Source: Muricomes sp.
GTDB lineage: Bacteria; Bacillota; Clostridia; Lachnospirales; Lachnospiraceae
Length of the DNA: 64,000 nt
Assembly (NCBI GenBank): GCA_049840515.1
Contig: JASGKW010000019.1
Location: 49,589 to 113,588, forward strand
Direction: 5' to 3'
Part shown: piece by piece, positions 1-64,000 of the stretch
How the letters are laid out: the number at the start of each line of letters is the position of its first letter
How positions within the stretch are numbered: position 1 is the stretch's first letter
Translations under genes and position numbers: made by a program
The notes under the pieces: generated by a model
Database searches by the model: none
The model's input: only the letters and a program-made list of their open reading frames with translations
What the model was told of the DNA's origin: nothing

Positions 1-87
1 TCTTCCCTTGTGTAATTTCCCATTATGCTTCTCCTCTCATAATAGACTATAATTATATTTTAGTTTCATTTTGCAATCCATATACAG

Positions 88-133
88 GAAAAAGGGCGAA
101 CTTATCCAAAGTCCCCTCCGGATAAGAACGCCC
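88..133 (-). terminator. Hairpin terminator downstream of gltD (usable in both orientations)
   Basis: Imperfect inverted repeat GGGCGAACTTATCC...GGATAAGAACGCCC at 94-133. It is preceded on the plus strand by an A-run (a U-run on the minus strand) and lies about 60 nt below the gltD stop. Confidence 0.5.
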
Positions 134-195
134 TTGTTCTTCTTATTAATTATGGTTGACATTATAACAAGGGCTTTTTGTCTTGTCAATAGATG

Positions 196-1662
196 TTACG
201 TTAAAGAATTATCAACTGCCTCCGCAGCCTGCCGGCCTTCCCAGATGGCCCACACCACAAGGGACTGTCCCCTGTGCATATCTCCCGCAGCAAAAACACC
301 GGGAATGTCAGTCTCATACTCTTCAGGTTCTGTGGCAACATTAGTTCTCTCATTTACAGATACACAAAATGCATCGGTGACATATTTCTGGCTTCCCAGA
401 AATCCTGCTGCAATCAAAACAAGCTGTGCGTCAATTATCTCTGTTCCCTCCACCGGGAACATACCCATACGCCCTGTTTTCTCATCTTTTCTGCTCTCCA
501 GTTTTACAATCCTTGCCTTCTGCACATCGCCATTTTCATCCTTGATAAACTCTGTCACCGTAGTCTGATAAATTCTGGGGTCATGCCCAAACACAGCAAT
601 CGCTTCCTCCTGGCCATAATCCGTCTTGCAGATGCGGGGCCACTGAGGCCACGGGTTGCTCTCAGTTCTCTCATCGGGAGCCTTTGGCATCATCTCAAGC
701 TGAGTGACAGATTTTGCCCCCAGGCGGATGGCTGTTCCCACACAGTCATTCCCTGTATCTCCGCCGCCTATAACCACCACATGCTTATCCTTCACATTCT
801 CAAATGAATTATCTTTAAATCCGCTGTCCAGCAGACTCTTTGTCACAGCGGAGAGAAAATCGACTGCAAAGTAAATATTGTTTGCATCTCTTCCCGGCGC
901 ATTGATATCTCTCGGATTTGATGCGCCGCAGCAGAGCAGTACACGGTCAAATTCTTTCTGCAGGTCGGATGCCTTTATATCCCTTCCCACATCCACTCCT
1001 GTTTTAAAGATAACGCCCTCCTGCTCCATCAGGTCTATTCTCCGGTCAATGGCTGACTTATCCAGCTTCATGTTTGGGATTCCGTACCGCAGAAGCCCTC
1101 CGATTCTGTCACTTCTCTCGAATACTGTAACCAGATGTCCCCTTCTGTTCAGCTGCTGTGCCGCTGCAAGCCCGGAGGGACCACTTCCGACAATGGCAAC
1201 TGTCTTTCCTGTTCTCAGCTTTGGAATCTGTGGTTTTGCCCATCCCATCTCAAAAGCCGTCTCTATAATAGCGTGCTCATTTTCTTTGATGCTTACCGCC
1301 TCATCATTCAGACCGCAGGTGCATCCAGCCTCACAGGGGGCAGGACAAACCCGGGATGTAAATTCTGGAAAACTAAGTGTCTTAGCGAGACGCAGATATG
1401 CCTGCTCCCAGTTTCCTGTATAAATCAAGTCATTTGTTTCCGGAATCAGATTATGCAGCGGACAGCCCGAAGTCATCCCCCCCAGCATAACTCCTGACTG
1501 ACAGAACGGGATACCGCATTCCATACACCGTGCTCCCTGTTTTGCCTGCTCTTCTCTGTTCTGATAATTCTTGAACTCATTAAAATGTTTGATTCTTTCC
1601 TTTGGTTCCTCCGAACTGGAACTTGTTCTTTCATATTCTAAAAATCCTGTAGGTTTTCCCAT
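196..1662 (-). CDS. gltD: Glutamate synthase (NADPH) small subunit
   Basis: 488-aa ORF with N-terminal Cys clusters (CMECGIPFC, CPAPCEAGC) and the dinucleotide-binding motif VAIVGSGPSGLAAA. It starts 3 nt after the end of gltB. Confidence 0.9.
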   Translation of the reverse strand: MGKPTGFLEYERTSSSSEEPKERIKHFNEFKNYQNREEQAKQGARCMECGIPFCQSGVMLGGMTSGCPLHNLIPETNDLIYTGNWEQAYLRLAKTLSFPEFTSRVCPAPCEAGCTCGLNDEAVSIKENEHAIIETAFEMGWAKPQIPKLRTGKTVAIVGSGPSGLAAAQQLNRRGHLVTVFERSDRIGGLLRYGIPNMKLDKSAIDRRIDLMEQEGVIFKTGVDVGRDIKASDLQKEFDRVLLCCGASNPRDINAPGRDANNIYFAVDFLSAVTKSLLDSGFKDNSFENVKDKHVVVIGGGDTGNDCVGTAIRLGAKSVTQLEMMPKAPDERTESNPWPQWPRICKTDYGQEEAIAVFGHDPRIYQTTVTEFIKDENGDVQKARIVKLESRKDEKTGRMGMFPVEGTEIIDAQLVLIAAGFLGSQKYVTDAFCVSVNERTNVATEPEEYETDIPGVFAAGDMHRGQSLVVWAIWEGRQAAEAVDNSLT

Positions 1663-1665
1663 ATC

Positions 1666-4600
1666 TTATTCTCCTCCTTTCTGACTAAAATTTTGATTGA
1701 ATGCTTCCAACTGTGCCTCTTCAGGGGATAATCCCTGTTCTATCAGCTTCGCTGCAAGTGTGGTCATCTTTTTATAGTCATCTGGAATAATCTTTTTAAA
1801 TTTCGGTAAATACTCCTGGTAATCTGCAAGTATTTTGTGGCCTTTCTCAGACCCTGTAGCTGCCGTATGAGCCTCAATCATATCGTGAAGTTCCTGGATA
1901 TCGGCTTCTGATTCCACTTTTTCAACAGAAATCATATCTTTATTGAGATTCTTATACAAATCATTTTTCTCGTCCAGCACATAGGCAACGCCTCCGCTCA
2001 TTCCAGCCGCAAAGTTCTTGCCTGTCTGGCCCAGGATTGCCACACGTCCTCCAGTCATATACTCACAGCCATGCTCTCCCACACCTTCTACTACCGCATA
2101 GCCGCCGGAATTACGAACTGCAAAACGTTCACCTGCCACACCATTGATGTATGCACTTCCGCTGGTTGCACCATAGAGGGCAACATTTCCTATAATGATA
2201 TTTTCATCCGCTTTATAATTTCTTTCTTTTGGAGGATATACTACAAGCTTTCCTCCTGAAAGTCCTTTGCCAATATAATCATTACAGTCCCCGCATAAAG
2301 TCAGTGTCAGTCCTTTTGGTATAAATGCGCCAAAGCTCTGTCCGCCTGCCCCAGCGCAGGAAATAGTAAATGTGTCATCTGGAAGTCCGTCTTTGTGCTG
2401 CCTTGTAAGCTCTGCCCCAAAAATAGTTCCAAATGCTCTGTCTGTGTTCCTGACTTCTACTTCCAGTTCAGCTCGCTCACCTGTTTCCAGAGCTTTGCCC
2501 AGCTTTTTGAGCAAAATCTGTTCATCTTTTGTATCCTCCAGCTTAAAATCATAAATCTGTGTCGGATCATAGGTAACTTTTTCATTTTCTGCCGCAAACG
2601 GATTGTTTAAAACAGCACCCATATTAATCTGTAAAGCCAAAGGATTCTTTGCATCCTCTTTTACTTTCAGCATATCTGTACGGCCCACCATCTCATCCAG
2701 TGTGCGGATACCCAGTTCTGCCATATATTCACGGAGTTCTTCCGCTATAAAGCGCATAAAGTTTACAACATATTCTGCTTTTCCTTTAAATCTTTTCCGA
2801 AGCTCAGCATTCTGTGTCGCCACACCTACCGGGCAGGTATCCAAGTTGCAGACTCTCATCATAACACAGCCCATAGTTACCAGAGGAGCTGTCGCAAAAC
2901 CGAATTCTTCTGCTCCCAGAAGTGCAGCCATAGCTACATCCCGTCCGCTCATCAGCTTTCCGTCTGTCTCAATCATAACCCGGTTGCGGAGTCCGTTTTT
3001 CAAAAGTGTCTGATGTGTCTCTGCCAGCCCCAGCTCCCACGGAAGTCCTGCATTGTGGATAGAGCTTCTGAGGAGCCGCACCAGTACCGCCGTCATAGCC
3101 TGAAATCAGGATAACCTGTGCCCCTGCTTTTGCAACACCTGACGCGATTGTTCCGACTCCTGCCTCAGAAACCAGTTTTACAGAAATTCTTGCGTATTTA
3201 TTCGCATTTTTCAAATCATAAATCAACTCTGCCAAATCCTCAATAGAATAAATATCGTGATGAGGCGGCGGTGAAATCAGGCTCACTCCCGGTGTAGAAT
3301 GTCTTGTCTTAGCAATCCACGGATATACCTTCTTGCCAGGAAGATGACCGCCCTCCCCAGGTTTTGCTCCCTGAGCCATCTTAATCTGAATTTCACTTGC
3401 GCTGACCAGGTAACGGCTTGTGACACCAAAACGCCCTGAAGCTACCTGCTTGATTGCGGAGCATTTATCTACAGTATTTCCTGCGCTGTCCAGGCGCTCC
3501 TCATCCTCACCGCCTTCACCGGTGTTGGATTTTCCATGCAGCATATTCATGGCAATCGCAAGCGTCTCATGTGCCTCCTCGGAAATAGAGCCGTAGGACA
3601 TGGCACCTGTTTTAAAGCGTTTTACAATCTCATCGACACTTTCCACTTCCTCAATCGGGATTCCCTTTTCCGGGTACTTAAAGTCCATCAGACTGCGCAG
3701 ATATCCGCTCTGCTCCATATCCACCATCTCTGTATATTCCTTGAACATTTTATAATTTCCATGTTTTGTGGACTCCTGAAGAAGATGAATGGTCTGTGGA
3801 TTATAGCGGTGATTCTCGCCTTCTCTTCTCAGCTTGTGAATTCCCATACTCTCCAGCTCCAGAGTCGTGGGCTGGTCCAGAGGATCAAATGCTTTCTTGT
3901 GGCGTGCCTCCACATCATTTTCTATTTCTTTCAGAGTGATACCGCCGACACGGCTTACTGTTCCTGTAAAATATTTTTCTATCACTTCCTCAGAAATACC
4001 GATGGCTTCAAATATTTTAGCGCCAAGGTATGACTGAATCGTTGAGATTCCCATTTTGGACGCAATCTTTACAATTCCATGCATAACCGCGTGGGTATAG
4101 TCATTGACTGCTGCATAATAATCTTTATCCAGAAGATTATTATCAATCAAATCTTTGATTGAATCCAGTGCCAGATATGGATTTACCGCACATGCGCCAT
4201 AGCCGAGAAGTGTTGCAAAATGATGTACTTCTCTTGGTTCTCCTGACTCCAGAATGATGGAGAGAGACGTTCTCTTTTTGTTCTTTACAAGATGCTGCTG
4301 CACCGCTGACACTGCGAGAAGTGATGGAATCGGCATATGGCTCTCGTCAACACCTCTGTCTGAAAGAACAAGAACGCTTACCTCTTCTTTACAGGCTTTA
4401 TCCACCTCCGCAAATACCTTGTCGATGGCACTGTCAAGTGATACATTCTTTTCATAGACAGTAGATATCACAGCAACCTTAAATCCATTTCTGCTCATAT
4501 TTTTGATTTTGAGCATATCAGTGTTGGTGAGTATAGGATTATTTACTTTTAGCATCTGACAGTTTTCCGGCTGTTCTTCCAGGAGATTTCCGGCACGCCC

Positions 4601-6214
4601 CACATAAACCGTAGTGGAAGTGACAATCTCTTCTCTGAGCGCGTCAATTGGCGGGTTTGTAACCTGTGCAAACAATTGTTTAAAATAATTGAACAGTGGC
4701 TGCTGTTTGCTGGAGAGCACTGCAAGGGGCACATCCGTTCCCATAGCTGCAATTCCCTCAGAACCATTCAGCGCCATATTGCAGATAGATTTCCGGTATT
4801 CTTCATAAGTATAGCCAAATGTTTTGAGTCTTCTGGCGAGAGCCTCTCCCTCGTACTCTTCCACTCGTGTATTTGGAATTTTCAAATCTTTCAGTTCTAC
4901 TAAATTACTGTCCAGCCACTCTCCATAAGGCTGTCTCTTAGCATAGATTTCTTTTAACTCATCATCGCTGAATACTTTTCCCTGTACAGTATCTACAAGC
5001 AGTATCTTTCCGGGGTGAAGGCGCTCTTTCAATACAATGTCTTCTTCCGGCACAGGCAGCACTCCCACCTCTGAGGAGAGGATGAAATCTCCACTCTTGG
5101 TGAGATAATATCTGGATGGGCGCAGACCATTTCTGTCAAGAATAGCTCCCATCACATCACCATCCGTAAAAAGGATAGAAGCCGGACCGTCCCATGGCTC
5201 CATCATAGTCGCATAGTATTGGTAAAAATCTCTTTTTTCCTGTGAAAGGGTGTTGTTATTTGCCCATGGCTCAGGAATTGTGGTCATAACTGCCAGAGGC
5301 AGTTCCATGCCATTCATCATCAAAAATTCCAGCGTATTATCCAGCATCGCTGAGTCTGAGCCTTTTGTATCTACAACCGGAAATACTTTGTGATAATGGC
5401 CTTTCAGGTAGTCGGAAACCATAGTCTCCTCCCTCGCCAGCATCTTATCTGCATTCCCTCTGATTGTGTTAATCTCGCCGTTATGTACAATAAGGCGGTT
5501 TGGATGAGCGCGCTCCCAGCTTGGATTGGTGTTTGTGCTGAAACGTGAATGCACCATAGCGATGGCAGACTCATAATTTACATCCTGAAGGTCGCTAAAA
5601 AATGTGCGGAGCTGACCTACAAGAAACATACCTTTATATACAACAGTGCGGCTTGACATAGATGCCACATATGTGTTGTCATTGCCTTGCTTAAAGCTGC
5701 GGCGGGCAACATACAATCTTCTCTCAAAAGGAAGACCTTTTTCCACATTTTCAGGTTTTTTGATGAATGCCTGCACAATATTAGGCATACACTCCAGGGC
5801 CTTGCTTCCCAAAACCTCAGGGCACACAGGTACCTGGCGATATCCTAAGAACTCTAAGCCCTCTTTTTCCATGGCAGTCTTAAACTGCTCCTTTGCCTGG
5901 TCACATTCCCTTTTATCCTTAGGAAAGAACAACATGGCGATACCATATTCCCGTTCCCCTCCAATGTCAATTTTTTCTTTCTTACAGGCATTGGCAAAAA
6001 ACTTATGGGAAATCTGAAGCATAATACCAACTCCATCACCTGTCTTTCCCTCCGCATCCTTGCCTGCTCTGTGTTCCAGATTTTCCACAATTTTCAGAGC
6101 ATTCTCTACAGTCTCATGGCTTTTTATTCCTTTGCTGTTCACCACAGCGCCTATTCCGCAATTATCATGTTCAAACTGTTGTAAGTATAATCCTTCATCT
6201 TTTCTCATAATCAT
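1666..6214 (-). pseudogene. gltB: Glutamate synthase large subunit, interrupted by a 1-nt frameshift (possible assembly error)
   Basis: Two overlapping ORFs together make one roughly 1500-aa GltB. ORF 2969-6214 (1081 aa) holds the N-terminal Cys amidotransferase (NCGIGAVV) and the FMN domain. ORF 1666-3096 (476 aa) holds the C-terminal domain. The frames join at [10 protein letters not shown] / [20 protein letters not shown], with one extra base near 3067-3073. Confidence 0.9.
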
Positions 6215-7824
6215 CTTCCTTTCTTATATTCAACGGCGGCACATACCAGCCCCGCAAAAAGCGGATGCGCCCGGTTTGGTCTGGATTTCAGTTCCGGATG
6301 TCCCTGTGTCCCCACAAAGAATGGGTGATCCATAATTTCAATCATTTCCACAATCCTGCCATCCGGGGAGAGGCCCGCAAGTGTCATGCCCTTCTCCTCC
6401 AGTCTTTCCCTGTACTCATTATTCACTTCATATCTGTGCCTGTGGCGCTCCGCAATCTCGTCCGTCCCATATAGTTCATAAGATTTTGTTTCCTTTTTCA
6501 GTTTACAGGGGTATGAGCCAAGCCTCAGTGTCCCTCCAAGGTCCACCACCCCATTCTGTTCCGGCATAAGAGCAATCACCGGATGGGGTGTGCCGGGGTC
6601 TATCTCCACGCTGTTCGCATCACGATAACCCAGCACGTCTCTGGCAAATTCCACAATTGCCATCTGCATCCCCATACAAATGCCCAAAAATGGAATCTCT
6701 TTCTCTCTCGCATATTTGATTGCCAGAATCTTGCCTTCCGTTCCCTTAATGCCAAAACCACCCGGCACCAGAATCGCATCAAGTCCCCCAAGCAGTTCTT
6801 CACAGTTACTTTCATCAAGAGCCCCGGAATCCACCCAGCGTATCTTCACACAGGCACGCCCGGCAATACCACCGTGCTTCAAAGCCTCCACCACGCTCAA
6901 ATATGCATCGTGAAGCTGTATATATTTACCCACAATAGCAATTTCCACTTCTGTTTCCGGATGTCTCAAATTTTCTACCATACATTCCCACTCTGTCAAA
7001 TCTGGCTCCGGACATGATATTTTAAGACATTCGCACACCGCACGCGCCAGATTTTCTTTTTCCATCGCCAGAGGGGCTTCATAAAGATATTCCACATCCA
7101 AATTCTGTAGTACATGATTTCTTGATACATTGCAAAATAAAGAAATTTTATCTTTCATTTCACATGATATGGGATACTCTGACCGGCATACCAGAATATC
7201 CGGCTGTAATCCCATTCCCTGAAGTTCCTTGACACTTGCCTGAGTAGGCTTTGTTTTTAATTCATCGGAAGCTTTCAAATATGGAATCAGGGTGACATGA
7301 ATCAGGATAGCATTCTCATGCCCTACGTCATGCTGAAACTGCCGGATAGCCTCCAAAAACGGCTGACTCTCAATATCTCCAACAGTTCCTCCCACCTCTA
7401 TAATTGCTATGCGCTCCTCATCCGGCGTCTTTGCCTTATAGAAACGTCCTTTGATTTCATTTGTAATATGTGGGATAACCTGCACTGTTTTACCGCTGTA
7501 GTCACCATGACGTTCTTTATGGAGTACAGACCAGTAAATCTTACCGGTCGTTACATTGGAATTCTTATCCAGACTCTCGTCTATAAATCTCTCATAATGC
7601 CCCAAATCCAAATCTGTCTCTGTTCCATCGTCCGTTACAAAAACCTCCCCATGCTGAATGGGATTCATAGTCCCCGGATCCACATTAATATATGGGTCAA
7701 ACTTCTGCATGGTCACTTTGTATCCCCGCGCTTTTAAAAGCCTTCCAAGAGATGCCGCAGTAATTCCTTTTCCAAGACCTGACACAACACCGCCTGTAAC
7801 AAATACGTACTTTACTGACATCAT
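6211..7824 (-). CDS. pyrG: CTP synthase
   Basis: N-terminal motif [19 protein letters not shown] and C-terminal glutamine amidotransferase motifs ([15 protein letters not shown]). An SD-like GGAAAGGAAAA precedes the ATG at 7824. The longer ORF to 7902 would run through the leader hairpin. The stop overlaps the gltB start (ATGA at 6211-6214). Confidence 0.93.
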
Positions 7825-7854
7825 ATTTTCCTTTCCCAACTCTCCCAAATACAT

Positions 7855-7900
7855 AAAAAAGGCGTCGGATTCCCCATAATTTATAAAGGTATCCGACGCC
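7855..7900 (-). promoter_or_regulatory. pyrG leader terminator/attenuator hairpin
   Basis: Perfect 10-bp stem GGCGTCGGAT (7861-7870) / ATCCGACGCC (7891-7900), followed on the minus strand by UUUUUU. It lies about 30 nt upstream of the pyrG start and downstream of a TATAAT box. This matches the attenuator-type control known for Bacillus pyrG. Confidence 0.5.
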
Positions 7901-8199
7901 ATTGTCGTTGTTCGCTTCTATTATATTTTTTACATACTTTCCCCAAAGTGTTATAAAAAATCATGGAATTACTATATCTTATTTTGCCCGGTTTGTAAAT
8001 CCCTAAATTAAAAAAATTGTTATTATTTAGTCATACAGTCTGACCCCAATGCTGTGCAGCCATTTTTTTCACTAATGTGGCTAAAACTCTCGCTTTCAGC
8101 AAAATACCATATGCGGATATACAAATATATTCTGCCCCAAACGAGCCTGTATTTTCTGTATTTGCATACCTGTACATGGTTAAATTGTTAAAAAAAAGA

Positions 8200-8293
8200 T
8201 TGACAATTTTTCCTTTCCGTGCAATACTACAACACATAAAGCAAAGGCGCTTTGGATAAATTAATCCAAGGTGCCTTTTTCTTTTTCGTTTTG
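8200..8293 (+). promoter_or_regulatory. glnA (type III) promoter plus leader intrinsic terminator
   Basis: TTGACA at 8200-8205, then a 17-nt spacer to TGcAATACT. A 12-bp stem follows (GGCGCTTTGGAT 8246-8257 / ATCCAAGGTGCC 8264-8275, two G-U pairs), then TTTTTCTTTTTCGTTTT. All of this lies upstream of the SD AAAGGAG and the ATG at 8353. Confidence 0.5.
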
Positions 8294-8352
8294 CCAGAAG
8301 TGCAGAACTGATGAAAAGATATAAAATAATTTTTGAAAGGAGTGCCGCGAAT

Positions 8353-10454
8353 ATGTCAAAAGATATTCCTACACTATATGGAAGTCTGGTTTTTAGCGAC
8401 AAGGTAATGCGTAACAAACTTCCGAAGGACGTATATAAAGCCCTTCACAAAACAATTGAGAACAGAACACATCTGGAATTGGATGTTGCCAATTCTGTAG
8501 CAGTAGCTATGAAAGAATGGGCAGTTGAACATGGTGCAACACATTATACACACTGGTTCCAGCCCATGACCGGATTTACTGCTGAAAAACACGACAGCTT
8601 TATCGCTCCAAATGAAAACGGAGAAGTTATTATGGAATTTTCCGGCAAGGAATTGATAAAGGGAGAACCAGATGCATCCAGCTTTCCATCAGGAGGTCTG
8701 CGCGCCACATTTGAAGCCCGCGGTTACACAAACTGGGACCCTACATCACCGGCTTTTATCAAAGATCACACACTTTATATACCTACAGTGTTCTGCTCTT
8801 TCAACGGAGAAGCCCTGGATAAAAAAACCCCTCTTCTGCGCTCTATGGAAGCTCTGAATCAAGAGGCTGTAAAAATACTGCGCCTTCTGGGTAATAAGGA
8901 AGTTACAAGTGTTACTACGACAATAGGTGCAGAGCAGGAATATTTTCCTGATACCAAAAGAATTGTATGAGAAACGCCGCGACCTTATCTTTACCGGAAG
9001 AACCTTGTTTGGAGCACCGGCCCCAAAAGGCCAGGAGATGGAAGATCACTATTTTGGAAGCTCTGAAACCACGGGTTGCAGCTTATATGCATGACCTGGA
9101 TGAAGAATTGTGGAAACTTGGGATTCCTGTAAAAACAAAACATAACGAGGTTGCTCCTGCGCAGCATGAGCTGGCACCTGTATTTGACACAGCCAATGTG
9201 GCGGTCGACCACAATCAGCTGACTATGGAAATCATGAAGAAAACAGCGGAGAAACACAATTTAGTCTGCCTGCTGCATGAGAAACCATTTGATGGAATCA
9301 ACGGAAGCGGCAAGCACAACAACTGGTCTCTGTCCACCAGCACCGGTGCCAACCTGCTCGACCCGGGAAAAACTCCCTCAGAAAATATTCAGTTTCTTGT
9401 ATTTTTGATGGCAGTTATCAAGGCAGTCGATGATTATGCAGATTTGATGAGAGTATCCGCAGCCAGCGCAGGCAATGACCACCGTCTGGGAGGCAATGAG
9501 GCACCACCGGCGATTGTTTCCATTTTTGTCGGCGAAGAGCTGGAAAACATACTAAACTCCATCGAGGAAGATACCTATTTTGGAAAAGCAAATCCTGTAC
9601 AGTTAGAGACAGGTGCTCATGTACTTCCTCACTTTATCAAAGATACCACCGACAGAAACCGTACCTCACCTTTTGCATTCACCGGAAACAAGTTTGAATT
9701 CCGTATGCTTGGCTCCTCCGCCTCTGTGGCAAACCCCAATATGGTGTTAAACACTGCTGTGGCAGAAGCACTGGCTCAGTTCTCTAAGGAATTAGAAAAT
9801 ACACCCCCGGAAGAAATGGAAAGTGCAGTACATATACTGCTGAAACGTGCCATTAAAAAACATAAAAAAATAATCTTTAACGGCAATGGATACACCGAAG
9901 AATGGGTAAAAGAGGCCGAAGCAAGAGGGCTCTACAATCTGGTTACCACTCCGGAGGCCCTTCCAAGCTTCATCGCTGACAAAAATATAGAGTTGTTTAC
10001 CAGATATGGAGTCTTTACTAAAGAAGAAATTTTTTCCCGCTATGAGATTCTTCTGGAAAATTACATCAAAACAGTCACCATTGAATCAAAGACCATGCAG
10101 GAAATGCTCACAAAAGATTTTCTCCCGGCAGTCAGCAGCTACGCCGCTTCCACAGCTAAAAATGCTCTGGACAAAAAGGCCCTGCTCCCGACACTTTCCA
10201 CCAGTGCAGAAGAAACGTTGGTGTCAAGCCTGACCGGGACAGTCAATAAAATCACTTCCAAGCTGGAGGAATTAAAACAAGTCACCGCAAATGCTGAAGC
10301 CGCAGACAGCGTACAGCAGCAGGCCGACTTATTCTGCAAAGAAGTTTTACCTGTCCTTGAGGAATTGAAAACAGCAGTAAACGAAGCCGAGCCAAAAATG
10401 CCCGACAACCAGCTCCCATATCCAACTTACACGCAATTATTATTTTATCTTTAA
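8353..10454 (+). pseudogene. glnA: Glutamine synthetase type III, interrupted by two 1-nt frameshifts (possible assembly errors)
   Basis: The total of about 700 aa is typical of GS-III. Frame 1 (8353 to about 8946) ends ...IGAEQEYF. Frame 2 (about 8948-9058) reads [38 protein letters not shown]. Frame 3 (about 9060-10454) reads LKPRVAAYMHDLDEELWKLGIPVKTKHNEVAPAQHELAPVF... Confidence 0.85.
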
Positions 10455-10501
10455 GCCATAGGAAAAGGCACCTCAAGAGGTGCCTTTTCTATCGCTAAAA
10501 A

Positions 10502-10771
10502 TTATTTTGTCAGTTTGTCAATGACCGTCATTATCTCTCCTATTTTTTCGTGCTGCTCTCCTGTCTCAAATGCTTCTGTCACGCAATGTGCCAGGTGGTC
10601 ATGGAGCACATCCCTGTTGATATTGCGCAGGATAGCCTGAGTGGCCATGAGCTGATTGGCAATGTCAATACAGTACCGGTCATCCTCAACCATTTTCAAT
10701 ATTCCGTCAATCTGACCTCTTGCAGTTTTTAAAAGACGCACTATCTTTTCCCTGTCTGATCTCATATCCAA
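10502..10771 (-). CDS. csoR: CsoR-family copper-sensing transcriptional repressor
   Basis: 89-aa ORF with the CsoR/DUF156 pattern (GQIDGILKMVEDDRYCIDIANQ...LHDHLAHCV). It is the last gene of the copA-copZ-csoR operon. Confidence 0.85.
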   Translation of the reverse strand: MDMRSDREKIVRLLKTARGQIDGILKMVEDDRYCIDIANQLMATQAILRNINRDVLHDHLAHCVTEAFETGEQHEKIGEIMTVIDKLTK

Positions 10772-10786
10772 TCCTCTTTCTAATTT

Positions 10787-11020
10787 TTAGCTGAATAAGC
10801 CTTTCTTTTCCTTAATGGAAGTCACTTCAAAATCTGCCCCCTGAATGGCATCTATTAACACCTGGTCTTCCACATCTTTTGCCAAAGTAACTACTGCATT
10901 TTTCTTCTTAAGGTCCACCTTAGCCTGAACCCCGTCAATGGCATTCAATGCCTTTGCAGCCTTTGCCACACAGTGCTCACAATTCATACCTTCAATTCCT
11001 ATTACTTTCTTCATATCCAC
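10787..11020 (-). CDS. copZ: Copper chaperone, heavy-metal-associated domain
   Basis: 77-aa ORF with the metal-binding motif GMNCEHC. Confidence 0.85.
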   Translation of the reverse strand: MDMKKVIGIEGMNCEHCVAKAAKALNAIDGVQAKVDLKKKNAVVTLAKDVEDQVLIDAIQGADFEVTSIKEKKGLFS

Positions 11021-11129
11021 ATCTCCTCTTATAATTTTATTCCTACAGTCCAGTCACGCACGTATATCGGAAGATAGAATGGCTGCGCAGCAGTCAACTT
11101 GAGCTGTATGGCTGAACTGTATATTTTAT

Positions 11130-13403
11130 TTAGTGTTTTGGCTTAAATAATTTTAATCTTAAAGCATTAGAAACAACAAACACTGAACTCATACTCATGG
11201 CTGCCGCTCCAAACATCGGGCTGAGTTTCCATCCAAGGCTTGCATAAAATACACCTGCCGCCAGCGGGATTCCCAAACTATTGTAGAAAAATGCCCAGAA
11301 TAAGTTCTGCTTAATGTTTTTGATAGTAGCCTTGCTCAACTGAACCGCTGTAACCGCATCTAGCAAATCGCTCTTCATCAAAACAATATCTGCCGACTCA
11401 ATGGCAACGTCCGTTCCTGCTCCAATGGCAATACCTACATCGGCTCTCGCCAGGGCAGGTGCATCATTGATACCGTCACCGACCATCGCAACCTTTTTGG
11501 ATTTCCTCTGTATCTCACGGATTTCCTTTTCCTTATCCTGAGGCAGAACCTCCGCTACAACCCGGTCGATGTGCAGCTGATTTCTGATGGCCTCCGCAGT
11601 CTTCTTATTATCTCCTGTCAACATTACCACGTCAATACCCATAGCCTTAAACTGCTCTATAGCCTGACGGCTTGTAGGCTTTACGACGTCTGCAACAGCA
11701 ATAATGCCCAAAAGCTTTTTGTCATCTGCAAAATATAAAGGTGTCTTGCCTTCCATCGCAAAGGAATCTGAAGCATCCTGGAAACCACTTACATCAATGC
11801 TCTCATCCTCCATCAGGGCAAGATTACCTGCGATATATCTCTTCCCGCCAATGCTTCCAATGATACCTCTTCCGGAAACAGCATTAAAGTCGTCAACATC
11901 CTCAAAGGACATTCCCTCCGCCTTTGCTCTCTCCACAATAGCCTCCGCCAGCGGGTGCTCTGATGGTTTCTCCATAGATGCAGCTATCTCGAGAAGCTGC
12001 TTTTCATCTCCCCCTGCCGCTGTAATAATATCTGTAACCACAGGTTTACCCTCTGTGATTGTTCCGGTTTTATCCAGAACTACAGTATTGATAGTATGAA
12101 GGGTTTCTAAGGACTCCGCTGATTTAATCAATATACCGTTGGATGCTCCTTTTCCTGTTCCAACCATGATTGCAACCGGTGTTGCCAGCCCAAGGGCACA
12201 GGGGCAGGAAATTACTAATACAGCTATTCCGATAGACAGCGCAAATTCAAAAGGATATCCCAAAATCATCCACACTGCGGCAGCTATAATTGCTATGCTT
12301 ATTACCACAGGAACAAATACTGCACTGATTTTATCCGCCATTTTTGCAATAGGTGCTTTTGATGAACTTGCATCTTCCACCAACTGGATAATCTGCGCTA
12401 AAGTTGTATCATCCCCGACCTTTTCCGCTCTGAACTTGAAAAATCCCGTTTTATTTATGGTGGCAGCAATTACTTTATCGCCCACATTCTTCTCTACAGG
12501 AATACTCTCGCCTGTTAAAGCGGACTGGTCAACCGCTGAGCTTCCCTCCGTAATAACACCATCCACAGGTATGCTCTGACCCGGCCGTACAACTATTATA
12601 TCATCTTTTTGAACTTCTTCCACAGAAATTTCTACTTCATTGCCATCGCGGACAACAGTCGCTGTCTTTGGCGCCAAATCCATGAGCTTGGTTATCGCCT
12701 CTGAAGTCCTGCCTTTTGCCTTGGTTTCCAGCAATTTACCAAGAGTAATGAGGGCCAGAATTGTCGCCGCTGATTCAAAATACAAATCTTCCAGATACTG
12801 GTGCACAATTCCCATGTCATTGTGGCCCAGACCATATCCAATCCTGAAAATTGCAAAGATTCCATATATCAGGGCCGCTGATGACCCTATTGCGATAAGG
12901 GAATCCATATTCGGTGTGCCATGAAATAATGCTTTGAAACCAACGTAATAATACTTGCGGTTCACATAAACAATTGGTATGGTCAGCAGCAGCTGTATCA
13001 GAGTAAACGTGACTCCATTCTCAGGACCTCCCATCCAGTGGGGGTGGGGAAAGTTGAACATATGCCCCATAGACACATACATCAAAGGAATCAGAAGCGC
13101 GAATGAAATTATCACACGCCTTGTCATTTCCTTTATCTCTTCTTCTACCAGATTTACAGTATTTTCTTTCTTCGCAGCAGCACCTGCACCGCGCACAAAT
13201 ATAGAAGCTCCATATCCAGCATCCTCAACCGCCTTAATAATTCCAGTATTATCTATACTGGATTCATCGTAATTGACAGTCATACTATTTGAAAGTAGAT
13301 TTACATTTACAGACTCAACGCCGGAAAGCTTTGAAACTGCCTTTTCTACATTAGCCGAACAAGATGAACAAGTCATACCTGTCACATTAAATTTTTGATC
13401 CAT
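11130..13403 (-). CDS. copA: Copper-translocating P1B-type ATPase
   Basis: N-terminal HMA motif GMTCSSC, transmembrane CPC motif ([11 protein letters not shown]), phosphorylation site DKTGT, and GDGINDAP. The SD GAGGTGA lies 5 nt before the ATG at 13403. Confidence 0.92.
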
Positions 13404-13427
13404 TACTTCACCTCTCATCTTTATACT

Positions 13428-13445
13428 ATACCCCCAGGGGGGTGT
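13428..13445. promoter_or_regulatory. Candidate CsoR operator upstream of copA
   Basis: The GC-rich pseudo-palindrome ATACCCCCAGGGGGGTGT lies about 25 nt upstream of the copA start. It resembles known CsoR operators (TACCC...GGGTA type). Confidence 0.55.
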
Positions 13446-13608
13446 TTACATTTAAATCTTATACCGAGTCTTATATTTTGTCAATAGCTTTTATAGATTA
13501 AATTTTACCAATCAGGTTTTATTTATACGGATTGAACTGTAAACATAAGTGTTTATGTGGTAAAATTAATTTCATAATTAAGCTAACGGGGGAAAGGCAG
13601 GAAATGGC

Positions 13609-14178
13609 ATGTTAATTAGATTTGCAGCAGCAGAAGACAGCGCAGAATTGTTAAAAATATACGCTCAATATATCAATACACCGATTACTTTTGAATATTC
13701 GCTCCCGACAGAGCAGGAATTTGCACAGCGCATCACAGAGATAAGTAAAAGCTATCCATATTTGGTCTGTGAGGAAGATGGACAGATTGTCGGATACGCC
13801 TACGCCCATATGTATGGGGAGAGAGAAGCTTATAAGTGGAACGCGGAATTGTCTGTTTATATAGATGAAACCTGTACATCTAAGGGGTTAGGCAAGCGGT
13901 TCTATCACATCTTAATAGAAATACTAAAATTACAAGGCATGAAAACAGTTTACGGTATCGTCACAGTCCCCAATGGAAAAAGTGAAAAGCTTCATCATTC
14001 CATGGGATTTCACCATTTGGGCACATACCACAGCGGAGGCTACAAAAATGGCAAATGGCACGATGTGGCTTTATTTGAGAAAAGCATCTCACCATACGAT
14101 TTAGAACCCGTTTCACCTGTGTCAATCACCCATATCCCTGCGGACAAACTGCATGAAATATTGAATGAAATAAAATAA
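13609..14178 (+). CDS. GNAT N-acetyltransferase, phosphinothricin/methionine-sulfoximine acetyltransferase-like
   Basis: 189-aa ORF. Its layout resembles PAT-family GNATs (AELSVYIDE..KGLGKR..). An SD-like GGGGGAAAGG lies upstream. Confidence 0.65.
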   Translation: MLIRFAAAEDSAELLKIYAQYINTPITFEYSLPTEQEFAQRITEISKSYPYLVCEEDGQIVGYAYAHMYGEREAYKWNAELSVYIDETCTSKGLGKRFYHILIEILKLQGMKTVYGIVTVPNGKSEKLHHSMGFHHLGTYHSGGYKNGKWHDVALFEKSISPYDLEPVSPVSITHIPADKLHEILNEIK

Positions 14179-14183
14179 CAGAA

Positions 14184-14213
14184 GGAGCAGCTATCCGCAC
14201 TGATAGCTGCTCC
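14184..14213. terminator. Bidirectional terminator between convergent GNAT and ADH genes
   Basis: Perfect 11-bp stem GGAGCAGCTAT / ATAGCTGCTCC with an 8-nt loop. Confidence 0.6.
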
Positions 14214-14231
14214 TTCCTCATAGTTCTTTTC

Positions 14232-15244
14232 TTATGGAATAATCATCATCTTTCCGTTTCTTCCGCCGATTTCAAATGCCTTTTCAATCTCATCCAGTGG
14301 GATGATATCTGATATCAGCTTTTTAATTTCAGCCTGTGGTTATTGATTAATTCTACCGCTCTTCCGTGAGTAAAAGGATTTACAAAGGAGGCAGTTATTG
14401 TCAATTCCCTCTGAAAAATTTCGTAAGGTTTGATTGGTATTTCGCAGTCCGGGTCTGCGACACCGAAGAATACGATATGTGCGCCCTGCCCCGCATATTT
14501 AACAGCATCTTTCATAGTCTCCGCTCTTCCCACACATTCAATAGAGACATTCACCTTTCTGATTTGGCTGCGTTTCAGAACCTCAAATAAATCTTCTTCC
14601 ATCGGATTCACAACATAATCAGCGCCTAACTCCAATGCGGTTTTTCTTTTTGATTCTACTGGTTCCGATACAATAACCACCGCTGCCCCTGAAATTTTGG
14701 CGAGCTGCAGCATAATCAGGCCAATCGTGCCGCCGCCGATAATCAAAACCACATCACCGGCTTTGATGTGCGCCCGGTCAATCCCGTGCAGACAGCATCC
14801 CACAGGCTCACACATCGCAGCCTCCTCAAAGGAAATATCTTCCTTCAAACGGTATACCTGTTTTTCCAGAACCGTACAATATTCTGCAAATCCCCCGTCA
14901 TAAGTCACTCCCGTGGCAGAATACTCCTCACAAAAATGTGGAGTTCCGCTCTGGCATTCACAGCAGTTATCACATGCAATACTCGGGTCAACGGTTACAT
15001 GATCACCTGCTTTCACCCTTTTTACATTCTCCCCCACTTCCGCCACAACACCGGCAAACTCATGCCCCAGCACTACCGGAGGATAGCATTCAGAAGCACC
15101 TTTTGCACCGCCATAAATGTGCATATCTGTTCCGCACACTCCCGCTGCCTTTACCTGTATCAGCACTTCATCCGCTTTGGGCCGGCGTACTTCATGTTCC
15201 TCCACGAGAATTTTCCCTTTTTCGTAAAAAACCGCTGCTTTCAT
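14232..15244 (-). pseudogene. Zn-dependent alcohol dehydrogenase (MDR, sorbitol/threonine-DH-like), with a 1-nt frameshift near the 3' end
   Basis: The 309-aa ORF (14315-15244) carries GHEFAG and the structural-Zn Cys cluster. Its C-terminus continues in another frame as AEIKKLISDIIPLDEIEKAFEIGGRNGKMMIIP* down to 14232. That tail is collinear with the paralog at 21474-22493. One base appears to be missing near 14329-14343. Confidence 0.8.
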
Positions 15245-15279
15245 CTTTTTTCCTCCACTCTTTTTATATGTATCATATA

Positions 15280-16188
15280 TTAACTATCCTGCAGCCGGAG
15301 ACATCCATATGATTCTAGCTTAGAATAAATCTGCTCCTTTTCTTTGGCCTCAATTGTTTTGATATCCGGCAGCGCATATTGTTCCCCAATCTGTGCCGCC
15401 TTCCCTTTTGCCATATCGTGATACACCATCAAATTCACCTGCTCAATACCCGCGTATCTGCGAGATAACTCTGCAATACTCTGATAATGTTCCTCATTGT
15501 CATTAATCCCAGGGATAATGGGACACCGGAGATATACATGCTTTCCATTTTCGCAGAGATAATCCAGATTTTTCAAAATCAGACGGTTATCAGCTCCGGT
15601 ATATTGTTTGTGTTCTTTTTCATCTGTTATTTTGTAATCAAAAAGGAACACCTCTACAAATTCTGACACCACTTTATATTTATCCAGAGAAGCCTGTCCT
15701 GAAGTGTCCAGACAAATATGCAGTCCCTTTTCTTTTGCTTTCTTGAGCAGCTCCAATAATGCCTCAAACTGCAGCATAGGCTCTCCCCCGCTCACCGTCA
15801 GGCCCCCGCCGCTTCTCTGATAAAAGTCCCAGTCTTTCATAACAACCTGAATAATTTCTTCACTGGTCATACTTTGTCCATAAATCTTCAATGCACGAGT
15901 TGGACATGCATCTACACACAGCCCGCACTGTACGCATCTTCCAAAATCAATTTCATGACAGTGCTCTTTGCTTACGCTATGAACAGAATATTCACATACC
16001 TCCTGACATTTCCCGCAGTATGTACAGCTCTTTTCCAAAAAGCCTAACTGAGGCCTGCTTTTTATAGATTCTGGATTGTGGCACCACATGCAGTTTAAAG
16101 GACACCCCTTTAAAAAAACAGTGGTGCGGATTCCAGGCCCGTCATGCAGTGCAAATCTTTGCAGGTCAAAAACCATTAATTCTGCCAT
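15280..16188 (-). CDS. Glycyl-radical enzyme activating protein (radical SAM)
   Basis: CPLNCMWCHNP radical-SAM cluster plus two ferredoxin-like Cys clusters (CTYCGKCQEVC, CVQCGLCVDAC). It lies directly downstream of the GRE. Confidence 0.9.
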   Translation of the reverse strand: MAELMVFDLQRFALHDGPGIRTTVFLKGCPLNCMWCHNPESIKSRPQLGFLEKSCTYCGKCQEVCEYSVHSVSKEHCHEIDFGRCVQCGLCVDACPTRALKIYGQSMTSEEIIQVVMKDWDFYQRSGGGLTVSGGEPMLQFEALLELLKKAKEKGLHICLDTSGQASLDKYKVVSEFVEVFLFDYKITDEKEHKQYTGADNRLILKNLDYLCENGKHVYLRCPIIPGINDNEEHYQSIAELSRRYAGIEQVNLMVYHDMAKGKAAQIGEQYALPDIKTIEAKEKEQIYSKLESYGCLRLQDS

Positions 16189-16203
16189 TTCTTTTCCACC
16201 TTA

Positions 16204-18543
16204 TCAATTCAATGTCCGATTCAGAATATCCTGCTGTACGTCATCCGCCAGCTCAATATATCTTGCACTGAATCCGCCTACACGTACAATCAGATTCGCA
16301 TATTTCTCCGGCTCTCTTCTCGCATTTTCGAGGTCTTCTCTTCCCACAACATTTATCATTGCCTGTGTCCCTCCCCGCCCGAAATAGGAATCCATAAGCG
16401 GAAAGATAACAGTCTGTCTCTTATTATTGAAAGTGTCCTTAGAAAACTTCATATTCTGTACGACTCCAAAATGAATGTCCCCTCTGACCTTCAGCAGAGA
16501 ATTTAAAAATGCGGTGACACCATTTTTATCCATGCCCGCCGTTGGGTTATTTGCATTTGTAAGAGATTCACCCGCGCGTCTGCCGTCCGGTGTGGCCCCT
16601 GTATTTCTTCCCTGTGTTGTATTATCCCGGTTGTTAATATTTACCATGCCAAAACAATCCAGCCCATAATATTTTCCGGAGATATCCAGCATGGTGAGGC
16701 ATACCATCTCGTGAACCGCCTTCATCATATCGTCCACTTCTTCCAAATCGTTCCCGTACTTATCCACATTCAGCATGACTGCACGTTCCGTCTCATAGCC
16801 TGCAAAATCTGCTTTTAGAGCATCCATCATTCTCTGTGCAGATACAGATTTACTTTCAAACACACATTTTTTTATTGCATATAAAGAATCTGAACAGGTA
16901 ACCATCCCGTATATCTCATCGCTTCCTCCGCATTTCTTCGTTCCGCCGCTGATGACTCCTTTTCCCGCGTCCAGACAGCCGTCATATAAAAGATTGTGAA
17001 GGTTCAGTGACATATCACCCGCAATAATCTCATAGCCGCGGGAATGATTCCGCGCACTTACATCCGTCAGAAATGCTACATTTTCACAGAAAGTCTGCCA
17101 CAGCTCATCAAAGGTTTTATAATCCGTTAAACAAGTCTCATTTGGTGTCAGCCTGTATGTACCCGTGGAGTCATAACCGCCGTTAATCGTTCCCCACAAA
17201 ACGTTCGCCATATTTAAAATGGAATTGGGGCTTACAATGATACTGTGGTCAATGGTAAACTCCCCGCAACCTAAAGGCATCCAGCCCAGCGCCTCCTCAT
17301 AGCTGATTCCAAATACATTCATGATACCCGGAATGATATTTTCATCTTTGTACAGCATAGGGTAGGTCGTCCCTTCCCCAATGCACTCCATCGCCTTTTC
17401 ATACAATTTGGGATTCATGCCGTCATACATCCTCAGTGTAAGCTGAGGTACAATATCCTTCACCCTTCTGGAAACTTCCATGATGACCATGGCAAGCTCA
17501 TCCGCTTCTTTTGGGTGTTTTCTGCCCAGTCCGCCTATAATTACCCGGTCATCCGTCACCTGTTCTTTTACAATCATCAATTCCCAGAAGCTTGTGAGCA
17601 GACGGATTGCTTGCTCATCCAGAATACCCTTTTTCAAGTCCTCTGCATAATACAGAGCCAAATAATCATCCATCCGCCCCCATTCACGTGCTCCATCCAT
17701 AAGCGTATAGATGATGACGAGCTGAATGGCCTCGCGGAAGCTCTCCGGTTTCTCAGTCACAAGCTTGCGGCAGATTCGCTCCATCTCTTTCAAATCTGTT
17801 CTGCGCTGTTGGTCTGTTTCTTGGCTGTATAACTTTGCCGCTTCATCCGCATACCACTCCAGGGTCCTCATAATTGTTTTCAATGAAATACAGATGCCTT
17901 CGTAAAAGTTGGGGTCATTCTCAGGATGGTCTTTTTGTTTTTCTTCTGTTAAATGATAAAGTCCGCTCAGCCCATAATCCAGTAATTTTTCATAATCCAG
18001 AAAAGTTCCCGCAACTCTTTGCAGCGCTGACGCGGCGTGGGGCTGTCCTTCCAAATCTAAAACAGTTCCATCGGAGGTTCCTCCCGTAACCATGTACACT
18101 TTATCGTTTGGTTCCATTTCCGCCAGAAATCGCTTTGTGGAAGTATGGTCACTCCAAAATTTGCGCAGTTCTTCCAATCGGCCCCGATTTTCACCTGATA
18201 TGGACTGGTCTGCTATTTTCTCATCAAACCAGCTAAAATTCATGGCAAATCCCCATTCGCTGTTGATATACTGTGCGTTCATTCCAAGGGGAAATATGTC
18301 CGCCCTCCCGCAAAACAGGTCATTCTTCATAATGCCCAGCATCATCTGCGGGAATTGCGCATCAAAGCACTTCGCTTCACGAATTGCCGGATGGTCATCT
18401 TTACACTCCTTATAAACTTCTGTAAACATTTCCATATGATTTAAAAGCTCTGAAAAATCCAGGCGTGGTTCATCATTATAAGTGGTTGTATAACCGCTGT
18501 ATGAACGTTTCATACGAGTTGTATAATGCTCTTTCCAATACAT
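16204..18543 (-). CDS. Glycyl radical enzyme of unknown substrate (PFL-fold, dehydratase/lyase-like)
   Basis: C-terminal glycyl motif RVGGFSARY and the TPDGRRAG loop. The putative thiyl loop reads PLGCGEF. The SD GGAGG lies 7 nt before the ATG at 18543; the ORF itself is open to 18576. Confidence 0.88.
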   Translation of the reverse strand: MYWKEHYTTRMKRSYSGYTTTYNDEPRLDFSELLNHMEMFTEVYKECKDDHPAIREAKCFDAQFPQMMLGIMKNDLFCGRADIFPLGMNAQYINSEWGFAMNFSWFDEKIADQSISGENRGRLEELRKFWSDHTSTKRFLAEMEPNDKVYMVTGGTSDGTVLDLEGQPHAASALQRVAGTFLDYEKLLDYGLSGLYHLTEEKQKDHPENDPNFYEGICISLKTIMRTLEWYADEAAKLYSQETDQQRRTDLKEMERICRKLVTEKPESFREAIQLVIIYTLMDGAREWGRMDDYLALYYAEDLKKGILDEQAIRLLTSFWELMIVKEQVTDDRVIIGGLGRKHPKEADELAMVIMEVSRRVKDIVPQLTLRMYDGMNPKLYEKAMECIGEGTTYPMLYKDENIIPGIMNVFGISYEEALGWMPLGCGEFTIDHSIIVSPNSILNMANVLWGTINGGYDSTGTYRLTPNETCLTDYKTFDELWQTFCENVAFLTDVSARNHSRGYEIIAGDMSLNLHNLLYDGCLDAGKGVISGGTKKCGGSDEIYGMVTCSDSLYAIKKCVFESKSVSAQRMMDALKADFAGYETERAVMLNVDKYGNDLEEVDDMMKAVHEMVCLTMLDISGKYYGLDCFGMVNINNRDNTTQGRNTGATPDGRRAGESLTNANNPTAGMDKNGVTAFLNSLLKVRGDIHFGVVQNMKFSKDTFNNKRQTVIFPLMDSYFGRGGTQAMINVVGREDLENARREPEKYANLIVRVGGFSARYIELADDVQQDILNRTLN

Positions 18544-18640
18544 TCTCACTCCTCCTTCTTTACCCGTTATATTCATTATATCTGTACAAAGATATTAATA
18601 CAATACCGTAATTCTTATACCAGATGCACAATCACTATAT

Positions 18641-18674
18641 AAAAACAAGACACCAGATAATTATATCTGGTGTC
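18641..18674 (-). terminator. Intrinsic terminator after the NifX-like gene
   Basis: 11-bp stem GACACCAGATA / TATCTGGTGTC with a 4-nt loop, followed on the minus strand by a U-run. Confidence 0.6.
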
Positions 18675-18739
18675 CTGGCATCCCACTATGAAATTAAAAA
18701 TTACCTGTATATCATTTATATGCTAGAAGAAAAAGACAG

Positions 18740-19099
18740 CTAGTGATGATGGTGATGCTCTCCATCGTGATGACTGCACACTGCGTCTGGATTATATCTC
18801 AAGTTTCCCGCCAGCAAATCATTTACCGCCTGGTCGGTATCGCCGGAAACACCCCCGTAAAGTTCAATGCCCGCCTCAGCCAGAGCATTTTTTGCTCCGT
18901 CACCAATTCCACCGCAAATCAAAGTATTTACGCCGTTATCTTTCAGGAAACCCGCCAGCGCTCCGTGGCCGCTGCCATTTGTGCTCACAACAGAAGTCTT
19001 CTCAACCTTACCAGCCTCCACATCATAAATCTTAAACTGCTCAGTGTGCCCAAAATGCTGAAACACCTTTCCATCTTCATATGTTACTGCAATTCTCAA
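18740..19099 (-). CDS. NifB/NifX-family (dinitrogenase FeMo-cofactor-binding-like) protein with a His-rich C-terminal tail
   Basis: Core sequence RIAVTYEDGKVFQHFGHTEQFKIYDV...ICGGIGDGA, ending in HHDGEHHHHH. The SD GGAGGG lies 7 nt before the TTG at 19099. An ATG at 19114 has no SD, and the ORF is open to 19204. Confidence 0.7.
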   Translation of the reverse strand: MRIAVTYEDGKVFQHFGHTEQFKIYDVEAGKVEKTSVVSTNGSGHGALAGFLKDNGVNTLICGGIGDGAKNALAEAGIELYGGVSGDTDQAVNDLLAGNLRYNPDAVCSHHDGEHHHHH

Positions 19100-19289
19100 T
19101 ATTAATCCCTCCATGTCAATCAGACAAATTAATTCGCATTCGTCAAGAGTCATTGTAACTAGTACACCATGTTCTCCACTAGTCCTGAAACCAGTGCCTT
19201 CCAAGTGAGGCCTACACGCCGATATTTGCAGGGTCCGGCATCATTTCACCTCATTTTCCCTGGCTCTATTATCCACATATGTCACAATC

Positions 19290-19317
19290 ATTATACGTCT
19301 TTCGTGCCACATGTCAA
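19290..19317 (-). promoter_or_regulatory. Sigma-A-type promoter for the NifX-like gene
   Basis: On the minus strand: TTGACA, a 16-nt spacer, then TATAAT. This leaves a leader of about 185 nt before the start codon. Confidence 0.5.
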
Positions 19318-19376
19318 TAACTATTCAAAAACTAACACGGCATACACAGAAACTTGCCTGATATTTGAATCGTTTG

Positions 19377-19925
19377 TCATTCATTTACAAATAAACGCTT
19401 GGACAGATTTTGAGCGCACTGTGCCCGCCGTTCCAGTTCACGTTCATCGGGCAAACCTTTAATATTGCCCATTCTGCCCAATGTATTAAATTCTTCCGAA
19501 CCGACAAATTCGCTCAGTACATACCACTTATCTTCCACATGAAAGCCAAAATGTTCAAAGAACTGACCAATATAAAGCCCTGTCGGAACGGCCTCCCGGA
19601 TGCCAGTATGAGGACCAGAATAGGTACAGAAAACAAGCGCGTGTTTGCCCGGTATCTCCGGTGCACCTGGCAAAATACGATTCTCTTTTTTATACTGCTG
19701 GAATTTTGACTTTAAATATTCCTCGGCGGGTTTCGTTACATGCCAGTTATAAGACGGTGCTCCAAAACAAACCAAATCATAATCATAAAAATTTTCTTCC
19801 ACGCCTTCATTGATTGTTCTACAAACTACCTGCACCCCTCCGTCATGAAGCCCCTGACAAATTGATTTTGCAACCTTTTCTGTATTTCCTGTAATAGATT
19901 GATATATGACCAGTGCTTTTTTCAT
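19377..19925 (-). CDS. Flavodoxin-family protein
   Basis: 182-aa ORF with the N-terminal FMN-binding pattern KALVIYQSITGNTEKVA. Confidence 0.8.
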   Translation of the reverse strand: MKKALVIYQSITGNTEKVAKSICQGLHDGGVQVVCRTINEGVEENFYDYDLVCFGAPSYNWHVTKPAEEYLKSKFQQYKKENRILPGAPEIPGKHALVFCTYSGPHTGIREAVPTGLYIGQFFEHFGFHVEDKWYVLSEFVGSEEFNTLGRMGNIKGLPDERELERRAQCAQNLSKRLFVNE

Positions 19926-20031
19926 CCTATCTTCCCTCTGCTTTCCACTATTTTTGTATTCTTTAAAAATTTTATTTAATAAAAGCCAGAGAATTACATT
20001 CCCTGACTTTCTTATTATTTATCTTCGCCCA

Positions 20032-20322
20032 TTAGGCAACCGTATAAATTTTAACATCCGGGTCTGCATTCCACAGAGGTTGAAGACCTACAAAGACGTC
20101 ATTCTTAAACATTTCTGTATCAAGATATGCTTTTGCATTTTCAGCACTGTCAAATCCATGAAGAACCTGCACATCCTCATCACGGATAAGGAGCTCTTTT
20201 GTTACTGCACCTTTGATTGTGTCTAAAAATGGCTGACGATAATCTGTATAAACCTTTGCCGCTGCAGGACGATTTGAATCATCAATCACCATTGTGATTT
20301 CTAAGTATGCTTTTACACCCAT
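20032..20322 (-). CDS. Hypothetical small protein (96 aa)
   Basis: Clean ORF with the SD GGAGGTAAAG upstream. I did not recognise a family. Confidence 0.5.
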   Translation of the reverse strand: MGVKAYLEITMVIDDSNRPAAAKVYTDYRQPFLDTIKGAVTKELLIRDEDVQVLHGFDSAENAKAYLDTEMFKNDVFVGLQPLWNADPDVKIYTVA

Positions 20323-20472
20323 ATTACTTTACCTCCAAAATGTATTTTTAATTAGGACTTGTGCCATACAAGGAACATATCAAAGATACTTGGGAATGTA
20401 AATATATTATGAAATTTAAAAGATACTATTATTTTTCATAGTATGAGTAGTTTTTTGTAATCTTCTCATATT

Positions 20473-21348
20473 TTATGAACTTGCTTTATTTGAATTTTTT
20501 CGCAAATATTTTATGATTTCGGTACCTGTTTTGGCTCCCTCATACACCGCTTTTGATATCTGCAATAATCCGCCAGTACAATCACCGGCAGCATACAGAC
20601 CAGGTATATTTGTTGACATATTCTCATCCACAACAATCTTATTGTTTTGTATTTCAGCGCCAATCTTTTTTGCCAAATCAGTGCTTCCAGCAACACCGAT
20701 TGCTACAAAAACACCGGAAACCGGTATAGATTCACCGTTCTGGAATTGAACTCTTTCAACAACGCCATTACCCTCAATCGAAGCGACAGCATCAGTAATG
20801 ACATTGATATTTTCCGGTATTTCAAAATCAGGCTCTTTTCCATTTGTAAGAATTGTGACTGAGTTTGAGGTAGCCAATAACTCTGATGCCTCATGCAATG
20901 CATAATTACCATTACCCAATACAGCCACGTCCTTTCCTCTGTAGAAGAAAGCATCACATACAGCGCAATAACTCACACCACTTCCCTCAAATTCCTTTAT
21001 GCCCCTGATTTTAGGTAACGTTCTTGACGTTCCGGTAGCAAGAACAACACTATCTGCTTCATATTTGCCATCTTTTGTAATTACAGATAATTTATCATCA
21101 TAATATATCCCCAAAACCTCATCCGATATAAATTCAGCACCCAGCCTGCGGGCACCCTCTATCCCCTCTGAAATCAATTCTTTTCCAGATATTGGCCGGC
21201 TGAAACCATAATAATTTTCTATTTCTGAAGCTTTATCCAATGCCCCGTAATCCTTGCCAATAATCAAAGTATTAATACCGGCTCTTGTCGTATAAAGTGC
21301 GGCTGAAGTACCAGCCGGACCATTCCCAATAATAATTACATTAGCCAT
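20473..21348 (-). CDS. Thioredoxin-reductase-like FAD-dependent pyridine nucleotide-disulfide oxidoreductase
   Basis: VIIIGNGPAGTSAA FAD motif, redox-active CAVC, a second Rossmann motif VAVLGNGNYA, and the C-terminal GLYAAGDC. Confidence 0.8.
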   Translation of the reverse strand: MANVIIIGNGPAGTSAALYTTRAGINTLIIGKDYGALDKASEIENYYGFSRPISGKELISEGIEGARRLGAEFISDEVLGIYYDDKLSVITKDGKYEADSVVLATGTSRTLPKIRGIKEFEGSGVSYCAVCDAFFYRGKDVAVLGNGNYALHEASELLATSNSVTILTNGKEPDFEIPENINVITDAVASIEGNGVVERVQFQNGESIPVSGVFVAIGVAGSTDLAKKIGAEIQNNKIVVDENMSTNIPGLYAAGDCTGGLLQISKAVYEGAKTGTEIIKYLRKNSNKASS

Positions 21349-21429
21349 AATAATCTCCTCCGTTTTTTTGCCTATATATAAAGTATATCAATAATAGCGA
21401 TAATGGTTCTGTGATAAAATTACATAAAA

Positions 21430-21455
21430 TGAAAACCCCGCCATAAAGGCGGGGC
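21430..21455 (-). terminator. Intrinsic terminator of the ADH paralog
   Basis: On the minus strand: CCCCGCC-tttat-GGCGGGG followed by UUUUCAUUUU. Confidence 0.7.
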
Positions 21456-21472
21456 CAAATGTTTCAATTATA
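21436..21472. repeat. Copy A of a 37-nt terminator-containing repeat
   Basis: ccccgccataaaggcggggccaaatgtttcaattata matches 24661-24697 at 35 of 37 positions, in the same orientation. Confidence 0.8.
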
Positions 21473-21473
21473 C

Positions 21474-22493
21474 TTAGGACAATTCTATCATAACTTTTCC
21501 GCTTCTGCGGTATTCTGGTTTTTCCATTACATCCACAATATTGTCAAGAGGTACGATATTTGTAATAATACTCTCCACATCAATTTTACCTGACGCAAGC
21601 ACTTCTATTGCACGCTCAAAGGTATATGGATTGATAAAGGAGGAAGTAACATGCAGCTCTTTCTTGAAAATATCATCTGGCTTAAGAGGAAAATTTTCTT
21701 CCGGTGCGGCAAGACCGAAAAACATAACAGTAGCACCTTTTCCGGCAAACTTTATTGCATCCTGCTGTGTATGTATATTTCCCACACATTCAATTACCAC
21801 ATTCACATTCTTACAGTTTTCGGCGAGAAACTTTTCCACATCCTCCTCAATCGGATTTACTGTCAAATCTGCTCCCAGCTTCAAGGCAAGGGCTCTCTTT
21901 TCTTCAACAGGCTCAGAAAGAATGACTTTTGCCGCCCCGGCATTTTTTGCAAGCTGAAGCATACTGATTCCAATGGGTCCTCCTCCCATTACAAGAACTG
22001 TATCTCCTGCCTTAATATTGCACAGATCAATTCCATGAATGGCACAGGATATCGGCTCTGCCATGGCAGCTTCAAGATAGCTCAAATGGTCCGGCACTTT
22101 ATAGACCTGTTTTTCATGCATGATAACATATTCCGCAAAACCGCCGTCAACTGTAGTTCCAACCCCAATGTTATTTGTACAGAAGTGCTGCATCGCATTT
22201 TTGCAGAAGTAGCACTCTCCGCACATGTCATTTGGATCTGCTGTCACCTTATCTCCTTCTTTAAATTTTTGAACAGCGCTTCCCACCTCCGACACAGCAC
22301 CTGAAAACTCATGTCCCGGTATCAAAGGAGGCGTTACTTTGGACGATCCGCCGTCCCCGTTATAAATATGGATATCCGTTCCGCAAACCCCACAGTATTT
22401 TACTTTGATTCTGACTTCGTTGCTCTCAAGTGCCCTCTCTGGAACTTCCTCCACCCTCAAATCCTGAGGACCATGATATACTGCTGCTTTCAT
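21474..22493 (-). CDS. Zn-dependent alcohol dehydrogenase (MDR, sorbitol/threonine-DH-like)
   Basis: 339-aa ORF with CGVCGTDIH, GHEFSG, the structural-Zn Cys cluster CGECYFC and the Rossmann motif VMGGGPIG. It is a paralog of 14232-15244. Confidence 0.85.
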   Translation of the reverse strand: MKAAVYHGPQDLRVEEVPERALESNEVRIKVKYCGVCGTDIHIYNGDGGSSKVTPPLIPGHEFSGAVSEVGSAVQKFKEGDKVTADPNDMCGECYFCKNAMQHFCTNNIGVGTTVDGGFAEYVIMHEKQVYKVPDHLSYLEAAMAEPISCAIHGIDLCNIKAGDTVLVMGGGPIGISMLQLAKNAGAAKVILSEPVEEKRALALKLGADLTVNPIEEDVEKFLAENCKNVNVVIECVGNIHTQQDAIKFAGKGATVMFFGLAAPEENFPLKPDDIFKKELHVTSSFINPYTFERAIEVLASGKIDVESIITNIVPLDNIVDVMEKPEYRRSGKVMIELS

Positions 22494-22576
22494 AAATTTA
22501 TTTCCTCCATTTCTCTGATTTCCGCTACAATTAGGTTTTCTAAATAATGACTTCTCGCTTGTAGTTTTATCTCTCT

Positions 22577-22612
22577 AAATGGTATTGTATTATAATACCA
22601 TTTTATTGTCAA
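22577..22612 (-). promoter_or_regulatory. Promoter with an overlapping 10-bp inverted-repeat operator upstream of the ADH paralog
   Basis: On the minus strand: TTGACA (22607-22612), a 17-nt spacer, then TACAAT (22584-22589). The perfect inverted repeat AAATGGTATT-n7-AATACCATTT (22577-22603) covers the spacer and the -10 box. Confidence 0.4.
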
Positions 22613-22662
22613 TATTATTTTGAAACTCTTATTTTATAATATTGAATCTTCTGCTTTTCCCA

Positions 22663-22688
22663 TAAAAAACCCCGCCATAAACGCGGGG
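22663..22688 (-). terminator. Intrinsic terminator of the adenine deaminase gene
   Basis: On the minus strand: CCCCGCG-tttat-GGCGGGG followed by UUUUUU. Confidence 0.7.
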
Positions 22689-22873
22689 CTTACTGATTTG
22701 CCTTCATAATTCTCTTACAAGTAAATCGACTCCTTAATCCATGCAGGTATGTCCTTGTCACTTTCAATTTCCATACGACTCTTCCACTCGTAAAATGAGT
22801 GTTCACTACTTATGGGAACTTCCCCCGCCCCGCAGATACACTCAAATAACAAAATCTGTAAATGCAGTATTTT

Positions 22874-24568
22874 CTACGTTAGAAATTTCATATTTGTGAC
22901 ATCAAAAATTCCTGATTCTGTCAGCCTGATTTCCGGGATTACAGTGAGTGCCATGAAAGACAAAGTGATAAATGGGTCTATCCCCTCTTTCACTCCCATG
23001 TTTCTGGCTATCTGTACCATCTTACTTGTTTTCTCCTGCACGTGGGCTGCCTCATCCACGCTCATAAGTCCTCCTATCGCAAGAGGCAGCTCATCTACAA
23101 CATGATTCCCGGAAGCAATCACGTACCCACCCTGAATTTTCTTCAATTCATTGATTGCGCACAATATGTCTTCATCATTGTCACCCACCGCAATAATATT
23201 ATGAGAGTCATGAGAAACTGTTGTCGCTACCGCCCCATTTTTTATTCCATATCCTTTTATAGGACAGACACCAACTTTTCCACTCTTTCCATGCCTCTCA
23301 GCCACCACCAATTTTGCATATTCCGAATCGGGTATGAATCTTCCGCCATCTCCCGGTATTCTTTCTTCCTTATGCAAAGTCAACAATTGATTCGGTATCA
23401 GTTCCATCACATGATCGATTTCTTTCCGGACAAATTCCAGGTCTTTCAGATTCAGATTTCCTACTTTAACTGTCTGTAAAAGTGATTCATCCTTCACTTC
23501 ACAGTGAAACGCCGCAAGCCATTCTTTATCAACAATTGTCCCGCTCTTAATCACAAGACAAGGCTCAGCCCTGTTCAAATCATCTACTATAACAATATCC
23601 GCCAGATGTCCCGGAGCTATAGCCCCTGTATTATCTATGTGATAGGCTTTTGCTGTATTAAAGGATGCCATTTTGTATGCCTTTACAGCGGGAACACCTA
23701 TTGCTATCGCTTTACGGATACATGTATTGATATGCCCTTCTTTTTCAATGTCTTCCAAATGTTTGTCATCTGTACAGAACATACATTGATCCAGTGATAC
23801 TCCCGCCTCCAAAAATCCTTTCAACAGGCTCTCCAGGTTTTTTGCACCGCTCCCCTCCCGCACTAAAATCCTAAAACCGGCGCGCAGCTTTTCCAGCCCT
23901 TCCTCGGCTGTTGCACATTCATGGTCATCTACAACTCCCGCAGCACGGTACGCCTGTACATCCTTCCCCGTTATACCAGGCGCATGCCCGTCTATAATCA
24001 TATCTGAGAACAGCTCCAGTTTATCCATCGTTTCCTTCTGTTCATTCAGAACATCAATGAAACGCATCATTTCTCCCAGACCAAGAACTCTGGGATTTGA
24101 TTTATAGGACAGCATATCCTCTGCCAAAAATTTTCCTGCGCCATTTATATCAATGTCTGTTGCCGGAACGGAGGAAGGTATCATAACATACGTGTTGACA
24201 GGTATATTTTCTGATGCATCTAAAATAAAGTCCAGCCCTTTCTTCCCGCTTACATTCACAATCTCATGAGGGTCAGCAATAATACCTGTAGTGCCGGCAC
24301 ATATGATATGTTTTGCAAATTCCACCGGCGTTACCATTGATGATTCAATATGGACATGTGCATCAATAAACCCTGGGACTATATACTTTCCTGTACAGTC
24401 AATCTCTTTATCACCTTTATATTCTCCTACACCCACAATAACGTTTCCTGCAATAGCTACATCCGCGGGATATATTTCTTCCGTAAATACATTTAATACA
24501 TTACCATTTTTTAACACCAAGTCCGCAGGTATCGCCCCCCTGGCCGTTTGAATTATGCTTTTACCCAT
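22874..24568 (-). CDS. ade: Adenine deaminase
   Basis: 564-aa ORF with the amidohydrolase metal motif GFIDAHVHIESSM. Length and layout are typical of Ade. Confidence 0.88.
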   Translation of the reverse strand: MGKSIIQTARGAIPADLVLKNGNVLNVFTEEIYPADVAIAGNVIVGVGEYKGDKEIDCTGKYIVPGFIDAHVHIESSMVTPVEFAKHIICAGTTGIIADPHEIVNVSGKKGLDFILDASENIPVNTYVMIPSSVPATDIDINGAGKFLAEDMLSYKSNPRVLGLGEMMRFIDVLNEQKETMDKLELFSDMIIDGHAPGITGKDVQAYRAAGVVDDHECATAEEGLEKLRAGFRILVREGSGAKNLESLLKGFLEAGVSLDQCMFCTDDKHLEDIEKEGHINTCIRKAIAIGVPAVKAYKMASFNTAKAYHIDNTGAIAPGHLADIVIVDDLNRAEPCLVIKSGTIVDKEWLAAFHCEVKDESLLQTVKVGNLNLKDLEFVRKEIDHVMELIPNQLLTLHKEERIPGDGGRFIPDSEYAKLVVAERHGKSGKVGVCPIKGYGIKNGAVATTVSHDSHNIIAVGDNDEDILCAINELKKIQGGYVIASGNHVVDELPLAIGGLMSVDEAAHVQEKTSKMVQIARNMGVKEGIDPFITLSFMALTVIPEIRLTESGIFDVTNMKFLT

Positions 24569-24654
24569 ATACCAAACACCTCTTTCTTTTTCATTTTTTA
24601 AGTCATATGGCTTATAGTCTATAAAACACGTCCATACTCATTACAATCTGTGTG

Positions 24655-24680
24655 CAAAAAGCCCCGCCATAAAGACGGGG
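24655..24680 (-). terminator. Intrinsic terminator downstream of the serine recombinase gene
   Basis: On the minus strand: CCCCGTC-tttat-GGCGGGG followed by CUUUUU. Confidence 0.65.
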
Positions 24681-24697
24681 CCAAATGTTTAAATTAT
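24661..24697. repeat. Copy C of the 37-nt terminator-containing repeat, at the chromosome/element junction
   Basis: ccccgccataaagacggggccaaatgtttaaattata matches 21436-21472 at 35 of 37 positions. Confidence 0.8.
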
Positions 24698-24705
24698 AGA
24701 TAACT

Positions 24706-26592
24706 TCAAGAATAATATGATTCCTGCCTATTTTGCTTTGATAGCTGCCTGTGCTGCATTGCTACTGGGGAGTATTTTTCTCCTTTTATAGCATTCGCAA
24801 TATCTGCAATAAAAAGTATATTGCTATGTACCGAGGGCTTATCGCCCTCGTCAGTATTAGCTTGTTTTTGAATATATATAGTTGGATTATTCTTTCTGCC
24901 TTCCACTACCATATCAATTTCTTCAGTTTCCAAAGCACTTAGATTTACAAACCAAGCAAAATGATTATTCTCCTTTGGAACAACTCTTGCTATAAATTTA
25001 TCTATAAGGTCATTATATATTTGGGGAGCAGAAATATCAATAACTTCTTTCAATGTTGTATTAATTTTGTCCCAAGCTAATCCTTTCTCCTGCCTTGTAT
25101 TATTGGCAGTGCTCTGTTTTAGCAACTCTTCTTCATACTTACACATTTCTTCATCAAGATGCTTTCGTAGATTACGATATTCTTCGGTGGTGATATCTCC
25201 TTCTGTTCGCAAATCAATCAAATTACTGATTTTCATTTTTATTTTAGAGATTTTTCTTTGAATAAGTTCTGACTCTGCCTTTTTATCCCTACTCTCCTGA
25301 TAACATTCTTTCAGAATTGCACAAGCTTTCTGTATTGCCTCATTTTTGTTTAACCAAATCTGTTCCATCAGTTTTTTACACATAACCTCTAGTTTCCAGT
25401 CTGCCACCATCCGTACATCACAATAACCAGTATCATCTAACCCCTGTTCTCTTCTTTTTTTTGCAGAACCATTATTCAATTGATTATAACATTGATACCC
25501 ATATGACCAGTCCTTATTTTTGTTTTTATGCCAGCGGTTTTTCCTAAACGATGCCCCACAAGAACAATGGAGCTTTTTATTCCATTTATCTTTGGTTTCT
25601 TTTCTTGGTGACGTAATGCTTTCTTCTCCAAAAGGTGTTTTCTTCTTCATAGGAAGACTCAATTCTCTTCTTCGCCTTTTTCTGATTTTTTCGCACTTAT
25701 ACCAATCTTCTTCCGAAACAAGTGGTTCAAAACCAGCTTTTACATACATATAAGTATCTCTATTATGGTTATTTATTCTTTTTTGCTCAAGATAATTATT
25801 ACTAAATGACTTTCCATAAACCGCATATCCCATATAAGTTGGATTACCTAGCACTCTGCTAACATTAGAAGATGTCCATTTTACCTGACCTGATGCAGCT
25901 ACTCTTCTTCTATTACAAAGTTCATTTGCTATTTTAATTGTTCCAATTCCTTCATTTAGATACATGTCAAATATCATTCGAACTGTCTCTGCCTGTTCTT
26001 CATTTACTATATATTTTCCATCTACCCGATTATAGCCTAAAATATTACCATTTCCATAAACAACACCTTTAGTACGGCTAATGTGCTGGCCTGCCTTCAC
26101 TCGTTCTGATACTTTTCGACTCTCCTCCTGTGCTAGTGTTGCCATGATTGTCAGACGAAGCTCTCCATCATTATCCATTGTCCAAATGTTATCTTCAACA
26201 AAATACACTTCGATGCCAATACTTTTCAATTTTCTGGTTGTAACAAGTGTATCTACCGTATTTCTGGCAAATCTGCATACTTCACGAGTGACAATCAAGT
26301 CAAATTTTCCTGCTCCGGCATCTTCTAGCATCTTCAAAAATGCCGGACGTTTCTCCGCCTGTGTTCCAGTAATGCCCTCATCAATATACTTATTACACAC
26401 AACCCAGTTTGGATGGAATCTTGCCTGATCATCATACCATTGTATCTGATTCTCCAATGCTGATAATTGCGCCTCATGTTCAGTTGACACTCTACCATAA
26501 AACACAATATTTCTCTCTCTGTTTTTATCTTTAAATGTGTCAAATGGTAACTGAATATTCTTGCTAAAATCCACACTATTTTTATTCATCAC
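24706..26592 (-). CDS. Large serine recombinase (TnpX/TndX-like integrase)
   Basis: 628-aa ORF with the N-terminal resolvase catalytic domain (VFYGRVSTEHEAQ..., TREVCRFARN), a recombinase domain, a Cys-rich zinc-ribbon region (CSCG...CYNQ) and a C-terminal coiled coil. Confidence 0.9.
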   Translation of the reverse strand: MMNKNSVDFSKNIQLPFDTFKDKNRERNIVFYGRVSTEHEAQLSALENQIQWYDDQARFHPNWVVCNKYIDEGITGTQAEKRPAFLKMLEDAGAGKFDLIVTREVCRFARNTVDTLVTTRKLKSIGIEVYFVEDNIWTMDNDGELRLTIMATLAQEESRKVSERVKAGQHISRTKGVVYGNGNILGYNRVDGKYIVNEEQAETVRMIFDMYLNEGIGTIKIANELCNRRRVAASGQVKWTSSNVSRVLGNPTYMGYAVYGKSFSNNYLEQKRINNHNRDTYMYVKAGFEPLVSEEDWYKCEKIRKRRRRELSLPMKKKTPFGEESITSPRKETKDKWNKKLHCSCGASFRKNRWHKNKNKDWSYGYQCYNQLNNGSAKKRREQGLDDTGYCDVRMVADWKLEVMCKKLMEQIWLNKNEAIQKACAILKECYQESRDKKAESELIQRKISKIKMKISNLIDLRTEGDITTEEYRNLRKHLDEEMCKYEEELLKQSTANNTRQEKGLAWDKINTTLKEVIDISAPQIYNDLIDKFIARVVPKENNHFAWFVNLSALETEEIDMVVEGRKNNPTIYIQKQANTDEGDKPSVHSNILFIADIANAIKGEKYSPVAMQHRQLSKQNRQESYYS

Positions 26593-26632
26593 TTTATACC
26601 TCCTGCCGCTTATTTCTGTACTCTATCGAAAT

Positions 26633-26782
26633 TTAAGATATTTTTGAAATGTGCGAATTTCCTTTTTCATACTGCGATTTTTGATGAGTTCTTACATTAT
26701 TAAATGTGGCTTTATTTATTAATCCTTTTTTATATAAAATTTCTATTAGCATATATGCTGCATATAAATTATCAATACTCAT
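26633..26782 (-). CDS. Small hypothetical protein (49 aa) between mazF-like and recombinase genes
   Basis: This ORF falls below the track cut-off: MSIDNLYAAYMLIEILYKKGLINKATFNNVRTHQKSQYEKGNSHISKIS. The SD AGGAGA lies 5 nt before the ATG at 26782. I did not recognise a family. Confidence 0.35.
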   Translation of the reverse strand: MSIDNLYAAYMLIEILYKKGLINKATFNNVRTHQKSQYEKGNSHISKIS

Positions 26783-26821
26783 ATATTCTCCTAAAAAAAT
26801 AACGGCAGTTTCTACCTGCCG

Positions 26822-27337
26822 TTAGTCATCTATTCTTCCAATATAATAATCATACCCTTTTCGCACATTACAAAACATACAGGTATCTTTATATTGCTGT
26901 TCTGAATCTACCCTCTTAATATAGTTATTAGGTATCTCATAAAAATGTCTTGCACACACCGGACATAAGCATAATAATAAAGACGGTTCTTTAACTATTC
27001 CTGTGCTTGTACGCAATGCTACATTTATTTTTTTCATATGCACACTATCCAGCGTTCCAACATATTTTTTTAATCTCTTTTTATCAATTGTTCTTAATTG
27101 CTCAAGCAATACAACAGAGTTTTTTTCTAACCCCACAATGTCTCCTAACTTAACATGAGTAGGAAGTTTAGTCTTGGTCTTGCTTGTAATTGCTGCAACA
27201 ATAACCGTGGGACTGTACTGATTTCCCCTATTGTTTTGAATTATTAACACAGGACGATATCCCCCCTGTTCGCTCCCATAAACGGGACTTAAATCGGCAT
27301 GATAAATATCCCCTCGCCAAATTCTTTTATCTTGCAC
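26822..27337 (-). CDS. mazF: MazF/PemK (EndoA-like) endoribonuclease toxin fused to a C-terminal 4-Cys zinc-ribbon-like extension
   Basis: Residues 1 to about 115 are close to Bacillus EndoA ([63 protein letters not shown]). An extra tail of about 55 aa carries CPVC...CMFC. The start is GTG with the SD GGAGG 9 nt upstream. Confidence 0.8.
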
Positions 27338-27867
27338 TTTTATTAACCTCCAATTTCATTGTGAAACCTTATGCTATCCATTAAATCAACAACTAAATTA
27401 AAACTTTACTCACATATACAACATCTCAAATGTAATACCTATTTGTCCTCGACACCCCGGCTTTCATACCTGCCAATTGACAGGTAAAAGGAAGTCACCA
27501 GACGGCTGACAGCGAATCAGCTCCACGGGAATCACACCCTTCCGAGGATCTCCCGGAACTGCCCTCACTTGTTGCGACGCTTTTAACGCTCGACCTTATG
27601 ACCGGACAGGAGTATCATTATTTCTGTTGCCTGTTATCGCCTTATCGGAAGCCATCCGATATTTATGGCCAAATATATTCCGCTCCTTGAATGAACTACA
27701 TCAGCCGCAAATCTCTCTCTTTTCTCTGTGGGATTTCGCTGCTTGTGTTCCATCCAAATCATAGCGTATCTGCTAATGTGGCTTACGCTCATCACGATAA
27801 CAACAGGAATGTGCCTGGTGAATGGGTATGAAATTTTCAAGGTGCATCCCATTCTCCGTACAACAGA

Positions 27868-27900
27868 AAACAGGTGAGATTTTATTTCTCTCACCTGTTT
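27868..27900 (-). terminator. Intrinsic terminator after the sigma-factor-like gene
   Basis: Perfect 12-bp stem AAACAGGTGAGA / TCTCACCTGTTT with a 9-nt loop, followed by U-rich sequence on the minus strand. Confidence 0.65.
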
Positions 27901-27926
27901 CCTCACTAAAATGTAAAAAGTTGCCC

Positions 27927-28409
27927 CTACACTTCAAAATTTTTTAATTCTTTTTCCAATTGTTTAATAGCAGCATCAATAGAACGCTTGACTGGTACTT
28001 TCGTACATCCTTCTCTTTGAGCAATCTGCTCATATGTCATGTCTTCAAAGTAATACAGAATCAGTCTACGCCGCTGTATATCCGTTAATTTTCCAATCGC
28101 CATATGTAAACTTTCAATCAGAAACTTTTTTAATACACTTTCTTCCATATTGTGTGGTTTATGAAAAGCTCTTGTATTCAATGTAGAATCCCATATCTCT
28201 GACTGTTCAATATGTCTATCCCACACATTAAAATATGACAAATCTTCTAACTCAAATGAATTAAAAGCCTCATATAGCATTTTGTTGATTTCAAATCTAT
28301 TATATATACCTTGTCCATCTTTGAATGATATATAATAATGTCCATTCTGTTCACATATATCGTAAGGATTATACTTATCCTTTCTTCTTTTTGGATGTTT
28401 TCCCTCCAT
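27927..28409 (-). CDS. Sigma-70 region-4-type HTH protein (mobile-element sigma-factor-like regulator)
   Basis: The C-terminal part reads LTDIQRRRLILYYFEDMTYEQIAQREGCTKVPVKRSIDAAIKQL, a region 4.2 HTH. The SD GGAGGAA lies 7 nt before the ATG at 28409; the ORF is open to a TTG at 28424. Confidence 0.7.
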   Translation of the reverse strand: MEGKHPKRRKDKYNPYDICEQNGHYYISFKDGQGIYNRFEINKMLYEAFNSFELEDLSYFNVWDRHIEQSEIWDSTLNTRAFHKPHNMEESVLKKFLIESLHMAIGKLTDIQRRRLILYYFEDMTYEQIAQREGCTKVPVKRSIDAAIKQLEKELKNFEV

Positions 28410-28420
28410 ATTAAATTCCT

Positions 28421-28453
28421 CCAATTTAAATTTTTAAGAAAAATTTAAATTGG
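28421..28453. repeat. Perfect 15-bp inverted repeat with 3-nt spacer, abutting the sigma-like gene SD
   Basis: The sequence is CCAATTTAAATTTTT-aag-AAAAATTTAAATTGG. On the minus strand, the arm proximal to the gene ends in the TTGG of the TTGGAGG Shine-Dalgarno. Confidence 0.5.
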
Positions 28454-28514
28454 AGGGGAGAACGACACCCACCCCCCTTATATAATCTGCTGGTTTTTCC
28501 TATTTTGGGGCAAA

Positions 28515-28548
28515 TAAAAAAACCAGATAGTTTGTAAAACCATCTGGC
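28515..28548 (-). terminator. Intrinsic terminator (second) downstream of the kinase gene
   Basis: On the minus strand: stem CCAGAT / ATCTGG followed by UUUUUUUUAUUU. Confidence 0.55.
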
Positions 28549-28669
28549 ATTAAAGTTTAAATTATGAACTTCTATTTGATTGCACACTTTTATCTTAGTT
28601 AATTTTTATACTGCATTTAAGTTAATTGTTCTTATTAAGTAATATCCGCCAATAAATCATATATCTCAT

Positions 28670-28707
28670 AAAAAATCTTCCATTTCTATATTAAAAAGAA
28701 ATGGAAG
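28670..28707 (-). terminator. Intrinsic terminator downstream of the kinase gene
   Basis: 11-bp stem CTTCCATTTCT / AGAAATGGAAG with a 9-nt loop, followed by a U-run on the minus strand. Confidence 0.6.
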
Positions 28708-28776
28708 ACAAAGTTAAGTAAACTTATTTCAACTATAACTATTTTCTCAATTAGCAATACTGTTTATCTATAAAAT

Positions 28777-30084
28777 CTACAAATTGCTTGCTGACAAAAT
28801 AATCTTAGTCTCAAAATAATCTTGAGAATAATCATAATCCATATTTCCACAATACTTATTGGCAAGGTTTGATAAAATTTCCATTCCTATTCCTAAATGA
28901 CCCGGTTTTGTAGATTCCAAATTTCCATTCCTGCAATGTGGCACTACTCCAATTGTATTTCTCATCCCAATAACAACATATTGATTGAAACGGTGAATCC
29001 GAAGACGGATTTCTTTCTTCTCTTTATTGCAATCCCTACAAGATTCAATAGCATTATCAAATAAATTAGAAAAAAGTGATGTCACTTCGCTTTTTCCCAT
29101 AAAGTCAAACTTTATATCCTGAAAATTAAGTTCCAGGCTAATATCTTCTTGTTTACATATTTGGATTTTCTCCCAAATAATAGTGCATACAATCTCATCC
29201 TCACATTTGAATTGTTGTTGAATATCATTGATAGATTCCATTAACTCACCAATATAAGTTTTTTTAATTTCCTTTTGACTCACATCCAAATTCTCAATTA
29301 CCTGTATATGCTTTTTAAAATCATGTATCAGTTTTTGCATTTCATCATATTGAGTCTGTAAACTTTCATAATACTTTACGGTCATTTTACTCTGCTGTTC
29401 TGTTAATTCCGTTTGCTTTTCAAGTATGGCATTTTGAGAGATCATTTTAAACAAATATATTACTCCTCCGTCAACAATCACAAACCCAATTGCTAAAATG
29501 AGCAATGTAATATTACTATGTGAACTTCTATGATCTTCTATAAAATAGCAAAGAAGTCCTAATTCAAAAATTAATAAAAAAATAGTGTAAAAGTGAATAT
29601 ACCTTGATACTTTGCCAATCTGACTTCGCATAATTAATTGTATTAGTAAACTACACGTACACAACATAGCTAACGCATTACAAATCCCGGAAATCATAAA
29701 AAACTGTGAATTTTCTAGCACCACGTATAAACTTGCACGCATAAAAATCGAAAAAATTGTAGTTACAATTAGATCTACCAATGCAAAATAAATAATAACA
29801 ATTGCCGAATTAATCACCACATTTTTTCTTTTGGTTTTATATAAAATGCATGATATCAAACACAAACTCAGCATAGAATATATTACATTTACCCCTGGCC
29901 AATTAAACATAGCAATTATGGTACTTAAAATAACATATACCAAAAATCCCCCCCAATAACATAATTTATTGTTTAAATATTTCTTTTCATATAAAGAGCC
30001 CATAATTGCAAATAGAACATAACCCGAAACAATTGAAGAAATAATCAGGCTACTTAAATAAAGCATTTTTATCACACCTTTCAA
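28777..30084 (-). CDS. agrC: AgrC-type (HPK10) sensor histidine kinase, GHKL ATPase domain
   Basis: 435-aa ORF. The N-terminal half has about 6 predicted TM helices and the C-terminus has a GHKL domain (NLFDNAIES..., GHLGIGMEI). It overlaps the LytTR regulator stop by 4 nt. Confidence 0.8.
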   Translation of the reverse strand: MKGVIKMLYLSSLIISSIVSGYVLFAIMGSLYEKKYLNNKLCYWGGFLVYVILSTIIAMFNWPGVNVIYSMLSLCLISCILYKTKRKNVVINSAIVIIYFALVDLIVTTIFSIFMRASLYVVLENSQFFMISGICNALAMLCTCSLLIQLIMRSQIGKVSRYIHFYTIFLLIFELGLLCYFIEDHRSSHSNITLLILAIGFVIVDGGVIYLFKMISQNAILEKQTELTEQQSKMTVKYYESLQTQYDEMQKLIHDFKKHIQVIENLDVSQKEIKKTYIGELMESINDIQQQFKCEDEIVCTIIWEKIQICKQEDISLELNFQDIKFDFMGKSEVTSLFSNLFDNAIESCRDCNKEKKEIRLRIHRFNQYVVIGMRNTIGVVPHCRNGNLESTKPGHLGIGMEILSNLANKYCGNMDYDYSQDYFETKIILSASNL

Positions 30085-30800
30085 ATTTTATTAAATGTAG
30101 ACTGCAAAAAGTTATTAAATTCAACTCTAAATCCAGCCGCTCTCTTTTGTGCTAAAGGAATAATTGAACCATTTTCCATAAATATATCAAACCCTTTTAT
30201 AAGCTTTATATAAAGCATATTGACAATGAACCCCTTATGAGGTGAGTTAAAATCATATTTTTGAAATTTTTCGAGCAGTTCCTTCAAACTATATGATGAA
30301 ATATATTTTTCTCTGCTACAATTAATAATTACTCTTCTAGATGAATATTCAAAATAGTAAATATCATCTAAATCTAAGGTGACAGTACCTTCTTCTGTTT
30401 CAAACGCATATTTTTGTTTCTTTCTAGCATTATCCGAATATTGCACTGCTTCCAGCAAAGCACAGCAAATCTCATTTTCACAAACGGGTTTGCTAATATA
30501 ATCAAAGGCATGAACCTTATAGGAACTTTTTATGTAATGCTCATAATTTGTTACATATATTATTTTGCTATTCACATCCCATTTTCTTAACATCCTTGCC
30601 GTTTCAATACCATTTAAATTAGGCATTTCAATATCTAGGAAAATAATATCAAAACGAATATGTGATTCTAATAAATTAACTCCACTTATAAATTTAACAA
30701 CCAACACTGGCCTTCGTATATTATCAAACCATCCTTTAATGATAGCAAATAATTTCTCTCGTACAGATTCATCATCGTCGCATACTGCAACCTTAATCAC
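30081..30800 (-). CDS. agrA: LytTR-family response regulator (AgrA-like)
   Basis: Receiver domain (KVAVCDDD...IIFLDIEMP) plus a C-terminal LytTR DNA-binding domain; 239 aa. Confidence 0.88.
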   Translation of the reverse strand: MIKVAVCDDDESVREKLFAIIKGWFDNIRRPVLVVKFISGVNLLESHIRFDIIFLDIEMPNLNGIETARMLRKWDVNSKIIYVTNYEHYIKSSYKVHAFDYISKPVCENEICCALLEAVQYSDNARKKQKYAFETEEGTVTLDLDDIYYFEYSSRRVIINCSREKYISSYSLKELLEKFQKYDFNSPHKGFIVNMLYIKLIKGFDIFMENGSIIPLAQKRAAGFRVEFNNFLQSTFNKI

Positions 30801-30846
30801 TATATCACCCCATTCAATATCCTATAACCTTTCAATTATTATATAC

Positions 30847-30875
30847 TAAAAAAAGAATCTTTCCATCAGATTCTT
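30847..30875 (-). terminator. Intrinsic terminator after agrB
   Basis: On the minus strand: 8-bp stem AAGAATCT / AGATTCTT followed by UUUUUUU. Confidence 0.6.
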
Positions 30876-30886
30876 TTCCTCATTCT

Positions 30887-31450
30887 TTATTGATTCCCTT
30901 TTTGTCTCTCAATTTCACTCATTAATAACATCACTGTCTGAATAATCCAAGCACATGAAATTCCTTTCAAAATTACGTTCAAAAAGAATCCCGCCAAAGA
31001 AATACACCCAAAACCAATTAAATATTTATGAGTTTTTTTACGATAATCCACCATTTCGTTTTCTTCCAGGGGATTATTATCTGCCTCCTGCGGTGATAAA
31101 CTCCATATAGTATAGCCACAAATTAACATCATTGTATAAAGTATATATGTATCCAACCTTTGAAATATATTTAGCAAGATGAGTAAACAAATTGAGACAA
31201 TAATGGTACAACAGTAACACCCTGTCACTGACTTTGCGTGGTAGCCGCCAGAATACTCTCGCATACTGGCATATGCTACCAAAAAGATAAAAACACCCCA
31301 AAACTCGCCACCAATGAACCCAATAACCAAAAATAATAATATATGGATAATCTTTTTTATAAATATATTAAGGCCATACCGATATATCTCAGTTTTTTCT
31401 TCGTCAATCACTTCGCTTCTGATAAGAAAAGATAAAATCTTTTTTTCCAT
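30887..31450 (-). CDS. agrB: AgrB-family autoinducer-peptide processing membrane protease
   Basis: 187-aa polytopic membrane ORF with the AgrB signature region MREYSGGYHAKS..C. Confidence 0.85.
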   Translation of the reverse strand: MEKKILSFLIRSEVIDEEKTEIYRYGLNIFIKKIIHILLFLVIGFIGGEFWGVFIFLVAYASMREYSGGYHAKSVTGCYCCTIIVSICLLILLNIFQRLDTYILYTMMLICGYTIWSLSPQEADNNPLEENEMVDYRKKTHKYLIGFGCISLAGFFLNVILKGISCAWIIQTVMLLMSEIERQKGNQ

Positions 31451-31454
31451 GTCA

Positions 31455-31610
31455 CTACTTGTTGCTTTTCTTCATACTTTTTACGCTGTCTGGCATTTTA
31501 GGTTGTCCATGCAAAAAAATACATGCTGAATTAGCATTTTTTTCAGCCATCTTATAAGATGTTACCGCAATAACTTCTGCTAAAGCCTTTTTAATTTTCT
31601 TGTCCATCAT
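31455..31610 (-). CDS. agrD: AgrD-like autoinducing-peptide precursor (51 aa, unannotated)
   Basis: This ORF falls below the track cut-off: MMDKKIKKALAEVIAVTSYKMAEKNANSACIFLHGQPKMPDSVKSMKKSNK. It has an amphipathic N-terminus, a single Cys, then a QPxxP charged tail as in AgrD. The SD GGAGGA lies 6 nt upstream, and the stop is 4 nt before the agrB ATG. Confidence 0.65.
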   Translation of the reverse strand: MMDKKIKKALAEVIAVTSYKMAEKNANSACIFLHGQPKMPDSVKSMKKSNK

Positions 31611-31663
31611 AATTATTCCTCCATAATCAATATTTTTTATAAATCTAGTTAAAGTATATTTCC

Positions 31664-31921
31664 TTATTTTTCAAATTTCAACAAGCCTGTGTAAAATACG
31701 ATTTTTTTGTTCAAACTACGACTTTTTAATGCAATTTTTATCAAATTCCCCGAATACTCCTGAGATATAAGAATATCTATATCCTCTAATGCTAATTTCT
31801 TAAATTCATCTAAGACACATTGAGGCAATATCGATTCTACTACAATCCAAGGGACACAACATTGCCTATACACATGAATTCTAATATATAAACGGATATC
31901 CTTCTTATTTAAAACCTTCAA
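31664..31921 (-). CDS. Hypothetical protein (85 aa) upstream of agrD
   Basis: ORF on the same strand, 53 nt upstream of agrD and divergent from the XRE gene. I did not recognise a family. Confidence 0.35.
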   Translation of the reverse strand: MKVLNKKDIRLYIRIHVYRQCCVPWIVVESILPQCVLDEFKKLALEDIDILISQEYSGNLIKIALKSRSLNKKIVFYTGLLKFEK

Positions 31922-31977
31922 AGTTTATTTCTATTTAAAATTTCATGCCCTATAATTTAGCAAGATGGAGGTACTGT

Positions 31978-32223
31978 ATGTGCAGATTCGATAAGACAAT
32001 TATGGGAGAAAGAATTAGAGTACAACGTGAATCACTGAATATCAGTCGGGAGCAGTTTGCAGAAATGCTTGGTGTTACCACAAAATTCTGTGGTGATATT
32101 GAATCCGGTGCACGCGGTACATCGCCTCAAACGCTGACCAAAATTTTTGATTGTCTAATGCTCTCTACTGATTACATTCTATTTGGAGAATCATCAAAAA
32201 CAAGTGATCAAATTTTCCTTTGA
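31978..32223 (+). CDS. XRE-family HTH transcriptional regulator (in-frame TGA at 32221; frame continues to 32304)
   Basis: HTH region MGERIRVQRESLNISREQFAEMLGVTTKFCGDIESGARGTSPQTL. The SD GGAGG lies 6 nt before the ATG at 31978. After the TGA, the same frame reads AINLCPETKKTHLLTVIEKIIESYNA*. Confidence 0.8.
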   Translation: MCRFDKTIMGERIRVQRESLNISREQFAEMLGVTTKFCGDIESGARGTSPQTLTKIFDCLMLSTDYILFGESSKTSDQIFL

Positions 32224-32366
32224 GCAATTAACTTATGCCCCGAAACAAAGAAAACACATTTGCTTACTGTTATAGAGAAAATTATTGAAAGCTACAATGC
32301 ATAAAATATTCAATAAAACTATATTTATCCATTATTATTTTATGATATGTTATTCTCCCTAAAAGT

Positions 32367-32394
32367 TTATCCGCCGGAATATTTCGGCGGATAA
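32367..32394. terminator. Bidirectional terminator between the XRE gene and the permease gene
   Basis: Perfect 10-bp stem TTATCCGCCG / CGGCGGATAA with an 8-nt loop. Confidence 0.6.
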
Positions 32395-32465
32395 ATTAAT
32401 TATGTAAAAACAAAATATGTTTATTATCTGAGACTTTTCCTAAATAATGTCCTATTTTAAATTTA

Positions 32466-35094
32466 TCACCCGTCATTTCTCAATTGCTCTATTGCACTTT
32501 TTCGAGATGTTTTCCTATAGACAACCTGTGGTAGCAAAACACAAAAAAGCAACAGAATGACAGCCACAATAATCAGCTCTTTTACAGGATAAACAAACCG
32601 AAAATAGGAAAGATTTCTCTTAATCATGAAGCCTACTCCCCAAATCAACAATGAACCTATGCTCAGTAAAGCTGCAAGCAAAATCCCCCAATAATATAAT
32701 CCTTCCATTATCATCATTTTTTTCAATTGCTTTTTTGTCATTCCAACACTCTCCATGATTACAAATTCCTTTTTTCTGGAAACCATATTAGTAATAATTA
32801 CATTCAAATAGTTAATAATCCCCAACAAAAGCAGACTTAGGCAAAGTGCAAACATTACGGTCCTTGTGTTATTCACATAATCTTCCATCCTTGCCCTTTC
32901 ATCTGAAGTGCTGAAAAGAGAATAAATATTAACTGCTTTTTGTTCGCTGTTCTTTTTTTTGATCAGTTCTGTCAGTTTTGCCTTTGCTAATGCCTCTTGT
33001 CCCTTTTTTGCATTTATTGAAAAACCAAATATCTGCTTTGGAAAATGAAGCCTCTCAAACCCTTTCTCACCAATAAGGAAATAATTAATGCCTTCTCCAT
33101 TCCAACTCATATCTAATGGAGGAAACCCTTTTATGGTTGTATCAAGATAACCGGAACAAACAAACTCCACTCCTTTATCTTCCGGATTCCCCTCTCCATC
33201 CATGGAATAAACTTGAGCAGGCATTCCATTTATTCCTTTTGCATTTAACTCTGACATTTCAGATAATTGATGTTTGTGCAGCACCAGTATACCAGTTCCA
33301 TTGCTTAAACTGTCTATATCAATGTCCAATTGATTCTTTCTTATATAATTTTCTAGTTTTTGAATATACTTGTCACTTACCACTTGTATTGTCATTGACG
33401 TATTACTTGTTCCACTTGCATACCCTGCTTCTTCAAGTGGCTGTACATATTCATCTGAGAAATCATATGAACCATAACATCCCCATATTTCTTTTACGCT
33501 ATTTTTGTCCAGTTCCTCCATATTTTCTATTTCTTTCATAAGACTTTCATCAAACAATGGTTTCTCTCTATCTACATGGAGCTGCTCCACCTTACTATAT
33601 GGAAATATATAAGCATTTACTGCGTCTTTCTGCGTACCTATTTCAAAATCTGATTTCTGAGAAAGTTGGTTCATTGTATCAGTGCCTGTTGAAATAAATG
33701 CAGCCAAGAGTGCCATCTCACATCCCACGAATAAAGCTATCAATGTAATCAAAAGCTTAGGCTTAGAACGAAATAAATTGTATCGGGCCATCCTCCCTAT
33801 TGACGCTCCCTTTCTTGATTTTGTTTTTCTATGGGGAAATACAGGAGACTGCACTATATCTATATGCTTCAATCGGGCTTAATTGTTTCAATTTTCTCAT
33901 GGTGTGTCCATTAGCCAATAACATCAGAACAATCACAATCAAAATTGCCCCCATCAAAATCTGAGGATACAGTATTGTCTGGATACTTATCTTTCCATTT
34001 TGCTGGAGAAACAAGCTACGAAATAATATGGGGAATCCTATTCCGCCAATCAAAAGACTGGCAATCCCCCCAATAATAGAACCCTTCACAATAATCTCTT
34101 TATTTTGTCTAAACAACAGTTTTTTGACCTGTTTTTGAGTAACACCAATTGTGAAAAGCAGACCATAATATTGAATATCTTTGGTAAAGGAAATAGAAAG
34201 CACATTATATATCAAAAGGTAAACACTCAGCAAAACAATAATGGTACATAAAACTGCAATCCCATATCCACCTATAAACTGATTCACAGCCTGAAAGCTG
34301 ATGGAATAACCTCCGACAAATTGTTGATTTTCATCTGTCAATGGTACATCTTGATACAACTGTCGTTCCATCTGGATATCACTTAAAAATTTCGATTTAA
34401 ATGTTATGAGTAACTTTTCAGGATATTTTGCTATTTCTTTCTCTTCCAAGTATTTTTCAGATAAATATACAGTTGGTATATTTTCTGATTCTTTTATGTA
34501 GTCATTATAATATCCGGATAACACAAATTCCTCTGTCAGTCCATTGCCATCGTTAACAGACCAACTTTTAAACTGGATGGGAACAGATAGTTTCATTCCA
34601 ATTTGAGGCTCCTGAATACCCAAACTTTCAAATAGTTTTTTCGGCAGCATTATTTCCTTTTTATCTGCCGGATAATGTCCTACGATTCCATCATAAGCAG
34701 GTTTTACAATTTTTTCATATCCAATTTTATCAAGAACCTTACATGTTGCAAAAGGTGTATCATTCTGAATCCAATCCCCTACGCTACACTCCTGTCCCAC
34801 ATATTCAATATAATCCAAATTCATTATTTTTTCATATTGTTCTTCTTTTGCATTGACTAAATAGGCAGATGCCGCACTGCCATTTTCCCGCAGGTTTTTT
34901 ATAGAATCAATAACAACCTTACCTTTTGCTACACTAAATACAGAGAAGAGCACAAATATCGCCAGAACTACTGCAAAAATCAAAATCTTATTACGATTGC
35001 GGTTTGCTTTTCTACTTGCACTTACGAGCTCCTGTATATCATCATTTTTTTTAGAATTTTTCATAAGTTGCCTCATATTATACGATTCTTCCAT
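32466..35094 (-). pseudogene. ABC transporter permease with two FtsX domains (about 880 aa), split by a 1-nt frameshift
   Basis: ORFs 33829-35094 and 32466-33872 overlap. Each has an extracytoplasmic domain plus an FtsX-type 4-TM bundle. The junction reads ...KLKQLSPIEAYRYS / SPVFPHRKTKSRKGASIGRMARYNLFRSKPK. Confidence 0.8.
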
Positions 35095-35740
35095 CTTCTA
35101 TCTGAATCACCCGATCTGACATGTCTGCAATTTTTTCATCATGTGTAATAATAGCCATTGTTTGATGATATTTCTTTGCCATTGCTTTCATAAGATGAAT
35201 TACTTTTTCACTGGTTTTGGAATCCAAGTTCCCCGTAGGTTCATCTGCCAATATAATAGCAGGCCGTGTTACCAGGGCTCTCGCAATTGCTGCCCTTTGT
35301 TGTTGCCCTCCAGACAATTCAGCAGGCATCTGATAAAGTTTTTCTTCTATGCTTAATTCCACTGCAAGTTGTTCAATAAATTCTTCATCAATAACTTCGC
35401 CATCCAGCTTAACTGGTAATGCAATATTCTCATATACATTCAATATTGGCACAAGATTATAGTTTTGAAATACAAATCCAATATTAGACCGTCGGAAAAT
35501 AGTAAGATCTTCACCATTCATAGATGACAAGACTTTCCCTTTCACAGATACCAGACCAGATGACGGATAATCTAAACCGCCCAACATGTTTAACAATGTT
35601 GATTTTCCACTTCCAGATGCTCCTGAAATAGCTATAAACTCGCCTTCATCAATAGATAAGTTGACATTATCTATTGCCTTGACTTCAATGTTACCGGTAG
35701 TATACACTTTGTTTAAGGAAACCGCTTTCATAATTTCCAT
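35078..35740 (-). CDS. ABC transporter ATP-binding protein (MacB/LolD-like)
   Basis: Walker A GASGSGKST, signature LSGGQQQR and Walker B ILADEPT. It overlaps the permease start. Confidence 0.9.
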   Translation of the reverse strand: MEIMKAVSLNKVYTTGNIEVKAIDNVNLSIDEGEFIAISGASGSGKSTLLNMLGGLDYPSSGLVSVKGKVLSSMNGEDLTIFRRSNIGFVFQNYNLVPILNVYENIALPVKLDGEVIDEEFIEQLAVELSIEEKLYQMPAELSGGQQQRAAIARALVTRPAIILADEPTGNLDSKTSEKVIHLMKAMAKKYHQTMAIITHDEKIADMSDRVIQIEDGRIV

Positions 35741-35782
35741 AAATCCTCCTTTTGAATCTGCACTGTAAAAACTATTTCAACA

Positions 35783-36448
35783 TCAGTTTATATATTTATC
35801 AAGAGGAGCTTTATCTACTCCTAAAAAATTTAAAATTTGAATGTCACCAAAATAATAAGACTCTATTTGCCCATTTTTAATATGAAACAAAGTGGGAACC
35901 GCTGCTATTACCAGATTTTCATCTGACACATTTGTATAATCTATAATTGGTGATTCTCTGACAGCATATATTTTTCCTTCTTCTTTTCCAGCATTTAGTT
36001 CCACAAATTCTTTATCTGCTTTTTTTATACTATAATCAAGAGGGGAATATCTTTCTTTCAAATTTGCCTCCGTAAGCCCATCCTGTAAAATCATTTTTCC
36101 TTTAACAACTTTACCTATCTCTTTGTCATATGCTTTATGGTGTTCATCCCAGTTATAATCCTTTATTCCTTCATTTCCTTCTGCTCTTGTATCTAACACA
36201 TATAGTTGATTGTTTCTTGCAAATTCGATAATTTCATCTCTTACATTATCACAATATGGACACCCTGCTCTTTGCGCATATACATAATAATCATCTTGCT
36301 CTTCCAAAAATTTGTTCACACTTGTTGTTTGCAAATCTTTATAGGGATTATCCGGAGCCCCTTTCACCCCTTGATAAAGCAAATATACGCCTCCACCTAT
36401 AATCATTACTAGAAATAAAATTCCTAACATATACATTTTTCTTCTCAT
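35783..36448 (-). CDS. Membrane-anchored thioredoxin-like protein (CPYC), bacteriocin-accessory-type
   Basis: N-terminal TM helix, CPYC at residues 63-66 and the cis-Pro motif VPT at 184-186. It lies between the C39 exporter and the ABC ATPase. Confidence 0.6.
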   Translation of the reverse strand: MRRKMYMLGILFLVMIIGGGVYLLYQGVKGAPDNPYKDLQTTSVNKFLEEQDDYYVYAQRAGCPYCDNVRDEIIEFARNNQLYVLDTRAEGNEGIKDYNWDEHHKAYDKEIGKVVKGKMILQDGLTEANLKERYSPLDYSIKKADKEFVELNAGKEEGKIYAVRESPIIDYTNVSDENLVIAAVPTLFHIKNGQIESYYFGDIQILNFLGVDKAPLDKYIN

Positions 36449-36495
36449 ATGTATGTACCTTTTATGGATTTCTCCATTTCCCTTCTTTTAGTATA

Positions 36496-38682
36496 TTATT
36501 GCCCTAGCAGCCTACAATAAATTCCTCCATTATCAATGAGTTCTTGATGGTGTCCATATTCTCTAATAACACCCTTTTCCAATACATAAATCATATCACA
36601 AGATTTTGCAATATTAGTTCTATGAGTAACAATAATGATTGTTGTGTTTGGTAAATACTGTTTTATTGCATTATTTATATTTTTTTCTAAATCAAAATTT
36701 AAATTACTAGTTGCCTCATCTAAAATTAAAATATGGGGGATTTTCAATATTGCACGCGCAATCATTAAACGCTGTTTTTGACCAGTTGATAGGTTACTTC
36801 CTCCCTCTTCCAATATAGTGTTATATTGTAAGGGTAACTCCATAATAAACTCGTGAATGTAGACTAACTTACAAACTTCAAACACGTCCTTTTCATTAAT
36901 ATTTGTATTTCCTAATAACAAATTATCCATTATAGAAATACTAAATAGAAATGTTTCTTGTGACACATAAACGATTCGTTCTCTTAACCATTCTGTATCA
37001 ATTTTGTCTATATTTTTTTCTCCAATAGTAATATAGCCATTTTCAAGTTTATATAATTTCATTAATAATTTCGTGATTGTAGATTTTCCGGAACCACTTT
37101 CTCCAATTATTGCGACATTAGATTTGGCCTTAATGTTTAAGCAAAAATTGTGAAGAACATTCTTCTCTGGATTATAGCCAAACGAAACCCCATCAAAGCA
37201 AATATCTTTTTGCAATATATCCAAATCTATTTCTTCTTCGCCCTCTGTAAATGTACATTCCTCTAAATCCAAATCCATAATTTCTTGTATTCTCTCTGTT
37301 GCCACAAGAGCTGTTTGTAACTGAGCTTGCATACCTATTAGATTTCTAATAGGATCGAAGAAGTATATAATTAATGCATTAAAGGTTATTAATTCGCCTA
37401 ACGTGAGCCTATTTAAGAAAATAAATATTACACCCATACCGAGAATGATTATTTCTCCAGTAAATCCAATCCAACTCTTTAATCCATATTGGAGGTTTTC
37501 TAAGCTTCCTAATTTATACATACTTTCTAAATAAGAATTAAATTTCTTTTTAACCATTTCAAAAGCATATGATTTTGCATTATATACTTTAACAGTCATT
37601 ATTCCATTAAGAAAATCTAAGATTCCAGACATTGTCTGTGCCTCATTTACAAGTTGATTTTTGCTGTATGTATCATATTTTTTTCTAAAAAGTATGGCAA
37701 CAATTATATAAAGAAAACACATAACCATCAACCCTAAAAACATTTCCTTATTTTGATAGTACAATATAAACCCTGCTACTATTACTGCAATAATATCAAT
37801 AAAAACTGTAAGGACTATCTTTGATAATAAATCTTGTATAACTGCAGCATCTTGGAATCTTGCAACTAATTCACCTACCCTGCGGTTATCAAAGAATTTT
37901 TGTTGCATTTTCAACAAATGACTATAAAAATCCATAGAAATCTTATTATTTATATGTTTTCCTAGTACCAATGATATATTTATTCGTAAAACATTTAAAA
38001 TTACTTTAGCTATAGTTAAAAGAAGAAAAGCCTCAACAACCAGAACCAAACTCTGAAATGCATATTCAGGCAAGATTTTATCTATTAGTATTTTATAATA
38101 AAATGCTGAGCCTATATTAATCACAGTATATAACAATGAAGTTGCAATAATAAAACAACATATTTTTTTATCTGAACTAAGTACCTCTAAAAGAAATAGG
38201 AATTTAGACGGCTTTTGATATTTTTCCCCAAACTCTTCTGTTGGTGACAATACTACCAAAACTCCAGTCCATTTATATTGTTTTTTACTCACTTTACAAG
38301 TTTCCAATTTCCTAAAAGAATCCCTAGACAATTTGATGATACCCTGAGCAGGGTCTGAAATAATAATTTTATCTTTTTCTATTTTTAAAATAACCACATA
38401 ATGTAATAAATCATTATCTACAATTACATGTGAAATACAGGGTAATGGAATGTTATCCATGTTATCCGTCTCATCCTGTATACATCTCATTGCATCAACT
38501 TTAAATCCAATAGATTGTGCACCTGAAATAAGGCCCTTAAGGCTAGTTCCCGTTGTATTAGTTCCCATTTCTTCTCTTAGCCTAGCTATTGACACATTTC
38601 CTTTATAAAACTTTGTAATAATAGCTAAGCATGTCGGACCACAATCAGACATATCATGTTGCTTTATATTAACAAATCTCAT
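36496..38682 (-). CDS. Peptidase C39 domain-containing ABC exporter (bacteriocin/competence-peptide type, ComA/LagD-like)
   Basis: N-terminal C39 motif QHDMSDCGPTCLAII, six TM helices, Walker A GESGSGKST, signature LSTGQKQR and Walker B LILDEATS. The ATG at 38682 follows GGAAGGGA. Confidence 0.9.
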   Translation of the reverse strand: MRFVNIKQHDMSDCGPTCLAIITKFYKGNVSIARLREEMGTNTTGTSLKGLISGAQSIGFKVDAMRCIQDETDNMDNIPLPCISHVIVDNDLLHYVVILKIEKDKIIISDPAQGIIKLSRDSFRKLETCKVSKKQYKWTGVLVVLSPTEEFGEKYQKPSKFLFLLEVLSSDKKICCFIIATSLLYTVINIGSAFYYKILIDKILPEYAFQSLVLVVEAFLLLTIAKVILNVLRINISLVLGKHINNKISMDFYSHLLKMQQKFFDNRRVGELVARFQDAAVIQDLLSKIVLTVFIDIIAVIVAGFILYYQNKEMFLGLMVMCFLYIIVAILFRKKYDTYSKNQLVNEAQTMSGILDFLNGIMTVKVYNAKSYAFEMVKKKFNSYLESMYKLGSLENLQYGLKSWIGFTGEIIILGMGVIFIFLNRLTLGELITFNALIIYFFDPIRNLIGMQAQLQTALVATERIQEIMDLDLEECTFTEGEEEIDLDILQKDICFDGVSFGYNPEKNVLHNFCLNIKAKSNVAIIGESGSGKSTITKLLMKLYKLENGYITIGEKNIDKIDTEWLRERIVYVSQETFLFSISIMDNLLLGNTNINEKDVFEVCKLVYIHEFIMELPLQYNTILEEGGSNLSTGQKQRLMIARAILKIPHILILDEATSNLNFDLEKNINNAIKQYLPNTTIIIVTHRTNIAKSCDMIYVLEKGVIREYGHHQELIDNGGIYCRLLGQ

Positions 38683-38732
38683 TTTTTTCCCTTCCAACTG
38701 AATATTTATTTCGATTTTATGTTTTACTAAGA

Positions 38733-38786
38733 AAATAACTCCTTATGAATTTATGGATATGACCATACCTTCAAAAGGAGTTATTT
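38733..38786 (-). promoter_or_regulatory. 12-bp-stem hairpin between the peptide gene and the exporter (possible attenuator or processing site)
   Basis: On the minus strand: AAATAACTCCTT, a 30-nt loop, AAGGAGTTATTT, then UCUU. Confidence 0.35.
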
Positions 38787-38828
38787 ATACCCTTATGGAA
38801 CTATCCAATGAATTTTTTTGCAATAACC

Positions 38829-39008
38829 TTAGAAATATTGAGAGCAGTTGTGCTCATAGCAATATTTGATATATGCTTTCTGCTGCTCGTATGTTAATGC
38901 GTTAAATGTTCTCTGAAATTCAGCTCGTGATCTTGGGCAAGAAAAACCTCCACCAGTAATTCCTTCCATTTCTTCTGATGTTAAAACACAAAATCCTTTA
39001 ATAGCCAT
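38829..39008 (-). CDS. Double-glycine-leader peptide precursor (59 aa, unannotated)
   Basis: The sequence is MAIKGFCVLTSEEMEGITGG / GFSCPRSRAEFQRTFNALTYEQQKAYIKYCYEHNCSQYF. The leader fits LSxxELxxIxGG. The SD GGAGG lies 7 nt upstream, a promoter lies 55 nt upstream, and the C39 exporter follows directly. Confidence 0.7.
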   Translation of the reverse strand: MAIKGFCVLTSEEMEGITGGGFSCPRSRAEFQRTFNALTYEQQKAYIKYCYEHNCSQYF

Positions 39009-39061
39009 ACTGTTACCTCCTTTTTTGATTTTTTTATTTAACTTAGTTCTAAGTTGGTGTA

Positions 39062-39090
39062 ATTATAAAATTCAATTCTTGTTTCGTCAA
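39062..39090 (-). promoter_or_regulatory. Sigma-A-type promoter of the GG-leader peptide gene
   Basis: On the minus strand: TTGACG (39085-39090), a 17-nt spacer, then TATAAT (39062-39067). Confidence 0.5.
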
Positions 39091-39326
39091 TAATATCGGG
39101 CAAATGACAATTTTCACGTATAAGCTACGATTCTTTTTATCTTATTGATAAACATCATGTAACTTTTAGTTTTAAATTTCAACCCTAAAAGTTTCAGACA
39201 ATTTTTATTAATATATAATAATTTGTACCTCATTTTCAATTCAGTTAATACTACTAATACACTTTAAAGAGTGTGTATACAAAAGAATGGACAGAGACAT
39301 ATCCTCTGCCATCCTTCCGACACTTT

Positions 39327-41147
39327 CTAATATTTCACTAGACCATATCCATAAATATTGCCATATCCAATCGCATAGTTCCGTCTCTGACATCTATCAC
39401 CACTGTTTCCTTCAATGGTATAAACTACACCATCCTCACATTTCTCCACAATTCCCACATGGTCAATACTTCCATCATTCCCCCAATCAAAAAAGATAAT
39501 ATCTCCTCCTGCCGGAACATAGTTTCCATCCTGCCACTGCCCCTTTTGCTGGAACCATGACACACCATTCGAACAAAGAGCAAACTTTGGCATAATACCA
39601 GAATCAATATATCCACATTGCTGGGCACACCAGGACACAAAACATGCGCACCATTCCACACGACTGCCAAATCCATACCAACTCCAGTAGGGTTGTCCTC
39701 CTACGTTACCCTCCTGCGATAGTGCTATCTGCACAATGGCCTGATTGCCAACACTTGTAGGGATTCTACCAAAAACATAGTACCGGAGCACATGAGGAAC
39801 ATAGTGTTTATCCCCATATCCGCTCCAGCCCATGCGCTGAGCCATCATATCTGAAAACTCTGCCGCATTAACCGCTGTATATCCCCCATAGTTATTTTTT
39901 GCCCATGTGATATAACCGTTTCCAAAATTGTATCCCTGCAAAGCCAGCTTAATCTGGTCCATATCCAGCGGATTTTCAACATCAGCACTCTCCAAACAGC
40001 TCTTTAACACCTGCACTCCACATTGAATGGAATATTCCGGTTCTGTGATACCATTTGGCTGGCGTGGAAAGCGGGTATTAAAGGAACTTTCTGCACTCTG
40101 CATGGGGTCACTCCCCCACCCTCCACTCTCCTGCATCATCACCGCCTTAATCAATTCCACATATTCTCCAACACCATATTGTTTTGCATACTGCCGGATT
40201 ACTGGCTCATAGGCATTTACTTCTTCACTGACCGGAGTAACTGTACGGGAATTTCCACCCCCTGTGATACAAAGGATTCCACCAAACAAAACGATAAGAA
40301 TTAGAATCAGGACTGACATCCAACCTCCTGCAGCTATGGCAGTCACCAGTGTTTTGGTTGCAGCTATGATAGCTTTCACTGCCGATGATGTAGTTTTCAC
40401 GGCTGCTTTTACCGCCTGCTCCGCTGCTTTTTCCGCAATTCGTGCTACTTTTATGGCTCTTTGGGCTGTTCTGGTGGATACTCTTGCTGCTACCTGTGCG
40501 GCTTTCGCCGCCTCATGTGTTGTCTTAATCGTCGTATGCGCTGTCCGCTCTGCCGTCTTTACAGATTTCCCGGAACATTTGACCATACCTTTCCCAGCGT
40601 TCTTTACAGTCCGTTCCATTTTTCCAGCCGTTTTTATAGTTTTTTCTCCCCGCTCCAACGTCTTAACTGCCTGTTCGGAAACTTTCCTGACCTCTGATAC
40701 ACGATGTCCTGTAGTTTTTTTCTGTGACAGTGCCTGTCCTCTTTTCCATATCTGATCTTTGGTCTGGTGAGAAGTATTTTCCCTGCCTGCAAAGGAAGGT
40801 GGCAGGGAAGAATCCCCTCCAATATCAACGTGGCTTTCCTGAATGGCCTGTTTCATATTTCTTGTTTCTTTGGCAACCTGATACTTTTCCTTTGCCGCAT
40901 AGACACCCCGTTTTCCTAGCTTACCAAGCTGCCGGACAGCAGTATACCTGGCAGAGTCTATGGTATGCATCACCTTTTCCCCCGCATAGCCTTCAGGGGT
41001 ACTTTGTTCCTGGGTCTGGGGCTGTGTTTTTTCTGCAGTATCTTTTGTCCTTACAAAAGCATGTTTCATGTGGTCTGTAACGGTTATGGTCTTATCCAAT
41101 GCCTTGATGTCCTTATAGATTCTACGTGTCTTAATCTCCCTGACCAT
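39327..41147 (-). CDS. Conjugation-associated peptidoglycan hydrolase (lysozyme-like/transglycosylase + CHAP domains)
   Basis: 606-aa ORF with a TM segment, the lysozyme-like motif AVMMQESGGWGSDPMQSAES and a C-terminal CHAP domain (WCACFVSWCA...DHVGIV). Confidence 0.8.
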   Translation of the reverse strand: MVREIKTRRIYKDIKALDKTITVTDHMKHAFVRTKDTAEKTQPQTQEQSTPEGYAGEKVMHTIDSARYTAVRQLGKLGKRGVYAAKEKYQVAKETRNMKQAIQESHVDIGGDSSLPPSFAGRENTSHQTKDQIWKRGQALSQKKTTGHRVSEVRKVSEQAVKTLERGEKTIKTAGKMERTVKNAGKGMVKCSGKSVKTAERTAHTTIKTTHEAAKAAQVAARVSTRTAQRAIKVARIAEKAAEQAVKAAVKTTSSAVKAIIAATKTLVTAIAAGGWMSVLILILIVLFGGILCITGGGNSRTVTPVSEEVNAYEPVIRQYAKQYGVGEYVELIKAVMMQESGGWGSDPMQSAESSFNTRFPRQPNGITEPEYSIQCGVQVLKSCLESADVENPLDMDQIKLALQGYNFGNGYITWAKNNYGGYTAVNAAEFSDMMAQRMGWSGYGDKHYVPHVLRYYVFGRIPTSVGNQAIVQIALSQEGNVGGQPYWSWYGFGSRVEWCACFVSWCAQQCGYIDSGIMPKFALCSNGVSWFQQKGQWQDGNYVPAGGDIIFFDWGNDGSIDHVGIVEKCEDGVVYTIEGNSGDRCQRRNYAIGYGNIYGYGLVKY

Positions 41148-41181
41148 TGCTGAGCCTCCTTTCCCATATTCAGAACATCAT

Positions 41182-41946
41182 TTATTCCACAACCTTTTTT
41201 GCCACTACAACAAGCCGCCCATTGGGATTGGAGTATTCACAGGTGGATAAAGTCAATAACTTATCCCCATATGTGGCAGTGACACCAGTATCATACAGGG
41301 AAAGGGGCTTGCACCCCTCCACATATTTCTGATAGTCTTCTGCCGTTTCTGCATTAGCAAATAGATAATACTTAAATCCAGTATCGTCATATACCGTAGT
41401 CTTAAATACCGCAATCACTTCATAGCTCACCTGTTCTGTCAGAGTATCAAACTGAATGATTTTGTGGTCCTCATAAAACTTCTCCGTCTCATATTCCATC
41501 AGTCCTGCAAACATGGAGCCATCGTTCATGTGATGTCCATAAATAATCACATTATCACTGGGTTTGTAAGGGTCACAATGTTCAGCAATATAGGGAACTC
41601 CATAATCACTGTATTCCCCCTCAAAGTTATGCTTTAGGTAATAATCTGGATTATTGGGCGTATACATGACCGGAAAATTAATTTGCGTTCCCTCAACCAA
41701 AATCCATCCGGCTAAATCTTGATTCTTCCGAAATAATTCCCTGTACTTTTCAAGGGGAGACTGGTTTTCTGTTTCCTCGGTTTCCTTTTTCTCTGGCTCA
41801 TCTGCCTGCTCCACTGTTTCAGCTAACTGCTTAAATTCGTCTTTTGCTTTTTTCTCTCCTGCATAATTACCAATAACTTGATATATGGAACACACAAACA
41901 GCAAAAAACTAAGGGCAAGGCCCACCATATAGATTTTTTTCTTCAT
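41182..41946 (-). CDS. srtB: Class B sortase
   Basis: N-terminal TM helix, then the YGHHMNDGSMF and LSTCEY catalytic His/Cys motifs. The SD GGAGGA lies 7 nt before the ATG at 41946; the ORF is open to 41988. Confidence 0.8.
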   Translation of the reverse strand: MKKKIYMVGLALSFLLFVCSIYQVIGNYAGEKKAKDEFKQLAETVEQADEPEKKETEETENQSPLEKYRELFRKNQDLAGWILVEGTQINFPVMYTPNNPDYYLKHNFEGEYSDYGVPYIAEHCDPYKPSDNVIIYGHHMNDGSMFAGLMEYETEKFYEDHKIIQFDTLTEQVSYEVIAVFKTTVYDDTGFKYYLFANAETAEDYQKYVEGCKPLSLYDTGVTATYGDKLLTLSTCEYSNPNGRLVVVAKKVVE

Positions 41947-42035
41947 ACTCTTATCCTCCATCATTTCCGGCTCATGCATCATAAACACATGAAACTAATT
42001 CATAAAAAAATAGGCTTGCTGCCTATTCTTACACG

Positions 42036-42812
42036 TTATCTTTCCTGTTGTTTTACAGGTGGCTGAAGTGCCTTACCTACTGACTTTTCACTCTTAATCT
42101 GTTTCAACACATCTTTGACCGAGTCTTTTTTTGTTTCCCGGTCTATAAAAAGTTCCATTCGTTTCAAAGCTTTTTCTGTTTTTTCTTCCATGCCAGAAAG
42201 CTGTCTGCCACAGGACCGACAAAGGCTCTGCATTTTCAGCAGTATTCCTTTATCAGACTGTCTCTCTGACAGCTCCTGCTGTTTTCTTCCAGTGAATACC
42301 CTGACAATATTTTTTGTATGCTCACCAATGCAATGAAACTCCCCTCTAAGCATTTCTAATTTAGCCCCTTCTTTTTCCATAAATCTTGCACCGTTGGAAA
42401 ACGTCTCTTTTAAATAAGCCAGTACAGCAGGGATTTTCATGGCAGATATCGCCTGTTTCAATGCATCCTTCCCTTTTTCTTTCATAGTCGTAACTGCATC
42501 TTTGCTTAAATAAAGAAAATTTGTTTTTACTGCCTTTATCGTACCTCCTAATTCCTGAAATTTAACATCTACTTGTTTTACAATATCAGCCGCACTGGAC
42601 TCCACTTCTTTATCCTGTATGAGAGCCAAATGCCCTTTTATTTCCTGTAATTCTTCCACTACCTGATTAAACCGATAATCCAGGCTCTCTAAATAATCTA
42701 ATAACAATTCCACTTTTTTCAGTTCTTCTGTCAGGCCATTTCCTTCTAGTGCCTGAACTAAATGGAGCATTTCCGACTGCTCCCGCAACACCGCCTGCCT
42801 TGCTGTCTCCAT
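42036..42812 (-). CDS. Hypothetical coiled-coil protein of the transfer module
   Basis: 258-aa ORF with heptad-rich sequence. I did not recognise a family. Confidence 0.45.
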   Translation of the reverse strand: METARQAVLREQSEMLHLVQALEGNGLTEELKKVELLLDYLESLDYRFNQVVEELQEIKGHLALIQDKEVESSAADIVKQVDVKFQELGGTIKAVKTNFLYLSKDAVTTMKEKGKDALKQAISAMKIPAVLAYLKETFSNGARFMEKEGAKLEMLRGEFHCIGEHTKNIVRVFTGRKQQELSERQSDKGILLKMQSLCRSCGRQLSGMEEKTEKALKRMELFIDRETKKDSVKDVLKQIKSEKSVGKALQPPVKQQER

Positions 42813-43105
42813 ATCCTCACTCCTCCTATCATCCTATTTCTATTGGTGAACTTCTTATAGAAACTGTATCCCGGCAATACCCCTGATATTTCATTCTAAT
42901 AACCTCTAAAAAATAAAGCGCATATCCACAATCAAACAATTTCATAAGGAGTGGATAATTTCTCATGATTCTGCTCTGCATACTCGTTCCAAAGATCGAA
43001 GGCAAGTCTGGTCATCCGGGCACTGCCTCCCTTCTTCCATTTCATACCTCCATCAAAATAGGCAGCCACCAATGGAATACTCCACTGGCGGTCTGCCTGT
43101 ATTTC

Positions 43106-45475
43106 TTATCGACTCCGATTTACACTATCCTCTCCCGGCTTGGTTGTCATCAGCTTGTACAACTGTGTATTTCTTGGAAATTTATTGATAAATGGCACAA
43201 GGGAACTACCATATTTAATCAATCCACACCCTGCATCTGCATTGGTGATATAACTCATCTGCTCATTGGAAATATTCAAAAGGTCTGCCAGTTTTTGTCG
43301 GTCAGATGCTGCCTGATTCAGCATAACAATATATTCACTGTTAGATAGCATAGTGCTGGCAAGTACAGAATCCAGAAGGTACTCCACATTCTGTGTGATA
43401 GCATTAGGAAATGCATTTCTTTTTCGGAACCTGCGCCACGCTGAATTAAAGAAAGCCCCTGAAAATTCATTTTCGAATACCACATGAAATTCATCCAAAA
43501 ATAAATGAGTGCGCTTTCCTTTCCTCCAGTTCTCCGTTACACGGTTGAGCATGGCATCTGTAATTACTAACAAGCCCATTGTTTTTAACTGTTTTCCCAA
43601 ATCCATAATGTCATATACCACCATACGGCTGTTGATATCCACGTTACTCTCATGGGCAAAAGCATCCAGGCTGCCACTGGTAAATAGTTCAAGAGCAAGA
43701 GCCAAATCTTTAGCCTCCTTCTCCGGCTGTTCCAACATTTTTTCACGCAAAATACATAACGTCGGCACTGCGCCTCCTCTCTGATAGTCTTCATAGACAG
43801 CGGCGGTACAGCGGTCAATCAAGGACTTTTCCTTTGCAGTCACACCTTTTTTATCCAACTGCTCAAACAGGGATAACACAAATTCGGATTTTTCAATCAC
43901 TGGATTGCCTCCATCACCATAGCCCTCCACCATGTCCATTGCATTGATATGGTCATGACTTCCAGCAGCAATGCGGATGACCTCACCACCCATTGCCTCA
44001 ATTAAAGAGGCATATTCCCGCTCAGGATCACAAATCAAGATATCATCCCCGGTAGCAAGAGCCAGAAAAACAATCAGCATTTTTGCACTGAAACTCTTGC
44101 CACTTCCCGGAACTCCCAGCAGAAAAGAATTGGGATTGAGCAGGTTCGCTTTGTTACACATAATCAAGTTATGGGAAATGGCATTTTCTCCGCAATAAAT
44201 TCCTCCTTCATCCATAATCTCCTGTACCCTAAAAGGCATTAATACCGCAAGGCTTTCCGTAGTCAGTGTCCGTATCGCATTGATTTTCCGATGTCCTATA
44301 GGAAGTGCAGTGTTCAATCCATCCATCTGTTGGTATTTTAATGTGGCAAACTGGCACAAGTGCTTTCTTGCCGTAGTCAGCAGAGCATCCGTGTCTGCGT
44401 TCAACTGTTCCAACGTATCTGCGGTATGGACCAGTGTCAACACTGCAAACATCATCCGCTGGTCCCGTGTAGTCAGATCATCCAAAAATTCTTTACTTTC
44501 TTTTCTCTGCTGTTCCATATCGTAGGGCACCATTGCACTGTAATTATTGTTAGCATTTTGCCTGCGCTGCCAGTTTGTGATATTGGTTTCCACACCTAGC
44601 AATCGGTTCTCCACTTCCCGCACCGCTTCATCTGTAGGAACTGGGATGATATCAATGCTCATCATCAGATTACGGTTCAAATCCGTTAATTCTGCAACCA
44701 TACTGTCCTTGATATAAGAGGCATACTCCTTGAGAAACAGCACCCGTCCATAACGATTTCCCATCACAAAGTGGTCTTTTTCAAATTCCAAACTGTCCGG
44801 ACAGATAAAATCTTTAAAACTATGACCTTTCTTCATCGTTTCCTTTAAATCAAAAGTAAAGCCTGTCTCCTCTCCCACACGGTAAAAATCATGCAATGTC
44901 CGTAACTTATCTGTTGCATCCAGTTCCACACATTTTGACCCCAATCGTGAAAAATGAGACATTAAGTCCACGCTGACACGAGAGAAGTAAGTCCTGGCCT
45001 CCTCAATGGATTTCTTATACACAGATACAGTCACATACTTTTCCTGTACCATGCTGTTTGCTCCGGTAGCTTTTTCTAACAACATGGTATTGTACTCTTT
45101 TCGGTATAAGTCCAGTACATCCTCCCGCATGGGAATTAAAATGGACTGCTCAAAATCTTGTCTGTTTAAACGACGGTTATGAATAGTAATCTTTGTAGTC
45201 GCACCACTGTCAAAAGAATTTAATAATTCGCTGTACTCCAAAAACATAGCCTCTTTATCTTCCCTGCTTGCCACTGCATAATTAATATCCATAAATTTAT
45301 AGGTTTGAGCAAACTTATTCCTTCCCACCTGAAAAATCCCATCTGCCCAGATAGCCTGAATGGGAATGGCCTGCTGTACACTTTTTGGCACAACAAACTT
45401 CTCCCTGTCCTGCCTGAAAATAGTTGTCAATGTCCTAATCATTCCGCTTTCTCTCCTCTTTTTCATGATTCTCAA
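43106..45475 (-). CDS. virB4: VirB4-family conjugative T4SS ATPase (TcpF/Orf16-like)
   Basis: 789-aa ORF with Walker A GVPGSGKSFSAK and Walker B-like HLFLDEFH. Confidence 0.85.
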   Translation of the reverse strand: MRIMKKRRESGMIRTLTTIFRQDREKFVVPKSVQQAIPIQAIWADGIFQVGRNKFAQTYKFMDINYAVASREDKEAMFLEYSELLNSFDSGATTKITIHNRRLNRQDFEQSILIPMREDVLDLYRKEYNTMLLEKATGANSMVQEKYVTVSVYKKSIEEARTYFSRVSVDLMSHFSRLGSKCVELDATDKLRTLHDFYRVGEETGFTFDLKETMKKGHSFKDFICPDSLEFEKDHFVMGNRYGRVLFLKEYASYIKDSMVAELTDLNRNLMMSIDIIPVPTDEAVREVENRLLGVETNITNWQRRQNANNNYSAMVPYDMEQQRKESKEFLDDLTTRDQRMMFAVLTLVHTADTLEQLNADTDALLTTARKHLCQFATLKYQQMDGLNTALPIGHRKINAIRTLTTESLAVLMPFRVQEIMDEGGIYCGENAISHNLIMCNKANLLNPNSFLLGVPGSGKSFSAKMLIVFLALATGDDILICDPEREYASLIEAMGGEVIRIAAGSHDHINAMDMVEGYGDGGNPVIEKSEFVLSLFEQLDKKGVTAKEKSLIDRCTAAVYEDYQRGGAVPTLCILREKMLEQPEKEAKDLALALELFTSGSLDAFAHESNVDINSRMVVYDIMDLGKQLKTMGLLVITDAMLNRVTENWRKGKRTHLFLDEFHVVFENEFSGAFFNSAWRRFRKRNAFPNAITQNVEYLLDSVLASTMLSNSEYIVMLNQAASDRQKLADLLNISNEQMSYITNADAGCGLIKYGSSLVPFINKFPRNTQLYKLMTTKPGEDSVNRSR

Positions 45476-45849
45476 TACAAATTTTCAAAGTTTCATAGTA
45501 CATATTTTTCGGTTGGAAAATCAGACGTTTTGGTAATAAAAACTCTGACTTGATAAACGCCCACAAAAACTGTTCCGCATTCATCCCGTGATAACGGATA
45601 AAACCGATAGCTGCAAAGGGAGCTGCACCTAACACACACATCCAACTCACTGTTTCCACTCCCACATAAGCGCGGAGCAAAAAAATAAAGCCCGACGGCT
45701 ACACCGCAGGCTAAGATCGAACACAAGAACTGTCGTAATGACAGTCCAAAAAACATGGATTCCGTATAATTCCGGATTTCCCGATTAATTTTAACTTCCA
45801 AGTCAAATAACCTCCTGTTTCTAAAATTTTTATCATCGCACATTTGCAT
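45435..45849 (-). pseudogene. PrgI/TcpE-family conjugal transfer membrane protein, frameshifted in an A7/T7 run
   Basis: ORFs 45493-45849 and 45435-45680 join as ...FGLSLRQFLCSILACGVAVGLYFF / LRAYVGVETVSWMCVLGAAPFAAIGFIRYHGMNAEQFLWAFIKSEF... The homopolymer lies at 45679-45685. Confidence 0.6.
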
Positions 45850-45900
45850 TTTCTAAATCTGCTGTTATACTAAAAGGAAAAACATAAAGGGGGAAATTTT

Positions 45901-46281
45901 ATGCCATATACATTGATGATTTCATTGGGTGTTACCGCTGTCCTTTTACTCTTGTCTTTTATTTTTAGAATTGCCGGAAAGCTCCGGCTGACTCTGCCAA
46001 TTCTATACTTCCTTTTGACCGCAACTGTTTTGAACCGTTGGGCCGCTGCCCATGAACAATTGGCGCTTGGAATACTTTTTGTTCTGGTTGCCCTCTCCGT
46101 CATAAGCTGGCTGTTTTCCTTGCGTTCCTATCTTCAGGAACGGCGATATTACAAAGCCATGAACGATGATATAAGCTGGCAGATTCAAAGAGCCAAACAA
46201 CGTGGCATCCCCCTAAATCAAGTACATTTTGACAGTCAGGGAAATATGCGGTACAACAATACAGGTGATATTGTGGAATAG
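45901..46281 (+). CDS. Small membrane protein on the opposite strand within the T4SS module
   Basis: 126-aa ORF with about 3 TM helices and a soluble tail. The SD is GGGGGA, and the gene has its own terminator at 46281-46301. Confidence 0.5.
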   Translation: MPYTLMISLGVTAVLLLLSFIFRIAGKLRLTLPILYFLLTATVLNRWAAAHEQLALGILFVLVALSVISWLFSLRSYLQERRYYKAMNDDISWQIQRAKQRGIPLNQVHFDSQGNMRYNNTGDIVE

Positions 46282-46301
46282 GACACTTCGGTGTCCTTTT
46301 T
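46281..46301 (+). terminator. Intrinsic terminator of the plus-strand membrane protein gene
   Basis: GGACAC-ttcg-GTGTCC followed by TTTTT. Confidence 0.55.
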
Positions 46302-47136
46302 ATAATCCCATCATTTCTCGAACCACCCGGTCCGCCATCTTCACTGCCCCTACCAGAACCAGCATATTAAAAATCAACTCTCCGATATAGCTCCACACCA
46401 TTGTCACTGCTGCTGCATCTGCCTCTACCACGGGCGGGGATGCCGCAAACAGGGAGAATATGATACATGCCAATACAATAATGGCTCCCTCAAGACATGC
46501 CGCTGCATAAGATTTTAGGAAACTTTTTCCTACATTTTGAGACGGCTCCCCAGCAAAGGTAGACAATGGAATCGGTGCAATGGCAGTATATAGATACAAT
46601 CGAAAGAACCGCCCATACACACTCATAATCATAATAAAAGATAATACTGTGATGAACAGACTCCCAATCAGCGTGACTGCCCATAACGGAATACTCTCAA
46701 AAAATCCACAGTCTTCTACCGCTCCCACAATCTCATCCGGCAATATTGCCTGCTGTGTATTTCCAAAGCCGGCCACATTCATAATGGTCCGTATCACCCC
46801 CTGCACGATATCAAATAAAGCCATCATCAGTTCCAAACCATAGGTAATCACACCTTTTGCCAAAGCAAAACGGATAAATATCTTTACAGCATGTTCCGGT
46901 TTCTTCACTTCTGCAAAACTTCCACAAGTTTTTACCACACCAATCACAAAAAACAGCACTAACAATGCATATCCAATAGCCTGCAGACCTCCGTGGATGG
47001 CTACAATGGCATTCCATATGCCACCACCTTTAAAGTGTTCCGGTGACTGTGTGAGAATTTGCCAGATTTCCGCCAGTTTCTCATTCCATGTGTTTAAAGC
47101 ATTGGTTAAATTTTGTACAACCCAGTTATCTGACAC
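46300..47136 (-). CDS. Polytopic conjugal transfer membrane protein (VirB6/TrbL-like)
   Basis: 278-aa ORF with multiple TM helices. It sits between the Maff2 and PrgI/VirB4 genes, as in Firmicutes ICEs. Confidence 0.5.
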   Translation of the reverse strand: MSDNWVVQNLTNALNTWNEKLAEIWQILTQSPEHFKGGGIWNAIVAIHGGLQAIGYALLVLFFVIGVVKTCGSFAEVKKPEHAVKIFIRFALAKGVITYGLELMMALFDIVQGVIRTIMNVAGFGNTQQAILPDEIVGAVEDCGFFESIPLWAVTLIGSLFITVLSFIMIMSVYGRFFRLYLYTAIAPIPLSTFAGEPSQNVGKSFLKSYAAACLEGAIIVLACIIFSLFAASPPVVEADAAAVTMVWSYIGELIFNMLVLVGAVKMADRVVREMMGL

Positions 47137-47211
47137 GATTACTTACACCTCTTTTCCAGCAAGGCAGGCTTTTTTCCTGCCTGCCACATTGTTTTGTGTT
47201 TTTTCCATCCA

Positions 47212-47559
47212 TCATCCTGCAATCAGGGTCAAAATCTCTTTTGCAAAAGTAATCACCACGCCTCCGGCTAATGTGAGGAAACCGTTGGCTCGCTGACTGG
47301 GATCGTGGGATTTTAAGGATAGTCCTATCTGCACAATTCCAAATCCAAGAAGAATCATACCAATGGCACTAATCAGACCGAAAATAAAGGTGGACAGATT
47401 GTTTACAACAGTCAGCGGGTCATTGGATGCCAATGCCGTCCCTCCGCCACAGGTCAAAGCAAGCACCAGTATCATATAGGCCGCCATCCATTTGCTCACT
47501 CTCTTTGGCCGAAATATCTTTTTTGTTTTCTTTTCTGTTTCCTTCTTTTTACACATCAT
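47212..47559 (-). CDS. Maff2-family small membrane protein
   Basis: 115-aa ORF with two TM helices flanking the GIVQIGLSLKSHDPSQRANGFLTLAGGVV pattern that I recall for Maff2. Confidence 0.55.
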   Translation of the reverse strand: MMCKKKETEKKTKKIFRPKRVSKWMAAYMILVLALTCGGGTALASNDPLTVVNNLSTFIFGLISAIGMILLGFGIVQIGLSLKSHDPSQRANGFLTLAGGVVITFAKEILTLIAG

Positions 47560-47571
47560 TTCATAGTCTCC

Positions 47572-49391
47572 TTATTCTGTTTGCTCTAAGAGAGAATTTT
47601 TTCCCTCAGAAAAAATAGTTTCCAGTTCTTCATCTGACAGAAGTTCATAGTTCTTTCCGTCTTCTAGTTCCTGTGTGATTTCTCCATCCAAACTGTCAGC
47701 AAGAGAAATGTTGGCCACCGCCTGTGTTACTTCACCATGACGGTATGGCTCTCCTTTTCCATCTGTGGTCAGTACCACGTTTGGATGTTTTAGGATGTCA
47801 AATTTTTCATCCATGACAGGGCGTTCTCCCCGAATAAAAAGAAGTGCGTACCGATTATCCAGCATACGCACCTCATCCGGCGTTAAAAGTTCCCGCCCCG
47901 ATATTTGATAATTTGTAGAATAGTTCCCAGAATGTCCCGTGGACTTTCCATAAGTGTTCATGTCAATGGTAGATTTCCCAAGCAACTCACTCACATATTT
48001 ATGTGTTCCCTGCTCATTTCCACCAAGATACAAAAATTCATCACAATTGCCCACAATGCTCTCCCATTGTTTTTCAAATAATGCCTTTAACTGTGCCAGA
48101 TTTTGCAGAATGATGGATACGCTGACCTCCCTCGACCTCATAACAGAAAGGATTTTATCAAAATCATCCGGCAGTGAAACATTCGCAAATTCATCCATCA
48201 GAAAGTGTACATGAACAGGCAGCCTCCCCCCATATTTATGGTCAGCAAGATAAAATAGCTGTTGGAACAACTGTGTATATAAAATAGATACCAAGAAGTT
48301 GTAGCTGGTATCGTTGTCCGGTATCAGTGCAAACAATGCCACTTTTTCCTCACCCAAAGAGGGCACTCCAAATCATCTGTAGCAGTCAGTGCTGCAAGAC
48401 TTGATAAGTTAAATTTCTCCAGCCTCGCCGCCAGTGTAATCTGAATGGATTTCAGCGTTTTAGCACTGCCGGAATGGTAATCCTTATAATACTTTACTGC
48501 AATATGCTCCGGTTCCCGCATTTCCAGACGCTCAAACAGCTCATCAAGAGGTGACTGGTATTCATCACTGTCCTCCCGGACTTCACCTGCCCTTAGAAGT
48601 TCCATGACCATTGGGAAATTCTGTTCCTCTTTTGGTGCCTCATATTTTAGATAGAAAATCAATGCCAGCAATAACATGGAGGCTGCAGTATCCCAAAATG
48701 GATCGTTGCTCTGACTTCCCTTTGGTGTGGTTGCTTTAAACAGGTTCGTCACAAGCCTCTGAACATCGTTATCATCTTTCAGATAAACAAAGGGATTATA
48801 GCAATGGCTCTTTTCCATGTTGATTAAATCAAGCACTCGCACCTTGTACCCCTTTGATTCCAGCAGGTGCCCTGTGTCCCTCAGATTCTCTCCTTTTGGG
48901 TCAAGGACCACAAAGGAAGTATTTGCCTGGATTAAATTTACTTTTCCATAAAAACGTGTTTTTCCAGAGCCTGCCCCTCCAATCACTAAGGTAAGGACAT
49001 TCCTGCGGTGTTTCCGCATATCGTAACTAATCCGTACATTTTGGGTCATAATCTTATTATCTTCAAATTTCTTTGCACTGTACTTTTTATTGACTGCCTT
49101 TGCATCTCCCCATTTGGCAGACCCGTGTTCCTCACCTTTACGGTAATTCCTTTTAGTAGACACATAAATACCAATCCCCATACCATAGGCAAGCAGAAAA
49201 ATAAGGACAGTTTTTACGCTGTCCTTACAGAACTCCATAGAAAAAGGGTGGTTCATTTCCTCTGAAAGTCCATTTATGATAGAGAACAGACCCCCCGATA
49301 AATAGGGAGCAGTCAGCAGGGCAAACCAGATAACTGGAAGAATGCCACAAGCAGTAAATGCCCATGTTGTCTTCCTGTCATCGTTCTTCAT
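47572..49391 (-). pseudogene. traG: Type IV coupling protein (VirD4/TraG-like), split by a 1-nt frameshift
   Basis: ORFs 48324-49442 (two TM helices, Walker A GGAGSGKT) and 47572-48366 (HFLMDEFAN Walker B region) join at ...LTATDDLE / PSLGEEKVALFALIPD, near 48361-48368. Confidence 0.85.
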
Positions 49392-49581
49392 GATATTTAT
49401 GCCCCCTTTTCCCTTTCTCTGCTGGAACCTCCATCCGGGCAATCACCTTTAACAGTACATCATCCACTGCATCCGTGGCTTTACCTTCCTGAATCATCTG
49501 ATTGCGTTTATCATTTAAAGAATGAAAAATCACGCCGCTCTCATATTGGTCCAGTTCCAGAGTAATTTTTGTATCGCCCAA
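49378..49581 (-). CDS. Small hypothetical protein upstream of the coupling protein
   Basis: 67-aa ORF with a TTG start preceded by the SD AGGAGGTG at 6 nt. Confidence 0.45.
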   Translation of the reverse strand: MGDTKITLELDQYESGVIFHSLNDKRNQMIQEGKATDAVDDVLLKVIARMEVPAEKGKRGHKYHEER

Positions 49582-49663
49582 AACTTACACCTCCTATTGC
49601 TCCATTTCTTTGTCCTTCGCTTGAAACTTTCGGACTGCCCTATCTTCTTTTGGATTAAGCAGG

Positions 49664-50659
49664 TCATCTGGCTCCCTCCCGGCTGTAGGATTCCTGTGGA
49701 GTCTGACGGCTCCATTGGGATTGCCTGCCGCTCGCCTCTGGTCCCTGTTGTAACTGACTGTTATCTGATTCCTGCCGACGGTTGCTCTGACTACGGTTTT
49801 GGTCTAATACCTTCGCCATGCGGGCGGAAATGGTATTTGCAGCATCACGCACTTTGGAAAGCTCACTCCGTACTTCCTGTGGCTCCATAGCTGTAAAGAA
49901 CTCTGGCGCATCCTCAAAATGAAAACCCTGAGTATCCACTCCATATTTCTTACAAAGAATATAAGAGGCACAATAGGCGTGAAATGCATCTTCATTACGG
50001 TCATAATTCTTATCTCCATCCGCAAAACCTGCAAGGGCAAGCTCTGGTGTCAGACTTCGGAAAATTTCATCTGCACTCATGCCTTTTCTCACATAAATAC
50101 AGTTCTCCTCCGGTTCAAATAAAGCTCCTTTATCTTCCGGCATCTGATCCGGGTCAGCACCCACAATATTCACCGGAGGATTACTGATTAAAGCCCGAAT
50201 TAACAATCGTTCCTCCACATCCACTTGTGGCTCCTGCTTTTCGCTCATAGTTGTCTGGGAAATATCATAAAGCTTTTTCGCATTGTAATAGGTTCCGATG
50301 CTCCCATCCTCACGCTCATACTCTTTCCCCGGCTCCATAATCAGCACTGGATTTTGCCGCTCTGTCCGTTTGATATAAACTTCCTGATCTCTCCAATATC
50401 CATAATCCCCAAGTTTCTTCGCCTCTGGATTTTGTGCCATAATAAGCAGGGCATTGTTGGCAGTATAACGGTCAAAACGGCTTTGTACATTCAAATATTG
50501 TTCAAAAGCCTGACTGTCCGTTGCCACTGCCTCTGTTATCTGTTCCGATAATTCATAACAGCGACTCCGGTTATTCTTGCTCTCAGCAATAAATGCTGCA
50601 GTCCGGTCATCCTGTGGTACTGCTGATACATTTAGCATTGTATCAAAATTGTTCTCCAT
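49664..50659 (-). CDS. ArdC-like (ssDNA-binding, antirestriction-type N-terminal domain) protein
   Basis: The pattern FDRYTANNALLIMAQ...WRDQEVYIKRTERQNPVLI resembles the ArdC N-domain. The C-terminal Q/S/R-rich tail may continue in another frame. Confidence 0.4.
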   Translation of the reverse strand: MENNFDTMLNVSAVPQDDRTAAFIAESKNNRSRCYELSEQITEAVATDSQAFEQYLNVQSRFDRYTANNALLIMAQNPEAKKLGDYGYWRDQEVYIKRTERQNPVLIMEPGKEYEREDGSIGTYYNAKKLYDISQTTMSEKQEPQVDVEERLLIRALISNPPVNIVGADPDQMPEDKGALFEPEENCIYVRKGMSADEIFRSLTPELALAGFADGDKNYDRNEDAFHAYCASYILCKKYGVDTQGFHFEDAPEFFTAMEPQEVRSELSKVRDAANTISARMAKVLDQNRSQSNRRQESDNSQLQQGPEASGRQSQWSRQTPQESYSREGAR

Positions 50660-50665
50660 AACTCC

Positions 50666-51544
50666 TTACCTCTCTTTCACCTTTTTTGATTTTTTCCTGT
50701 TTTGCCGCTGATTCTGCATCTGCTGCTGGCTCTTGTTCTTTGTTGTTTTGGAAACAGGGTCACGCCTTTGTGTTTCCGCCTCTTTCTTCCTTGCCATCTG
50801 AATATCTCTTAGCTCCTCCCGTACAGAAGGCTGATTAGGGGTGACAGGTATATACAGCTTAGAAGTACCCTCGGCGGCTGTTCTGTGTTTCCCGGATATA
50901 GGCTCGGACTGACGGGATTTCTCGGTCTTTGCCAAAGAGGGGTTTTGCTGCTGTCCATCTTTTTTGAGCGCCTCCCCTAACAACTCATCCATGAGCTTAT
51001 CTTCCTGTGCCTGATTCGGTCTGTCTTTTTCCGGCTCTGCCTGTGATGAAACTTCCTGTTTTGTTTTTCCAGCAGATTTTTTCTCCTTTGATTGTCCTGT
51101 TTCGGCTGGAATATGAGATTTTTCTTCCCTTGACTTTTGGATTTCCGTCTTAACCTGTGCAACTTCGCTGACCGATGCGAACCGGAACCGTTCTACAATC
51201 CGGTTGATTCGGGATGCATCTTCTGCTTTTACTATGATATCTACCATCCCGTCTCTCCCCACTCTGGGATTACGCACTGCACAATATAAAACCCCATAAC
51301 GTTTTGCCTCCTGCACAAATTTCCTCAGGTCACTTTCTTTCACAGAAAATACGGTCAACGGTTTTCCCGAACGCACTAACGTCTCCAGCTTTACCCTGCC
51401 CTTTGTTTTTTTCTGCTCTTTTAAAATGGCATATAAAAGCACTGCAAGCTGTTTCGCTCCTGTACCAGAAATTTTCAAGGCAGCCTGACCGACTTCCAAA
51501 GACATCCTCACCACCTGATCAGCGGCCTCGCCTGATGTGTTCAT
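50666..51544 (-). CDS. PcfB/DUF3801-like conjugation protein
   Basis: The N-terminal domain (GTGAKQLAVLLYAILKEQKKTKGRVKLETLVRSGKPLTVFSV...) is followed by a K/E/Q-rich tail. The SD GGAGGA precedes the ATG at 51544. Confidence 0.5.
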   Translation of the reverse strand: MNTSGEAADQVVRMSLEVGQAALKISGTGAKQLAVLLYAILKEQKKTKGRVKLETLVRSGKPLTVFSVKESDLRKFVQEAKRYGVLYCAVRNPRVGRDGMVDIIVKAEDASRINRIVERFRFASVSEVAQVKTEIQKSREEKSHIPAETGQSKEKKSAGKTKQEVSSQAEPEKDRPNQAQEDKLMDELLGEALKKDGQQQNPSLAKTEKSRQSEPISGKHRTAAEGTSKLYIPVTPNQPSVREELRDIQMARKKEAETQRRDPVSKTTKNKSQQQMQNQRQNRKKSKKVKER

Positions 51545-53021
51545 GGCCTTTTTCCTCCTTTTCCTGATTTTTCTCCTGCCGCACAACCTGTAACTTCTCT
51601 TTCATCACGCCAGAACGTGCGGCAATTCCCTCACAGAGCACCACCTCCTCTCTCAATTTTCCAATCTGTTTGGTCAATGAAAAAATCTCCCCCTTAACCT
51701 CAGACAGCGTTTCTACCTCCTTGATATTGCGGCTTTTGTATCTCAGATGTTTTCTATAAACCACAAGTTGTTCCATCTGCCCTTGCAGCTTTTCTTTGCA
51801 TAAAAAAAGCTGCTCTGCGGTATCAATGTGATAATGGCAGAGCAGCCTTGTTTCTCTGGAAATTCGATTTAATCTGGTCAAATCCTCCCGCAATAAGAGA
51901 TGGGTCTGCTTTGGATGGGGAGCAGGTCTGTTCTTGGGGAATATTCCAAGCAGATAGCAGTAATGAAAATATAATCCTCTTAATCCTCCGATTTTTCGTT
52001 TTGCAGGCCACACACCTGCGTCATGCATACGCACCACATATGTCTTTTTCTGCGACTCCTGTTCCACCTTTTGTTTCATTGGCTTTTCCTGTGCCTGAGT
52101 CAAGATTCGCTGGCATATGGCATCTAAGGTATAATCCTCACCAAAGTTGCGGGCAAGTTTCAGCCCACTATCCCTTCCTTTCATACGAATGGTAACATCT
52201 TTTCCAAACTTGATGGAATATCCCTTTTCTTTTAGATAATAGAAAAACTGTTTTTCCGTTTTCGCTTTTCTGATTGCATCATCTACATCTGCTTTGGTCG
52301 TGCTGCGATAGGTTGGTTTCCCGTCCTGCTCTGCCTGCCACTCCCCATACTGCTTTGTTTTTCCCGGCTTTGGATGTTCAATCACCGACAGTCTGTATTC
52401 CCGGCAAAGCCTGTCAGAAACATTCCTCATATCCCGGTAATCCTGATTTGTACGGTGATACCTGAGTCCGTCTGTAAAAGAAACAGAGTTGACCACAAAA
52501 TGATTATGGAGATGATGCGCCTTGTCCAAATGAGTGGCAACCAGAACCTGAAACCTGTCTCCCCACAACTCTTCTGCCAGTTTCAGCCCAATCTCATGTG
52601 CCATTGCCGGAGTACATTCTCCCGGTGCAAAGGACTGATAACCGTGAAATGCCATAATGCCTTCCTCTTTCCCATATCGCTTTTTTGCTGCCATCATTTC
52701 ACTTCGGGCAGTTGTGGGTGTGCAGTTGATACCAGAAACATATTGCTGCATGATTGTCTCTGATTCATTTTCTATCACATTCTCTGTAAAAGCAGCACTC
52801 AGATTTTTACTCTTATTTTTCTGTCTGGTCTTTTCCTCATTGACAGCATAGGCAATAACATCAGACAGTCCTTGTATATCCGCCTCTCCCATATCAGAAA
52901 ACTCAGGCAGCTTTGAAATTTCCGGGTCAATGGTCTTTTCCGGATTTTGCACGTAAATGACAACTTTCCCAAGCCAGCCCTTCACGCTCCAAATAGATGT
53001 GGTTGCCATCTTAAAACTCAT
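51519..53021 (-). CDS. Relaxase/mobilisation nuclease domain protein
   Basis: Histidine-triad region VATHLDKAHHLHNHFVVNSV, with a MobC gene directly upstream. The true start is possibly MATTSIW at 53009. Confidence 0.85.
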   Translation of the reverse strand: MSFKMATTSIWSVKGWLGKVVIYVQNPEKTIDPEISKLPEFSDMGEADIQGLSDVIAYAVNEEKTRQKNKSKNLSAAFTENVIENESETIMQQYVSGINCTPTTARSEMMAAKKRYGKEEGIMAFHGYQSFAPGECTPAMAHEIGLKLAEELWGDRFQVLVATHLDKAHHLHNHFVVNSVSFTDGLRYHRTNQDYRDMRNVSDRLCREYRLSVIEHPKPGKTKQYGEWQAEQDGKPTYRSTTKADVDDAIRKAKTEKQFFYYLKEKGYSIKFGKDVTIRMKGRDSGLKLARNFGEDYTLDAICQRILTQAQEKPMKQKVEQESQKKTYVVRMHDAGVWPAKRKIGGLRGLYFHYCYLLGIFPKNRPAPHPKQTHLLLREDLTRLNRISRETRLLCHYHIDTAEQLFLCKEKLQGQMEQLVVYRKHLRYKSRNIKEVETLSEVKGEIFSLTKQIGKLREEVVLCEGIAARSGVMKEKLQVVRQEKNQEKEEKGHEHIRRGR

Positions 53022-53346
53022 TTCTCTTTTCTGGCAGAATGACCGCTTTTGTGATATCCGCCACTATCTTTTCAAACTGCCGCATCTCTTTGTCATACCG
53101 CTGCACATCAATGACATTTAAAATATGAGCTTTCTGTGCAATCTGATTCAGGTTATTCCCTATTTTATGCAGCTCCCGCATCATAGCATAATAATCTGGC
53201 GGCGGCGCATCTCTTGGCACCACACCGTCAATCAACTGTCGTAGGTACGCCTCACGATTCAGACCACTCTTCTTTACTTTCTTATCAAGACCCTCCGCCT
53301 CTTTGCGGTTAAGCCTGAACAAAATAGGAACATTTCGTTTTCTCAT
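53011..53346 (-). CDS. mobC: MobC-family relaxosome accessory protein
   Basis: 111-aa ORF with the motif LHKIGNNLNQIAQKAH. It overlaps the relaxase start. Confidence 0.75.
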   Translation of the reverse strand: MRKRNVPILFRLNRKEAEGLDKKVKKSGLNREAYLRQLIDGVVPRDAPPPDYYAMMRELHKIGNNLNQIAQKAHILNVIDVQRYDKEMRQFEKIVADITKAVILPEKRNEF

Positions 53347-54308
53347 CGCTCCATCTCCTTTTCCTTTATAGATTCTACCACCTGACAGATTTTCCCTTTC
53401 TCCTTATCATATTCATACACCCTGTCTGATAAAATTTCCTCCTGTATAACTTCCTGCTCATTTACTTCCCGGACCATCTGGCCCAATTCCTTAGGAGACC
53501 TTCCAGCTTCTTTTGGAACAACTAATACTTCATGCAGGGAAGAGGGTAAAATATAAAACCCTTTTGGAAACAAAGCATCCACTTTCTCCATTAAATGAGG
53601 ATACGCCAAAACAGAAGCACCATTGATTCTCTCTGGATTACTCAGAACATACATCATATCTTTGGGGATATCACCCGTACTATTTGGTTCCAACAGGTTT
53701 TCACCTGTTTTTTCATCATCCAGTATTTCCTTCATAATGCCCTCCATGCTCATAAGAACCGGTGGGCTGACTTTTTCTGCATTATCCAATGCCTGCTGAT
53801 AAACGATTTCTGGGCTAACCTCCCATTTTTTCAGTATTTCATTGGTGACTTTTGCACTTCCAACGCCCTGTCCATCCGGAGATGGGAACTCAATGCGGCA
53901 AATAACAGACAAGTCCTCCAACTTTTTACGTGGCATATGGGAAAGCATCTTTTGATTTGCTTTCGTATTGATAACCTGTACTTTCAAGTAATCTTTCACA
54001 GAATTGTAATCTTCAAAATCCAATTGCTCCGGCAGGTCTTTAGCACAGAGAGCCTGAGAACAGATAGTGACAATTTCTTTCATAACCACATCCAGGTCCC
54101 TGCCTTGCCGGACTTTATCATAGAAAGATTCCATATAAACAATAGGCGCTATTTTCTGTCCTGGCTGTTGAAAACAAATCCCCACCAGATTCAGCCCATT
54201 ATTCTTCTGCTGTTCCATAACCTCGCACTGTACATCCTGCAATTCTTTTGGCAGATAATCCTTAATCTTCTGTGTCACACCCTCTGCGAATATCTTTACC
54301 TCTAACAT
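53343..54308 (-). CDS. Hypothetical ICE protein (321 aa)
   Basis: Clean ORF with the SD GGAGG 9 nt upstream, translationally coupled to mobC. The family is not confidently recognised. Confidence 0.45.
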   Translation of the reverse strand: MLEVKIFAEGVTQKIKDYLPKELQDVQCEVMEQQKNNGLNLVGICFQQPGQKIAPIVYMESFYDKVRQGRDLDVVMKEIVTICSQALCAKDLPEQLDFEDYNSVKDYLKVQVINTKANQKMLSHMPRKKLEDLSVICRIEFPSPDGQGVGSAKVTNEILKKWEVSPEIVYQQALDNAEKVSPPVLMSMEGIMKEILDDEKTGENLLEPNSTGDIPKDMMYVLSNPERINGASVLAYPHLMEKVDALFPKGFYILPSSLHEVLVVPKEAGRSPKELGQMVREVNEQEVIQEEILSDRVYEYDKEKGKICQVVESIKEKEMER

Positions 54309-54396
54309 CCTGCATTTCCTCCTTCTTTTTAATTTCCTGCTGATACCTTCTCAGTCTTCTTTTTTCTGCCTCTTGATTTCGTGTTAGAAATTCCAT
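54262..54396 (-). CDS. Small charged hypothetical protein (44 aa)
   Basis: The sequence begins MEFLTRNQEAEKRRLRRYQQEIKKKEEMQ... The SD AGGAGAA lies 8 nt upstream. It overlaps the next gene by 46 nt, so the call is weak. Confidence 0.25.
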   Translation of the reverse strand: MEFLTRNQEAEKRRLRRYQQEIKKKEEMQDVRGKDIRRGCDTED

Positions 54397-54535
54397 GTGT
54401 ATCATTCTCCTACCTCCATTTCTCTGAATTTAAGGGGTTTCAGGGGATTCCCCTGACAAGCTGCCGAAGGGTTGGCCTATCCGGAACGGATATGGCAATC
54501 CAAAGGCGTTGCTTGCTGGTATTGTGTATCACTTT

Positions 54536-54730
54536 TTATCGTTCCAAATCTTTGGGTCTGCTGTGCTCCTCTGCTTGAAACTCCACTCCCTGAAACTCCT
54601 CAGCACTCAAAACATACTCACTGTTATTCCAGTTTTCCTGGGCAATCTCCTCTGCCTCAGAACGACTTTCTGCTCGAATTGAAACTGTTTTCTGCAAAGT
54701 TTCTGTAATAGTTACTTCATATTTTTTCAC
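54536..54730 (-). CDS. DpnD/PcfM-like small protein
   Basis: A GTG start follows the SD AAGGAGA. The sequence VKKYEVTITETLQKTVSIRAESRSEAEEIAQENWNNSEYVLSAEEFQGVEFQAEE matches my recollection of this family. Confidence 0.45.
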   Translation of the reverse strand: MKKYEVTITETLQKTVSIRAESRSEAEEIAQENWNNSEYVLSAEEFQGVEFQAEEHSRPKDLER

Positions 54731-55704
54731 CGCTCGTGTCTCCTTTTCCCGATCTTTGCCCGCTTTGTCAGACCAATTCCCAACTGAATACATAAACAAT
54801 CATTATAATCATTCCCCTGTTTTGGCGGCTGGTCTTCCGTGTAATACTGTTTTGGAAGGACTGTCTGAATGGCTTTTGTCGCAAACCTCCCTGCCCTGTC
54901 ATTGTCCAAATGCAGCACCACCTCTCGCACTTCTGTATGCTCTTTTAGGAATCTTGTCAGTGCCGCCGGAATCTTGCTCCTCTCAATTTCTTTTGCGGGC
55001 TGATAGACTCCGGCAAGGGATAACAGGTGCTCTGCTCTCCAGTTTTTCCCCTCCAACTTTTGCAAAGTAGCATAGGATAACAAATCAATCGCCGATTCAA
55101 AGAGGTGTGCTCTTTCACTTTTCTTCTCTGCCGAAATAGAAAATGAATAATTTTTATCACTCCCGCTTGCCTCCCCAATAAAGTCGGTCCCGATACCTCT
55201 TAACGCAGCATATCGGGGTTTCTCCTCCTTGTCTCTGCCTACAAAAACAGCATTATGATGATACTCACTTTCATAAATCCGTCCTGTATTCAGGCAAAAC
55301 TCAATCATATCCACATCAATTCCACGCCCTTGCAGATAAGAAACCACATACTCTTGATAGCGGTATGGCTTGGGAAGAAGCAGGATTTTTTCTTTCGTCT
55401 TTTCTGTTGGTATAGAAATAGGGGGCTGTATCGCCGCCTGTTCCGCAATGATTTCCACTGCCTGCATAAAATTATAATTCCTAACTTTTATCAGATAATC
55501 CAGAGCAGACCTGCCCCCAATCCCCCTGCTCCACCACATCCATTTCCCATTGGAAATTTTCAGACTGTCATGGGTTTTCGTGGTATAGGTATTACCTGAG
55601 AAATGCACAAGTTCGTATGGCTCATAACTTTTAAGGTAGGTCAATAGGTCCATCTGCTTTGCCTGCCTCACAACTTCCGGTGGGATATATAACATAATAA
55701 TCAC
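54727..55704 (-). CDS. DUF3991/Toprim domain protein (primase-like)
   Basis: 325-aa ORF. The N-terminal region (KISNGKWMWWSRGIGGRSALDYL) and the C-terminal Toprim acidic motif (VVLHLDNDRAGR) are typical of ICE primase-like proteins. Confidence 0.65.
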   Translation of the reverse strand: MIIMLYIPPEVVRQAKQMDLLTYLKSYEPYELVHFSGNTYTTKTHDSLKISNGKWMWWSRGIGGRSALDYLIKVRNYNFMQAVEIIAEQAAIQPPISIPTEKTKEKILLLPKPYRYQEYVVSYLQGRGIDVDMIEFCLNTGRIYESEYHHNAVFVGRDKEEKPRYAALRGIGTDFIGEASGSDKNYSFSISAEKKSERAHLFESAIDLLSYATLQKLEGKNWRAEHLLSLAGVYQPAKEIERSKIPAALTRFLKEHTEVREVVLHLDNDRAGRFATKAIQTVLPKQYYTEDQPPKQGNDYNDCLCIQLGIGLTKRAKIGKRRHER

Positions 55705-55879
55705 TTCCTTTCCTGCCTGATACTTGACATGTTTCTTTAATCTTTTGATGTCAGGGCATAAAAATAGCCGGGTGATTTTCGTTTTTGAAAACCACCCGGC
55801 TATGTAAATTTATTTTGCATATTTCATTTTTTTATAGAAATTTAAATGGCTGACTTTTATATCATTCAGCTATGTATCA

Positions 55880-56275
55880 TTAAATCATCCCTAACAGTTG
55901 CATTAACTGCATCATATGTCTGCTACCCATGAGATACATTTGAATGGTTTCCATATCTCTGCGCTCCATATCCAATGCAAGGAATCTGGAAAAGGCTTTT
56001 ACCTCCGAAACTGTCAATGACATCGGTTCTATTATCTCATCCTGGTCAATGAAAGTAGAAATAAACGGGTACTTCTCCAACAACTCTCCACTTTCTTTCA
56101 TTACTTGATTATAAAATGCGGACTCCTTTTTCAATTCCTCCACACACTTTTTATCCAGTTCTTCATAAATCCCGTTCAGCCATAATGGTAGGTTATAAAT
56201 GTCTATATCACTCAATCTCACATGATTCCCCTCCTTTTTCCTCAGATTACACCATAACCCGCCATTTTTGTACAT
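55880..56275 (-). CDS. Hypothetical protein (131 aa or shorter)
   Basis: An ORF followed by a 9-bp-stem terminator (AGCCGGGTG/CACCCGGCT, about 55776-55811). I did not recognise a family. Confidence 0.4.
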   Translation of the reverse strand: MYKNGGLWCNLRKKEGNHVRLSDIDIYNLPLWLNGIYEELDKKCVEELKKESAFYNQVMKESGELLEKYPFISTFIDQDEIIEPMSLTVSEVKAFSRFLALDMERRDMETIQMYLMGSRHMMQLMQLLGMI

Positions 56276-56359
56276 TGTGCGATTTTAGACCACGGCAGAG
56301 TTGCTTTTTTGCCACTCTGCCATGTAAGCGGTATTGGTCAATACAACACCACAGCTCTA

Positions 56360-59300
56360 TTATCGTTCCGGTTCTCTCACAGGTTTCTCAGATATCACCT
56401 CCTCCGGTTCTTCATCCAATATCACCTTGTCCTTTTTATCCATATCCAACAGGGCATTTAATTCTCCAAGCCTTGCCGTCTTCCCCAATAATTCCTGTTC
56501 TTTTGAAAAGGGTTTCTGTGCCTCTGCCTTTGCTGTTTCAAGCTGTGCTTTGGTATTCTCCAGCTTTTCCCTGCACCGTTCCAGATTATCTCCAAACTTT
56601 GCAATTTCGTTATCCAGTCGCGTAATATTTCCATAAATATCGATGCCAAGCGATACATGATAGGTCAATTTCCCTTTTAATGCAATGACAAATTCTTTGG
56701 AAAATGTACTATAAGACAGTTCCATCTTCATTCCCCGGTAAGCTCCAAGTTCCACTCCATCAGGAGATTTCATGGCTTTACAAGCCTCCACAATGGTTTT
56801 TCCAGCCTCCTGCTTTTCTGTATAAGTGATACTGTTTATCTGCATGGGGGAGAATACTTCCCTGTCTGAAGGTGTAAATTCCTTAACCCGTGCAATATCC
56901 ACCTCATAAGCAGCGATGCGTTCCTCCAAACGCTTTATCTCTGCCGGATACTGTTTGGTTGCCTTATCTTCCAACTCATACCGCTGGCTTAAAAAGCCCT
57001 GTTTTAATAACTGCAGTTTGGACACCTGAATATCCAAGTCCATCTTTTCCTTAATATAGGGGTTTCCAGTCGCAAGTGCTTTGATTTCCGCATAAGATAA
57101 TGCTACCTCATCAATATCCTCAACCGTACGTGCCGGACTTTTGGACGTCATGATCTGACTAATAAACTTCTGCTTGTTCTCAATAATCTGATACAAATAA
57201 GCATCAAAAGTTCCTTCCGTTACATAACGAATAATACTGACTTTCTTATTTTCATTACCACGGCGTATACTTCTTCCTGCTCTCTGTTCTAAGTCACGGG
57301 GACGCCAGGGGCAATCTAAATCATGACTGGCAACAATCAAATTCTGGACATTTGTCCAGCTTCCCATCTTAGATGTGCTACCCATAAGAACTCGGACAAC
57401 ACCATGACGCACTTTAGAAAACAACTCCTTTTTCTGTATTTCTGTGTTAGCATGATGGATAAATGCAATCTCCTCCGGTGGTATCCCACGGGCAATCAAC
57501 TTCCGGCATACATCCTCATAAACATTCTCAAATTGGTCCGCATCTATAACAAAATGATTCTCGCTGATTTCTTTTGTCTCAAGGACACGCTTTGACTGTG
57601 GAGTGGACAAATCACAAAATACCAGTTGTGTTGCTTTTGTATCAGAATGTTCCTCCCAAATACGATAAACTTCCTCCACACAGGCATTGACCTTGCTGTT
57701 CTCCTCATCAGGCAACATAGGATTAATCAGCCTTTGGTCCAGTGCCAGTTTTCTTCCATCATTAGTGATTAACAGCATATTGTCCTCTGTTGGATTGACC
57801 AGACCATTCCTCACACGTTCTGCCCTGACTCCCAACTCTGCCACCATCTCCTGCTGCATTTCACTGGGTTTTGTGGTTATGACTCGATATTCCGCTTCCG
57901 GAACAGGCAGTTTCAGCATATCCGCAGTCTGAATATCCATAAACTCACGGACCATCATCATAAGTTCCGGCAGATTATAAAATTTTGCAAACCTTGTTTT
58001 CAGGCGATATCCTGTCCCCTCCGGCGCAAGTTCAATGGCTGTCACCGTTTCTCCAAAAGTAGAGGCCCATGCATCAAAATGCTGTAAACCATGTTCCACC
58101 AGCGTATCATACTGCAAGTATCTCTGCATGGTATAGAGTTCCACCATGCTATTGGAAATGGGGGTCCCCGTGGCAAATATGATGCCCCGCCCACCTGTGA
58201 CTTCATCTAAATAGCGGCATTTCATAAACATATCCGAAGATTTTTGTGCCTCTGTCTGTGAAATTCCACCCACATTCCTCATTTTTGTGTAGAGATACAG
58301 ATTCTTATATAAATCTGCCTCATCCACAAAAAGGCGGTCAATTCCCAATTCTTCAAAACATACCACATCATCCTTCCTGCTCTGGTCATTTAATTTTGCC
58401 AGTTTTCCCTGTAATGTTTTTTTCGTTTTTTCCATCTGCTTGATGGTGAATCTACTGCCTTGATTACTCTTTTCTTCTGCAATGCCCTCCACAATTTCTG
58501 CAATTTCCATCTCCAGCATCCTGCACTGACGTTCTGCACTCAGCGGAATTTTTTCAAACTGTGAATGCCCAATAATTACTGCATCAATATCGCTGGTCGC
58601 AATCCTTGCACAAAATTTCTTCCGATTCTTCTTTTCAAAATCCTTTTTGGTGGCAACCAAAATATTTGCGGCAGGATATAGCTCCATCCAGTCCGCCCCA
58701 AACTGCTCAATGATATGATTTGGTACGACAATCATAGATTTACTGCAAAGTCCAAGCCGCTTCAACTCCATTGCCGCTGCCACCATCGTATAGGTCTTGC
58801 CTGCTCCCACCACATAAGCAAGCAGTGTGTTTCCTCCGTAAATAGTGCGGGCAACCCCGTTTAACTGATGCTGGTCCAGACACTTTTCCGGGTTCATTCC
58901 ATAAAAATGGAGATGACTTCCATCATACTCCCTCGGACGGACTGCATTAAAATGTTCGTTATAAAATGCCGTCAGCCTTTGCCTTCTCTCTGGCTCCTGC
59001 CAAATCCAATCCTGAAATGCCTGCTTGATCAGGTCCTGTTTTCCCTGTGCAATGGCAGTTTCTTTTCTGTTTAGGACTGCTTTTTTCTTACCCTCATCGT
59101 CAATCTCATAATCATACACCCGTGTATCTCGCAGGTTCAGTGTATCTTCCACAATCTTATAGGCATTTACCCTGTGTGTCCCATAAGTGTTGTTTGCCTT
59201 TACATTCCCCTTGTCATTGCTTTTCCCTTCAATGCTCCACTCTCCACTGAATTTAGAAAAATGAACTTTTATCTTCCATCTTGTATAATTTGGAGTATCC

Positions 59301-62300
59301 AAAAGGAAAAAAAGAAACTCTGCAATGTCCTCCGGCGGTATCCATGTGGAACCAAGCCTCACACTGATTTCTGAGGCGGACAATTCTTTTGGCTGTACTT
59401 TTTCTAAAGCGTCCACATTGGTCTGATAGACAGCAGACTTCTTTGCTGCTAGCCTTGCCTGCTCCAGCTTTTTCCGGACATTTCCCGACAAGTATTCATC
59501 TTCTGATACAAACTGTGGCTCCGCTCCCTCGTTTCCCGGTGTACGGAAAATCACACCCGTTAAATCCTGTTCAATTTCTTCCTCACTTTTCCCTGTTAAA
59601 AGACACATATATTCCATATCCACACAGGCTTTTTCTGCCAATGACAAAGACAATGCTTCGCTAGACGTATCCACTTTTGTTACAGCAGCATGGGATTTGA
59701 TGGTCCGTTTGGTAAACATATCTGCTTTACGTTCCAAAGTTCCATCCGCTGCCAGCACCTCTAAGGAGCACAGCAAAGGATAACTATTATCATCAGAAAA
59801 AGCCAGAGCATTTGCCCTGGCATTCAAGAGTCCATATTTTTTCTGGAAAGTATCATACAGAGTATTTAGTTTCTTTTGCTGGTCCCCAATCACGGATTCT
59901 GAATACTCATCGGTCTGATATCGGATCAGCTCTCTTGTGCAATCCCTGATGGCAATCATACCTTTCACACGGTTTGCGGCTGTTATGGAAAGGTCGACTG
60001 GTTTCATTCGGCTGTTTTCCCGGTAATATATCTTTCCCTCAAAAACAGCATAGGAAAAGTTTGCAACGGAGGGGTCTGCAGGAATAGATTTGTCTTCCTC
60101 CTCTACCAGTTCTTCTACTTCATATTCTGTAAACTCTGCCTGTATCTTTTTAACTGCCTCTTCCAAAAGGCTGCCAAGTTCTCTGTCCTTATAGGGACGG
60201 CAGGTACTATCCATGCCATACTGGGTAGACTCCATCACCATTTCTCCCAACACCATCTCCGGGTGCTGCACAAAATAGCTGTTCTGCAAAATACCATTTT
60301 GATCCGTATTCAAATATATCCAGTCTGGCTCCACTTCCACCATACGGTCACGCTTTTGAAAAAACAGAATATCTGCCGTAACCTCTGTACCTGCATTTTG
60401 TTTAAACGTATCATTAGGCAGGCGGATGGCTCCCAAAAGTTCCGCCCTCTGCGCAATATATTTTCGGACAGAAGGATTTTTCTTATCCATTGTTCCTGAT
60501 GATGTGATAAATGCCATCACACCTCCCGGTCTGATTTTGTCTAAGGTCTTTCCAAAGAAATAATCATGGATCAGGAAATTCTGCCTGTCATACCGCTTAT
60601 CTGACACTTTAAACTGTCCAAATGGAACATTGCCCACTGCCACATCAAAAAAGCTATCCGGCAGGTCCACTTCTTCATACCCCTGCACTGCAACAGTAGA
60701 TTGCTGATACAGCTGTCCCGCTATTTTCCCTGAAATGGTGTCCAGTTCCACACCATAAATTTTACAATCCGAAAGGCTATCCGGCTTCATTCCAATAAAA
60801 TTGCCAATGCCACAGGAGGGCTCCAGTATATTACCTTCCTTTAATCCCATGTTCTCCAATGCCTGGTACATTGAACGGATGACAGCAGGGGGTGTATAAA
60901 ATGCAGTCAGCGTGGATTGCCTTGCAGCCGCATACTCTTCTTCTGTCAGTATATTTTTCAGTTCCAGATACTCACTGCTCCATGTGGATTTGGTTTCATC
61001 AAATACATCCGGCAAACCTCCCCATCCCACATAACCGGATAAGATTTCCTGCTCCTTTGGTGATGCATACCTGTCTTCTGTCTCACATTGTTTCAGTATG
61101 CGGATTGCTGCCATATTTGCCTGAAATTTTTCCTTCGCAGTTCCCCTGCCAAGTGCATCATCATAAATTTTATATTGACTCCTTTGGGATTGGGGTATTT
61201 CCGGGTGCAAATCAAAAGATTGTATTTTCCCTGCGAGATTCCCTTTCTCCCATGCAGGAGATAAGCTCTTCTCTTCTTGCCCATACTGATTCTCTCCAAC
61301 AGACTGCTCTGTCTTTTCTGACAAAGGCACTTTTGTCTCTGGTATTCTTGTTTCTGGTAACTCTGATTCTGATGAATGGTCTGTATCTTCTGGATTGTTG
61401 TTTTCGGCTGGTAATTCAGAAACTGGCTGGTTAAGTTTCAGGGAATCGTTGGCAGGATTTTCTCTTAGCTTACGGTCAAATTCTTCATGGGGCATTTCTC
61501 TTGTAAACAGTGGATAGGCCAGATCGTGTAATATAACACTATCCTCCAAAATAGACTGGATTTCATATTCCTCTGCACCAATATACACCACAGTTCCAAT
61601 CTGTATATCATAAGGCAGATTCATGGAGGGAAGATCGTTTACTGCTGTAACCAGTGTTTGAAGTTCCGTGTATAGGTCATCTTCAGGCTCCATTTCTTCT
61701 GCAATTTCAGTTAAAGATAACAGGATTTGTTTGACGCTCTCCGGCTGTTGTAATTGTTCCGCCAATTGCGAAATTACTTCTTCCTGGGTCTGGTCAACTT
61801 CCATGTTATCCTGATAACCAGACAGGTCATATTCCCGGTAAAAGTCATTGAGCCTTACTGCAAGGCTGTCCTCCCTGCTCACTTCTTGCTGCGGCTCTGT
61901 CAAGGTGGAAACTTCCTTTTCACCAGATATGAGGGTGAACAGACTATAGACACCATCCCGATAATCCATAAGGTCTTTGTATGCCTTCTGCATGGACACA
62001 TAATTCCGGTCAAAGTCTGCTGTATGATTCAGCACTTCTTCCATAGACTGAATGTTTTCAGCTATCCGCACCGAATCATCAAGCTGAGAACGTATGGCAT
62101 CCACACCTGAATGATAATCAGTTCCCAGTTCATAAGGACGTAAGACTTCTCCTGGCTGATTATAATAAAAATGATAAATTTCTGCCGCCAGCTCTCTCCT
62201 TTTCATATTCCGGCAGATACTCCATTTCTCTCTTTGAAAGATAACGATTTGCAGCAATGAGTTCATCAATCCGCTTTACTACCTGATTCCACCTCAATAA

Positions 62301-63995
62301 AACAAAGGGTGCATTTTCTTTGTATCCTCTGTGCAGTTTTAATCCTTTGCCATCATGCATCTCTCCAATCCCTGAACCACTTAGAATAGAGGAACACCCA
62401 CCGATACCATACTCCTTCTTTAAAAACCGCTCCTTTTCCTTCTGACTATGCCCCTGCATAAAATAGGAATAGATGCGGAGTTTTCCCTGACTTACACCGC
62501 TCCCCCTTGTCAGCGCATAGTCCACCACCTCCTGCGAAAAAGAAAAAGCAGAGGGTTTCTCCTCTGCTAACTCTTCCAGAAAGGCCATCTGTCCTCCTAC
62601 TGTGGGAAGTGGTTTCCTTTTCTCTTGTAATTCTCCTAAAAGACGCATTGCCTCAAAATAATTTGCAATGACACCCCAATCATAATAGGACTGCGATATA
62701 CGGGATATATAACTTCCCTCCCACATATGAAGTACATTCTGAAATGTTTTATATCCTACTTGCTTACCATCCTCCAGCGTGAGTTCTGTATATTCCGGAT
62801 TAAAAATACTTTTGATATATTCTGTCCGCTCTCCCTCATCCTCATGGCTTTCATAAAATACCCGAATTTCCTCTTTTGTGGCTTTTAAATGTGGGGTAGA
62901 CAAAAGCAGTGATTTAATATCTTCTTCTCTTCCAAAAAATGGGAGGCTGTGGTCTTCATTGCCCCTGTCATACCATGCCAGCGGCTCAGTATGGACTTCT
63001 TCCATAGTTTCCTCACTCTCTTCATTGGGTTCGGATTCTTGGGATATTAGCTGTAAATCAGTTCCCTCATCACTGTTTCCTCCGCTGAACTCCGGATATT
63101 GTTCATGATTCCCACCCACAACATCTGATTTTCTGCTTTCAACTGCTCCGTTACTTTCTGTTCTTCCATCATTTGTATTGTGAGCTGTTCCATCAGGTTC
63201 ACTGCCTCTGTCTGCATTTCTATCAAATGCTGGTTCAGCCTGCCTTGTGTCAACAGATTGAGGAACATTCCGTACCGATGCTCCTTCAGATAATTTCGGC
63301 GTAATGAGGCGTACTTCCCAAGATGTACTTCCGGTTCTTTTGGAACGGTTACGTCCGGTAACTGATAATCCCCCTGCCTGCTGTATGTGATGTTCTTCAT
63401 CTTCCAGTCTCCTTTCCCTGTCCTGTTCTGTTTTTTTAATTTGATTATAGCCTTGTATATCCTCCTGCTCAAATGTGCGTTTTTTACTTTTTTCTCCCGA
63501 CCTTAGCTGCCTGATTGTATCCGCAATTTCGGATAGTGCCATTTCTGACACCTCACTGGTCATGGTTCCAAACAGGTTCACAAGCTCTGTAGTGTTCAAA
63601 TCCATGATTCCTTTGAAATCATCTGCCTCAAGACATTGCTCTGGCGGTATGCCACATCGTATCAGCATCATATAGGCAATGCTGTTGGCAAGCAGGCTCT
63701 TTATTTCCACTTGCACACTGTATTCATCCAAGCCCACTAAAAAGCTGTTCTCTCTGCTTGATAACAGGTCTCCCATATAATCTGAAATATTATCCTCAGC
63801 GGCATTTTTTGCTGCCTCCAATATGGTCTGTACAAAATTTGTGGTTTTCTCTCCCACACCAAATGCATTGTGGACCGTCTCCTGTACTGCCTGTCTGTCT
63901 TTCTCCCTGACTTCCCACAACGGCACAGGGCGTACCAGACGGTGATAACGTCCTTCTTTTATATCTGAAATATCAAAGTAGTATTTCAAACGCAT
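56360..63995 (-). pseudogene. Giant polyvalent protein: N-terminal domains + N6-adenine DNA methyltransferase + SNF2/DEAD-like helicase; 1-nt frameshift near 62200
   Basis: ORFs 62160-63995 and 56360-62269 join at ...EMEYLPEYE / RRELAAEIYHFYYNQPGE, in a T4/A4 run. Methylase motifs are ILEPSCGIGNFIG and GNVPFG. Helicase motifs are VGAGKTYTM, LFVDEADLYKN and QRAGRSIRRGN. The start may lie beyond the window. Confidence 0.8.
63047..63400 (-). CDS. tnpV: TnpV-like protein, nested out of frame inside the giant gene
   Basis: The sequence is MKNITYSRQGDYQLPDVTVPKEPEVHLGKYASLRRNYLKEHRYGMFLNLLTQGRLNQHLIEMQ...LKAENQMLWVGIMNNIRSSAEETVMRELIYS*. The SD AAGGAGA lies 7 nt before the ATG at 63400. The sequence resembles TnpV-family proteins as I recall them. 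Confidence 0.55.
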   Translation of the reverse strand: MKNITYSRQGDYQLPDVTVPKEPEVHLGKYASLRRNYLKEHRYGMFLNLLTQGRLNQHLIEMQTEAVNLMEQLTIQMMEEQKVTEQLKAENQMLWVGIMNNIRSSAEETVMRELIYS

Positions 63996-64000
63996 GGTAT

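Follow-up and report, generated by a model that had tools for sequence, protein, structure and literature searches.

The gene under study, here called mazF-Zn, joins a MazF/PemK endoribonuclease domain to a small zinc-binding domain and forms part of the recombination module carried by a conjugative element. In the window, that is, the whole 64,000-nt stretch of DNA which was analysed, this module comprises a sigma-like gene, a leader RNA, mazF-Zn, a small open reading frame (ORF) of 49 amino acids and a large serine recombinase, an order whose synteny is conserved across loci (Table 1). Upstream are conjugation genes with Pfam matches to Relaxase, T4SS-DNA_transf, TraG P-loop/AAA_10 and Lysozyme_like+CHAP, the serine recombinase stands at the end and housekeeping genes lie beyond it, which identifies an ICE of the Tn916/Tn1549 superfamily. 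The original prediction, which had placed the toxin beside the recombinase of a mobile element, was correct about this context, and the 49-aa ORF it had pointed out downstream of the fusion is present; searches of Pfam and NCBIfam returned no family match for this ORF. The Shine-Dalgarno GGAGG of the fusion gene occupies an identical position in all homologous loci. A hairpin resembling the terminator which covers the stop codon is present in one further locus (L092), and in elements with a tyrosine integrase its place is taken by xis, which begins within about 10 nt of the mazF-Zn stop; given this spacing, the two genes form one operon in such elements. The type of recombinase and that of the small ORF are strictly paired: 52 loci combine a tyrosine integrase with an Xis-like HTH protein, 7 combine a serine recombinase with the 49-aa type, and none is mixed.

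Table 1. Features of the recombination module and their positions in the window
Feature	Position	Strand	Basis or remark
Sigma-70 region-4 protein, 165 aa	27927..28424	-	Pfam Sigma70_r4_2 E 2e-9; NCBIfam sigma70-ECF superfamily
Hairpin with U-rich tail just 3' of the sigma-like gene	27864..27904	-	Probable terminator or attenuator; read from sequence
Conserved block CCTTGAAAATTTCATACCCATTCACCAGGCAC	27811..27843	-	Candidate leader-RNA promoter, not sigma-70-like
Leader RNA, 5' domain	27684..27805	-	Alignment A4 and RNAalifold
Leader RNA, 3' domain	27434..27683	-	Alignment A3
Rfam pemK RNA (RF02913), leader core	27523..27621	-	Full model, 1-61
UACAUU, MazF-type recognition motif	27429..27434	-	Just 3' of the last hairpin of the leader RNA
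Shine-Dalgarno GGAGG	27347..27351	-	9 nt before the GTG start; read from sequence
mazF-Zn ORF	26822-27337	-	171 aa, GTG start
MazF/PemK endoribonuclease domain (residues 8-110)	27008..27316	-	Pfam PF02452 PemK_toxin
C-terminal 4-Cys zinc-binding domain (residues 117-171)	26825..26989	-	Invariant Cys; tail-only AlphaFold model
Intrinsic terminator over the fusion stop codon	26790..26824	-	Scan: 9-bp stem, 5 GC pairs, then T7
49-aa ORF, goes with serine recombinase	26633..26782	-	Kept in serine-recombinase contexts L087-L092
Large serine recombinase, end of conjugative element	24706..26592	-	Pfam Resolvase and Recombinase

The N-terminal part of the protein is a member of the PemK_toxin family, scoring 118.5 bits against a cut-off of 23.1 (E 1.9e-34), and the structures nearest to it in the PDB are 4hke, a PemK toxin, and EndoA/YdcE of B. 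subtilis (E ~1e-34 to 1e-33, residues 6-115), which bears out the original description of the first 115 or so residues as an EndoA-like MazF. Residues G21, R28, P29 and T51 correspond to G18, R25, P26 and T48 of MazF-bs, known as catalytic or RNA-contact residues (PMC8634880), and are invariant in alignment A1, which holds 18 sequences; the residue offset to MazF-bs was taken from the PDB structure matches. The homologue search scored at least 8000 candidates, none of them with an E above 0.001; among these, the best 120 share 62-71% identity over 94-100% of the length. The suspicion that the C-terminal extension could be a frameshift artefact can be discarded, because thousands of full-length homologues carry the tail. 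The fusion is real and widespread.

The 55-residue extension itself was described correctly, together with its four cysteines, which are arranged as C125-x2-C128 and C153-x2-C156 with 24 residues between the motifs (28 from first Cys to first Cys) and are invariant in alignments of 18 and 74 homologues. An AlphaFold model of the tail alone reached a pLDDT of 86.5 and predicts a beta-alpha-beta...beta layout, in which the first CxxC falls where a strand passes into a helix; the model of the whole protein was of low quality (pLDDT 55.7, with the MazF part below 50). This small domain is new, with no family assignment and no structural counterpart: no family was found in Pfam, NCBIfam, PADLOC or PHROGs, zinc-ribbon Pfam models matched the tail with E > 0.1 only, and a PDB fold search with the tail-only model gave no significant match (best E 0.96). 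A literature search likewise found nothing on MazF fused to a zinc ribbon.

The domain also occurs outside the fusion. A tail-only search of a word-indexed protein database recovered mainly gene fragments from the ends of contigs, plus a single split gene, and the true stand-alone zinc proteins came from an exhaustive profile search of the zinc domain, which yielded 607 cluster representatives. In loci L272-L275 and L277, a separate zinc gene of 60-65 aa overlaps the 3' end of a PemK gene of 116-120 aa by 4-14 nt, so that the tail is homologous to a stand-alone protein encoded beside an unfused toxin. In two others (L270, L276), an orphan zinc protein directly follows the 3' hairpin of the leader RNA, without MazF, and a phage carries one stand-alone zinc gene between its terminase and portal genes, far away from any toxin. 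Conversely, mazF genes without any zinc domain were found behind the same leader RNA.

A tblastn search of the whole window with three MazE proteins gave nothing meaningful, and the claim that a MazE-type antitoxin gene is missing upstream thus holds. The noncoding gap, originally put at about 530 nt, does lack a conserved ORF, but it really measures 589 nt, counted between the stop of the sigma-like gene (27927) and the start codon (27337), and it houses a structured RNA; the adjacent MazE-type gene of a type II MazEF system is absent. A hidden peptide gene in the gap was considered and rejected, as the open stretches vary in strand, frame and length among loci.

Filling the gap is a sizeable RNA, conserved and structured, which extends the Rfam pemK motif; the original prediction had missed it, along with the MazF-type cleavage site which follows it. 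The leader fits RF02913 over model positions 1-61 of 61, scoring 59.7 bits where the gathering threshold is 34.8 (E 1.5e-9), and this is the sole Rfam match in the whole window. As in the Rfam family, the motif is on the same strand as a downstream gene of the pemK family, ending 185 nt upstream of its GTG start. In contrast to the Rfam model, the covarying structure reaches about 380 nt here and includes a domain on the 5' side, a closing helix and a 3' hairpin whose loop is invariant. The 3' domain is built of a 5' hairpin, a long-range closing helix, the pemK core and the 3' hairpin, whose invariant loop is CGGGGUGUCGAGGACAAAUAGG; alignment A3 supports 54 pairs in 10 helices, with 97.9% of cells paired. 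Changes on both sides affect 24 of these 54 pairs, against 10.6 +/- 1.9 in shuffles (0/500) and 3-7 in slid controls. For the 5' domain, RNAalifold gave 41 pairs on alignment A4, 19 of them with compensatory changes; it has no Rfam match and no conserved ORF. Folding of the window's RNA as a single sequence was unremarkable (z = -0.81). A pseudoknot between 5' UACUCC and GGGGUG of the 3' loop was considered by eye and dropped, the U-to-C variants of the loop being uncompensated in A3.

Two further elements precede the 5' domain. The hairpin GAAACAGGTGAG...CTCACCTGTTT behind the sigma-like gene is kept in alignments with compensatory changes, and a simple terminator scan did not flag it. The block CCTTGAAAATTTCATACCCATTCACCAGGCAC is near-invariant across lineages, L008, L049 and the Tn5397-like L178 included, and a promoter scan for the leader RNA detected no sigma-70 consensus promoter there.

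The RNA is conserved, structured and co-occurs with the fusion. A match to the A3 profile lies upstream of the start in 64/64 fusion loci, these being the ones with more than 700 nt of upstream sequence; the loci are mutually related, and such counts overstate the number of independent events. The pemK RNA itself was also identified upstream of the fusion genes in L001, L002, L004, L005 and L006. Contrary to the Rfam description, the core also occurs without pemK: it precedes xis, tnpW or recombinase genes in modules devoid of MazF (L178, L179, L205, L250, L268), and in the Tn5397-like L178 it lies upstream of tndX. The core RNA must therefore have a function independent of the toxin. The 3' extension, comprising the closing helix and the GGACAAAUAGG hairpin, occurs exclusively in loci with MazF or the zinc protein and is lacking in the MazF-free modules. 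The motif originates from 'Detection of 224 candidate structured RNAs' (PMC5737381), a work whose main text makes no mention of pemK. The RF02913 entry classes the pemK RNA as cis-regulatory, and a literature search found no functional study of it.

Between the leader RNA and the start codon, a stretch referred to here as the linker, a single short motif is retained. TACAT is the only 5-mer common to all 33 non-redundant linkers, where it stands in at least 5 different sequence contexts and has a chance occurrence of 8-29% per linker. The longer form TACATA is present in 32 of the 33; the window has TACATT (UACAUU), and its position homologous to the UACAUA site of the main lineage has degenerated. 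Among leaders, UACAUA was recorded in 92/97 linked to MazF against 0/5 of those free of it. The fusion ORFs, for their part, avoid the motif, with 0 TACATA and 6 TACAT where 19.5 would be expected (P = 4e-4). The predicted accessibility of the UACAU site is slightly above the linker average (0.54 vs 0.42). The site is not universal, since in some lineages with MazF behind this RNA (L184, the second copy in L135, and L272) UACAUA is missing and a terminator hairpin is present. The MazF proteins of B. subtilis, Listeria and S. aureus cut U^ACAUA (bioRxiv 10.64898/2026.08.06.743204), and UACAU(A) is likely to be the cleavage specificity of the fusion as well, judging from its identity of about 60% to EndoA.

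Set against the MazEF systems of Bacillota (MazF/EndoA, NdoA), the fusion thus has a clearly homologous stretch of 115 N-terminal residues, in which the catalytic and RNA-contact residues are kept, and its leaders retain a motif which matches the published cut site. It differs from them in having no MazE gene, in bearing an additional conserved 4-Cys domain and in having a structured RNA of about 380 nt ahead of it; unlike the chromosomal alr-mazEF-rsb locus, it sits beside a recombinase in a conjugative element. The occurrence of a folded RNA and a likely cutting site in the place of an antidote gene suggests RNA-based self-control. The explanation tentatively favoured here, which is possible rather than established, is that an EndoA-type MazF with a zinc domain and without MazE is held in check via its own leader RNA, by feedback through self-cleavage. 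The nuclease would recognise the one UACAU(A) which is conserved between the folded leader and the ribosome-binding site of its own gene and cut its own transcript there, parting the structured RNA from the coding portion; the resulting negative feedback would keep its own expression low. In elements with a tyrosine integrase, this cut would have an effect on xis and int too, as they share the transcript. The zinc domain would act as a separable partner module of the leader RNA, probably tethering the nuclease to the leader or aiding its inactivity; a link between this domain and the RNA is suggested by the orphan copies in L270 and L276 and by the basic charge of the tail in homologues. While the presence and conservation of the components are observed, we infer the cleavage specificity, the self-cleavage, the direction of the feedback and the binding of RNA by the zinc domain.

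Under this explanation, the orphan pemK RNA motif gains a testable role, tied to a protein architecture, a type of element and a MazF cut site in the leader, and the module illustrates a way in which a MazF-type toxin might safely persist when MazE is lacking. Such MazE-free upkeep bears on the evolution of toxin-antitoxin systems and on annotation, as these genes are currently labelled as ordinary type II toxins. In a more integrated form, which is unlikely, RNA, zinc domain and MazF would be one RNA-protein switch: the zinc domain would dock the nuclease on the leader, the leader would serve as both inhibitor and, through UACAU(A), substrate, and the state of the complex would set the expression of xis/int or the recombinase, or else poison cells which lose the element. 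Were this true, it would be an RNA-controlled toxin distinct from types I, II and III and wired into the excision decision of the element.

Among the alternatives, a fused toxin-antitoxin pair is doubtful, albeit the best placed. On this view, which takes up the cis-acting autoinhibitory domain of the original prediction, the zinc domain would keep MazF inactive in cis, to be set free by a trigger, for instance a phage or the loss of the element. The lack of a MazE gene in the window is consistent with it, as are the separate zinc gene overlapping the mazF stop, a layout typical of two-gene toxin-antitoxin systems, and the orphan copies of the domain behind the RNA. The charge of the domain argues against it: the acidic tails of MazE fill the groove of MazF, whereas the zinc domain is basic in most homologues, with a net charge of +3 to +7. 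The same holds for the mazF genes which stand behind the same RNA with neither a zinc domain nor an obvious replacement, for the copy between phage terminase and portal genes with no toxin near, and for the lack of a PADLOC match. A precedent is offered by CapRel, a fused toxin-antitoxin with a C-terminal pseudo-zinc-finger antitoxin domain (bioRxiv 10.1101/2022.05.30.493996). Both are single polypeptides with an N-terminal toxin and a small C-terminal domain of zinc-finger type, and in the relatives of mazF-Zn the latter is also found as a separate gene beside the toxin. However, the toxin families are unrelated, and the present tail is basic, gave no match to a known antitoxin family and is absent from PADLOC.

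A control resembling type III systems is unlikely. The structured RNA would here be the antitoxin, binding and inhibiting the nuclease, perhaps via the zinc domain, with the motif or terminator setting an excess of RNA as in ToxIN. The position of the RNA, directly upstream and on the same strand in all 64 fusion loci with sufficient upstream sequence, speaks for this, together with the UACAUA or terminator hairpin which stands between RNA and toxin gene and the restriction of the 3' extension to loci with MazF or the zinc protein. In ToxIN likewise, the RNA and the endoribonuclease gene which immediately follows it share a transcript and are separated by a terminator or processing site, and in both systems the transcript may be processed at the cut site of the toxin itself. 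Nevertheless, the RNA of the fusion is one large folded domain in single copy instead of a tandem array of short repeats (Tandem Repeats Finder gave 0 rows for 26600-28000), the toxin belongs to the MazF family and not to ToxN or AbiQ, and the pemK core is also found without any toxin.

It is similarly improbable that the pemK RNA is a plain cis-regulatory leader (an attenuator, a riboswitch or the target of the sigma-like protein) for the recombination genes, the UACAU being incidental and mazF-Zn being a passenger, tolerated because a 6-nt specificity makes the nuclease mild. The classification in Rfam and the occurrence of the core ahead of xis, tnpW or recombinase genes without MazF agree with such a role, as does the sharing of an operon by mazF-Zn and xis in tyrosine-integrase elements; moreover, MazF of B. 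subtilis has been described as a non-lethal regulator. What it leaves unexplained is the retention of UACAU in every non-redundant MazF-linked linker and its absence from MazF-free leaders, the avoidance of the motif in the ORFs, and the extra RNA domains which appear only with MazF or the zinc protein.

Finally, the earlier suggestion of a reversed-order pair, with the downstream 49-aa ORF as antitoxin, is hardly credible: it is the nearest small ORF and is kept beside the fusion gene in the serine-recombinase elements L087-L092, but it tracks the type of recombinase and not the toxin, and the reading therefore fails. In each of the 52 tyrosine-integrase elements, an unrelated Xis-like HTH protein takes the place of the 49-aa ORF, and similar small ORFs (DUF6870 or TnpW-like) stand ahead of serine recombinases without MazF; in the window, a terminator lies between it and the gene of the toxin.

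Conjugative elements of gut Clostridia and related Bacillota commonly carry the module, among them Tn5397- and C. difficile-type elements, which spread resistance genes and other cargo; should the module govern the excision or maintenance of these elements, it would affect horizontal gene transfer in the gut. An island of C. difficile has the order serine recombinase, hypothetical protein, PemK/EndoA and sigma-70 (PMC6814731). Recombination modules of the Tn916/Tn5397/Tn1549 type (orf7 sigma-like, orf8, xis/tnpW, int/tndX) follow the same succession of a sigma-like gene, leader, small ORFs and terminal recombinase, and the Tn5397-like element shares the pemK core RNA. They differ in that mazF-Zn occupies the place of the orf8-type HTH gene and that its RNA has extra domains. 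The sigma-like protein, whose gene is found upstream of the module in 46/61 loci, distantly resembles the Orf7-type sigma factor of Tn5397/Tn916; in region 4 it is 31% identical to the sigma-70 family protein of the Tn5397-like locus.

The best-supported reading of the locus, drawn from comparative sequence analysis, is that a MazF-type nuclease in the control region of a conjugative element would be governed via its leader RNA, not by MazE. The gene, here called mazF-Zn, encodes by sequence a member of the MazF/PemK family: residues 8-110 match the Pfam PemK_toxin domain (E 1.9e-34), and the solved structures nearest to residues 6-115 are the PemK toxin 4hke, S. aureus MazF and B. subtilis EndoA/YdcE (E about 1e-34 to 1e-33). 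Residues G21, R28, P29 and T51, which correspond to G18, R25, P26 and T48 of MazF-bs (roles described in PMC8634880), are invariant in an alignment of 18 sequences. The remaining 55 residues carry the motifs C125-x2-C128 and C153-x2-C156, whose four cysteines are invariant in alignments of 18 and 74 homologues. The original prediction of an EndoA-like MazF with a four-cysteine tail and no MazE-type antitoxin is thus borne out, as tblastn with three MazE proteins gave no meaningful match in the entire window. The homologue search which it proposed, conducted with the full-length fusion, recovered at least 8000 scored candidates, every one at E <= 0.001, the best 120 of them with 62-71% identity and 94-100% query coverage; the fusion is therefore real and common. 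The start position is identical across homologous genes, each preceded by a Shine-Dalgarno sequence. Since full-length homologues are common and the cysteines invariant, a frameshift artefact is excluded as the origin of the tail. Many metagenome contigs (L094-L097, L003, L083-L085 and others) end within mazF-Zn or shortly 5' of it, so that 'stand-alone tail' genes are called falsely; the module probably represents a repeat common to several elements of one community.

Features of the mazF-Zn locus and of the neighbouring cargo (window positions)
Feature	Position	Strand	Detail
49-aa ORF	26633-26782	minus	
mazF-Zn ORF	26822-27337	minus	171 aa, GTG start, GGAGG 9 nt 5' of it
Leader 3' domain	27434-27683	minus	54 pairs, 10 helices, 97.9% of cells paired
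pemK RNA (RF02913)	27523-27621	minus	Rfam, 59.7 bits vs gathering score 34.8
Leader 5' domain	27684-27805	minus	41 predicted pairs, 19 compensatory
Cargo set, peptide-signalling/bacteriocin-like by appearance	28777-38697	minus	
GHKL histidine kinase	28777-30084	minus	
LytTR response regulator	30081-30800	minus	
AgrB	30887-31450	minus	
FtsX-type ABC components	32466-35740	minus	
C39-peptidase ABC exporter	36496-38697	minus	

The region upstream of mazF-Zn had been described as about 530 nt of noncoding sequence. It measures 589 nt to the upstream gene and holds a structured RNA; no conserved ORF was found in it. The pemK RNA is the sole Rfam match across the whole window, and the motif also occurs 5' of the fusion genes in L001, L002, L004, L005 and L006. 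Scanning of nine other loci gave no such hit 5' of the tail-less MazF gene in seven of them, L008 and L049 being the two that differed. The leader is a member of the Rfam pemK family, whose model spans the core only: in an alignment of 33 non-redundant upstream regions, conservation reaches well past its 61 positions. In the 3' domain 24 pairs are altered on both sides, in comparison to 10.6 +/- 1.9 in shuffles (0/500) and 3-7 in slid controls, and the profile of this domain matches 5' of the fusion gene in 64 of 64 cases where the upstream sequence is longer than 700 nt. Single-sequence folding of the window's RNA is uninformative (z = -0.81), and the case for the structure is accordingly made by covariation. 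A near-invariant block, CCTTGA[A/C]AA...CATTCAT, lies just past the hairpin behind the sigma-like gene and may be a non-sigma-70 promoter. At 27467-27484(-) the leader contains a near-perfect palindrome, ACCTGTCAATTGGCAGGT, situated in a variable-length hairpin insertion (columns 267-300 of the 3'-domain alignment, A3) and outside the conserved elements.

Between the last hairpin and the start codon, the linker sequence differs from lineage to lineage. The sole 5-mer common to 33/33 linkers is TACAT, extended to TACATA in 32, at differing positions and in at least five unrelated sequence contexts, while its chance of occurrence per linker is 8-29% (dinucleotide shuffles). By prediction, the site is slightly more accessible than the linker is on average. 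TACATA is missing from the fusion ORFs, and TACAT occurs in them six times, against 19.5 expected (P = 4e-4). In the window, the counterpart of the main-lineage GCUGAUACAUAC has degenerated to GGAUAGCAUAAGG (27367-27379(-)), so that this site is lost there; the single UACAU is a UACAUU at 27434-27429(-), immediately 3' of the 3' hairpin, with U replacing A. U^ACAUA has been reported, with strict specificity, as the site at which MazF of B. subtilis, Listeria and S. aureus cuts (2026 preprint, 10.64898/2026.08.06.743204), and UACAU had previously been assigned to the enzymes of B. subtilis and S. aureus (Park 2011 and Zhu 2009, cited in PMC8634880).

An RNA-profile search over all retrieved loci, including those that a pattern scan had picked out of viral contigs, revealed several variants of the module. 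Fused mazF-Zn (type a) has UACAUA in 81 of 82 cases. In type b, a MazF without the zinc domain follows the full RNA, and several loci present UACAUA as a hairpin loop (CUGCC-UACAUA-GGCAG); it is missing from L194, L184 and the second copy in L135, the latter two having a terminator hairpin in its place. In type c, represented by L008 of Caproicibacter fermentans, the RNA is separated from a tail-less MazF by two acidic ORFs (3785-4990). These encode 235 and 164 aa, the 164-aa protein having an acidic C-terminal tail and lying at the antitoxin's usual place. In type d (L049) the tail is degenerate and its cysteines are lost. Type e has no MazF: the RNA core, whose match ends short of the 3' hairpin, precedes TnpW-like or Xis genes and a recombinase, and UACAUA occurs in 0/5. 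An example is L178, a Tn5397-like region of an E. faecium plasmid, with pemK RNA (68.9 bits, 3501-3598) between orf8 and tndX. L178 also features Rfam SQ2397, 'cis-regulator of HTH transcription factor', at 2156-2385, 5' of an orf7-type sigma gene.

UACAU(A) is thus kept in leaders, avoided in ORFs and absent from leaders without MazF, a pattern which suggests that the nuclease cuts its own transcript between the folded RNA and the coding part. The simplest outcome, as we infer its direction, would be negative feedback, the toxin lowering its own expression; in Tyr-integrase elements this would reach xis and int, which are tightly coupled there.

As for the zinc domain, it forms a separable module with links to MazF and to the RNA alike. 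An exhaustive tail-profile search yielded 607 cluster representatives, including genuine stand-alone proteins of 60-67 aa. In L272-L275 and L277 the gene overlaps the stop of PemK, which is encoded separately there (116-120 aa); in L270 and L276 it stands behind the RNA's 3' hairpin, MazF being absent. It may be that the domain tethers the nuclease to the leader RNA. In homologues the domain carries a net charge of +3 to +7, and the window's copy one of 0. By analogy with the pseudo-zinc-finger domain of CapRel, it may also act as a built-in antitoxin. AlphaFold models the tail by itself with confidence (pLDDT 86.5; beta-alpha-beta...beta layout), and this model has no significant structural neighbour in the PDB, while the full-length model is of too low quality for placing the tail against the nuclease. 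The domain has no match in Pfam, NCBIfam, PADLOC or PHROGs. A type III-like role of the leader RNA may likewise be considered, but the repeat array which defines ToxIN-type systems is absent, and the locus fails that definition, as it fails that of type II MazEF for want of a protein antitoxin. These three readings are not mutually exclusive. A 62-aa homologue of the domain lies between phage large terminase and portal genes (L271, 2472-2660), with neither a MazF gene nor pemK RNA nearby.

The conjugative element in which control via the leader RNA is proposed occupies the minus strand from about 24.7 kb to past 64 kb, with genes for a relaxase, coupling protein, VirB4-like ATPase, CHAP/lysozyme hydrolase, Toprim protein and large methylase, and with an agr-like quorum-sensing set and bacteriocin-type ABC exporters as cargo. 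It ends at a large serine recombinase, past which lie housekeeping genes. The order Sigma70_r4 gene, gap of ~600-700 nt, mazF-Zn, small ORF, recombinase is kept in homologues, and a recombinase lies within 2.5 kb in 62 of the 67 loci with sufficient downstream sequence. The downstream 49-aa ORF is present, but its pairing with mazF-Zn as a reversed-order toxin-antitoxin system is rejected, because the small ORF follows the recombinase type (Tyr integrase with an Xis-like HTH protein in 52 loci, Ser recombinase with a 49-aa-type ORF in seven, mixed pairings in none) and hence belongs to the recombinase. A C. difficile island has been annotated with serine recombinase, hypothetical protein, PemK/EndoA and sigma-70 in sequence, without comment (PMC6814731), and the literature search found no study on the zinc tail, the extended RNA or the leader motif. 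Both the RNA motif, until now an orphan, and the widespread toxin misannotated as 'type II' are thereby opened to direct experiment.

The terminator scan flagged an AT-rich palindrome, perfect and with a stem of 18 bp (CCTCCAATTTAAATTTTTCTTAAAAATTTAAATTGGAGG), at 28418-28456(-). It overlaps the 5' end of the sigma-like gene and could be an operator or a terminator of the upstream kinase gene. A 1969-aa ORF (56360-62269(-)) has an N6 DNA methylase as its sole recognisable domain; such giant proteins are typical of conjugative elements.

Follow-up and report, generated by a model that had tools for sequence, protein, structure and literature searches.

A likely agr-controlled, class II-like disulfide-peptide cassette joined to an agr-type quorum-sensing module in the cargo of a Muricomes ICE

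According to NCBI, the 64-kb stretch of DNA analyzed here (the window) derives from a MAG of Muricomes sp., a member of the Lachnospiraceae. It carries in a single block the gene set of an ICE, with genes for a relaxase (MobA/VirD2), a coupling protein (T4CP), a VirB4-like ATPase, a cell-wall hydrolase (lysozyme-like/CHAP) and a serine recombinase; a sortase gene is present as well. The right end of the ICE lies beyond the window, and a search for a related ICE backbone recovered none. Positions 28777-39090 belong to an AT-rich block (29-36% GC vs. 39-48% in the flanks), in which all cargo genes are encoded on the minus strand, except for a convergent XRE-type gene. Both the ICE context and the AT-rich composition had been recognized in an earlier inspection of this DNA (the sequence-only reading), and all genes that it had listed were found again, at the positions given, by ORF reading and domain searches. 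In the direction of minus-strand transcription, the features are:

39105..39132, minus strand: predicted box, a LytTR-type direct-repeat pair 5' of the peptide promoter, AATCGTAG-N12-AATTGTCA
39062..39090, minus strand: sigma-70-type promoter of the peptide operon, TTGACG-17-TATAAT
39041..39054, no strand assigned: 5' UTR palindrome AACTTAG-NN-CTAAGTT, its sole occurrence in the window
38829..39008, minus strand: 59-aa precursor with a 20-aa double-glycine leader and the 39-aa core GFSCPRSRAEFQRTFNALTYEQQKAYIKYCYEHNCSQYF
38733..38786, minus strand: hairpin between the peptide and exporter genes (inverted repeat I3; dG -31.1 kcal/mol, z -4.36)
36496..38697, minus strand: C39 peptidase-ABC exporter (Pfam Peptidase_C39, ABC_membrane, ABC_tran)
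35783..36448, minus strand: membrane-anchored, putative thioredoxin-fold protein with a CPYC motif and a ~90-residue insertion
35078..35740, minus strand: ABC ATPase of an FtsX-type transporter (Pfam ABC_tran, E=2e-33)
32466..35094, minus strand: duplicated FtsX (MacB-like) permease, frame-split, with an FtsX domain in each half
32367..32394, no strand assigned: GC-rich hairpin TTATCCGCCG-loop-CGGCGGATAA separating the permease gene from the convergent XRE gene (direct sequence reading)
31945..32223, plus strand: XRE-family HTH regulator (Pfam HTH_3), convergent
31696..31723, minus strand: predicted box, a LytTR-type direct-repeat pair at the agr promoter, AGTCGTAG-N12-AATCGTAT
31664..31921, minus strand: 85-aa ORF (tblastn)
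31653..31681, minus strand: agr promoter, TTGAAA-17-TATACT
31455..31610, minus strand: agrD, AIP precursor (TIGR04223, 40.8 bits vs. a cut-off of 19)
30887..31450, minus strand: agrB (PF04647, E=1.9e-35, 122 bits vs. a cut-off of 23)
30850..30878, minus strand: intrinsic terminator 3' of agrB
30838-30865, minus strand: weak promoter after the agrB terminator
30081..30800, minus strand: response regulator with a LytTR DNA-binding domain (Pfam Response_reg and LytTR)
28777..30084, minus strand: AgrC-type histidine kinase (HATPase_c_5, PF14501, E=8e-17)
28522..28548, minus strand: terminator 3' of the kinase gene
24706-26592: serine recombinase, adjoining a chromosomal adenine deaminase gene

The leader of the peptide precursor, MAIKGFCVLTSEEMEGITGG, ends in GG and has hydrophobic residues at the canonical positions [I(-4), M(-7), L(-12) and F(-15)]. 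Seven variants of the peptide family retain this leader, and in all of them Cys4 and Cys35 of the core are invariant as well. An AF2 model of the core consists of three helices (pLDDT 94.7), and the core is cationic with a net charge of about +2. The sequence-only reading had assigned each part of the locus to a known family; neither the peptide precursor nor the CPYC protein, however, matched a Pfam family. Nor did the peptide show detectable similarity to characterized or named bacteriocins. Its putative exporter possesses a C39 domain (PF03412, E=1.9e-32) with the DCGPTC motif; translation of the exporter likely starts at the ATG at position 38682, as the alignment of its orthologs begins at residue 6. 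The hairpin that separates the two genes is real (as is the terminator behind agrB that had been reported along with it) and represents a candidate attenuator.

Throughout the family alignment, the CPYC protein retains its name-giving motif and a cis-Pro-like motif, AVPxL, without variation. When its AF2 model (pLDDT 81) was subjected to a Foldseek search, the best matches were thioredoxins and 1zma, a bacteriocin transport accessory protein, with probabilities of 0.9-0.98 but E-values of only ~0.02-0.04 and target-normalized TM scores of 0.55-0.6. Membership in the PedC_BrcD family (TIGR01295) was rejected because the score of 15.8 bits (E=0.0097) is below the cut-off of 120; a transitive link exists, in that distant profile matches of the CPYC protein themselves match PedC_BrcD or thioredoxin. 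The RRK residues in front of its single TM segment suggest an N-in/C-out topology.

The properties of this cassette make it probable, judged from sequence features, that the predicted secreted disulfide peptide is a bacteriocin, and that the ABC ATPase and the FtsX permease are a candidate self-protection (immunity) pump. Alternatively, the peptide might serve as a second signal or an extracellular effector, for instance as a pheromone for BlaR1-like receptors, with the ABC/FtsX proteins acting in export or sensing. Such a function would fit the lack of similarity to known bacteriocins, the absence of a small dedicated immunity gene from the locus, and the fact that the cassette of the relatives adjoins a BlaR1/BlaI membrane sensor-repressor pair, an arrangement compatible with peptide sensing. 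We nevertheless consider it unlikely. A conserved ABC and FtsX pair at the downstream end typifies modules that serve peptide self-protection or detoxification (BceAB/MacB-like systems), and the pair found here is strictly conserved. Furthermore, the core is cationic and helical, and operons of the pediocin/bactofencin type are likewise laid out with a GG-leader peptide, an exporter of the C39-ABC kind and an accessory protein resembling thioredoxin (PMC5465099).

What had been read as a single double-FtsX permease of ~880 aa turned out to be encoded by a pair of ORFs (421 and 468 aa) that overlap; one extra C in the C4 run at 33833-33836 causes the +1 frameshift between them. Orthologs are single fused proteins of 850-865 aa. 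The predicted permease topology is TM1, an extracytoplasmic domain and three further TM segments (FtsX). The 85-aa ORF, although present where it had been reported, proved by tblastn to be a copy, shortened at its N terminus by ~55 residues, of a conserved agr-locus protein of 112-122 aa (~115 aa); the agr boxes overlap with the 3' end of the ORF. Taken with the loss of the agr genes from a diverged relative described below, these two lesions could be read as signs of a locus in decay that no longer works. This appears quite unlikely to us, since all other genes are intact and their catalytic motifs are conserved. The gltB and T4CP genes of the window are also frameshifted, both within conserved domains, so that the lesion in the permease gene is perhaps an assembly error; and because it falls into the linker between two complete FtsX halves, a two-chain permease could still function.

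The agr module bears the hallmarks of its class. The kinase combines ~7 hydrophobic/TM segments within residues 1-212 (hydropathy) with an HDFKKH H-box and a GHKL domain, and residues H254, D255, K257 and H259 are invariant in the alignment of its family. AgrD is predicted to yield a ring made of Cys30-Ile-Phe-Leu-His34, followed by a GQPKMP tail, a motif that is kept across the AgrD family alignment. The LytTR response regulator was rejected as the AgrA equivalog itself (41 bits vs. a cut-off of 400). The XRE gene is conserved beside agrD, agrB and the genes for the response regulator and the kinase in L009-L019, L022 and L117, and hence belongs to the agr module. Between this gene and the permease gene, the GC-rich hairpin is a candidate bidirectional terminator.

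The peptide promoter is the best promoter-like site between positions 28500 and 39400 and matches 11 of 12 consensus positions. The sequence-only reading had found no convincing LytTR repeats upstream of it; such repeats are present at 39105-39132, and also at 31696-31723 in front of agrD. At both promoters, two TCGTAG-like repeats with a period of 20 bp are located at the same distance 5' of the -35 region, with the proximal 8-mer repeat being followed by 14 nt, the -35 region, a 17-nt spacer and the -10 region. Across ~1.7 Mb of DNA (both strands of the window and of the loci compared), the pattern TCGT[AC][GT] recurs at exactly 20 bp 16 times, and all 16 matches are found at promoters tied to the LytTR regulator family of the agr loci; two of these are in the window, at positions 31721 and 39130. 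Other species, too, have agr loci with the box-pair architecture of this agr promoter. To avoid circularity, a weight matrix was trained exclusively on the agr promoters of five other species (L009, L014, L015, L016, L017). It assigned 21.9 bits to the agr site and 19.6 bits to the peptide site, while the next best site in the 64-kb window reached 5.8 bits and the best shuffle 13.3 bits; in L006, L013, L116 and L117, loci having a regulator of this family, it found one site each at 18-23 bits. In the agr-less cassettes L001, L003, L005, L093 and L119, no boxes were found by the matrix (<=0.5 bits). In front of the peptide operon, the proximal box reads TTGTCA instead of TCGTAG and is thus degenerate. 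Being near-consensus, the peptide promoter might fire without an activator; classical LytTR-dependent promoters are weak.

In related genomes, the peptide cassette forms a conserved five-gene unit that mostly occurs without agr; it is normally found beside a divergent BlaI/BlaR1 gene pair and is then boxless. The agr module, in turn, is also found with other cargo. The sequence-only reading had named independent occurrence without shared regulation as the finding that would speak against it: the two modules do occur apart in most relatives of either one, but the cassettes lacking agr are those without boxes and with BlaI/BlaR1, which points to regulatory rewiring in the window locus instead of mere adjacency. 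This pattern argues for a replacement of BlaI/BlaR1 control of the cassette by agr control. A diverged relative, L006/L007 (60-70% protein identity), adds a historical dimension. It has retained the boxes, the -35 and -10 regions and the 5' UTR of the peptide promoter, including the arms of the palindrome with a 1-nt change at its center (L006), while the DNA further upstream is unalignable. Its agr genes were lost through a deletion, whose scar fuses the second permease half, at residue 347, to the kinase at residue 88 and thereby reveals an ancestral composite with the same gene order; scar and boxed promoter together indicate that the coupling, though rare, is older than the Muricomes ICE. 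That the modules are merely neighboring ICE cargo without shared regulation, and that the repeat at the peptide promoter arose by chance or serves another binder, is highly improbable: each module stands alone in most relatives, and the peptide promoter is near-consensus and has a degenerate proximal box, yet the matrix from other species puts the two sites far above the rest of the 64 kb and all shuffles, their spacing to the -35 region is identical, the box persists in L006/L007 amid diverged DNA, every BlaI/BlaR1-type cassette scored is devoid of it, and the order of the composite predates the split of two lineages.

We therefore favor the view that the locus joins an agr-type quorum-sensing module to a class II-like disulfide-peptide cassette predicted to be under agr control, and that it travels as ICE cargo; this assignment is probably correct. 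The density-gated secreted-peptide system that had been proposed for this DNA is thus supported by the matched boxes, the matrix scores and the promoter kept in the diverged relative. From what is known about the respective families, AgrB would convert AgrD to a thiolactone AIP of five residues (ring C-I-F-L-H), which the polytopic AgrC-like kinase would sense, thereupon phosphorylating the LytTR regulator. The latter would bind the TCGTAG-like repeat pairs with a 20-bp period at a fixed distance 5' of the -35 region. The window contains just two strong box pairs, at the promoters of agrD-agrB and of the peptide operon; we infer both promoters to be governed by the agr regulator, in the former case as positive feedback and in the latter as output activation. 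The hairpin after the 59-aa precursor gene would probably raise the ratio of peptide to machinery; the C39-ABC exporter would cut after GG and secrete the peptide, and the extracytoplasmic, membrane-anchored CPYC protein is predicted to form the Cys4-Cys35 disulfide of the compact three-helix product. The co-transcribed ABC ATPase and duplicated FtsX permease may then protect the producer.

Agr-type systems are common in gut Clostridia, but few of their targets are known. The locus offers a concrete, testable case, with a defined box motif, one promoter predicted to be autoregulated and one predicted output promoter, from which an uncharacterized secreted peptide and the genes for its maturation and protection would be expressed. 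In addition, it illustrates the swapping of regulatory modules (BlaI/BlaR1 vs. agr) for one peptide cassette, and how competitive behavior gated by cell density could be disseminated among gut commensals by a mobile element. A more far-reaching interpretation, which is possible but rather unlikely, holds that the cassette represents an uncharacterized family of disulfide-stapled three-helix toxins of gut Lachnospiraceae with modular input (mostly BlaR1/BlaI, here agr), that weapon, protection and a private density signal form one ICE unit, and that the TCGTAG pair is the first regulon marker for a widespread agr family of gut commensals. If so, production would report the density of element-carrying cells and penalize element-free neighbors, from which the ICE would profit in the manner of a greenbeard or an addiction system; and the ring C-I/V-F-L/F-H, common to genera within the agr family, would allow cross-species talk.

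Quorum-sensing control of bacteriocins via LytTR regulators is already established, as are a bacteriocin under agr/fsr control and bacteriocins carried on ICEs, and in view of these precedents the locus does not overturn current understanding. It resembles the pln, spp, cbn and blp/com class II loci of lactic acid bacteria (induction peptide, HPK10 kinase, LytTR regulator) in its HPK10/AgrC-type kinase and LytTR regulator, in the paired repeats just 5' of the -35 region of the regulatory and bacteriocin operons, and in a GG-leader peptide exported via a C39-ABC transporter with an autoinduction logic. The signal of those loci is a linear GG-leader peptide released through the bacteriocin transporter, whereas AgrB/AgrD and a predicted cyclic thiolactone are found here, along with a 20-bp repeat period, a gut Lachnospiraceae host and a location in ICE cargo. 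With the Staphylococcus aureus agr (agrBDCA, P2/P3) and Enterococcus faecalis fsr systems, the locus shares the AgrB, AgrD, AgrC-like and LytTR components, the predicted pairing of one autoregulated with one output promoter, and imperfect direct repeats 5' of the -35 region, which in the case of AgrA are spaced 12-13 bp apart (PMC5600425). Fsr, too, controls a disulfide-containing bacteriocin, enterocin O16/EntV (PMC5454873, PMC6606811). The differences are a repeat period of 20 bp vs. 21-22 bp for S. aureus AgrA, a box consensus of TCGTAG(TTT) vs. [TA][AC][CA]GTTN[AG][TG], the gene order agrD-agrB-terminator-RR-HK with an attached XRE regulator and small conserved ORF, and an adjacent peptide operon as output in place of RNAIII or gelE-sprE.

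The operons for pediocin PA-1 and bactofencin A comprise a GG-leader peptide, a C39 ABC exporter and a CXXC thioredoxin-fold accessory protein (PedC/BrcD) for disulfides (PMC5465099). The cassette shares the first two of these elements and probably the third, and the fold match to 1zma agrees with this likeness; it differs in an unrelated peptide sequence, in the ~90-residue insertion of the CPYC protein and in having an ABC and duplicated FtsX pump as the immunity candidate instead of a small immunity protein. Nisin is carried on Tn5276-type elements and is itself sensed through an OmpR-type two-component system. Suicin is encoded on ICEs of Streptococcus suis (PMC6490898, PMC7168690). As in these cases, a peptide, here a probable weapon, travels together with its regulation and its candidate protection on a conjugative element; but nisin and suicin are lantibiotics, whereas in the Muricomes locus a separate agr signal is predicted to gate an unmodified, disulfide-bonded peptide.

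The series of minus-strand genes laid out in the sequence-only reading, running from a double-glycine (GG) leader peptide to an AgrC-type kinase, was borne out by the ORF map and by profile searches, and the locus reads in transcription order as follows.

38829-39008, minus strand: 59-aa double-glycine precursor (ORF map)
36496-38697, minus strand: C39-ABC exporter (profile search)
35783-36448, minus strand: 221-aa membrane protein with a CPYC motif (ORF map)
35078-35740, minus strand: ABC ATPase (profile search)
32466-35094, minus strand: FtsX permease (profile search)
31945-32223, plus strand: convergent XRE regulator (profile search)
31664-31921, minus strand: 85-aa ORF (ORF map)
31455-31610, minus strand: AgrD (TIGR04223, above cut-off)
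30887-31450, minus strand: AgrB (profile search)
30081-30800, minus strand: Response_reg+LytTR regulator (profile search)
28777-30084, minus strand: HATPase_c_5 kinase with about seven N-terminal TM segments (profile search, hydropathy)

The AT-richness ascribed to this block corresponds to 29-36% GC, against 39-48% in its surroundings, and both the hairpin placed 3' of the peptide gene and the terminator placed 3' of agrB fold well. Its proposed status as cargo of a conjugative element likewise held, with ICE genes on both sides: a serine recombinase gene (24706-26592) adjoining the chromosomal adenine deaminase gene on one side, and genes for a lysozyme-like/CHAP hydrolase, a sortase, a VirB4-like ATPase, a T4CP and a MobA/VirD2 relaxase on the other. 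Repeats bordering the cargo block were sought as insertion scars, and only short AT-rich chance matches were found. When the proteins that flank the cargo on the ICE (CHAP hydrolase, sortase, DUF6674, VirB4, sigma-like, MazF, recombinase) were compared by tblastn with all fetched loci, there was no match, so that these loci offered no related backbone, with or without cargo, for comparison. The whole locus had no megablast match among plasmids, and no contig was returned when the peptide, the CPYC protein and AgrB were looked up by exact sequence; the peptide and the CPYC protein are 100% identical to hypothetical proteins in a Muricomes sp. MAG (NCBI; Lachnospiraceae).

Several other features of the element were recorded. 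At its recombinase end, a pemK RNA motif (RF02913, 59.7 bits; 27523-27621, minus strand) lies upstream of a MazF/PemK-like toxin gene (26822-27337, minus strand) whose product bears a Cys-rich extension at its C terminus (CxxC...CxxC). A perfect 18-nt inverted repeat (28418-28456; CCTCCAATTTAAATTTTT / AAAAATTTAAATTGGAGG) spans the start of a gene for a sigma-70 region-4 protein (27927-28424), where it may act as operator or as translational hairpin. The ICE also encodes a 1969-aa protein (56360-62269, minus strand) with N6 DNA methylase/Eco57I-like and SNF2-related helicase domains.

The permease, taken earlier for a single ORF of about 880 aa, consists instead of two ORFs, of 421 and 468 aa, that overlap. 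Its orthologues are single proteins of 850-865 aa that follow one frame of the window to residue ~404-424 and another frame beyond, and shortening the CCCC run at 33833-33836 by one C yields ...SAVSCISHRKTKSRKG, in agreement with the orthologous linker. Two further genes are split: gltB (1666-6214), with a junction near 2969-3096 and the Glu_synthase domain cut at model position 248/369, and the T4CP gene (47572-49442), at an A5 run in 48324-48366 with the T4SS-DNA_transf domain cut at 251/468. This suggests an assembly prone to indels, of which the permease frameshift may be an artefact. The 85-aa ORF is, by tblastn, a truncated copy, representing the C-terminal portion of a conserved 112-122-aa protein that has no Pfam match and shows 31-47% identity between species (L014 4999-5367; L015, L016, L017, L117; window 31664-31921). 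In related agr loci its gene lies between the XRE gene and agrD, always on the XRE side of the agr boxes, and it is pseudogenised by stop codons in L009-L012.

The sequence-only reading had seen no convincing LytTR repeats at the peptide promoter; repeat pairs are present at both the peptide and the agr promoters. Inspection of the two upstream regions revealed an 8-mer resembling AATCGTAG that occurs twice with a 20-bp period, in the same layout of proximal repeat, 14 nt, -35 element, 17-nt spacer and -10 element. The agr promoter combines AGTCGTAG/AATCGTAT with TTGAAA-17-TATACT, and the peptide promoter, the best promoter-like site of the region, combines AATCGTAG/AATTGTCA with TTGACG-17-TATAAT. 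A degenerate scan of the 64-kb window found no box pairs other than these two. When the window and the loci fetched by then (~1.7 Mb, both strands) were scanned for a TCGT[AC][GT] 6-mer pair exactly 20 bp apart, all 16 occurrences fell at promoters tied to the regulator family of the window: the agr promoters of L009-L012, L014-L019 and L022, the operon promoter of L013, the peptide promoter of L006/L007 (a diverged relative of the cassette) and the two in the window. This strict motif missed the sites of L116 and L117, both of which were recovered by a weight matrix. To guard against circularity, training of the matrix was confined to agr promoters from five other species; the two window sites, at 31721 and 39130, then scored 21.9 and 19.6 bits, compared with 5.8 bits for the next-best site in the window and 13.3 bits for the best of 30 shuffles. 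One site of 18-23 bits was present in each of the loci that have a family regulator (L006, L013, L116, L117), and no site above 0.5 bits was found in the agr-less cassettes scanned (L001, L003, L005, L093, L119). The known binding sites of AgrA are imperfect direct repeats that lie 12-13 bp from each other on the upstream side of the -35 element (PMC5600425); the arrangement in the window is alike, but the repeat period is 1-2 bp shorter and the consensus is different. Our confidence is lowered by the degeneracy of one box of the peptide promoter pair, and by the near-consensus character of this promoter, which might hence be partly constitutive. Just 3' of its -10 element lies a conserved palindrome, AACTTAG-N(1-2)-CTAAGTT (window 39041-39054; L006 ~1135-1150), a candidate repressor operator or 5' RNA hairpin. 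When it was considered as an XRE operator, no second copy turned up in the window, and the spacing at its centre was seen to differ by 1 nt from that in L006.

Whether the two modules co-occur in relatives had been proposed as a check, and they proved to be apart in most of them and joined ancestrally in L006/L007. The five genes for peptide, C39-ABC exporter, CPYC protein, ATPase and fused FtsX permease form a conserved unit. A divergent BlaI (Penicillinase_R)/BlaR1 (Peptidase_M56) pair precedes this unit in 14 loci, which span four peptide lineages and include L001 (pair at 4640-6406), L003 (5688-7440), L093, L097, L098, L100, L102, L103, L106 and L119-L122. TACAAT...ATTGTA-type palindromes are present at the peptide promoters of L001 and L003, the two that were read. 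The L005 cassette has neither BlaI/BlaR1 nor an agr regulator, and no agr genes were found within 10 kb of it or of the 14 BlaI/BlaR1 cassettes. The BlaI/BlaR1 pair suggests a different control of the cassette, possibly peptide- or envelope-sensing.

The closest agr modules (XRE, small ORF, agrD, agrB, regulator, kinase) lack the cassette, encode kinases with 46-63% identity to that of the window, and occur in hosts that include Petralouisia, Claveliimonas, Dorea, Gallintestinimicrobium and uncultured Lachnospiraceae. In L013 (208-6053) and L116 (1524-11293), a regulator/kinase pair with the same box pair heads operons without agrBD; the L013 regulator is 84% identical to that of the window, and the L013 and L116 kinases 73% and 63%. 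The gene order in L013 is FtsX permease, ABC ATPase, 107-aa membrane protein, regulator and kinase, while L116 holds SBP/ABC permeases, a YknX-like protein and an HTH protein, then regulator and kinase. In Petralouisia muris (L014 5362-7373), a 490-aa IS transposase gene lies on the opposite strand between the agr box/promoter and agrD, an insertion that probably uncouples autoinduction in that strain. A related agr module in L117 (11351-20322) sits beside three large serine recombinase genes in tandem and further mobile-element genes, so that this agr family is repeatedly associated with mobile DNA.

L006/L007, which flanking-protein tblastn places outside the ICE of the window, encodes proteins 60-71% identical to those of the window and carries a truncated kinase gene directly 3' of the cassette. 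By tblastn, residue 347 of the second permease half is joined to kinase residue 88, a junction that reads as a deletion scar left in an ancestral composite whose genes had the same order and orientation. The peptide promoters of L006/L007 and the window can be aligned from the distal box through the -35 and -10 elements and the 5'UTR; the DNA upstream cannot. Found as an exception among these loci, the coupling of agr and cassette is rare, yet it is older than the split of the two lineages. Judged from sequence, the agr-coupled version has had its promoter swapped in comparison with the one under BlaI/BlaR1.

The precursor has a leader with the canonical hydrophobic pattern, and a C39 domain is present in the exporter. 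Seven peptide variants share GG|(G/Y)(F/Y)SCP...EF.RT.NAL...YI..CYE.NC; Cys4 and Cys35 are invariant among them, and Cys30 is missing from one. The 39-aa core is predicted to form three short helices (pLDDT 94.7). Neither by sequence nor by fold did the PDB yield a meaningful match to the peptide, and a word-index homology search found the source MAG and L006 only. A glycocin/sublancin-type system was ruled out, there being no glycosyltransferase and no nested C-X6-C pairs. The CPYC protein has a single N-terminal TM segment, an invariant YVYAQRxGCPYCDNV motif and a downstream AVPxL. Foldseek matched its AF2 model (pLDDT 81) best to thioredoxins and to 1zma, a bacteriocin transport accessory protein of S. 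pneumoniae, with E-values that are weak because of an insertion of ~90 residues; its profile gave only non-significant thioredoxin and 1zma matches among PDB sequences. The family is small (66 clusters at E<=1e-10 among 1.84 billion representatives), and its distant relatives of 140-155 aa themselves match PedC/BrcD and thioredoxin models. Since the protein itself scores far below the PedC_BrcD cut-off, it is not a member of that equivalog, and a putative PedC-type-like accessory role outside it is suggested.

Gene content, the shared conserved box pairs and promoter architecture, the conserved cysteines and CPYC motif and the ancestral composite are the observations from which a mechanism can be proposed. 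AgrB and AgrD would produce an AIP with the ring C-I-F-L-H, the kinase would sense it and transfer phosphate to the regulator, and the regulator would activate both the agr and the peptide promoter. The exporter would cleave the precursor after Gly20, Cys4-Cys35 would be oxidized outside the cytoplasm, and the peptide might then act as an antimicrobial against which the ABC/FtsX pump would protect the producer. The permease frameshift, as assembled, lowers our confidence in this scheme.

A literature search found no paper describing the cassette. The locus follows the logic of class II bacteriocin loci under pheromone control and of agr/fsr: enterocin O16/EntV, which requires a disulfide (PMC6606811), is under the control of Fsr (PMC5454873), and ICE-borne bacteriocins are already known (PMC6490898, PMC7168690). 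New here are the apparent direct wiring of an AgrBD-made signal to an adjacent operon for a GG-leader disulfide peptide in Lachnospiraceae, the box consensus, the putative BlaI/BlaR1-to-agr swap and the carriage of this system on an ICE.

Follow-up and report, generated by a model that had tools for sequence, protein, structure and literature searches.

A gene of 59 codons heads the locus considered here. It lies on the minus strand, from position 39008 to 38829 of the window (by which we mean the whole stretch of DNA analyzed, 64,000 nucleotides long), and translation of the window sequence yields exactly the product quoted in the initial annotation of this DNA. It is followed by genes for a C39-peptidase ABC exporter, a thioredoxin-like (Trx-like) protein, an ABC ATPase and an FtsX-type permease (Table 1). 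This five-gene cassette is mobile cargo. It is contained within a low-GC island (about 28–39.1 kb; ~30% GC vs ~43%), which itself forms part of an integrative conjugative element (ICE). The upstream flank of the island encodes a lysozyme/CHAP protein, a sortase and a DUF6674 protein, and farther upstream lies a large ORF (43106–45475), which we take to be a VirB4-like conjugation ATPase. In the downstream flank, a 628-residue ORF (24706–26592) looks, from its translation, like a putative serine recombinase. The peptide gene had been described as unannotated, which is true only of its name. NCBI lists the identical protein, which comes from a Muricomes sp. MAG, as a hypothetical protein (QM793_12525), so that the gene is un-named rather than un-called; moreover, the homolog RGF75918.1 has already been auto-named 'bacteriocin', a name that the Ruminococcus sp. 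AF31-14BH protein bears.

Table 1. Genes and sequence features of the peptide locus and the neighboring agr module (positions are those of the window).
Feature	Position	Strand	Basis or remarks
Imperfect direct repeat TCGTAG-N12-AATTGT, candidate LytTR site	39107..39130	-	13 nt separate its end from the -35 element
Sigma-70-type promoter TTGACG-17-TATAAT	39062..39090	-	11/12 consensus positions
Palindrome AACTTAG-AA-CTAAGTT, possible operator	39040..39055	-	5' untranslated region; from sequence
Shine-Dalgarno GGAGG	39016..39020	-	7 nt before the peptide ATG
Double-glycine leader, residues 1-20, MAIKGFCVLTSEEMEGITGG	38949..39008	-	GG-leader pattern
Core peptide, 39 aa, GFSCPRSRAEFQRTFNALTYEQQKAYIKYCYEHNCSQYF, and stop codon	38829..38948	-	Constrained core
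Long hairpin with U-rich tail	38733..38786	-	Between peptide gene and exporter gene
C39-peptidase ABC exporter (PCAT)	36496..38697	-	Peptidase_C39 + ABC_membrane + ABC_tran
Membrane-anchored thioredoxin-fold protein, 221 aa	35783..36448	-	CPYC, cis-Pro loop AVPT, ~90-aa insertion
ABC ATPase, MacB/LolD/Lcn972-ABC type	35078..35740	-	ABC_tran; kept in all cassettes
Duplicated FtsX-type permease, two overlapping ORFs	32466..35094	-	FtsX domain in each ORF
XRE-family HTH regulator	31945..32223	+	HTH_3
AgrD-type autoinducer precursor, 51 aa	31455..31610	-	TIGR04223, 40.8 bits (cut-off 19)
AgrB-type peptide-processing membrane protease	30887..31450	-	PF04647, E = 1.9e-35
LytTR response regulator (AgrA-like)	30081..30800	-	Response_reg + LytTR (PF00072 + PF04397)
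AgrC-like GHKL histidine kinase	28777..30084	-	HATPase_c_5 (PF14501)

Both expression signals reported for the peptide gene could be located. The -35 hexamer TTGACG occupies positions 39090–39085 and the -10 hexamer TATAAT positions 39067–39062, together the best promoter match of the region, and the homologs carry an AAGGAGG-type Shine-Dalgarno sequence at the spot corresponding to that in the window. In one homologous locus (L001), the entire promoter block is kept despite saturated synonymous sites: both hexamers (TTGACG-17-TATACT), the palindrome in the 5' untranslated region, with a spacer shorter by 1 nt, and the direct-repeat block. Downstream of the peptide gene, a hairpin with 24-nt arms that are 88% complementary has a folding energy of -31.3 kcal/mol (z = -5.35). 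A scan for intrinsic terminators missed it because its apical region exceeds the 8-nt loop limit, but folding recovered it. An equivalent hairpin of different sequence is found 3' of the peptide gene in six of seven other loci. Judged from sequence, the element is probably a leaky terminator or a stabilizer of the mRNA 3' end.

The leader of the peptide shows the residue pattern that marks substrates of PCATs: Phe at -15, Leu at -12, Glu at -8, Met at -7, Ile at -4 and Gly at -2 and -1. Among 11 aligned family members F6, E13, G19 and G20 are invariant, and the peptide is the sole GG-leader ORF within the 64-kb window. Three consecutive Gly residues make the cleavage site ambiguous from the window sequence by itself; it is fixed after G19–G20 by homologs in which Lys, Tyr or Phe directly follows the Gly pair (GG/K, GG/Y and GG/F), which supports the 39-residue mature part proposed earlier. 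Bacteriocin-leader HMMs, suggested as a check on the gene, gave weak matches. Of the 11 members, 7 were matched by PF10439, with a best E of 0.0016, and 5 by TIGR01847, and in a few members there were weak matches to the ComC and BlpC models. All of these matches are confined to the leader, those to PF10439 and TIGR01847 are below threshold, and the core is left unmatched.

The description of the core as atypically hydrophilic and rich in Tyr and Phe holds. In the window its GRAVY value is -0.92, its net charge +2, its pI 8.6 and its reduced mass ~4779 Da; 9 of its 39 residues are aromatic, and no membrane-active helix is present. Across the family, cores comprise 35–40 residues with a net charge of +2 to +7, a pI of 8.6–9.8, a GRAVY of -0.7 to -1.4 and 5–9 aromatic residues. 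C24, L38, Y46, I47, Y51, E52 and C55 are invariant among the 11 aligned members. The Cys residues of the window core fall at mature positions 4, 30 and 35, as reported. All three are present in 8 of the 11 aligned sequences, and the additional full-length variants from these three-Cys clusters have them without exception. In the divergent members P0024, P0027 and P0028 Val replaces the middle Cys, with the first and last kept, and the two-Cys locus of the P0024 type carries the same five-gene cassette.

An AlphaFold2 model of the peptide, predicted from a 7-member alignment, consists of two helices (residues 28–37 and 40–52; core pLDDT ~80) arranged as a helix-turn-helix. Cys24, before the first helix, and Cys55, after the second, are at its open end. 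On the basis of Cys conservation and fold topology rather than measured distances, a single Cys4–Cys35 bond (mature numbering) would close the predicted hairpin, with Cys30 being dispensable. This picture agrees with the earlier suggestion that one disulfide forms and one thiol is left over, given the invariance of Cys4 and Cys35, the Val in place of Cys30 in three members and the CPYC protein encoded in every cassette. No relatives of the core were found in Pfam, NCBIfam or PDB, either by sequence or by fold search with the AlphaFold2 model; PDB sequence matches to 7vg8 and 6taf (E = 0.4–1) were rejected as chance. Its motifs had no match in the searchable full-text literature or in the Hungate1000 supplements, the IIBacFinder catalogue lying outside this search.

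A word-indexed protein search with the peptide returned its self-match and a single homolog with 71% identity. The family itself was assembled via homologs of the 221-residue neighbor and their contigs, an exhaustive HMM search, genome and metagenome scans and a cluster look-up. It comprises about 30 distinct peptide homologs from [Ruminococcus] torques, Coprococcus catus, Ruminococcus sp. and Muricomes, and the [R.] torques variant occurs on at least 1000 public contigs. Only 1 of 185,579 species-representative genomes carried the cassette, a count that is too low because the cassette is strain-variable mobile cargo, found in ICEs, in plasmid-like elements and between IS copies. Metagenome loci L033–L037 were discarded, since they represent phage glutaredoxin-like genes with only a GCPYCDN motif in common.

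Conservation of the ORF, the GG site and the Cys pattern had been put forward as a check on the gene. The ORF is intact and heads the cassette in every homologous locus with enough upstream DNA, and the GG site and the first and last Cys are kept across homologs. The order of the five genes is fixed in all loci, with differing flanks. By the Nei-Gojobori method, core dN is 0.03–0.25 with dS saturated, and evolution is faster in the leader (omega 0.2–0.96). These rates show strong purifying selection on the core, and a slow core together with a faster leader is the pattern expected of a bioactive core behind a recognition leader.

The exporter scores 551.8 bits against TIGR01193, above the curated cut-off of 523.85, and matches PF03412 with E = 1.9e-32; its catalytic residues Cys19, His99 and Asp115 are all present. 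Its gene starts 131 nt downstream of the peptide gene, adjoins the peptide gene in all loci and encodes a protein 53–70% identical to the exporter of every homologous cassette. The pairing of a double-glycine leader with a C39 exporter encoded on the same strand, noted in the initial annotation, is thus substantiated.

The 221-residue protein encoded next starts with a basic N-terminus followed by a transmembrane helix, and it has no match in Pfam. Its CPYC and VP motifs are invariant in 14 homologs. In fold searches with its AlphaFold2 model (pLDDT 81), thioredoxins were the best matches, including 1zma, the bacteriocin transport accessory protein of Streptococcus pneumoniae. An alignment to 1zma covers the two halves of the thioredoxin fold, one around R..CPYC and the other around VP..HI.DG; ~90 additional residues separate them. 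Sequence and model together suggest that the protein is probably an extracytoplasmic disulfide oxidoreductase for the peptide. It scores 15.8 bits against TIGR01295 (PedC/BrcD), for which the cut-off is 120. By analogy, we therefore treat it as PedC/Bta-like in its presumed action and keep it outside that family.

The ATPase scores 192.8 bits against TIGR03608, a model of putative bacteriocin export ABC proteins, which is below the cut-off of 254.85. The homologous FtsX permease is encoded by a single gene (799–869 residues, about 855). In the window there are two ORFs (33829–35094 and 32466–33872), which the single-gene homologs match in two reading frames with a switch near 33830–33870. Such a frameshift means that the locus may be decaying or that the MAG may hold an assembly error; each of the halves is a complete FtsX unit by sequence, and they could still function. 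There is no small classical immunity gene in the cassette, and we infer that self-immunity of the producer comes from the ATPase and the FtsX permease. In having an ATPase related to TIGR03608 and a large FtsX permease beside a hydrophilic secreted peptide, the cassette resembles systems of the Lactococcin 972 (Lcn972) and BceAB/MacB types. Lcn972 is a Sec-exported peptide of 66 residues to which the present peptide is unrelated, and the permease here is a duplicated unit of about 855 residues.

Beyond the cassette, the island holds a complete agrBDCA quorum-sensing module with all the features of the agr type. The pattern TCGTAG-N12-AATYGT occurs just twice in the window, before the peptide gene and at 31698–31721 upstream of agrD, and the LytTR regulator may bind at both; since these two sites themselves served to define the pattern after the fact, its statistics are not independent evidence. 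Regulation is variable elsewhere. Most homologous loci have a divergent BlaI/BlaR1-like pair instead of agr. Locus L012 has an HTH_3 gene in the place matching the XRE gene of the window and a LytTR two-component system, with no agrBD visible between permease and regulator. Locus L001 is a deletion derivative that has lost the XRE gene, agrD, agrB and the regulator, and its truncated kinase is 63% identical to the AgrC-like kinase of the window. These swaps indicate that regulation is modular and not a fixed part of the system, in contrast to the five-gene core.

All sequence-testable features of PCAT-exported class II peptides are present in this system: the leader, the C39 exporter and the absence of a modifying enzyme. 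Its closest functional and organizational analog is bactofencin A, a class IId bacteriocin of Ligilactobacillus salivarius that is cationic and hydrophilic, has a GG leader and forms a single disulfide from its two Cys residues (PMC3809560). [quoted passage not shown] The two systems share the GG leader, the hydrophilic cationic core, the transporter and the accessory protein, with the single disulfide being predicted in our case. On the other hand, the peptides have no sequence similarity; bactofencin A has 22 residues and no predicted helix, as against 35–40 residues and a predicted helix-turn-helix in the present family. The immunity candidate here is the ATPase with the duplicated FtsX permease, as opposed to a DltB homolog in bactofencin A, and the accessory protein here has the insert of ~90 residues and a membrane anchor.

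Pediocin-like (class IIa) systems offer a second comparison. In the pedABCD operon, a thioredoxin-fold CxxC accessory protein is encoded after the transporter and secures disulfide formation. The same GG leader, PCAT and CxxC accessory gene following the transporter (PedC/BrcD in class IIa) are seen here. However, the peptide has neither a YGNGV box nor a hydrophobic C-terminal hairpin, the pediocin box YGNG[VL] is absent from all family members, and the cassette has no PedB-type immunity protein.

Taken together, we consider the ORF a likely precursor gene for a class II (IId-type) bacteriocin that contains a disulfide and is otherwise unmodified, an antimicrobial role being predicted from sequence. 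In favor of this reading we count the fixed synteny, the purifying selection, the exporter with its catalytic residues, the cleavage site, the thioredoxin-fold accessory protein, the invariant Cys4 and Cys35, the predicted helical hairpin, the family charge of +2 to +7, the separate agr signal system, the repeat shared by the peptide gene and agrD, the conserved hairpin after the peptide gene and the bactofencin A precedent. Against it we count the unusually hydrophilic core with no membrane-active helix and a charge of only +2, the missing small immunity gene, the frameshifted FtsX permease, the PedC/BrcD score far below cut-off, the post hoc origin of the repeat pattern and the pairing of most homologous loci with BlaI/BlaR1-like regulators in place of agr. 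The initial annotation had gone further and suggested a new bacteriocin class. This is unsupported: a GG-leader peptide, PCAT, thioredoxin-type accessory protein, ABC-type self-protection and LytTR/agr regulation make up the standard class II layout, and bactofencin A is a precedent for a cationic, hydrophilic peptide with a single disulfide.

The other suggestion made at the outset was a secreted signaling peptide. The peptide would then be a pheromone or inducer sensed by the adjacent LytTR/GHKL system, or by the BlaR1-like M56 and BlaI-like pair, switching on its own operon or other genes. A GG leader and C39 export are common to pheromones of the ComC/BlpC type, the weak leader matches to ComC and BlpC point the same way, and the core is hydrophilic without a pore-forming helix. 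LytTR/GHKL genes lie nearby in some loci and a sensor-regulator pair of some kind adjoins every cassette, including the LytTR system of L012. However, the core is about twice as long as that of ComC/BlpC-type pheromones, has Cys residues and needs an oxidoreductase; to our knowledge, GG-leader pheromones are shorter and have no Cys. The complete agr module means that a separate signal peptide already exists: the window owns an AgrD/AgrB signal-production pair. Moreover, the type of regulator varies across the family while the peptide is conserved, unlike a co-evolving ligand–receptor pair. Despite the deletion of its agr genes, L001 retains intact peptide, C39-ABC, Trx-like and ATPase genes, although its FtsX permease is C-terminally truncated. 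The ATPase, the FtsX permease of ~855 residues and the disulfide-forming accessory protein, present in all loci, fit a toxic product, and a dedicated ATPase and FtsX transporter would be needless for a pure pheromone. We therefore regard a signaling role as unlikely.

We hold it very improbable that the peptide is instead a RiPP altered after translation, such as a helical hairpin of the glycocin kind whose spare Cys bears an S-linked sugar. The idea arises from glycocins such as sublancin 168 and glycocin F, which have the same disulfide-held helix-loop-helix, GG leader, SunT-type exporter and thioredoxin-like gene; the sublancin locus has the order sunA-sunT-bdbA-sunS-bdbB. The odd number of Cys residues also leaves one thiol over. 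What makes such a reading unlikely is the absence of a modifying enzyme: no glycosyltransferase, radical-SAM, LanM/LanB or other modifying enzyme is found in the conserved cassette at any locus, and thus no counterpart of the SunS-type glycosyltransferase. In addition, glycocins have two nested C-X6-C pairs where this family conserves a single Cys pair, and three members have Val in place of the spare Cys. Finally, that the ORF is a chance or decayed frame in an inactive remnant is scarcely credible: the frameshifted FtsX permease of the window and decayed copies elsewhere (exporter gene split in L009–L011 and L038, a transposon in the Trx-like gene of L038) would suit it, but the core is under purifying selection, the window retains the promoter, Shine-Dalgarno sequence, ORF, exporter gene and accessory gene in intact form, the [R.] torques variant is widespread on public contigs, and the FtsX halves may still work.

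Returning to the bacteriocin reading, the following sequence of events can be proposed. At high cell density, the LytTR regulator of agrBDCA would activate the TTGACG-17-TATAAT promoter, and the hairpin after the peptide gene would let peptide mRNA outnumber exporter mRNA. The C39 domain would cut after Gly19–Gly20 and the exporter release the 39-residue core, a step strongly supported by the motif in the leader, by a catalytic triad that is complete and by what is established about the mechanism of PCATs. Outside the membrane, the anchored CPYC protein would oxidize Cys4 and Cys35, closing the open end of the helix-turn-helix, with Cys30 presumably free or dispensable, as the predicted fold and the pattern of Cys conservation suggest. 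The hairpin, cationic, hydrophilic and rich in Tyr, would then act on competing Firmicutes, which is the least certain step. The lack of a hydrophobic helix and the MacB/Lcn972-ABC-like transporter make a receptor or a target in the envelope more plausible than non-specific pore formation. The producer itself would be protected by the ATPase and the duplicated FtsX permease.

A bolder version of the last steps can be imagined, in which the family represents a new kind of hydrophilic, non-pore-forming effector. Its single-disulfide, Tyr-rich hairpin would engage a specific envelope target, perhaps as a ligand of the BlaR1-like M56 protein that is both toxin and inducer, and Cys30 would serve mixed-disulfide capture or dimerization. 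We give this proposal a slim chance.

What is new here is the core family, which is uncharacterized; the class II locus architecture is already known, and the result would leave the understanding of class II bacteriocin systems unchanged. If active, the peptide would be a second, structurally distinct, hydrophilic cationic class IId bacteriocin with a single disulfide, after bactofencin A. The hosts of the cassette are common human-gut Lachnospiraceae, and an active peptide would influence how gut Clostridia compete, as a weapon of narrow spectrum.

The window and L001, a locus carrying a homologous cassette, share a conserved non-coding promoter region at the peptide gene (about 1010-1177 in L001), despite saturation of synonymous sites in the coding genes. 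Two elements lie within this conserved region, a 5'-UTR palindrome and a repeat of the form TCGTAG-N12-AATTGT, and the repeat occurs a second time in the window, upstream of agrD. Most homologous cassettes have as partners a divergent repressor resembling BlaI and a BlaR1-like M56 protease of short length (about 380 aa). This arrangement is seen upstream of the peptide gene at L003, L005, L008, L009, L013, L014 and L038. At L005 the palindrome ATTGTA-N6-TACAAT overlaps the -10 region of the peptide promoter, and imperfect forms of it are present at L003, L008, L009 and L013.

The cassette lies in an island (about 28000-39100) with a GC content of 29-36%, compared with 40-48% in the flanks. The island is inserted with conjugation genes of the ICE on one side and a recombinase/toxin region on the other. 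On its minus strand (28777-31610) it also holds an agr-type quorum-sensing module that is complete; besides the AgrD precursor, which falls under the 60-aa cut-off, it comprises AgrB, a LytTR regulator and a GHKL kinase. The 85-aa ORF between the XRE regulator gene and agrD overlaps the candidate LytTR repeat there and gave no family match; it is probably not a real gene.

Features of the low-GC island and its flanks (window coordinates)
Feature	Position	Strand	Remark
Putative serine recombinase	24706-26592		recombinase/toxin side
MazF-like toxin	26822-27337		recombinase/toxin side
Sigma-70 region-4 protein	27927-28424		recombinase/toxin side
AgrD precursor	31455-31610	minus	51 aa
85-aa ORF	31664-31921	minus	between XRE and agrD
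TCGTAG-N12-AATTGT, second occurrence	31698-31721		candidate LytTR repeat
XRE regulator	31945-32223	plus	in island with agr module
FtsX permease ORFs	33829-35094 and 32466-33872		overlap at 33829-33872
Long hairpin with U-rich tail	38733-38786		between peptide and exporter genes
Palindrome AACTTAG-AA-CTAAGTT	39040-39055		5'-UTR
TCGTAG-N12-AATTGT	39107-39130		promoter region
Lysozyme/CHAP	39327-41147		conjugation side
Sortase	41182-41988		conjugation side
DUF6674			conjugation side
Putative VirB4-like ORF	43106-45475		conjugation side

The FtsX permease of homologous cassettes is a single gene product of 799-869 aa. In the window a frameshift near 33830-33870 divides it between two reading frames, and both halves are complete FtsX units. 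Genuine splitting, decay and an error in the MAG assembly are all possible origins of the frameshift.

Decay is evident in some copies of the cassette: L009-L011 and L038 (9001-18177) have a split exporter gene. At L038 the cassette is carried on a MobA/RepA_N/ParM-like plasmid-type element and the Trx-like gene is broken by a TniB/rve transposon. At L001 (7442-8476), XRE, agrD, agrB and the regulator gene are deleted between the permease and the kinase; the permease is shortened at its C-terminus and the kinase begins only at the position equivalent to residue 88, while the peptide, exporter and Trx-like genes are intact. The peptide-family sequence P0031 is a peptide::Trx-like fusion product, as called on some contigs.

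Downstream of the peptide gene, the arms of the hairpin are 24 nt long (z = -5.35). In six of seven other loci a hairpin is found at this position with a different sequence, which suggests that the element is a conserved attenuator or mRNA stabiliser.

Follow-up and report, generated by a model that had tools for sequence, protein, structure and literature searches.

A tnpV gene nested out of frame in the linker of a polyvalent-protein gene: a very likely dual-coding pair on an ICE

Can one stretch of bacterial DNA encode a folded protein in one frame and part of a giant multidomain protein in another, or is the second frame open merely by chance or through an assembly error? The question is raised by a locus in the window, namely the whole stretch of 64,000 nucleotides analyzed here, in which a tnpV gene lies wholly inside the open reading frame (ORF) 62160-63995, on the same strand and with a frame offset of +1, so that outer codon position 2 is TnpV codon position 1. 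Long, fully nested out-of-frame genes are textbook cases in small phages and are very rare in bacterial DNA elsewhere. The data gathered below make a genuine nested pair, with both frames coding, the very likely answer, and the pair is apparently undescribed. That both products are made is an inference, as no proteomics, Ribo-seq or transcription start-site data stand behind the dual-coding claim.

The nested gene, its host gene and the element

The features of the nested pair, all on the minus strand, are collected in Table 1 with those of their surroundings. The nested ORF matches the Pfam family PF14198 (TnpV) over the entire profile (136.1 bits, E=6.3e-40, profile positions 1-111/111, for a gathering cut-off of 27 bits), and its NCBI homologs bear the name 'TnpV protein'. 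It is thus a true member of the TnpV family, which comprises more than 11,000 clusters at 50% identity in a library of 1.84 billion proteins, most members being 115-130 aa long. The protein translated from the ATG begins MKNITYSRQGDY and ends LIYS. It is modeled by AF2 with a confident fold (pLDDT 86.5), predicted to be a small beta-hairpin plus helical protein, and a Foldseek search of this model against the PDB returned no match at E<5. An Xis-like role in excision has been postulated for TnpV (PMC3158075); the label 'lambda Xis-like' was not retained, being without structural support in the Foldseek search. The two frames overlap over 351 nt, and Rfam gave no match in or near this overlap.

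Table 1. Coordinates of the nested pair and associated features in the window
Feature	Position	Strand	Remarks
Large serine recombinase	24706-26592		Resolvase and Recombinase domains; terminal in ICE
Polyvalent gene continuation	56360..62198	minus	Pfam PF02384, PF00176, PF04851, PF00271
Outer ORF seen in window	62160..63995	minus	611 aa; N-terminal part of giant polyvalent gene
Frameshift site	62191..62199	minus	One extra nucleotide in GAGAGAG
Linker-coding segment of outer gene	62949..63428	minus	Outer residues 190-349; AF2 pLDDT <50 (about 25)
tnpV CDS	63047..63400	minus	117 codons + TAA stop (63049-63047); ATG = 63400-63398
Nested ORF	63047..63472	minus	141 aa if counted from TTG
Shine-Dalgarno sequence GAAAGGAG	63409..63416	minus	8 nt upstream of tnpV ATG; outer frame reads Glu-Arg(-Arg/Ser)
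-10-like hexamer TATAAT	63444..63449	minus	Consensus scan; encodes invariant outer Tyr183 and next Asn
-35-like hexamer TTGAGC	63467..63472	minus	17 nt upstream of -10; contains the TTG opening the 142-codon frame
Conserved nucleotide block	63473..63487	minus	Just upstream of -35; consensus AAAATCGCA(C/T)A(T/A); window GTAAAAAACGCACAT

Several points of the original prediction, made from sequence alone, can be judged here. A TnpV-like ORF at 63047-63472 nested out of frame, a non-repetitive product of about 117 aa (exactly 117 aa from the ATG at 63400) and a Shine-Dalgarno sequence AAGGAGA located 7 nt from this ATG had been claimed, and all three held. The proposed extent of 142 codons is corrected, since its first 24 codons precede the ATG and do not belong to tnpV; the longer frame opens with a TTG (63472) that coincides with the -35-like hexamer. 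Also corrected is the view of ORF 62160-63995 as the giant ORF, of which it is only a part that runs off the window and is cut downstream by a 1-nt frameshift.

The outer ORF leaves the window at its end (64000), and homologs have about 88 further N-terminal residues. At its other end, the frameshift splits the 611-aa ORF from the remainder of the giant gene in the window copy only. The tblastn matches of two homologs (P0001 and P0005) change frame, from -3 to -1, between 62199 and 62191, and homologs are unbroken at this site, where they read EYEKxxLAAEIYHFY. The domains found in ORF 56360-62269 are N6_Mtase, Eco57I-type methylase, SNF2-related, ResIII and Helicase_C. The giant gene therefore meets the criterion for polyvalent proteins, i.e. 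the combination of several conflict-related domains such as a DNA methylase and an SNF2 helicase. Polyvalent proteins of conjugative elements were the subject of Iyer et al. 2017 (PMC5512222), and in one relative an LPD28 gene is located just upstream of the polyvalent gene. The criterion of an uninterrupted ORF is failed by the window copy through its +1 insertion, most related loci being continuous over 1000-1900 codons. A frameshift is also present in the VirD4 gene of the window, at about 48324-48366. The two breaks could reflect decay of this particular element or indel errors of the assembly.

The outer ORF encodes a folded helical domain followed by a linker and a folded alpha/beta domain, and the outer protein has 409 homologs, most of which cover 98% of the query. 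Its domains could not be assigned: Pfam and NCBIfam matched neither the 611-aa ORF nor two full-length homologs (P0001 and P0072), a PDB profile search found nothing, and Foldseek of the AF2 model of the outer protein gave no match below E=0.39. The N-terminus has a look reminiscent of ArdC-N, an identity that was not adopted for lack of any profile or structure match. The linker consists of ~160 residues predicted to be disordered and without secondary structure in the AF2 model, and tnpV overlaps outer residues about 199-317. It is rich in G/E/D/S/R/T in the window, and its composition pooled over 35 loci is 13.8% G, 11.0% E, 10.3% D, 10.3% S and 9.6% R.

The locus sits on an ICE, as indicated by the presence in the same window of a relaxase, a VirD4-type coupling protein, a VirB4-like ATPase, a lysozyme/CHAP cell-wall hydrolase, a Toprim primase and a terminal large serine recombinase; a sortase is also found. 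This element exceeds 40 kb and is under no obvious size pressure. The recombinase gene lies ~37 kb from the nested tnpV. At several free-standing tnpV loci a recombinase gene is found directly upstream, which is an association and not a strict definition.

Conservation of both frames and selection within the overlap

The nested arrangement is not peculiar to the window. In 80/80 related genome loci neither the position nor the frame of tnpV changes, and the identity of their outer proteins to that of the window is only 32-56%. Both isolates and MAGs are represented, from Lachnospiraceae, Oscillospiraceae, Dehalobacter, Desulfotomaculum, Holdemania and others; isolates with an intact element include Acetatifactor muris DSM 23669, Dorea amylophila H5_25 (L008), Faecalicatena contorta and Lachnospira intestinalis. 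The same +1 nesting occurs in 13 further loci. Of the 80 loci, 79 have an intact tnpV frame, and in 78 it starts with ATG and is traversed by an outer ORF mostly longer than 1000 codons. A single tblastn match of the outer protein covers the region in nearly all loci. Nested copies were also found in Monoglobus, Cohnella and Streptococcus suis plasmid records, the S. suis copy being a divergent TnpV-like one, and in about 11 IMG/VR contigs; in some of them the neighboring domains differ. Nesting thus spans Clostridia, Erysipelotrichia (Holdemania) and Bacilli (Cohnella and the divergent S. suis copy).

Across tnpV, the outer frame contains no stop in 81/81 loci and the third frame 7-22, while the frame of free-standing tnpV genes equivalent to the outer one contains 1-14. 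Given the TnpV protein and the local codon usage, an open outer frame is expected with a probability whose median over 35 non-redundant lineages (less than 80% identity to one another) is 7e-5 and whose range is from 4e-2 to 5e-10. For the window copy alone it is 3.4e-4. Some caution is required, because the loci are linked by descent and horizontal transfer, so that the 35 lineages are not fully independent, and because the outer protein served as the query for the locus set, which biases it toward nested cases; the unbiased sample based on TnpV is small (38 loci). It is nevertheless shown that both frames are kept open in divergent homologs, beyond what chance would give.

The selection patterns, which are also shown, differ sharply between the frames. 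In the overlap, the TnpV frame has dNN/dSN of 0.15-0.22 and NG86 dN/dS of 0.17-0.20, and purifying selection acts on tnpV. The outer frame of the same segment has dNN/dNS of 0.9-1.3 and an apparent dN/dS of 1.5-1.6, as against 0.09-0.14 in the outer domains flanking the overlap; no residue-level constraint on the outer frame was found there by these dN/dS-type tests. The most variable codon position is outer position 3 in the flanks and becomes TnpV position 3 in the overlap, where synonymous divergence of tnpV is about half that of the flanks (a roughly two-fold suppression). Codon usage was set aside as a test of the ancestral frame because it is confounded: outer synonymous sites are TnpV second positions, and outer codon usage in the overlap would be poor whatever the history.

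The constraint on the outer side takes another form. Hydrophobic residues make up 12.9% of the outer-frame translation, compared with 21.1% in stop-free synonymous shuffles, and are fewer in 35/35 loci; the equivalent frame of free-standing tnpV genes has 23%. Selection therefore acts on both frames in the overlap, its outer side being seen as stop avoidance, depletion of hydrophobic residues and suppressed synonymous change in tnpV. From these patterns it is inferred that only openness and hydrophilicity matter for the linker. As stops and hydrophobic residues are selected against, the outer frame across tnpV is probably translated, an inference that rests solely on stop avoidance, composition and in-frame continuity, its expression being untested.

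Two further claims of the original prediction are borne out by these results: that the outer frame stays open over the nested frame and that this is unlikely by chance (P=3.4e-4); and that the low-complexity R/S/G/D/E/T linker is shaped by the overlapping gene (composition, disorder, codon periodicity and dN/dS). The check that it proposed, of codon-position conservation and synonymous rates, shows the TnpV frame to be constrained. The 'possible overprinting' is not settled if the term is taken strictly, for a de novo origin of one of the frames, the only tree available being an unrooted NJ tree.

Embedded expression signals and a proposed mechanism

The conservation of signals for tnpV inside the outer ORF is shown; their activity is inferred. 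Among 75 distinct nested loci, GGAG is present in 67, in 60 of them at the 8-nt spacing, and the full GAAAGGAG in 58; this sequence encodes the invariant outer residues E194 and R195. Further upstream, 31/35 non-redundant loci have the arrangement TTGNNN-17-TANNNT at the corresponding site, compared with 0.007 expected per window. The TTG of the -35-like hexamer is invariant in the aligned block of non-redundant loci, and the final T of the -10 is kept though the residue it helps to encode varies (N, P, S, A, T, I or D). In a promoter scan of the window alone, matches were not above chance, and the embedded promoter is credible only because it is conserved across loci. The element is likely to be a promoter, with the reservation that this is a consensus-type inference and that conservation could partly reflect protein-level constraint on the outer helix.

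The block adjoining the -35 (63473..63487) encodes Asn-Arg-Thr/Ile in the outer frame and is conserved even where a change would be synonymous in that frame. Most of its positions show 87-100% nucleotide identity among loci with the divergent outer proteins described above, Arg being almost always CGC and Thr/Ile being ACA/ATA. It could be an extension of the promoter or an operator. The few invariant outer residues nearby, R173, Y183, E194 and R195, would be dictated by the signals and codons of tnpV.

The proposed mechanism is as follows. Ribosomes translating the giant gene would pass straight through the overlap in frame 0 and produce a hydrophilic spacer, while a separate TnpV of 117 aa would arise by internal initiation at the conserved GAAAGGAG-8 nt-ATG. 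The mRNA for TnpV would be the polyvalent transcript or, probably, a shorter transcript from the embedded promoter, a putative sigma-A-type element (TTGNNN-17-TAYNNT) located 31-46 nt upstream of the ATG. In this scheme tnpV would be the informational gene of the overlap, setting the outer sequence by its signals and codons. As for function, TnpV might be an accessory in excision, integration or establishment of the element; this low-confidence guess is based on the fact that TnpV elsewhere adjoins large serine recombinases of the TnpX type and that the ICE uses a large serine recombinase too.

Rival readings, known parallels and origin

The rival that survives best, although unlikely, is that the outer frame is kept open for translation itself, for example to avoid polarity or Rho termination and thereby allow expression of the downstream methylase/helicase part, the tether being irrelevant. 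It is supported by the lack of residue-level constraint on the outer frame in the overlap and by the variation between lineages of the domains beside tnpV. Selection against hydrophobic outer residues implies, on the contrary, that properties of the polypeptide matter, and the frame is everywhere continuous with flanking domains that are strongly constrained. This reading would still be dual coding and differs only in why the frame is open.

Much less likely is that the polyvalent gene engulfed an old tnpV whose frame survives only as a fossil, as linker DNA from which no TnpV is made. Some annotation records do call the outer gene only, and no function has been demonstrated for TnpV. Against a fossil stand the low dN/dS of the TnpV frame with no residue-level counterpart in the outer frame, codon periodicity that tracks TnpV, the near-universal integrity of the frame with 78 loci starting at the conserved ATG after the Shine-Dalgarno sequence, and the conserved promoter-like signals.

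It is also very unlikely that TnpV is made only in fused form, joined to the N-terminal polyvalent domain by programmed +1 frameshifting with the internal Shine-Dalgarno sequence as stimulator. The tnpV frame is +1, as such a fusion needs, and in many loci it has no stop over some codons ahead of the ATG; internal Shine-Dalgarno sequences stimulate frameshifting in prfB and dnaX. However, loci L013, L064, L073 and L061 have a TnpV-frame stop at the ATG or within one codon of it, the ATG is at the same position in 78/80 loci with a spacing optimal for initiation, the nested loci show no conserved slippery or hungry codon, and free-standing TnpV proteins of the same length exist. The criteria for a programmed +1 frameshift cassette are not met.

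The weakest rival, two genes flanking a free-standing tnpV with an outer frame open by chance or through an assembly indel, could appeal to coincidence for a single sequence and to the indel-like frameshifts elsewhere in the window, but is all but ruled out by an outer frame open in 81/81 loci and 13 more from independent assemblies, by its very low chance per lineage, by the unbroken tblastn matches, by the stops of free-standing tnpV genes and by the implausibility of an assembly error shared by isolates and MAGs of different studies. The original prediction had left both possibilities standing; now that its homolog check has been run and both frames have proved open and conserved, genuine dual coding is favored, and both the two-gene alternative and an indel artefact are excluded by the recurrence of the arrangement in independent assemblies of many taxa.

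With dual coding as the preferred reading, the pair can be compared with known systems. The lambda Rz1 gene has its own ribosome-binding site and lies in the +1 frame wholly inside Rz, on the same strand, and is conserved in relatives. The tnpV pair shares these features and likewise belongs to a mobile element. The lambda spanins, however, act as a complex, whereas TnpV and the polyvalent protein are not known to be functionally linked; Rz1 has about 60 codons against 117 for tnpV, and, unlike Rz, the host frame of tnpV is an unconstrained disordered linker and the inner gene is also widely free-standing. In Bacillus subtilis, the small regulatory gene comS lies out of frame in the giant multidomain gene srfAB and has an internal start on the same mRNA. 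The tnpV pair has a similar layout, likewise in Firmicutes, but comS has 46 codons, is placed in a region encoding an enzymatic domain and is restricted to a narrow clade, whereas the 117-codon tnpV lies in a linker, is broadly distributed and appears to have its own promoter.

Overprinted genes of the phiX174 type (B in A, E in D), reviewed for viruses (PMC8227390), are likewise same-strand and out of frame, one of the two frames being under strong constraint and the other compositionally biased or disordered, and suppression of synonymous rates and a shift of codon phase are common to them and to the tnpV pair. They belong to tiny viral genomes under size constraint, unlike the tnpV pair. 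Escherichia coli GndA, a small ORF nested on the same strand inside gnd (PMC11230408), is similar as an alternative-frame product of an annotated bacterial gene missed by annotation; products of this type have fewer than 50 residues and narrow conservation, whereas TnpV is a folded protein of a large family. The free-standing tnpV genes of Tn4451/Tn4453-type mobilizable transposons belong to the same PF14198 family and, like the nested gene, to mobile elements using large serine recombinases. There, tnpV is an ordinary gene directly downstream of tnpX, with an alternative frame full of stops, in contrast to the nested tnpV, which is inside another gene and distant from the recombinase.

Several consequences follow for annotation. 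None of the five annotated or gene-called records inspected calls both genes; each has only tnpV or only the giant gene, and gene catalogues, pangenomes and domain censuses of such ICEs may lack one of the two. The host element class is very common in the gut microbiome and spreads resistance genes. 'Conserved residues' in the linker of the polyvalent protein would in fact be DNA/RNA signals, the promoter-like and Shine-Dalgarno sequences leaving a visible imprint on the host protein. An overlap of this length, conserved in Clostridia, Erysipelotrichia and Bacilli, offers a clean natural system for frame sharing between a folded protein and a composition-constrained spacer, in which the question of which frame came first becomes directly testable.

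An NJ tree of 107 TnpV proteins, without outgroup and unrooted, separates one free-standing clade from a large nested clade, within which three free-standing lineages also fall. One possibility is that the TnpV family was born de novo by overprinting in the polyvalent linker and later escaped to a free-standing state. The escapees might then be the free-standing tnpV genes now carried by Tn4451-type transposons and by cassettes linked to tet(O)/tet(W), and some escapes could have occurred through TnpX-type elements inserting at the 5′ end of the nested gene, as one suggestive junction (L051) hints. If true, this would document how a widespread bacterial protein family arose in an alternative frame and became independent of it. 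In S. suis, serine-integrase IMEs are reported to insert in the snf2 gene of ICEs, to carry TnpV and to be flanked by TTTTGCGGACA (PMC9815147). As a possible IME attachment-site motif, this 11-mer was looked for at the retrieved loci and occurs in none of them, and the S. suis nested locus lacks it even when 2 mismatches are allowed; a single locus (L008) has TTGCGGACA, at the -35 site. Truncated plasmid matches to tnpV (H30-H34) were considered as remnants of target sites and rejected, as they are copies truncated by IS1216 upstream of tet(O)-type genes.

Two frames kept open across tnpV

The original prediction placed a TnpV-like gene, with its own well-spaced Shine-Dalgarno sequence (SD), out of frame within the giant ORF. 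Both parts hold: the 117-aa protein matches the whole Pfam TnpV profile (PF14198; 136 bits, cut-off 27, E=6.3e-40), its database relatives bear the name 'TnpV protein', and an SD precedes its ATG. Outer codon position 2 coincides with TnpV codon position 1. The outer ORF has no match in Pfam or NCBIfam and has 409 database homologs, the majority covering 98% of the query; it is only a fraction of a larger gene. Its 5′ part (~88 further N-terminal residues in homologs) is lost off the window end, and between 62199 and 62191 a single extra base makes homolog alignments switch from frame -3 to -1, leaving a 611-aa ORF that stops at 62160 and a 1969-aa ORF overlapping it. Homologs are unbroken at the equivalent place (...EYEKxxLAAEIYHFY...); the frameshift may be either a true pseudogenising mutation or an assembly indel.

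Positions of tnpV, its host gene and other features of the element
Feature	Position	Strand	Remarks
Nested ORF	63047..63472	-	141 aa counted from TTG
tnpV CDS	ATG at 63400, TAA stop 63049-63047	-	117 aa, MKNITYSRQGDY...RELIYS
SD	63416-63409	-	GAAAGGAG, 8 nt 5′ of tnpV ATG
-10-like	63449-63444	-	TATAAT
-35-like	63472-63467	-	TTGAGC
Conserved block AAAATCGCA(C/T)A(T/A)TTG	63473-63487 and into the -35-like hexamer	-	at the homologous place in related genome loci L001-L080
Outer ORF	62160..63995	-	holds tnpV in the +1 frame
Frameshift	62191-62199	-	one extra base in GAGAGAG
Polyvalent gene continuation	56360-62269	-	N6-methylase and SNF2/helicase domains
VirD4-type coupling-protein gene, split	47572-49442	-	two overlapping ORFs
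PemK/MazF-type toxin ORF	26822-27337	-	with pemK RNA motif, near the ICE serine recombinase gene
Large serine recombinase	24706-26592	-	adjoins housekeeping genes

Dual coding beyond chance is established decisively by the comparative test. For the window alone, with the TnpV protein fixed and synonymous codons drawn from local usage, the probability that the outer frame is stop-free across tnpV is 3.4e-4. One genome per GTDB species was scanned with the outer-protein alignment, giving 80 loci (Lachnospiraceae, Oscillospiraceae, Ruminococcaceae, Dehalobacter, Desulfotomaculum, Holdemania, Anaerovoracaceae and others) with outer proteins that share 32-56% identity with that of the window. All 80 carry a TnpV homolog (42-67% identity) at the same position in the +1 frame, and 78 have an ATG at the aligned position and an outer ORF running through tnpV, which in most loci goes on for 1000-1900 codons, usually as far as the fetched DNA reaches. 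The other two are L051, which an insertion has truncated, and L055, whose N-terminus is longer and whose start codon is TTG. Within tnpV no stop interrupts the outer frame in 81/81 loci, while the third frame contains 7-22. An open outer frame has a probability between 4e-2 and 5e-10 (median 7e-5) in 35 lineages that share <80% TnpV identity, and the frame is open in every one. The predicted improbability of an outer frame open by chance thus held, as did the proposed check that both frames remain open in homologs. The loci are not fully independent, and the main set was picked through the outer protein, whose gene has at least 552 species-level matches.

Openness is a property maintained in nested genes and no by-product of the TnpV sequence, since within-gene permutation of synonymous codons predicts a mean of 3.0 stops in nested genes against 0 observed, and 7.5 in free-standing genes against 6.2 observed. 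On plasmids of Campylobacter, Streptococcus gallolyticus, Salmonella, Vescimonas and Pusillibacter, the equivalent frame of free-standing tnpV genes, not nested in another gene, is interrupted by 3-14 stops. A scan of IMG/VR with TnpV itself as query, unbiased towards the outer gene, gave ~11 nested loci with 0 stops (outer ORF of 494-1400 codons) and ~25 free-standing loci with 1-11 stops.

Selection on the two frames

In the folded flanks of the outer gene dN/dS is 0.09-0.14. Within the overlap the TnpV frame shows an NG86 dN/dS of 0.17-0.20 and an OLGenie-style dNN/dSN of 0.15-0.22; for the outer frame the apparent dN/dS of 1.5-1.6 and the dNN/dNS of 0.9-1.3 mean that there is no residue-level constraint. 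Variability by codon position peaks at outer position 3 in the flanks (0.62) and at TnpV position 3, equal to outer position 1, within the overlap (0.505). AlphaFold predicts a confident TnpV fold of a beta-hairpin and helices (pLDDT 86.5) and disorder for outer residues 190-349 (pLDDT ~25), of which tnpV overlaps residues ~199-317; the expected linker character of the outer product thus held, at the level of prediction and composition.

The outer frame is still under selection in the overlap, through stop avoidance, synonymous suppression in tnpV and hydrophobic depletion. In close pairs dS is 0.137 in tnpV versus 0.26-0.29 in the flanks, about half. The hydrophobic share of the outer-frame translation is 12.9% versus 21.1% in stop-free synonymous shuffles (mean z=-3.6; 35/35 loci lie below the shuffles); it reaches 23% in the equivalent frame of free-standing tnpV genes. 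The simplest reading, probably correct, has the linker translated and required to be open and hydrophilic but otherwise unspecific; translation is inferred, without expression data.

Expression signals, mechanism and rival readings

A GGAG lies 5′ of the ATG in 67 of 75 distinct loci, with 8-nt spacing in 60 and the full GAAAGGAG in 58. Further upstream, TTGNNN-17 nt-TANNNT occurs in 31/35 non-redundant loci, against 0.007 expected per window, and ends 31-58 nt (mostly 34 or 43) 5′ of the ATG; 19 of the 31 have TACAAT or TATAAT as the -10, and the other four non-redundant loci have near matches. The final T of the -10 is kept though the outer residue there varies (N, P, S, A, T, I, D). Promoter-like matches in the window alone are not above chance, so that an embedded tnpV promoter is inferred from cross-locus conservation, and its activity likewise. 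The block AAAATCGCA(C/T)A(T/A)TTG is 87-100% conserved although the loci's proteins are only 32-56% identical, and it is under nucleotide-level, not protein-level, constraint, because synonymous positions are conserved too (Arg nearly always CGC; Thr/Ile as ACA/ATA). This exceeds plain -35 needs and might mark an operator or some other site acting at the DNA level. In the poorly structured stretch only R173, Y183, E194 and R195 of the outer protein are invariant, which the tnpV expression signals encoded there explain. In the nested copy of S. suis, GGTATAAT is followed by AGAGGAGG and then by ATG, in identical geometry.

Both frames are conserved and open, TnpV residues and outer openness and composition are selected, and the signals are conserved. 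In the proposed mechanism, the giant gene would be read in frame 0 through the ~160-residue linker, and TnpV would be made separately by internal initiation at its SD and ATG, from the polyvalent transcript and probably also from one started at the embedded promoter. Production of both proteins, activity of the promoter and functional coupling of any kind remain inferred, without expression data.

Among the rivals, an outer frame open solely to sustain translation, with an irrelevant tether, is unlikely but not excluded; hydrophobic depletion suggests that the polypeptide matters. Production of TnpV as a fusion by programmed +1 frameshifting is improbable given the TnpV-frame stops that some loci (L013, L061, L064, L073) have right at the ATG or beside it, the conserved ATG and optimally spaced SD, and the absence of any slippery motif in the loci. 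That tnpV is a fossil without a protein product is very hard to reconcile with purifying selection on its frame and conserved expression signals. The alternative raised in the original prediction, two genes flanking tnpV with a frame open by chance or indel, failed and is all but excluded by cross-locus openness, controls and selection patterns.

Origin, annotation and setting

An excision role of TnpV has only been postulated, from weak resemblance to Xis (PMC3158075), and a PDB structure search with the TnpV model found no relative. Free-standing tnpV often lies directly 3′ of a TnpX-type large serine recombinase; this adjacency and the ICE's own large serine recombinase are the grounds for a low-confidence guess at an accessory role in element recombination or establishment.

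A neighbour-joining tree of 107 TnpV sequences, built without outgroup and hence unrooted, separates a large clade of nested copies from one of free-standing genes; three free-standing lineages are placed inside the nested clade (4 Fitch changes), and the free-standing recombinase-tnpV pairs L082 and L084 also fall within it. A growing polyvalent gene may have engulfed tnpV a single time or, less probably, tnpV was born in the linker and repeatedly escaped. Domains flanking nested tnpV vary by lineage (IMG/VR contigs L092, L093, L097, L099, L102, L109, L110, L114), so the tnpV-in-linker module persists amid domain shuffling; some of these contigs lack outer residues 349-459 of the window's protein, and in L099 the outer ORF begins only ~63 codons 5′ of tnpV.

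In L051 (Extibacter muris NZ_SMMX01000031.1), 2127-3292 encodes the C-terminal portion of a large serine recombinase resembling TnpX (Zn_ribbon_recom, DUF4368) and ends 74 nt 5′ of a nested tnpV. The first 10-12 codons of this tnpV are missing, and its homology to intact relatives starts at codon 11; the end of a serine-recombinase element may have inserted in its 5′ end. IMEs of S. suis reportedly use the ICE snf2 gene as an insertion site and 'carry TnpV' (PMC9815147). The loci studied lack the 11-bp repeat TTTTGCGGACA of these IMEs; only TTGCGGACA is present, at the -35 site of L008. A Streptococcus suis plasmid (L083, NZ_CP135064.1) has an unannotated, divergent nested TnpV-like ORF of 144 aa at 3854-4288, which keeps the C-terminal motif LKxxDMLSWxxQMNNLR...LIY; the host gene is annotated 'DEAD/DEAH box helicase family protein', and its N-terminal part is unrelated to the window's outer protein.

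The tnpV pair meets the in silico-testable defining features of same-strand nested out-of-frame genes, like lambda Rz/Rz1, phiX174 B/A and E/D, and B. subtilis comS in srfAB. It stands out by its 351-nt length, phylogenetic depth, embedded promoter-like signals and abundance (TnpV: 11,563 representative clusters at E<=1e-3). No description of the nesting was found in the searched literature mentioning 'TnpV', the polyvalent-protein paper does not contain TnpV, and a literature search for nested or overlapping genes in conjugative elements gave no relevant result. The five annotated or gene-called records inspected (L081, L129/L130, L131, L083) each show a single one of the two genes: TnpV alone in Monoglobus (L081, NZ_OY725736.1) and two further records, the giant gene alone in S. 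suis (L083) and a MAG. PGAP-type records list the TnpV protein and leave unannotated gaps in the giant gene's place.

The surroundings of tnpV are a conjugative element, with genes for a Toprim primase, MobA/VirD2 relaxase, VirD4 coupling protein, VirB4-like ATPase, lysozyme/CHAP hydrolase and sortase. After the serine recombinase come genes for adenine deaminase and alcohol dehydrogenase, and this region (22874-26592, -) is likely one ICE end and the start of host DNA, the element reaching from at least 24.7 kb to beyond the 64 kb of the window. The VirD4 ORFs 48324-49442 and 47572-48366 match profile positions 17-251 and 256-442 plus TraG-D_C, respectively. Occurring in a gene essential for conjugation, this second frameshift might point to a decaying ICE or to indel-prone sequencing; neither it nor that of the polyvalent gene touches the overlap. 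An Rfam pemK RNA motif (27523-27621, -; 59.7 bits, E=3e-8) lies 5′ of the PemK/MazF-type toxin ORF.
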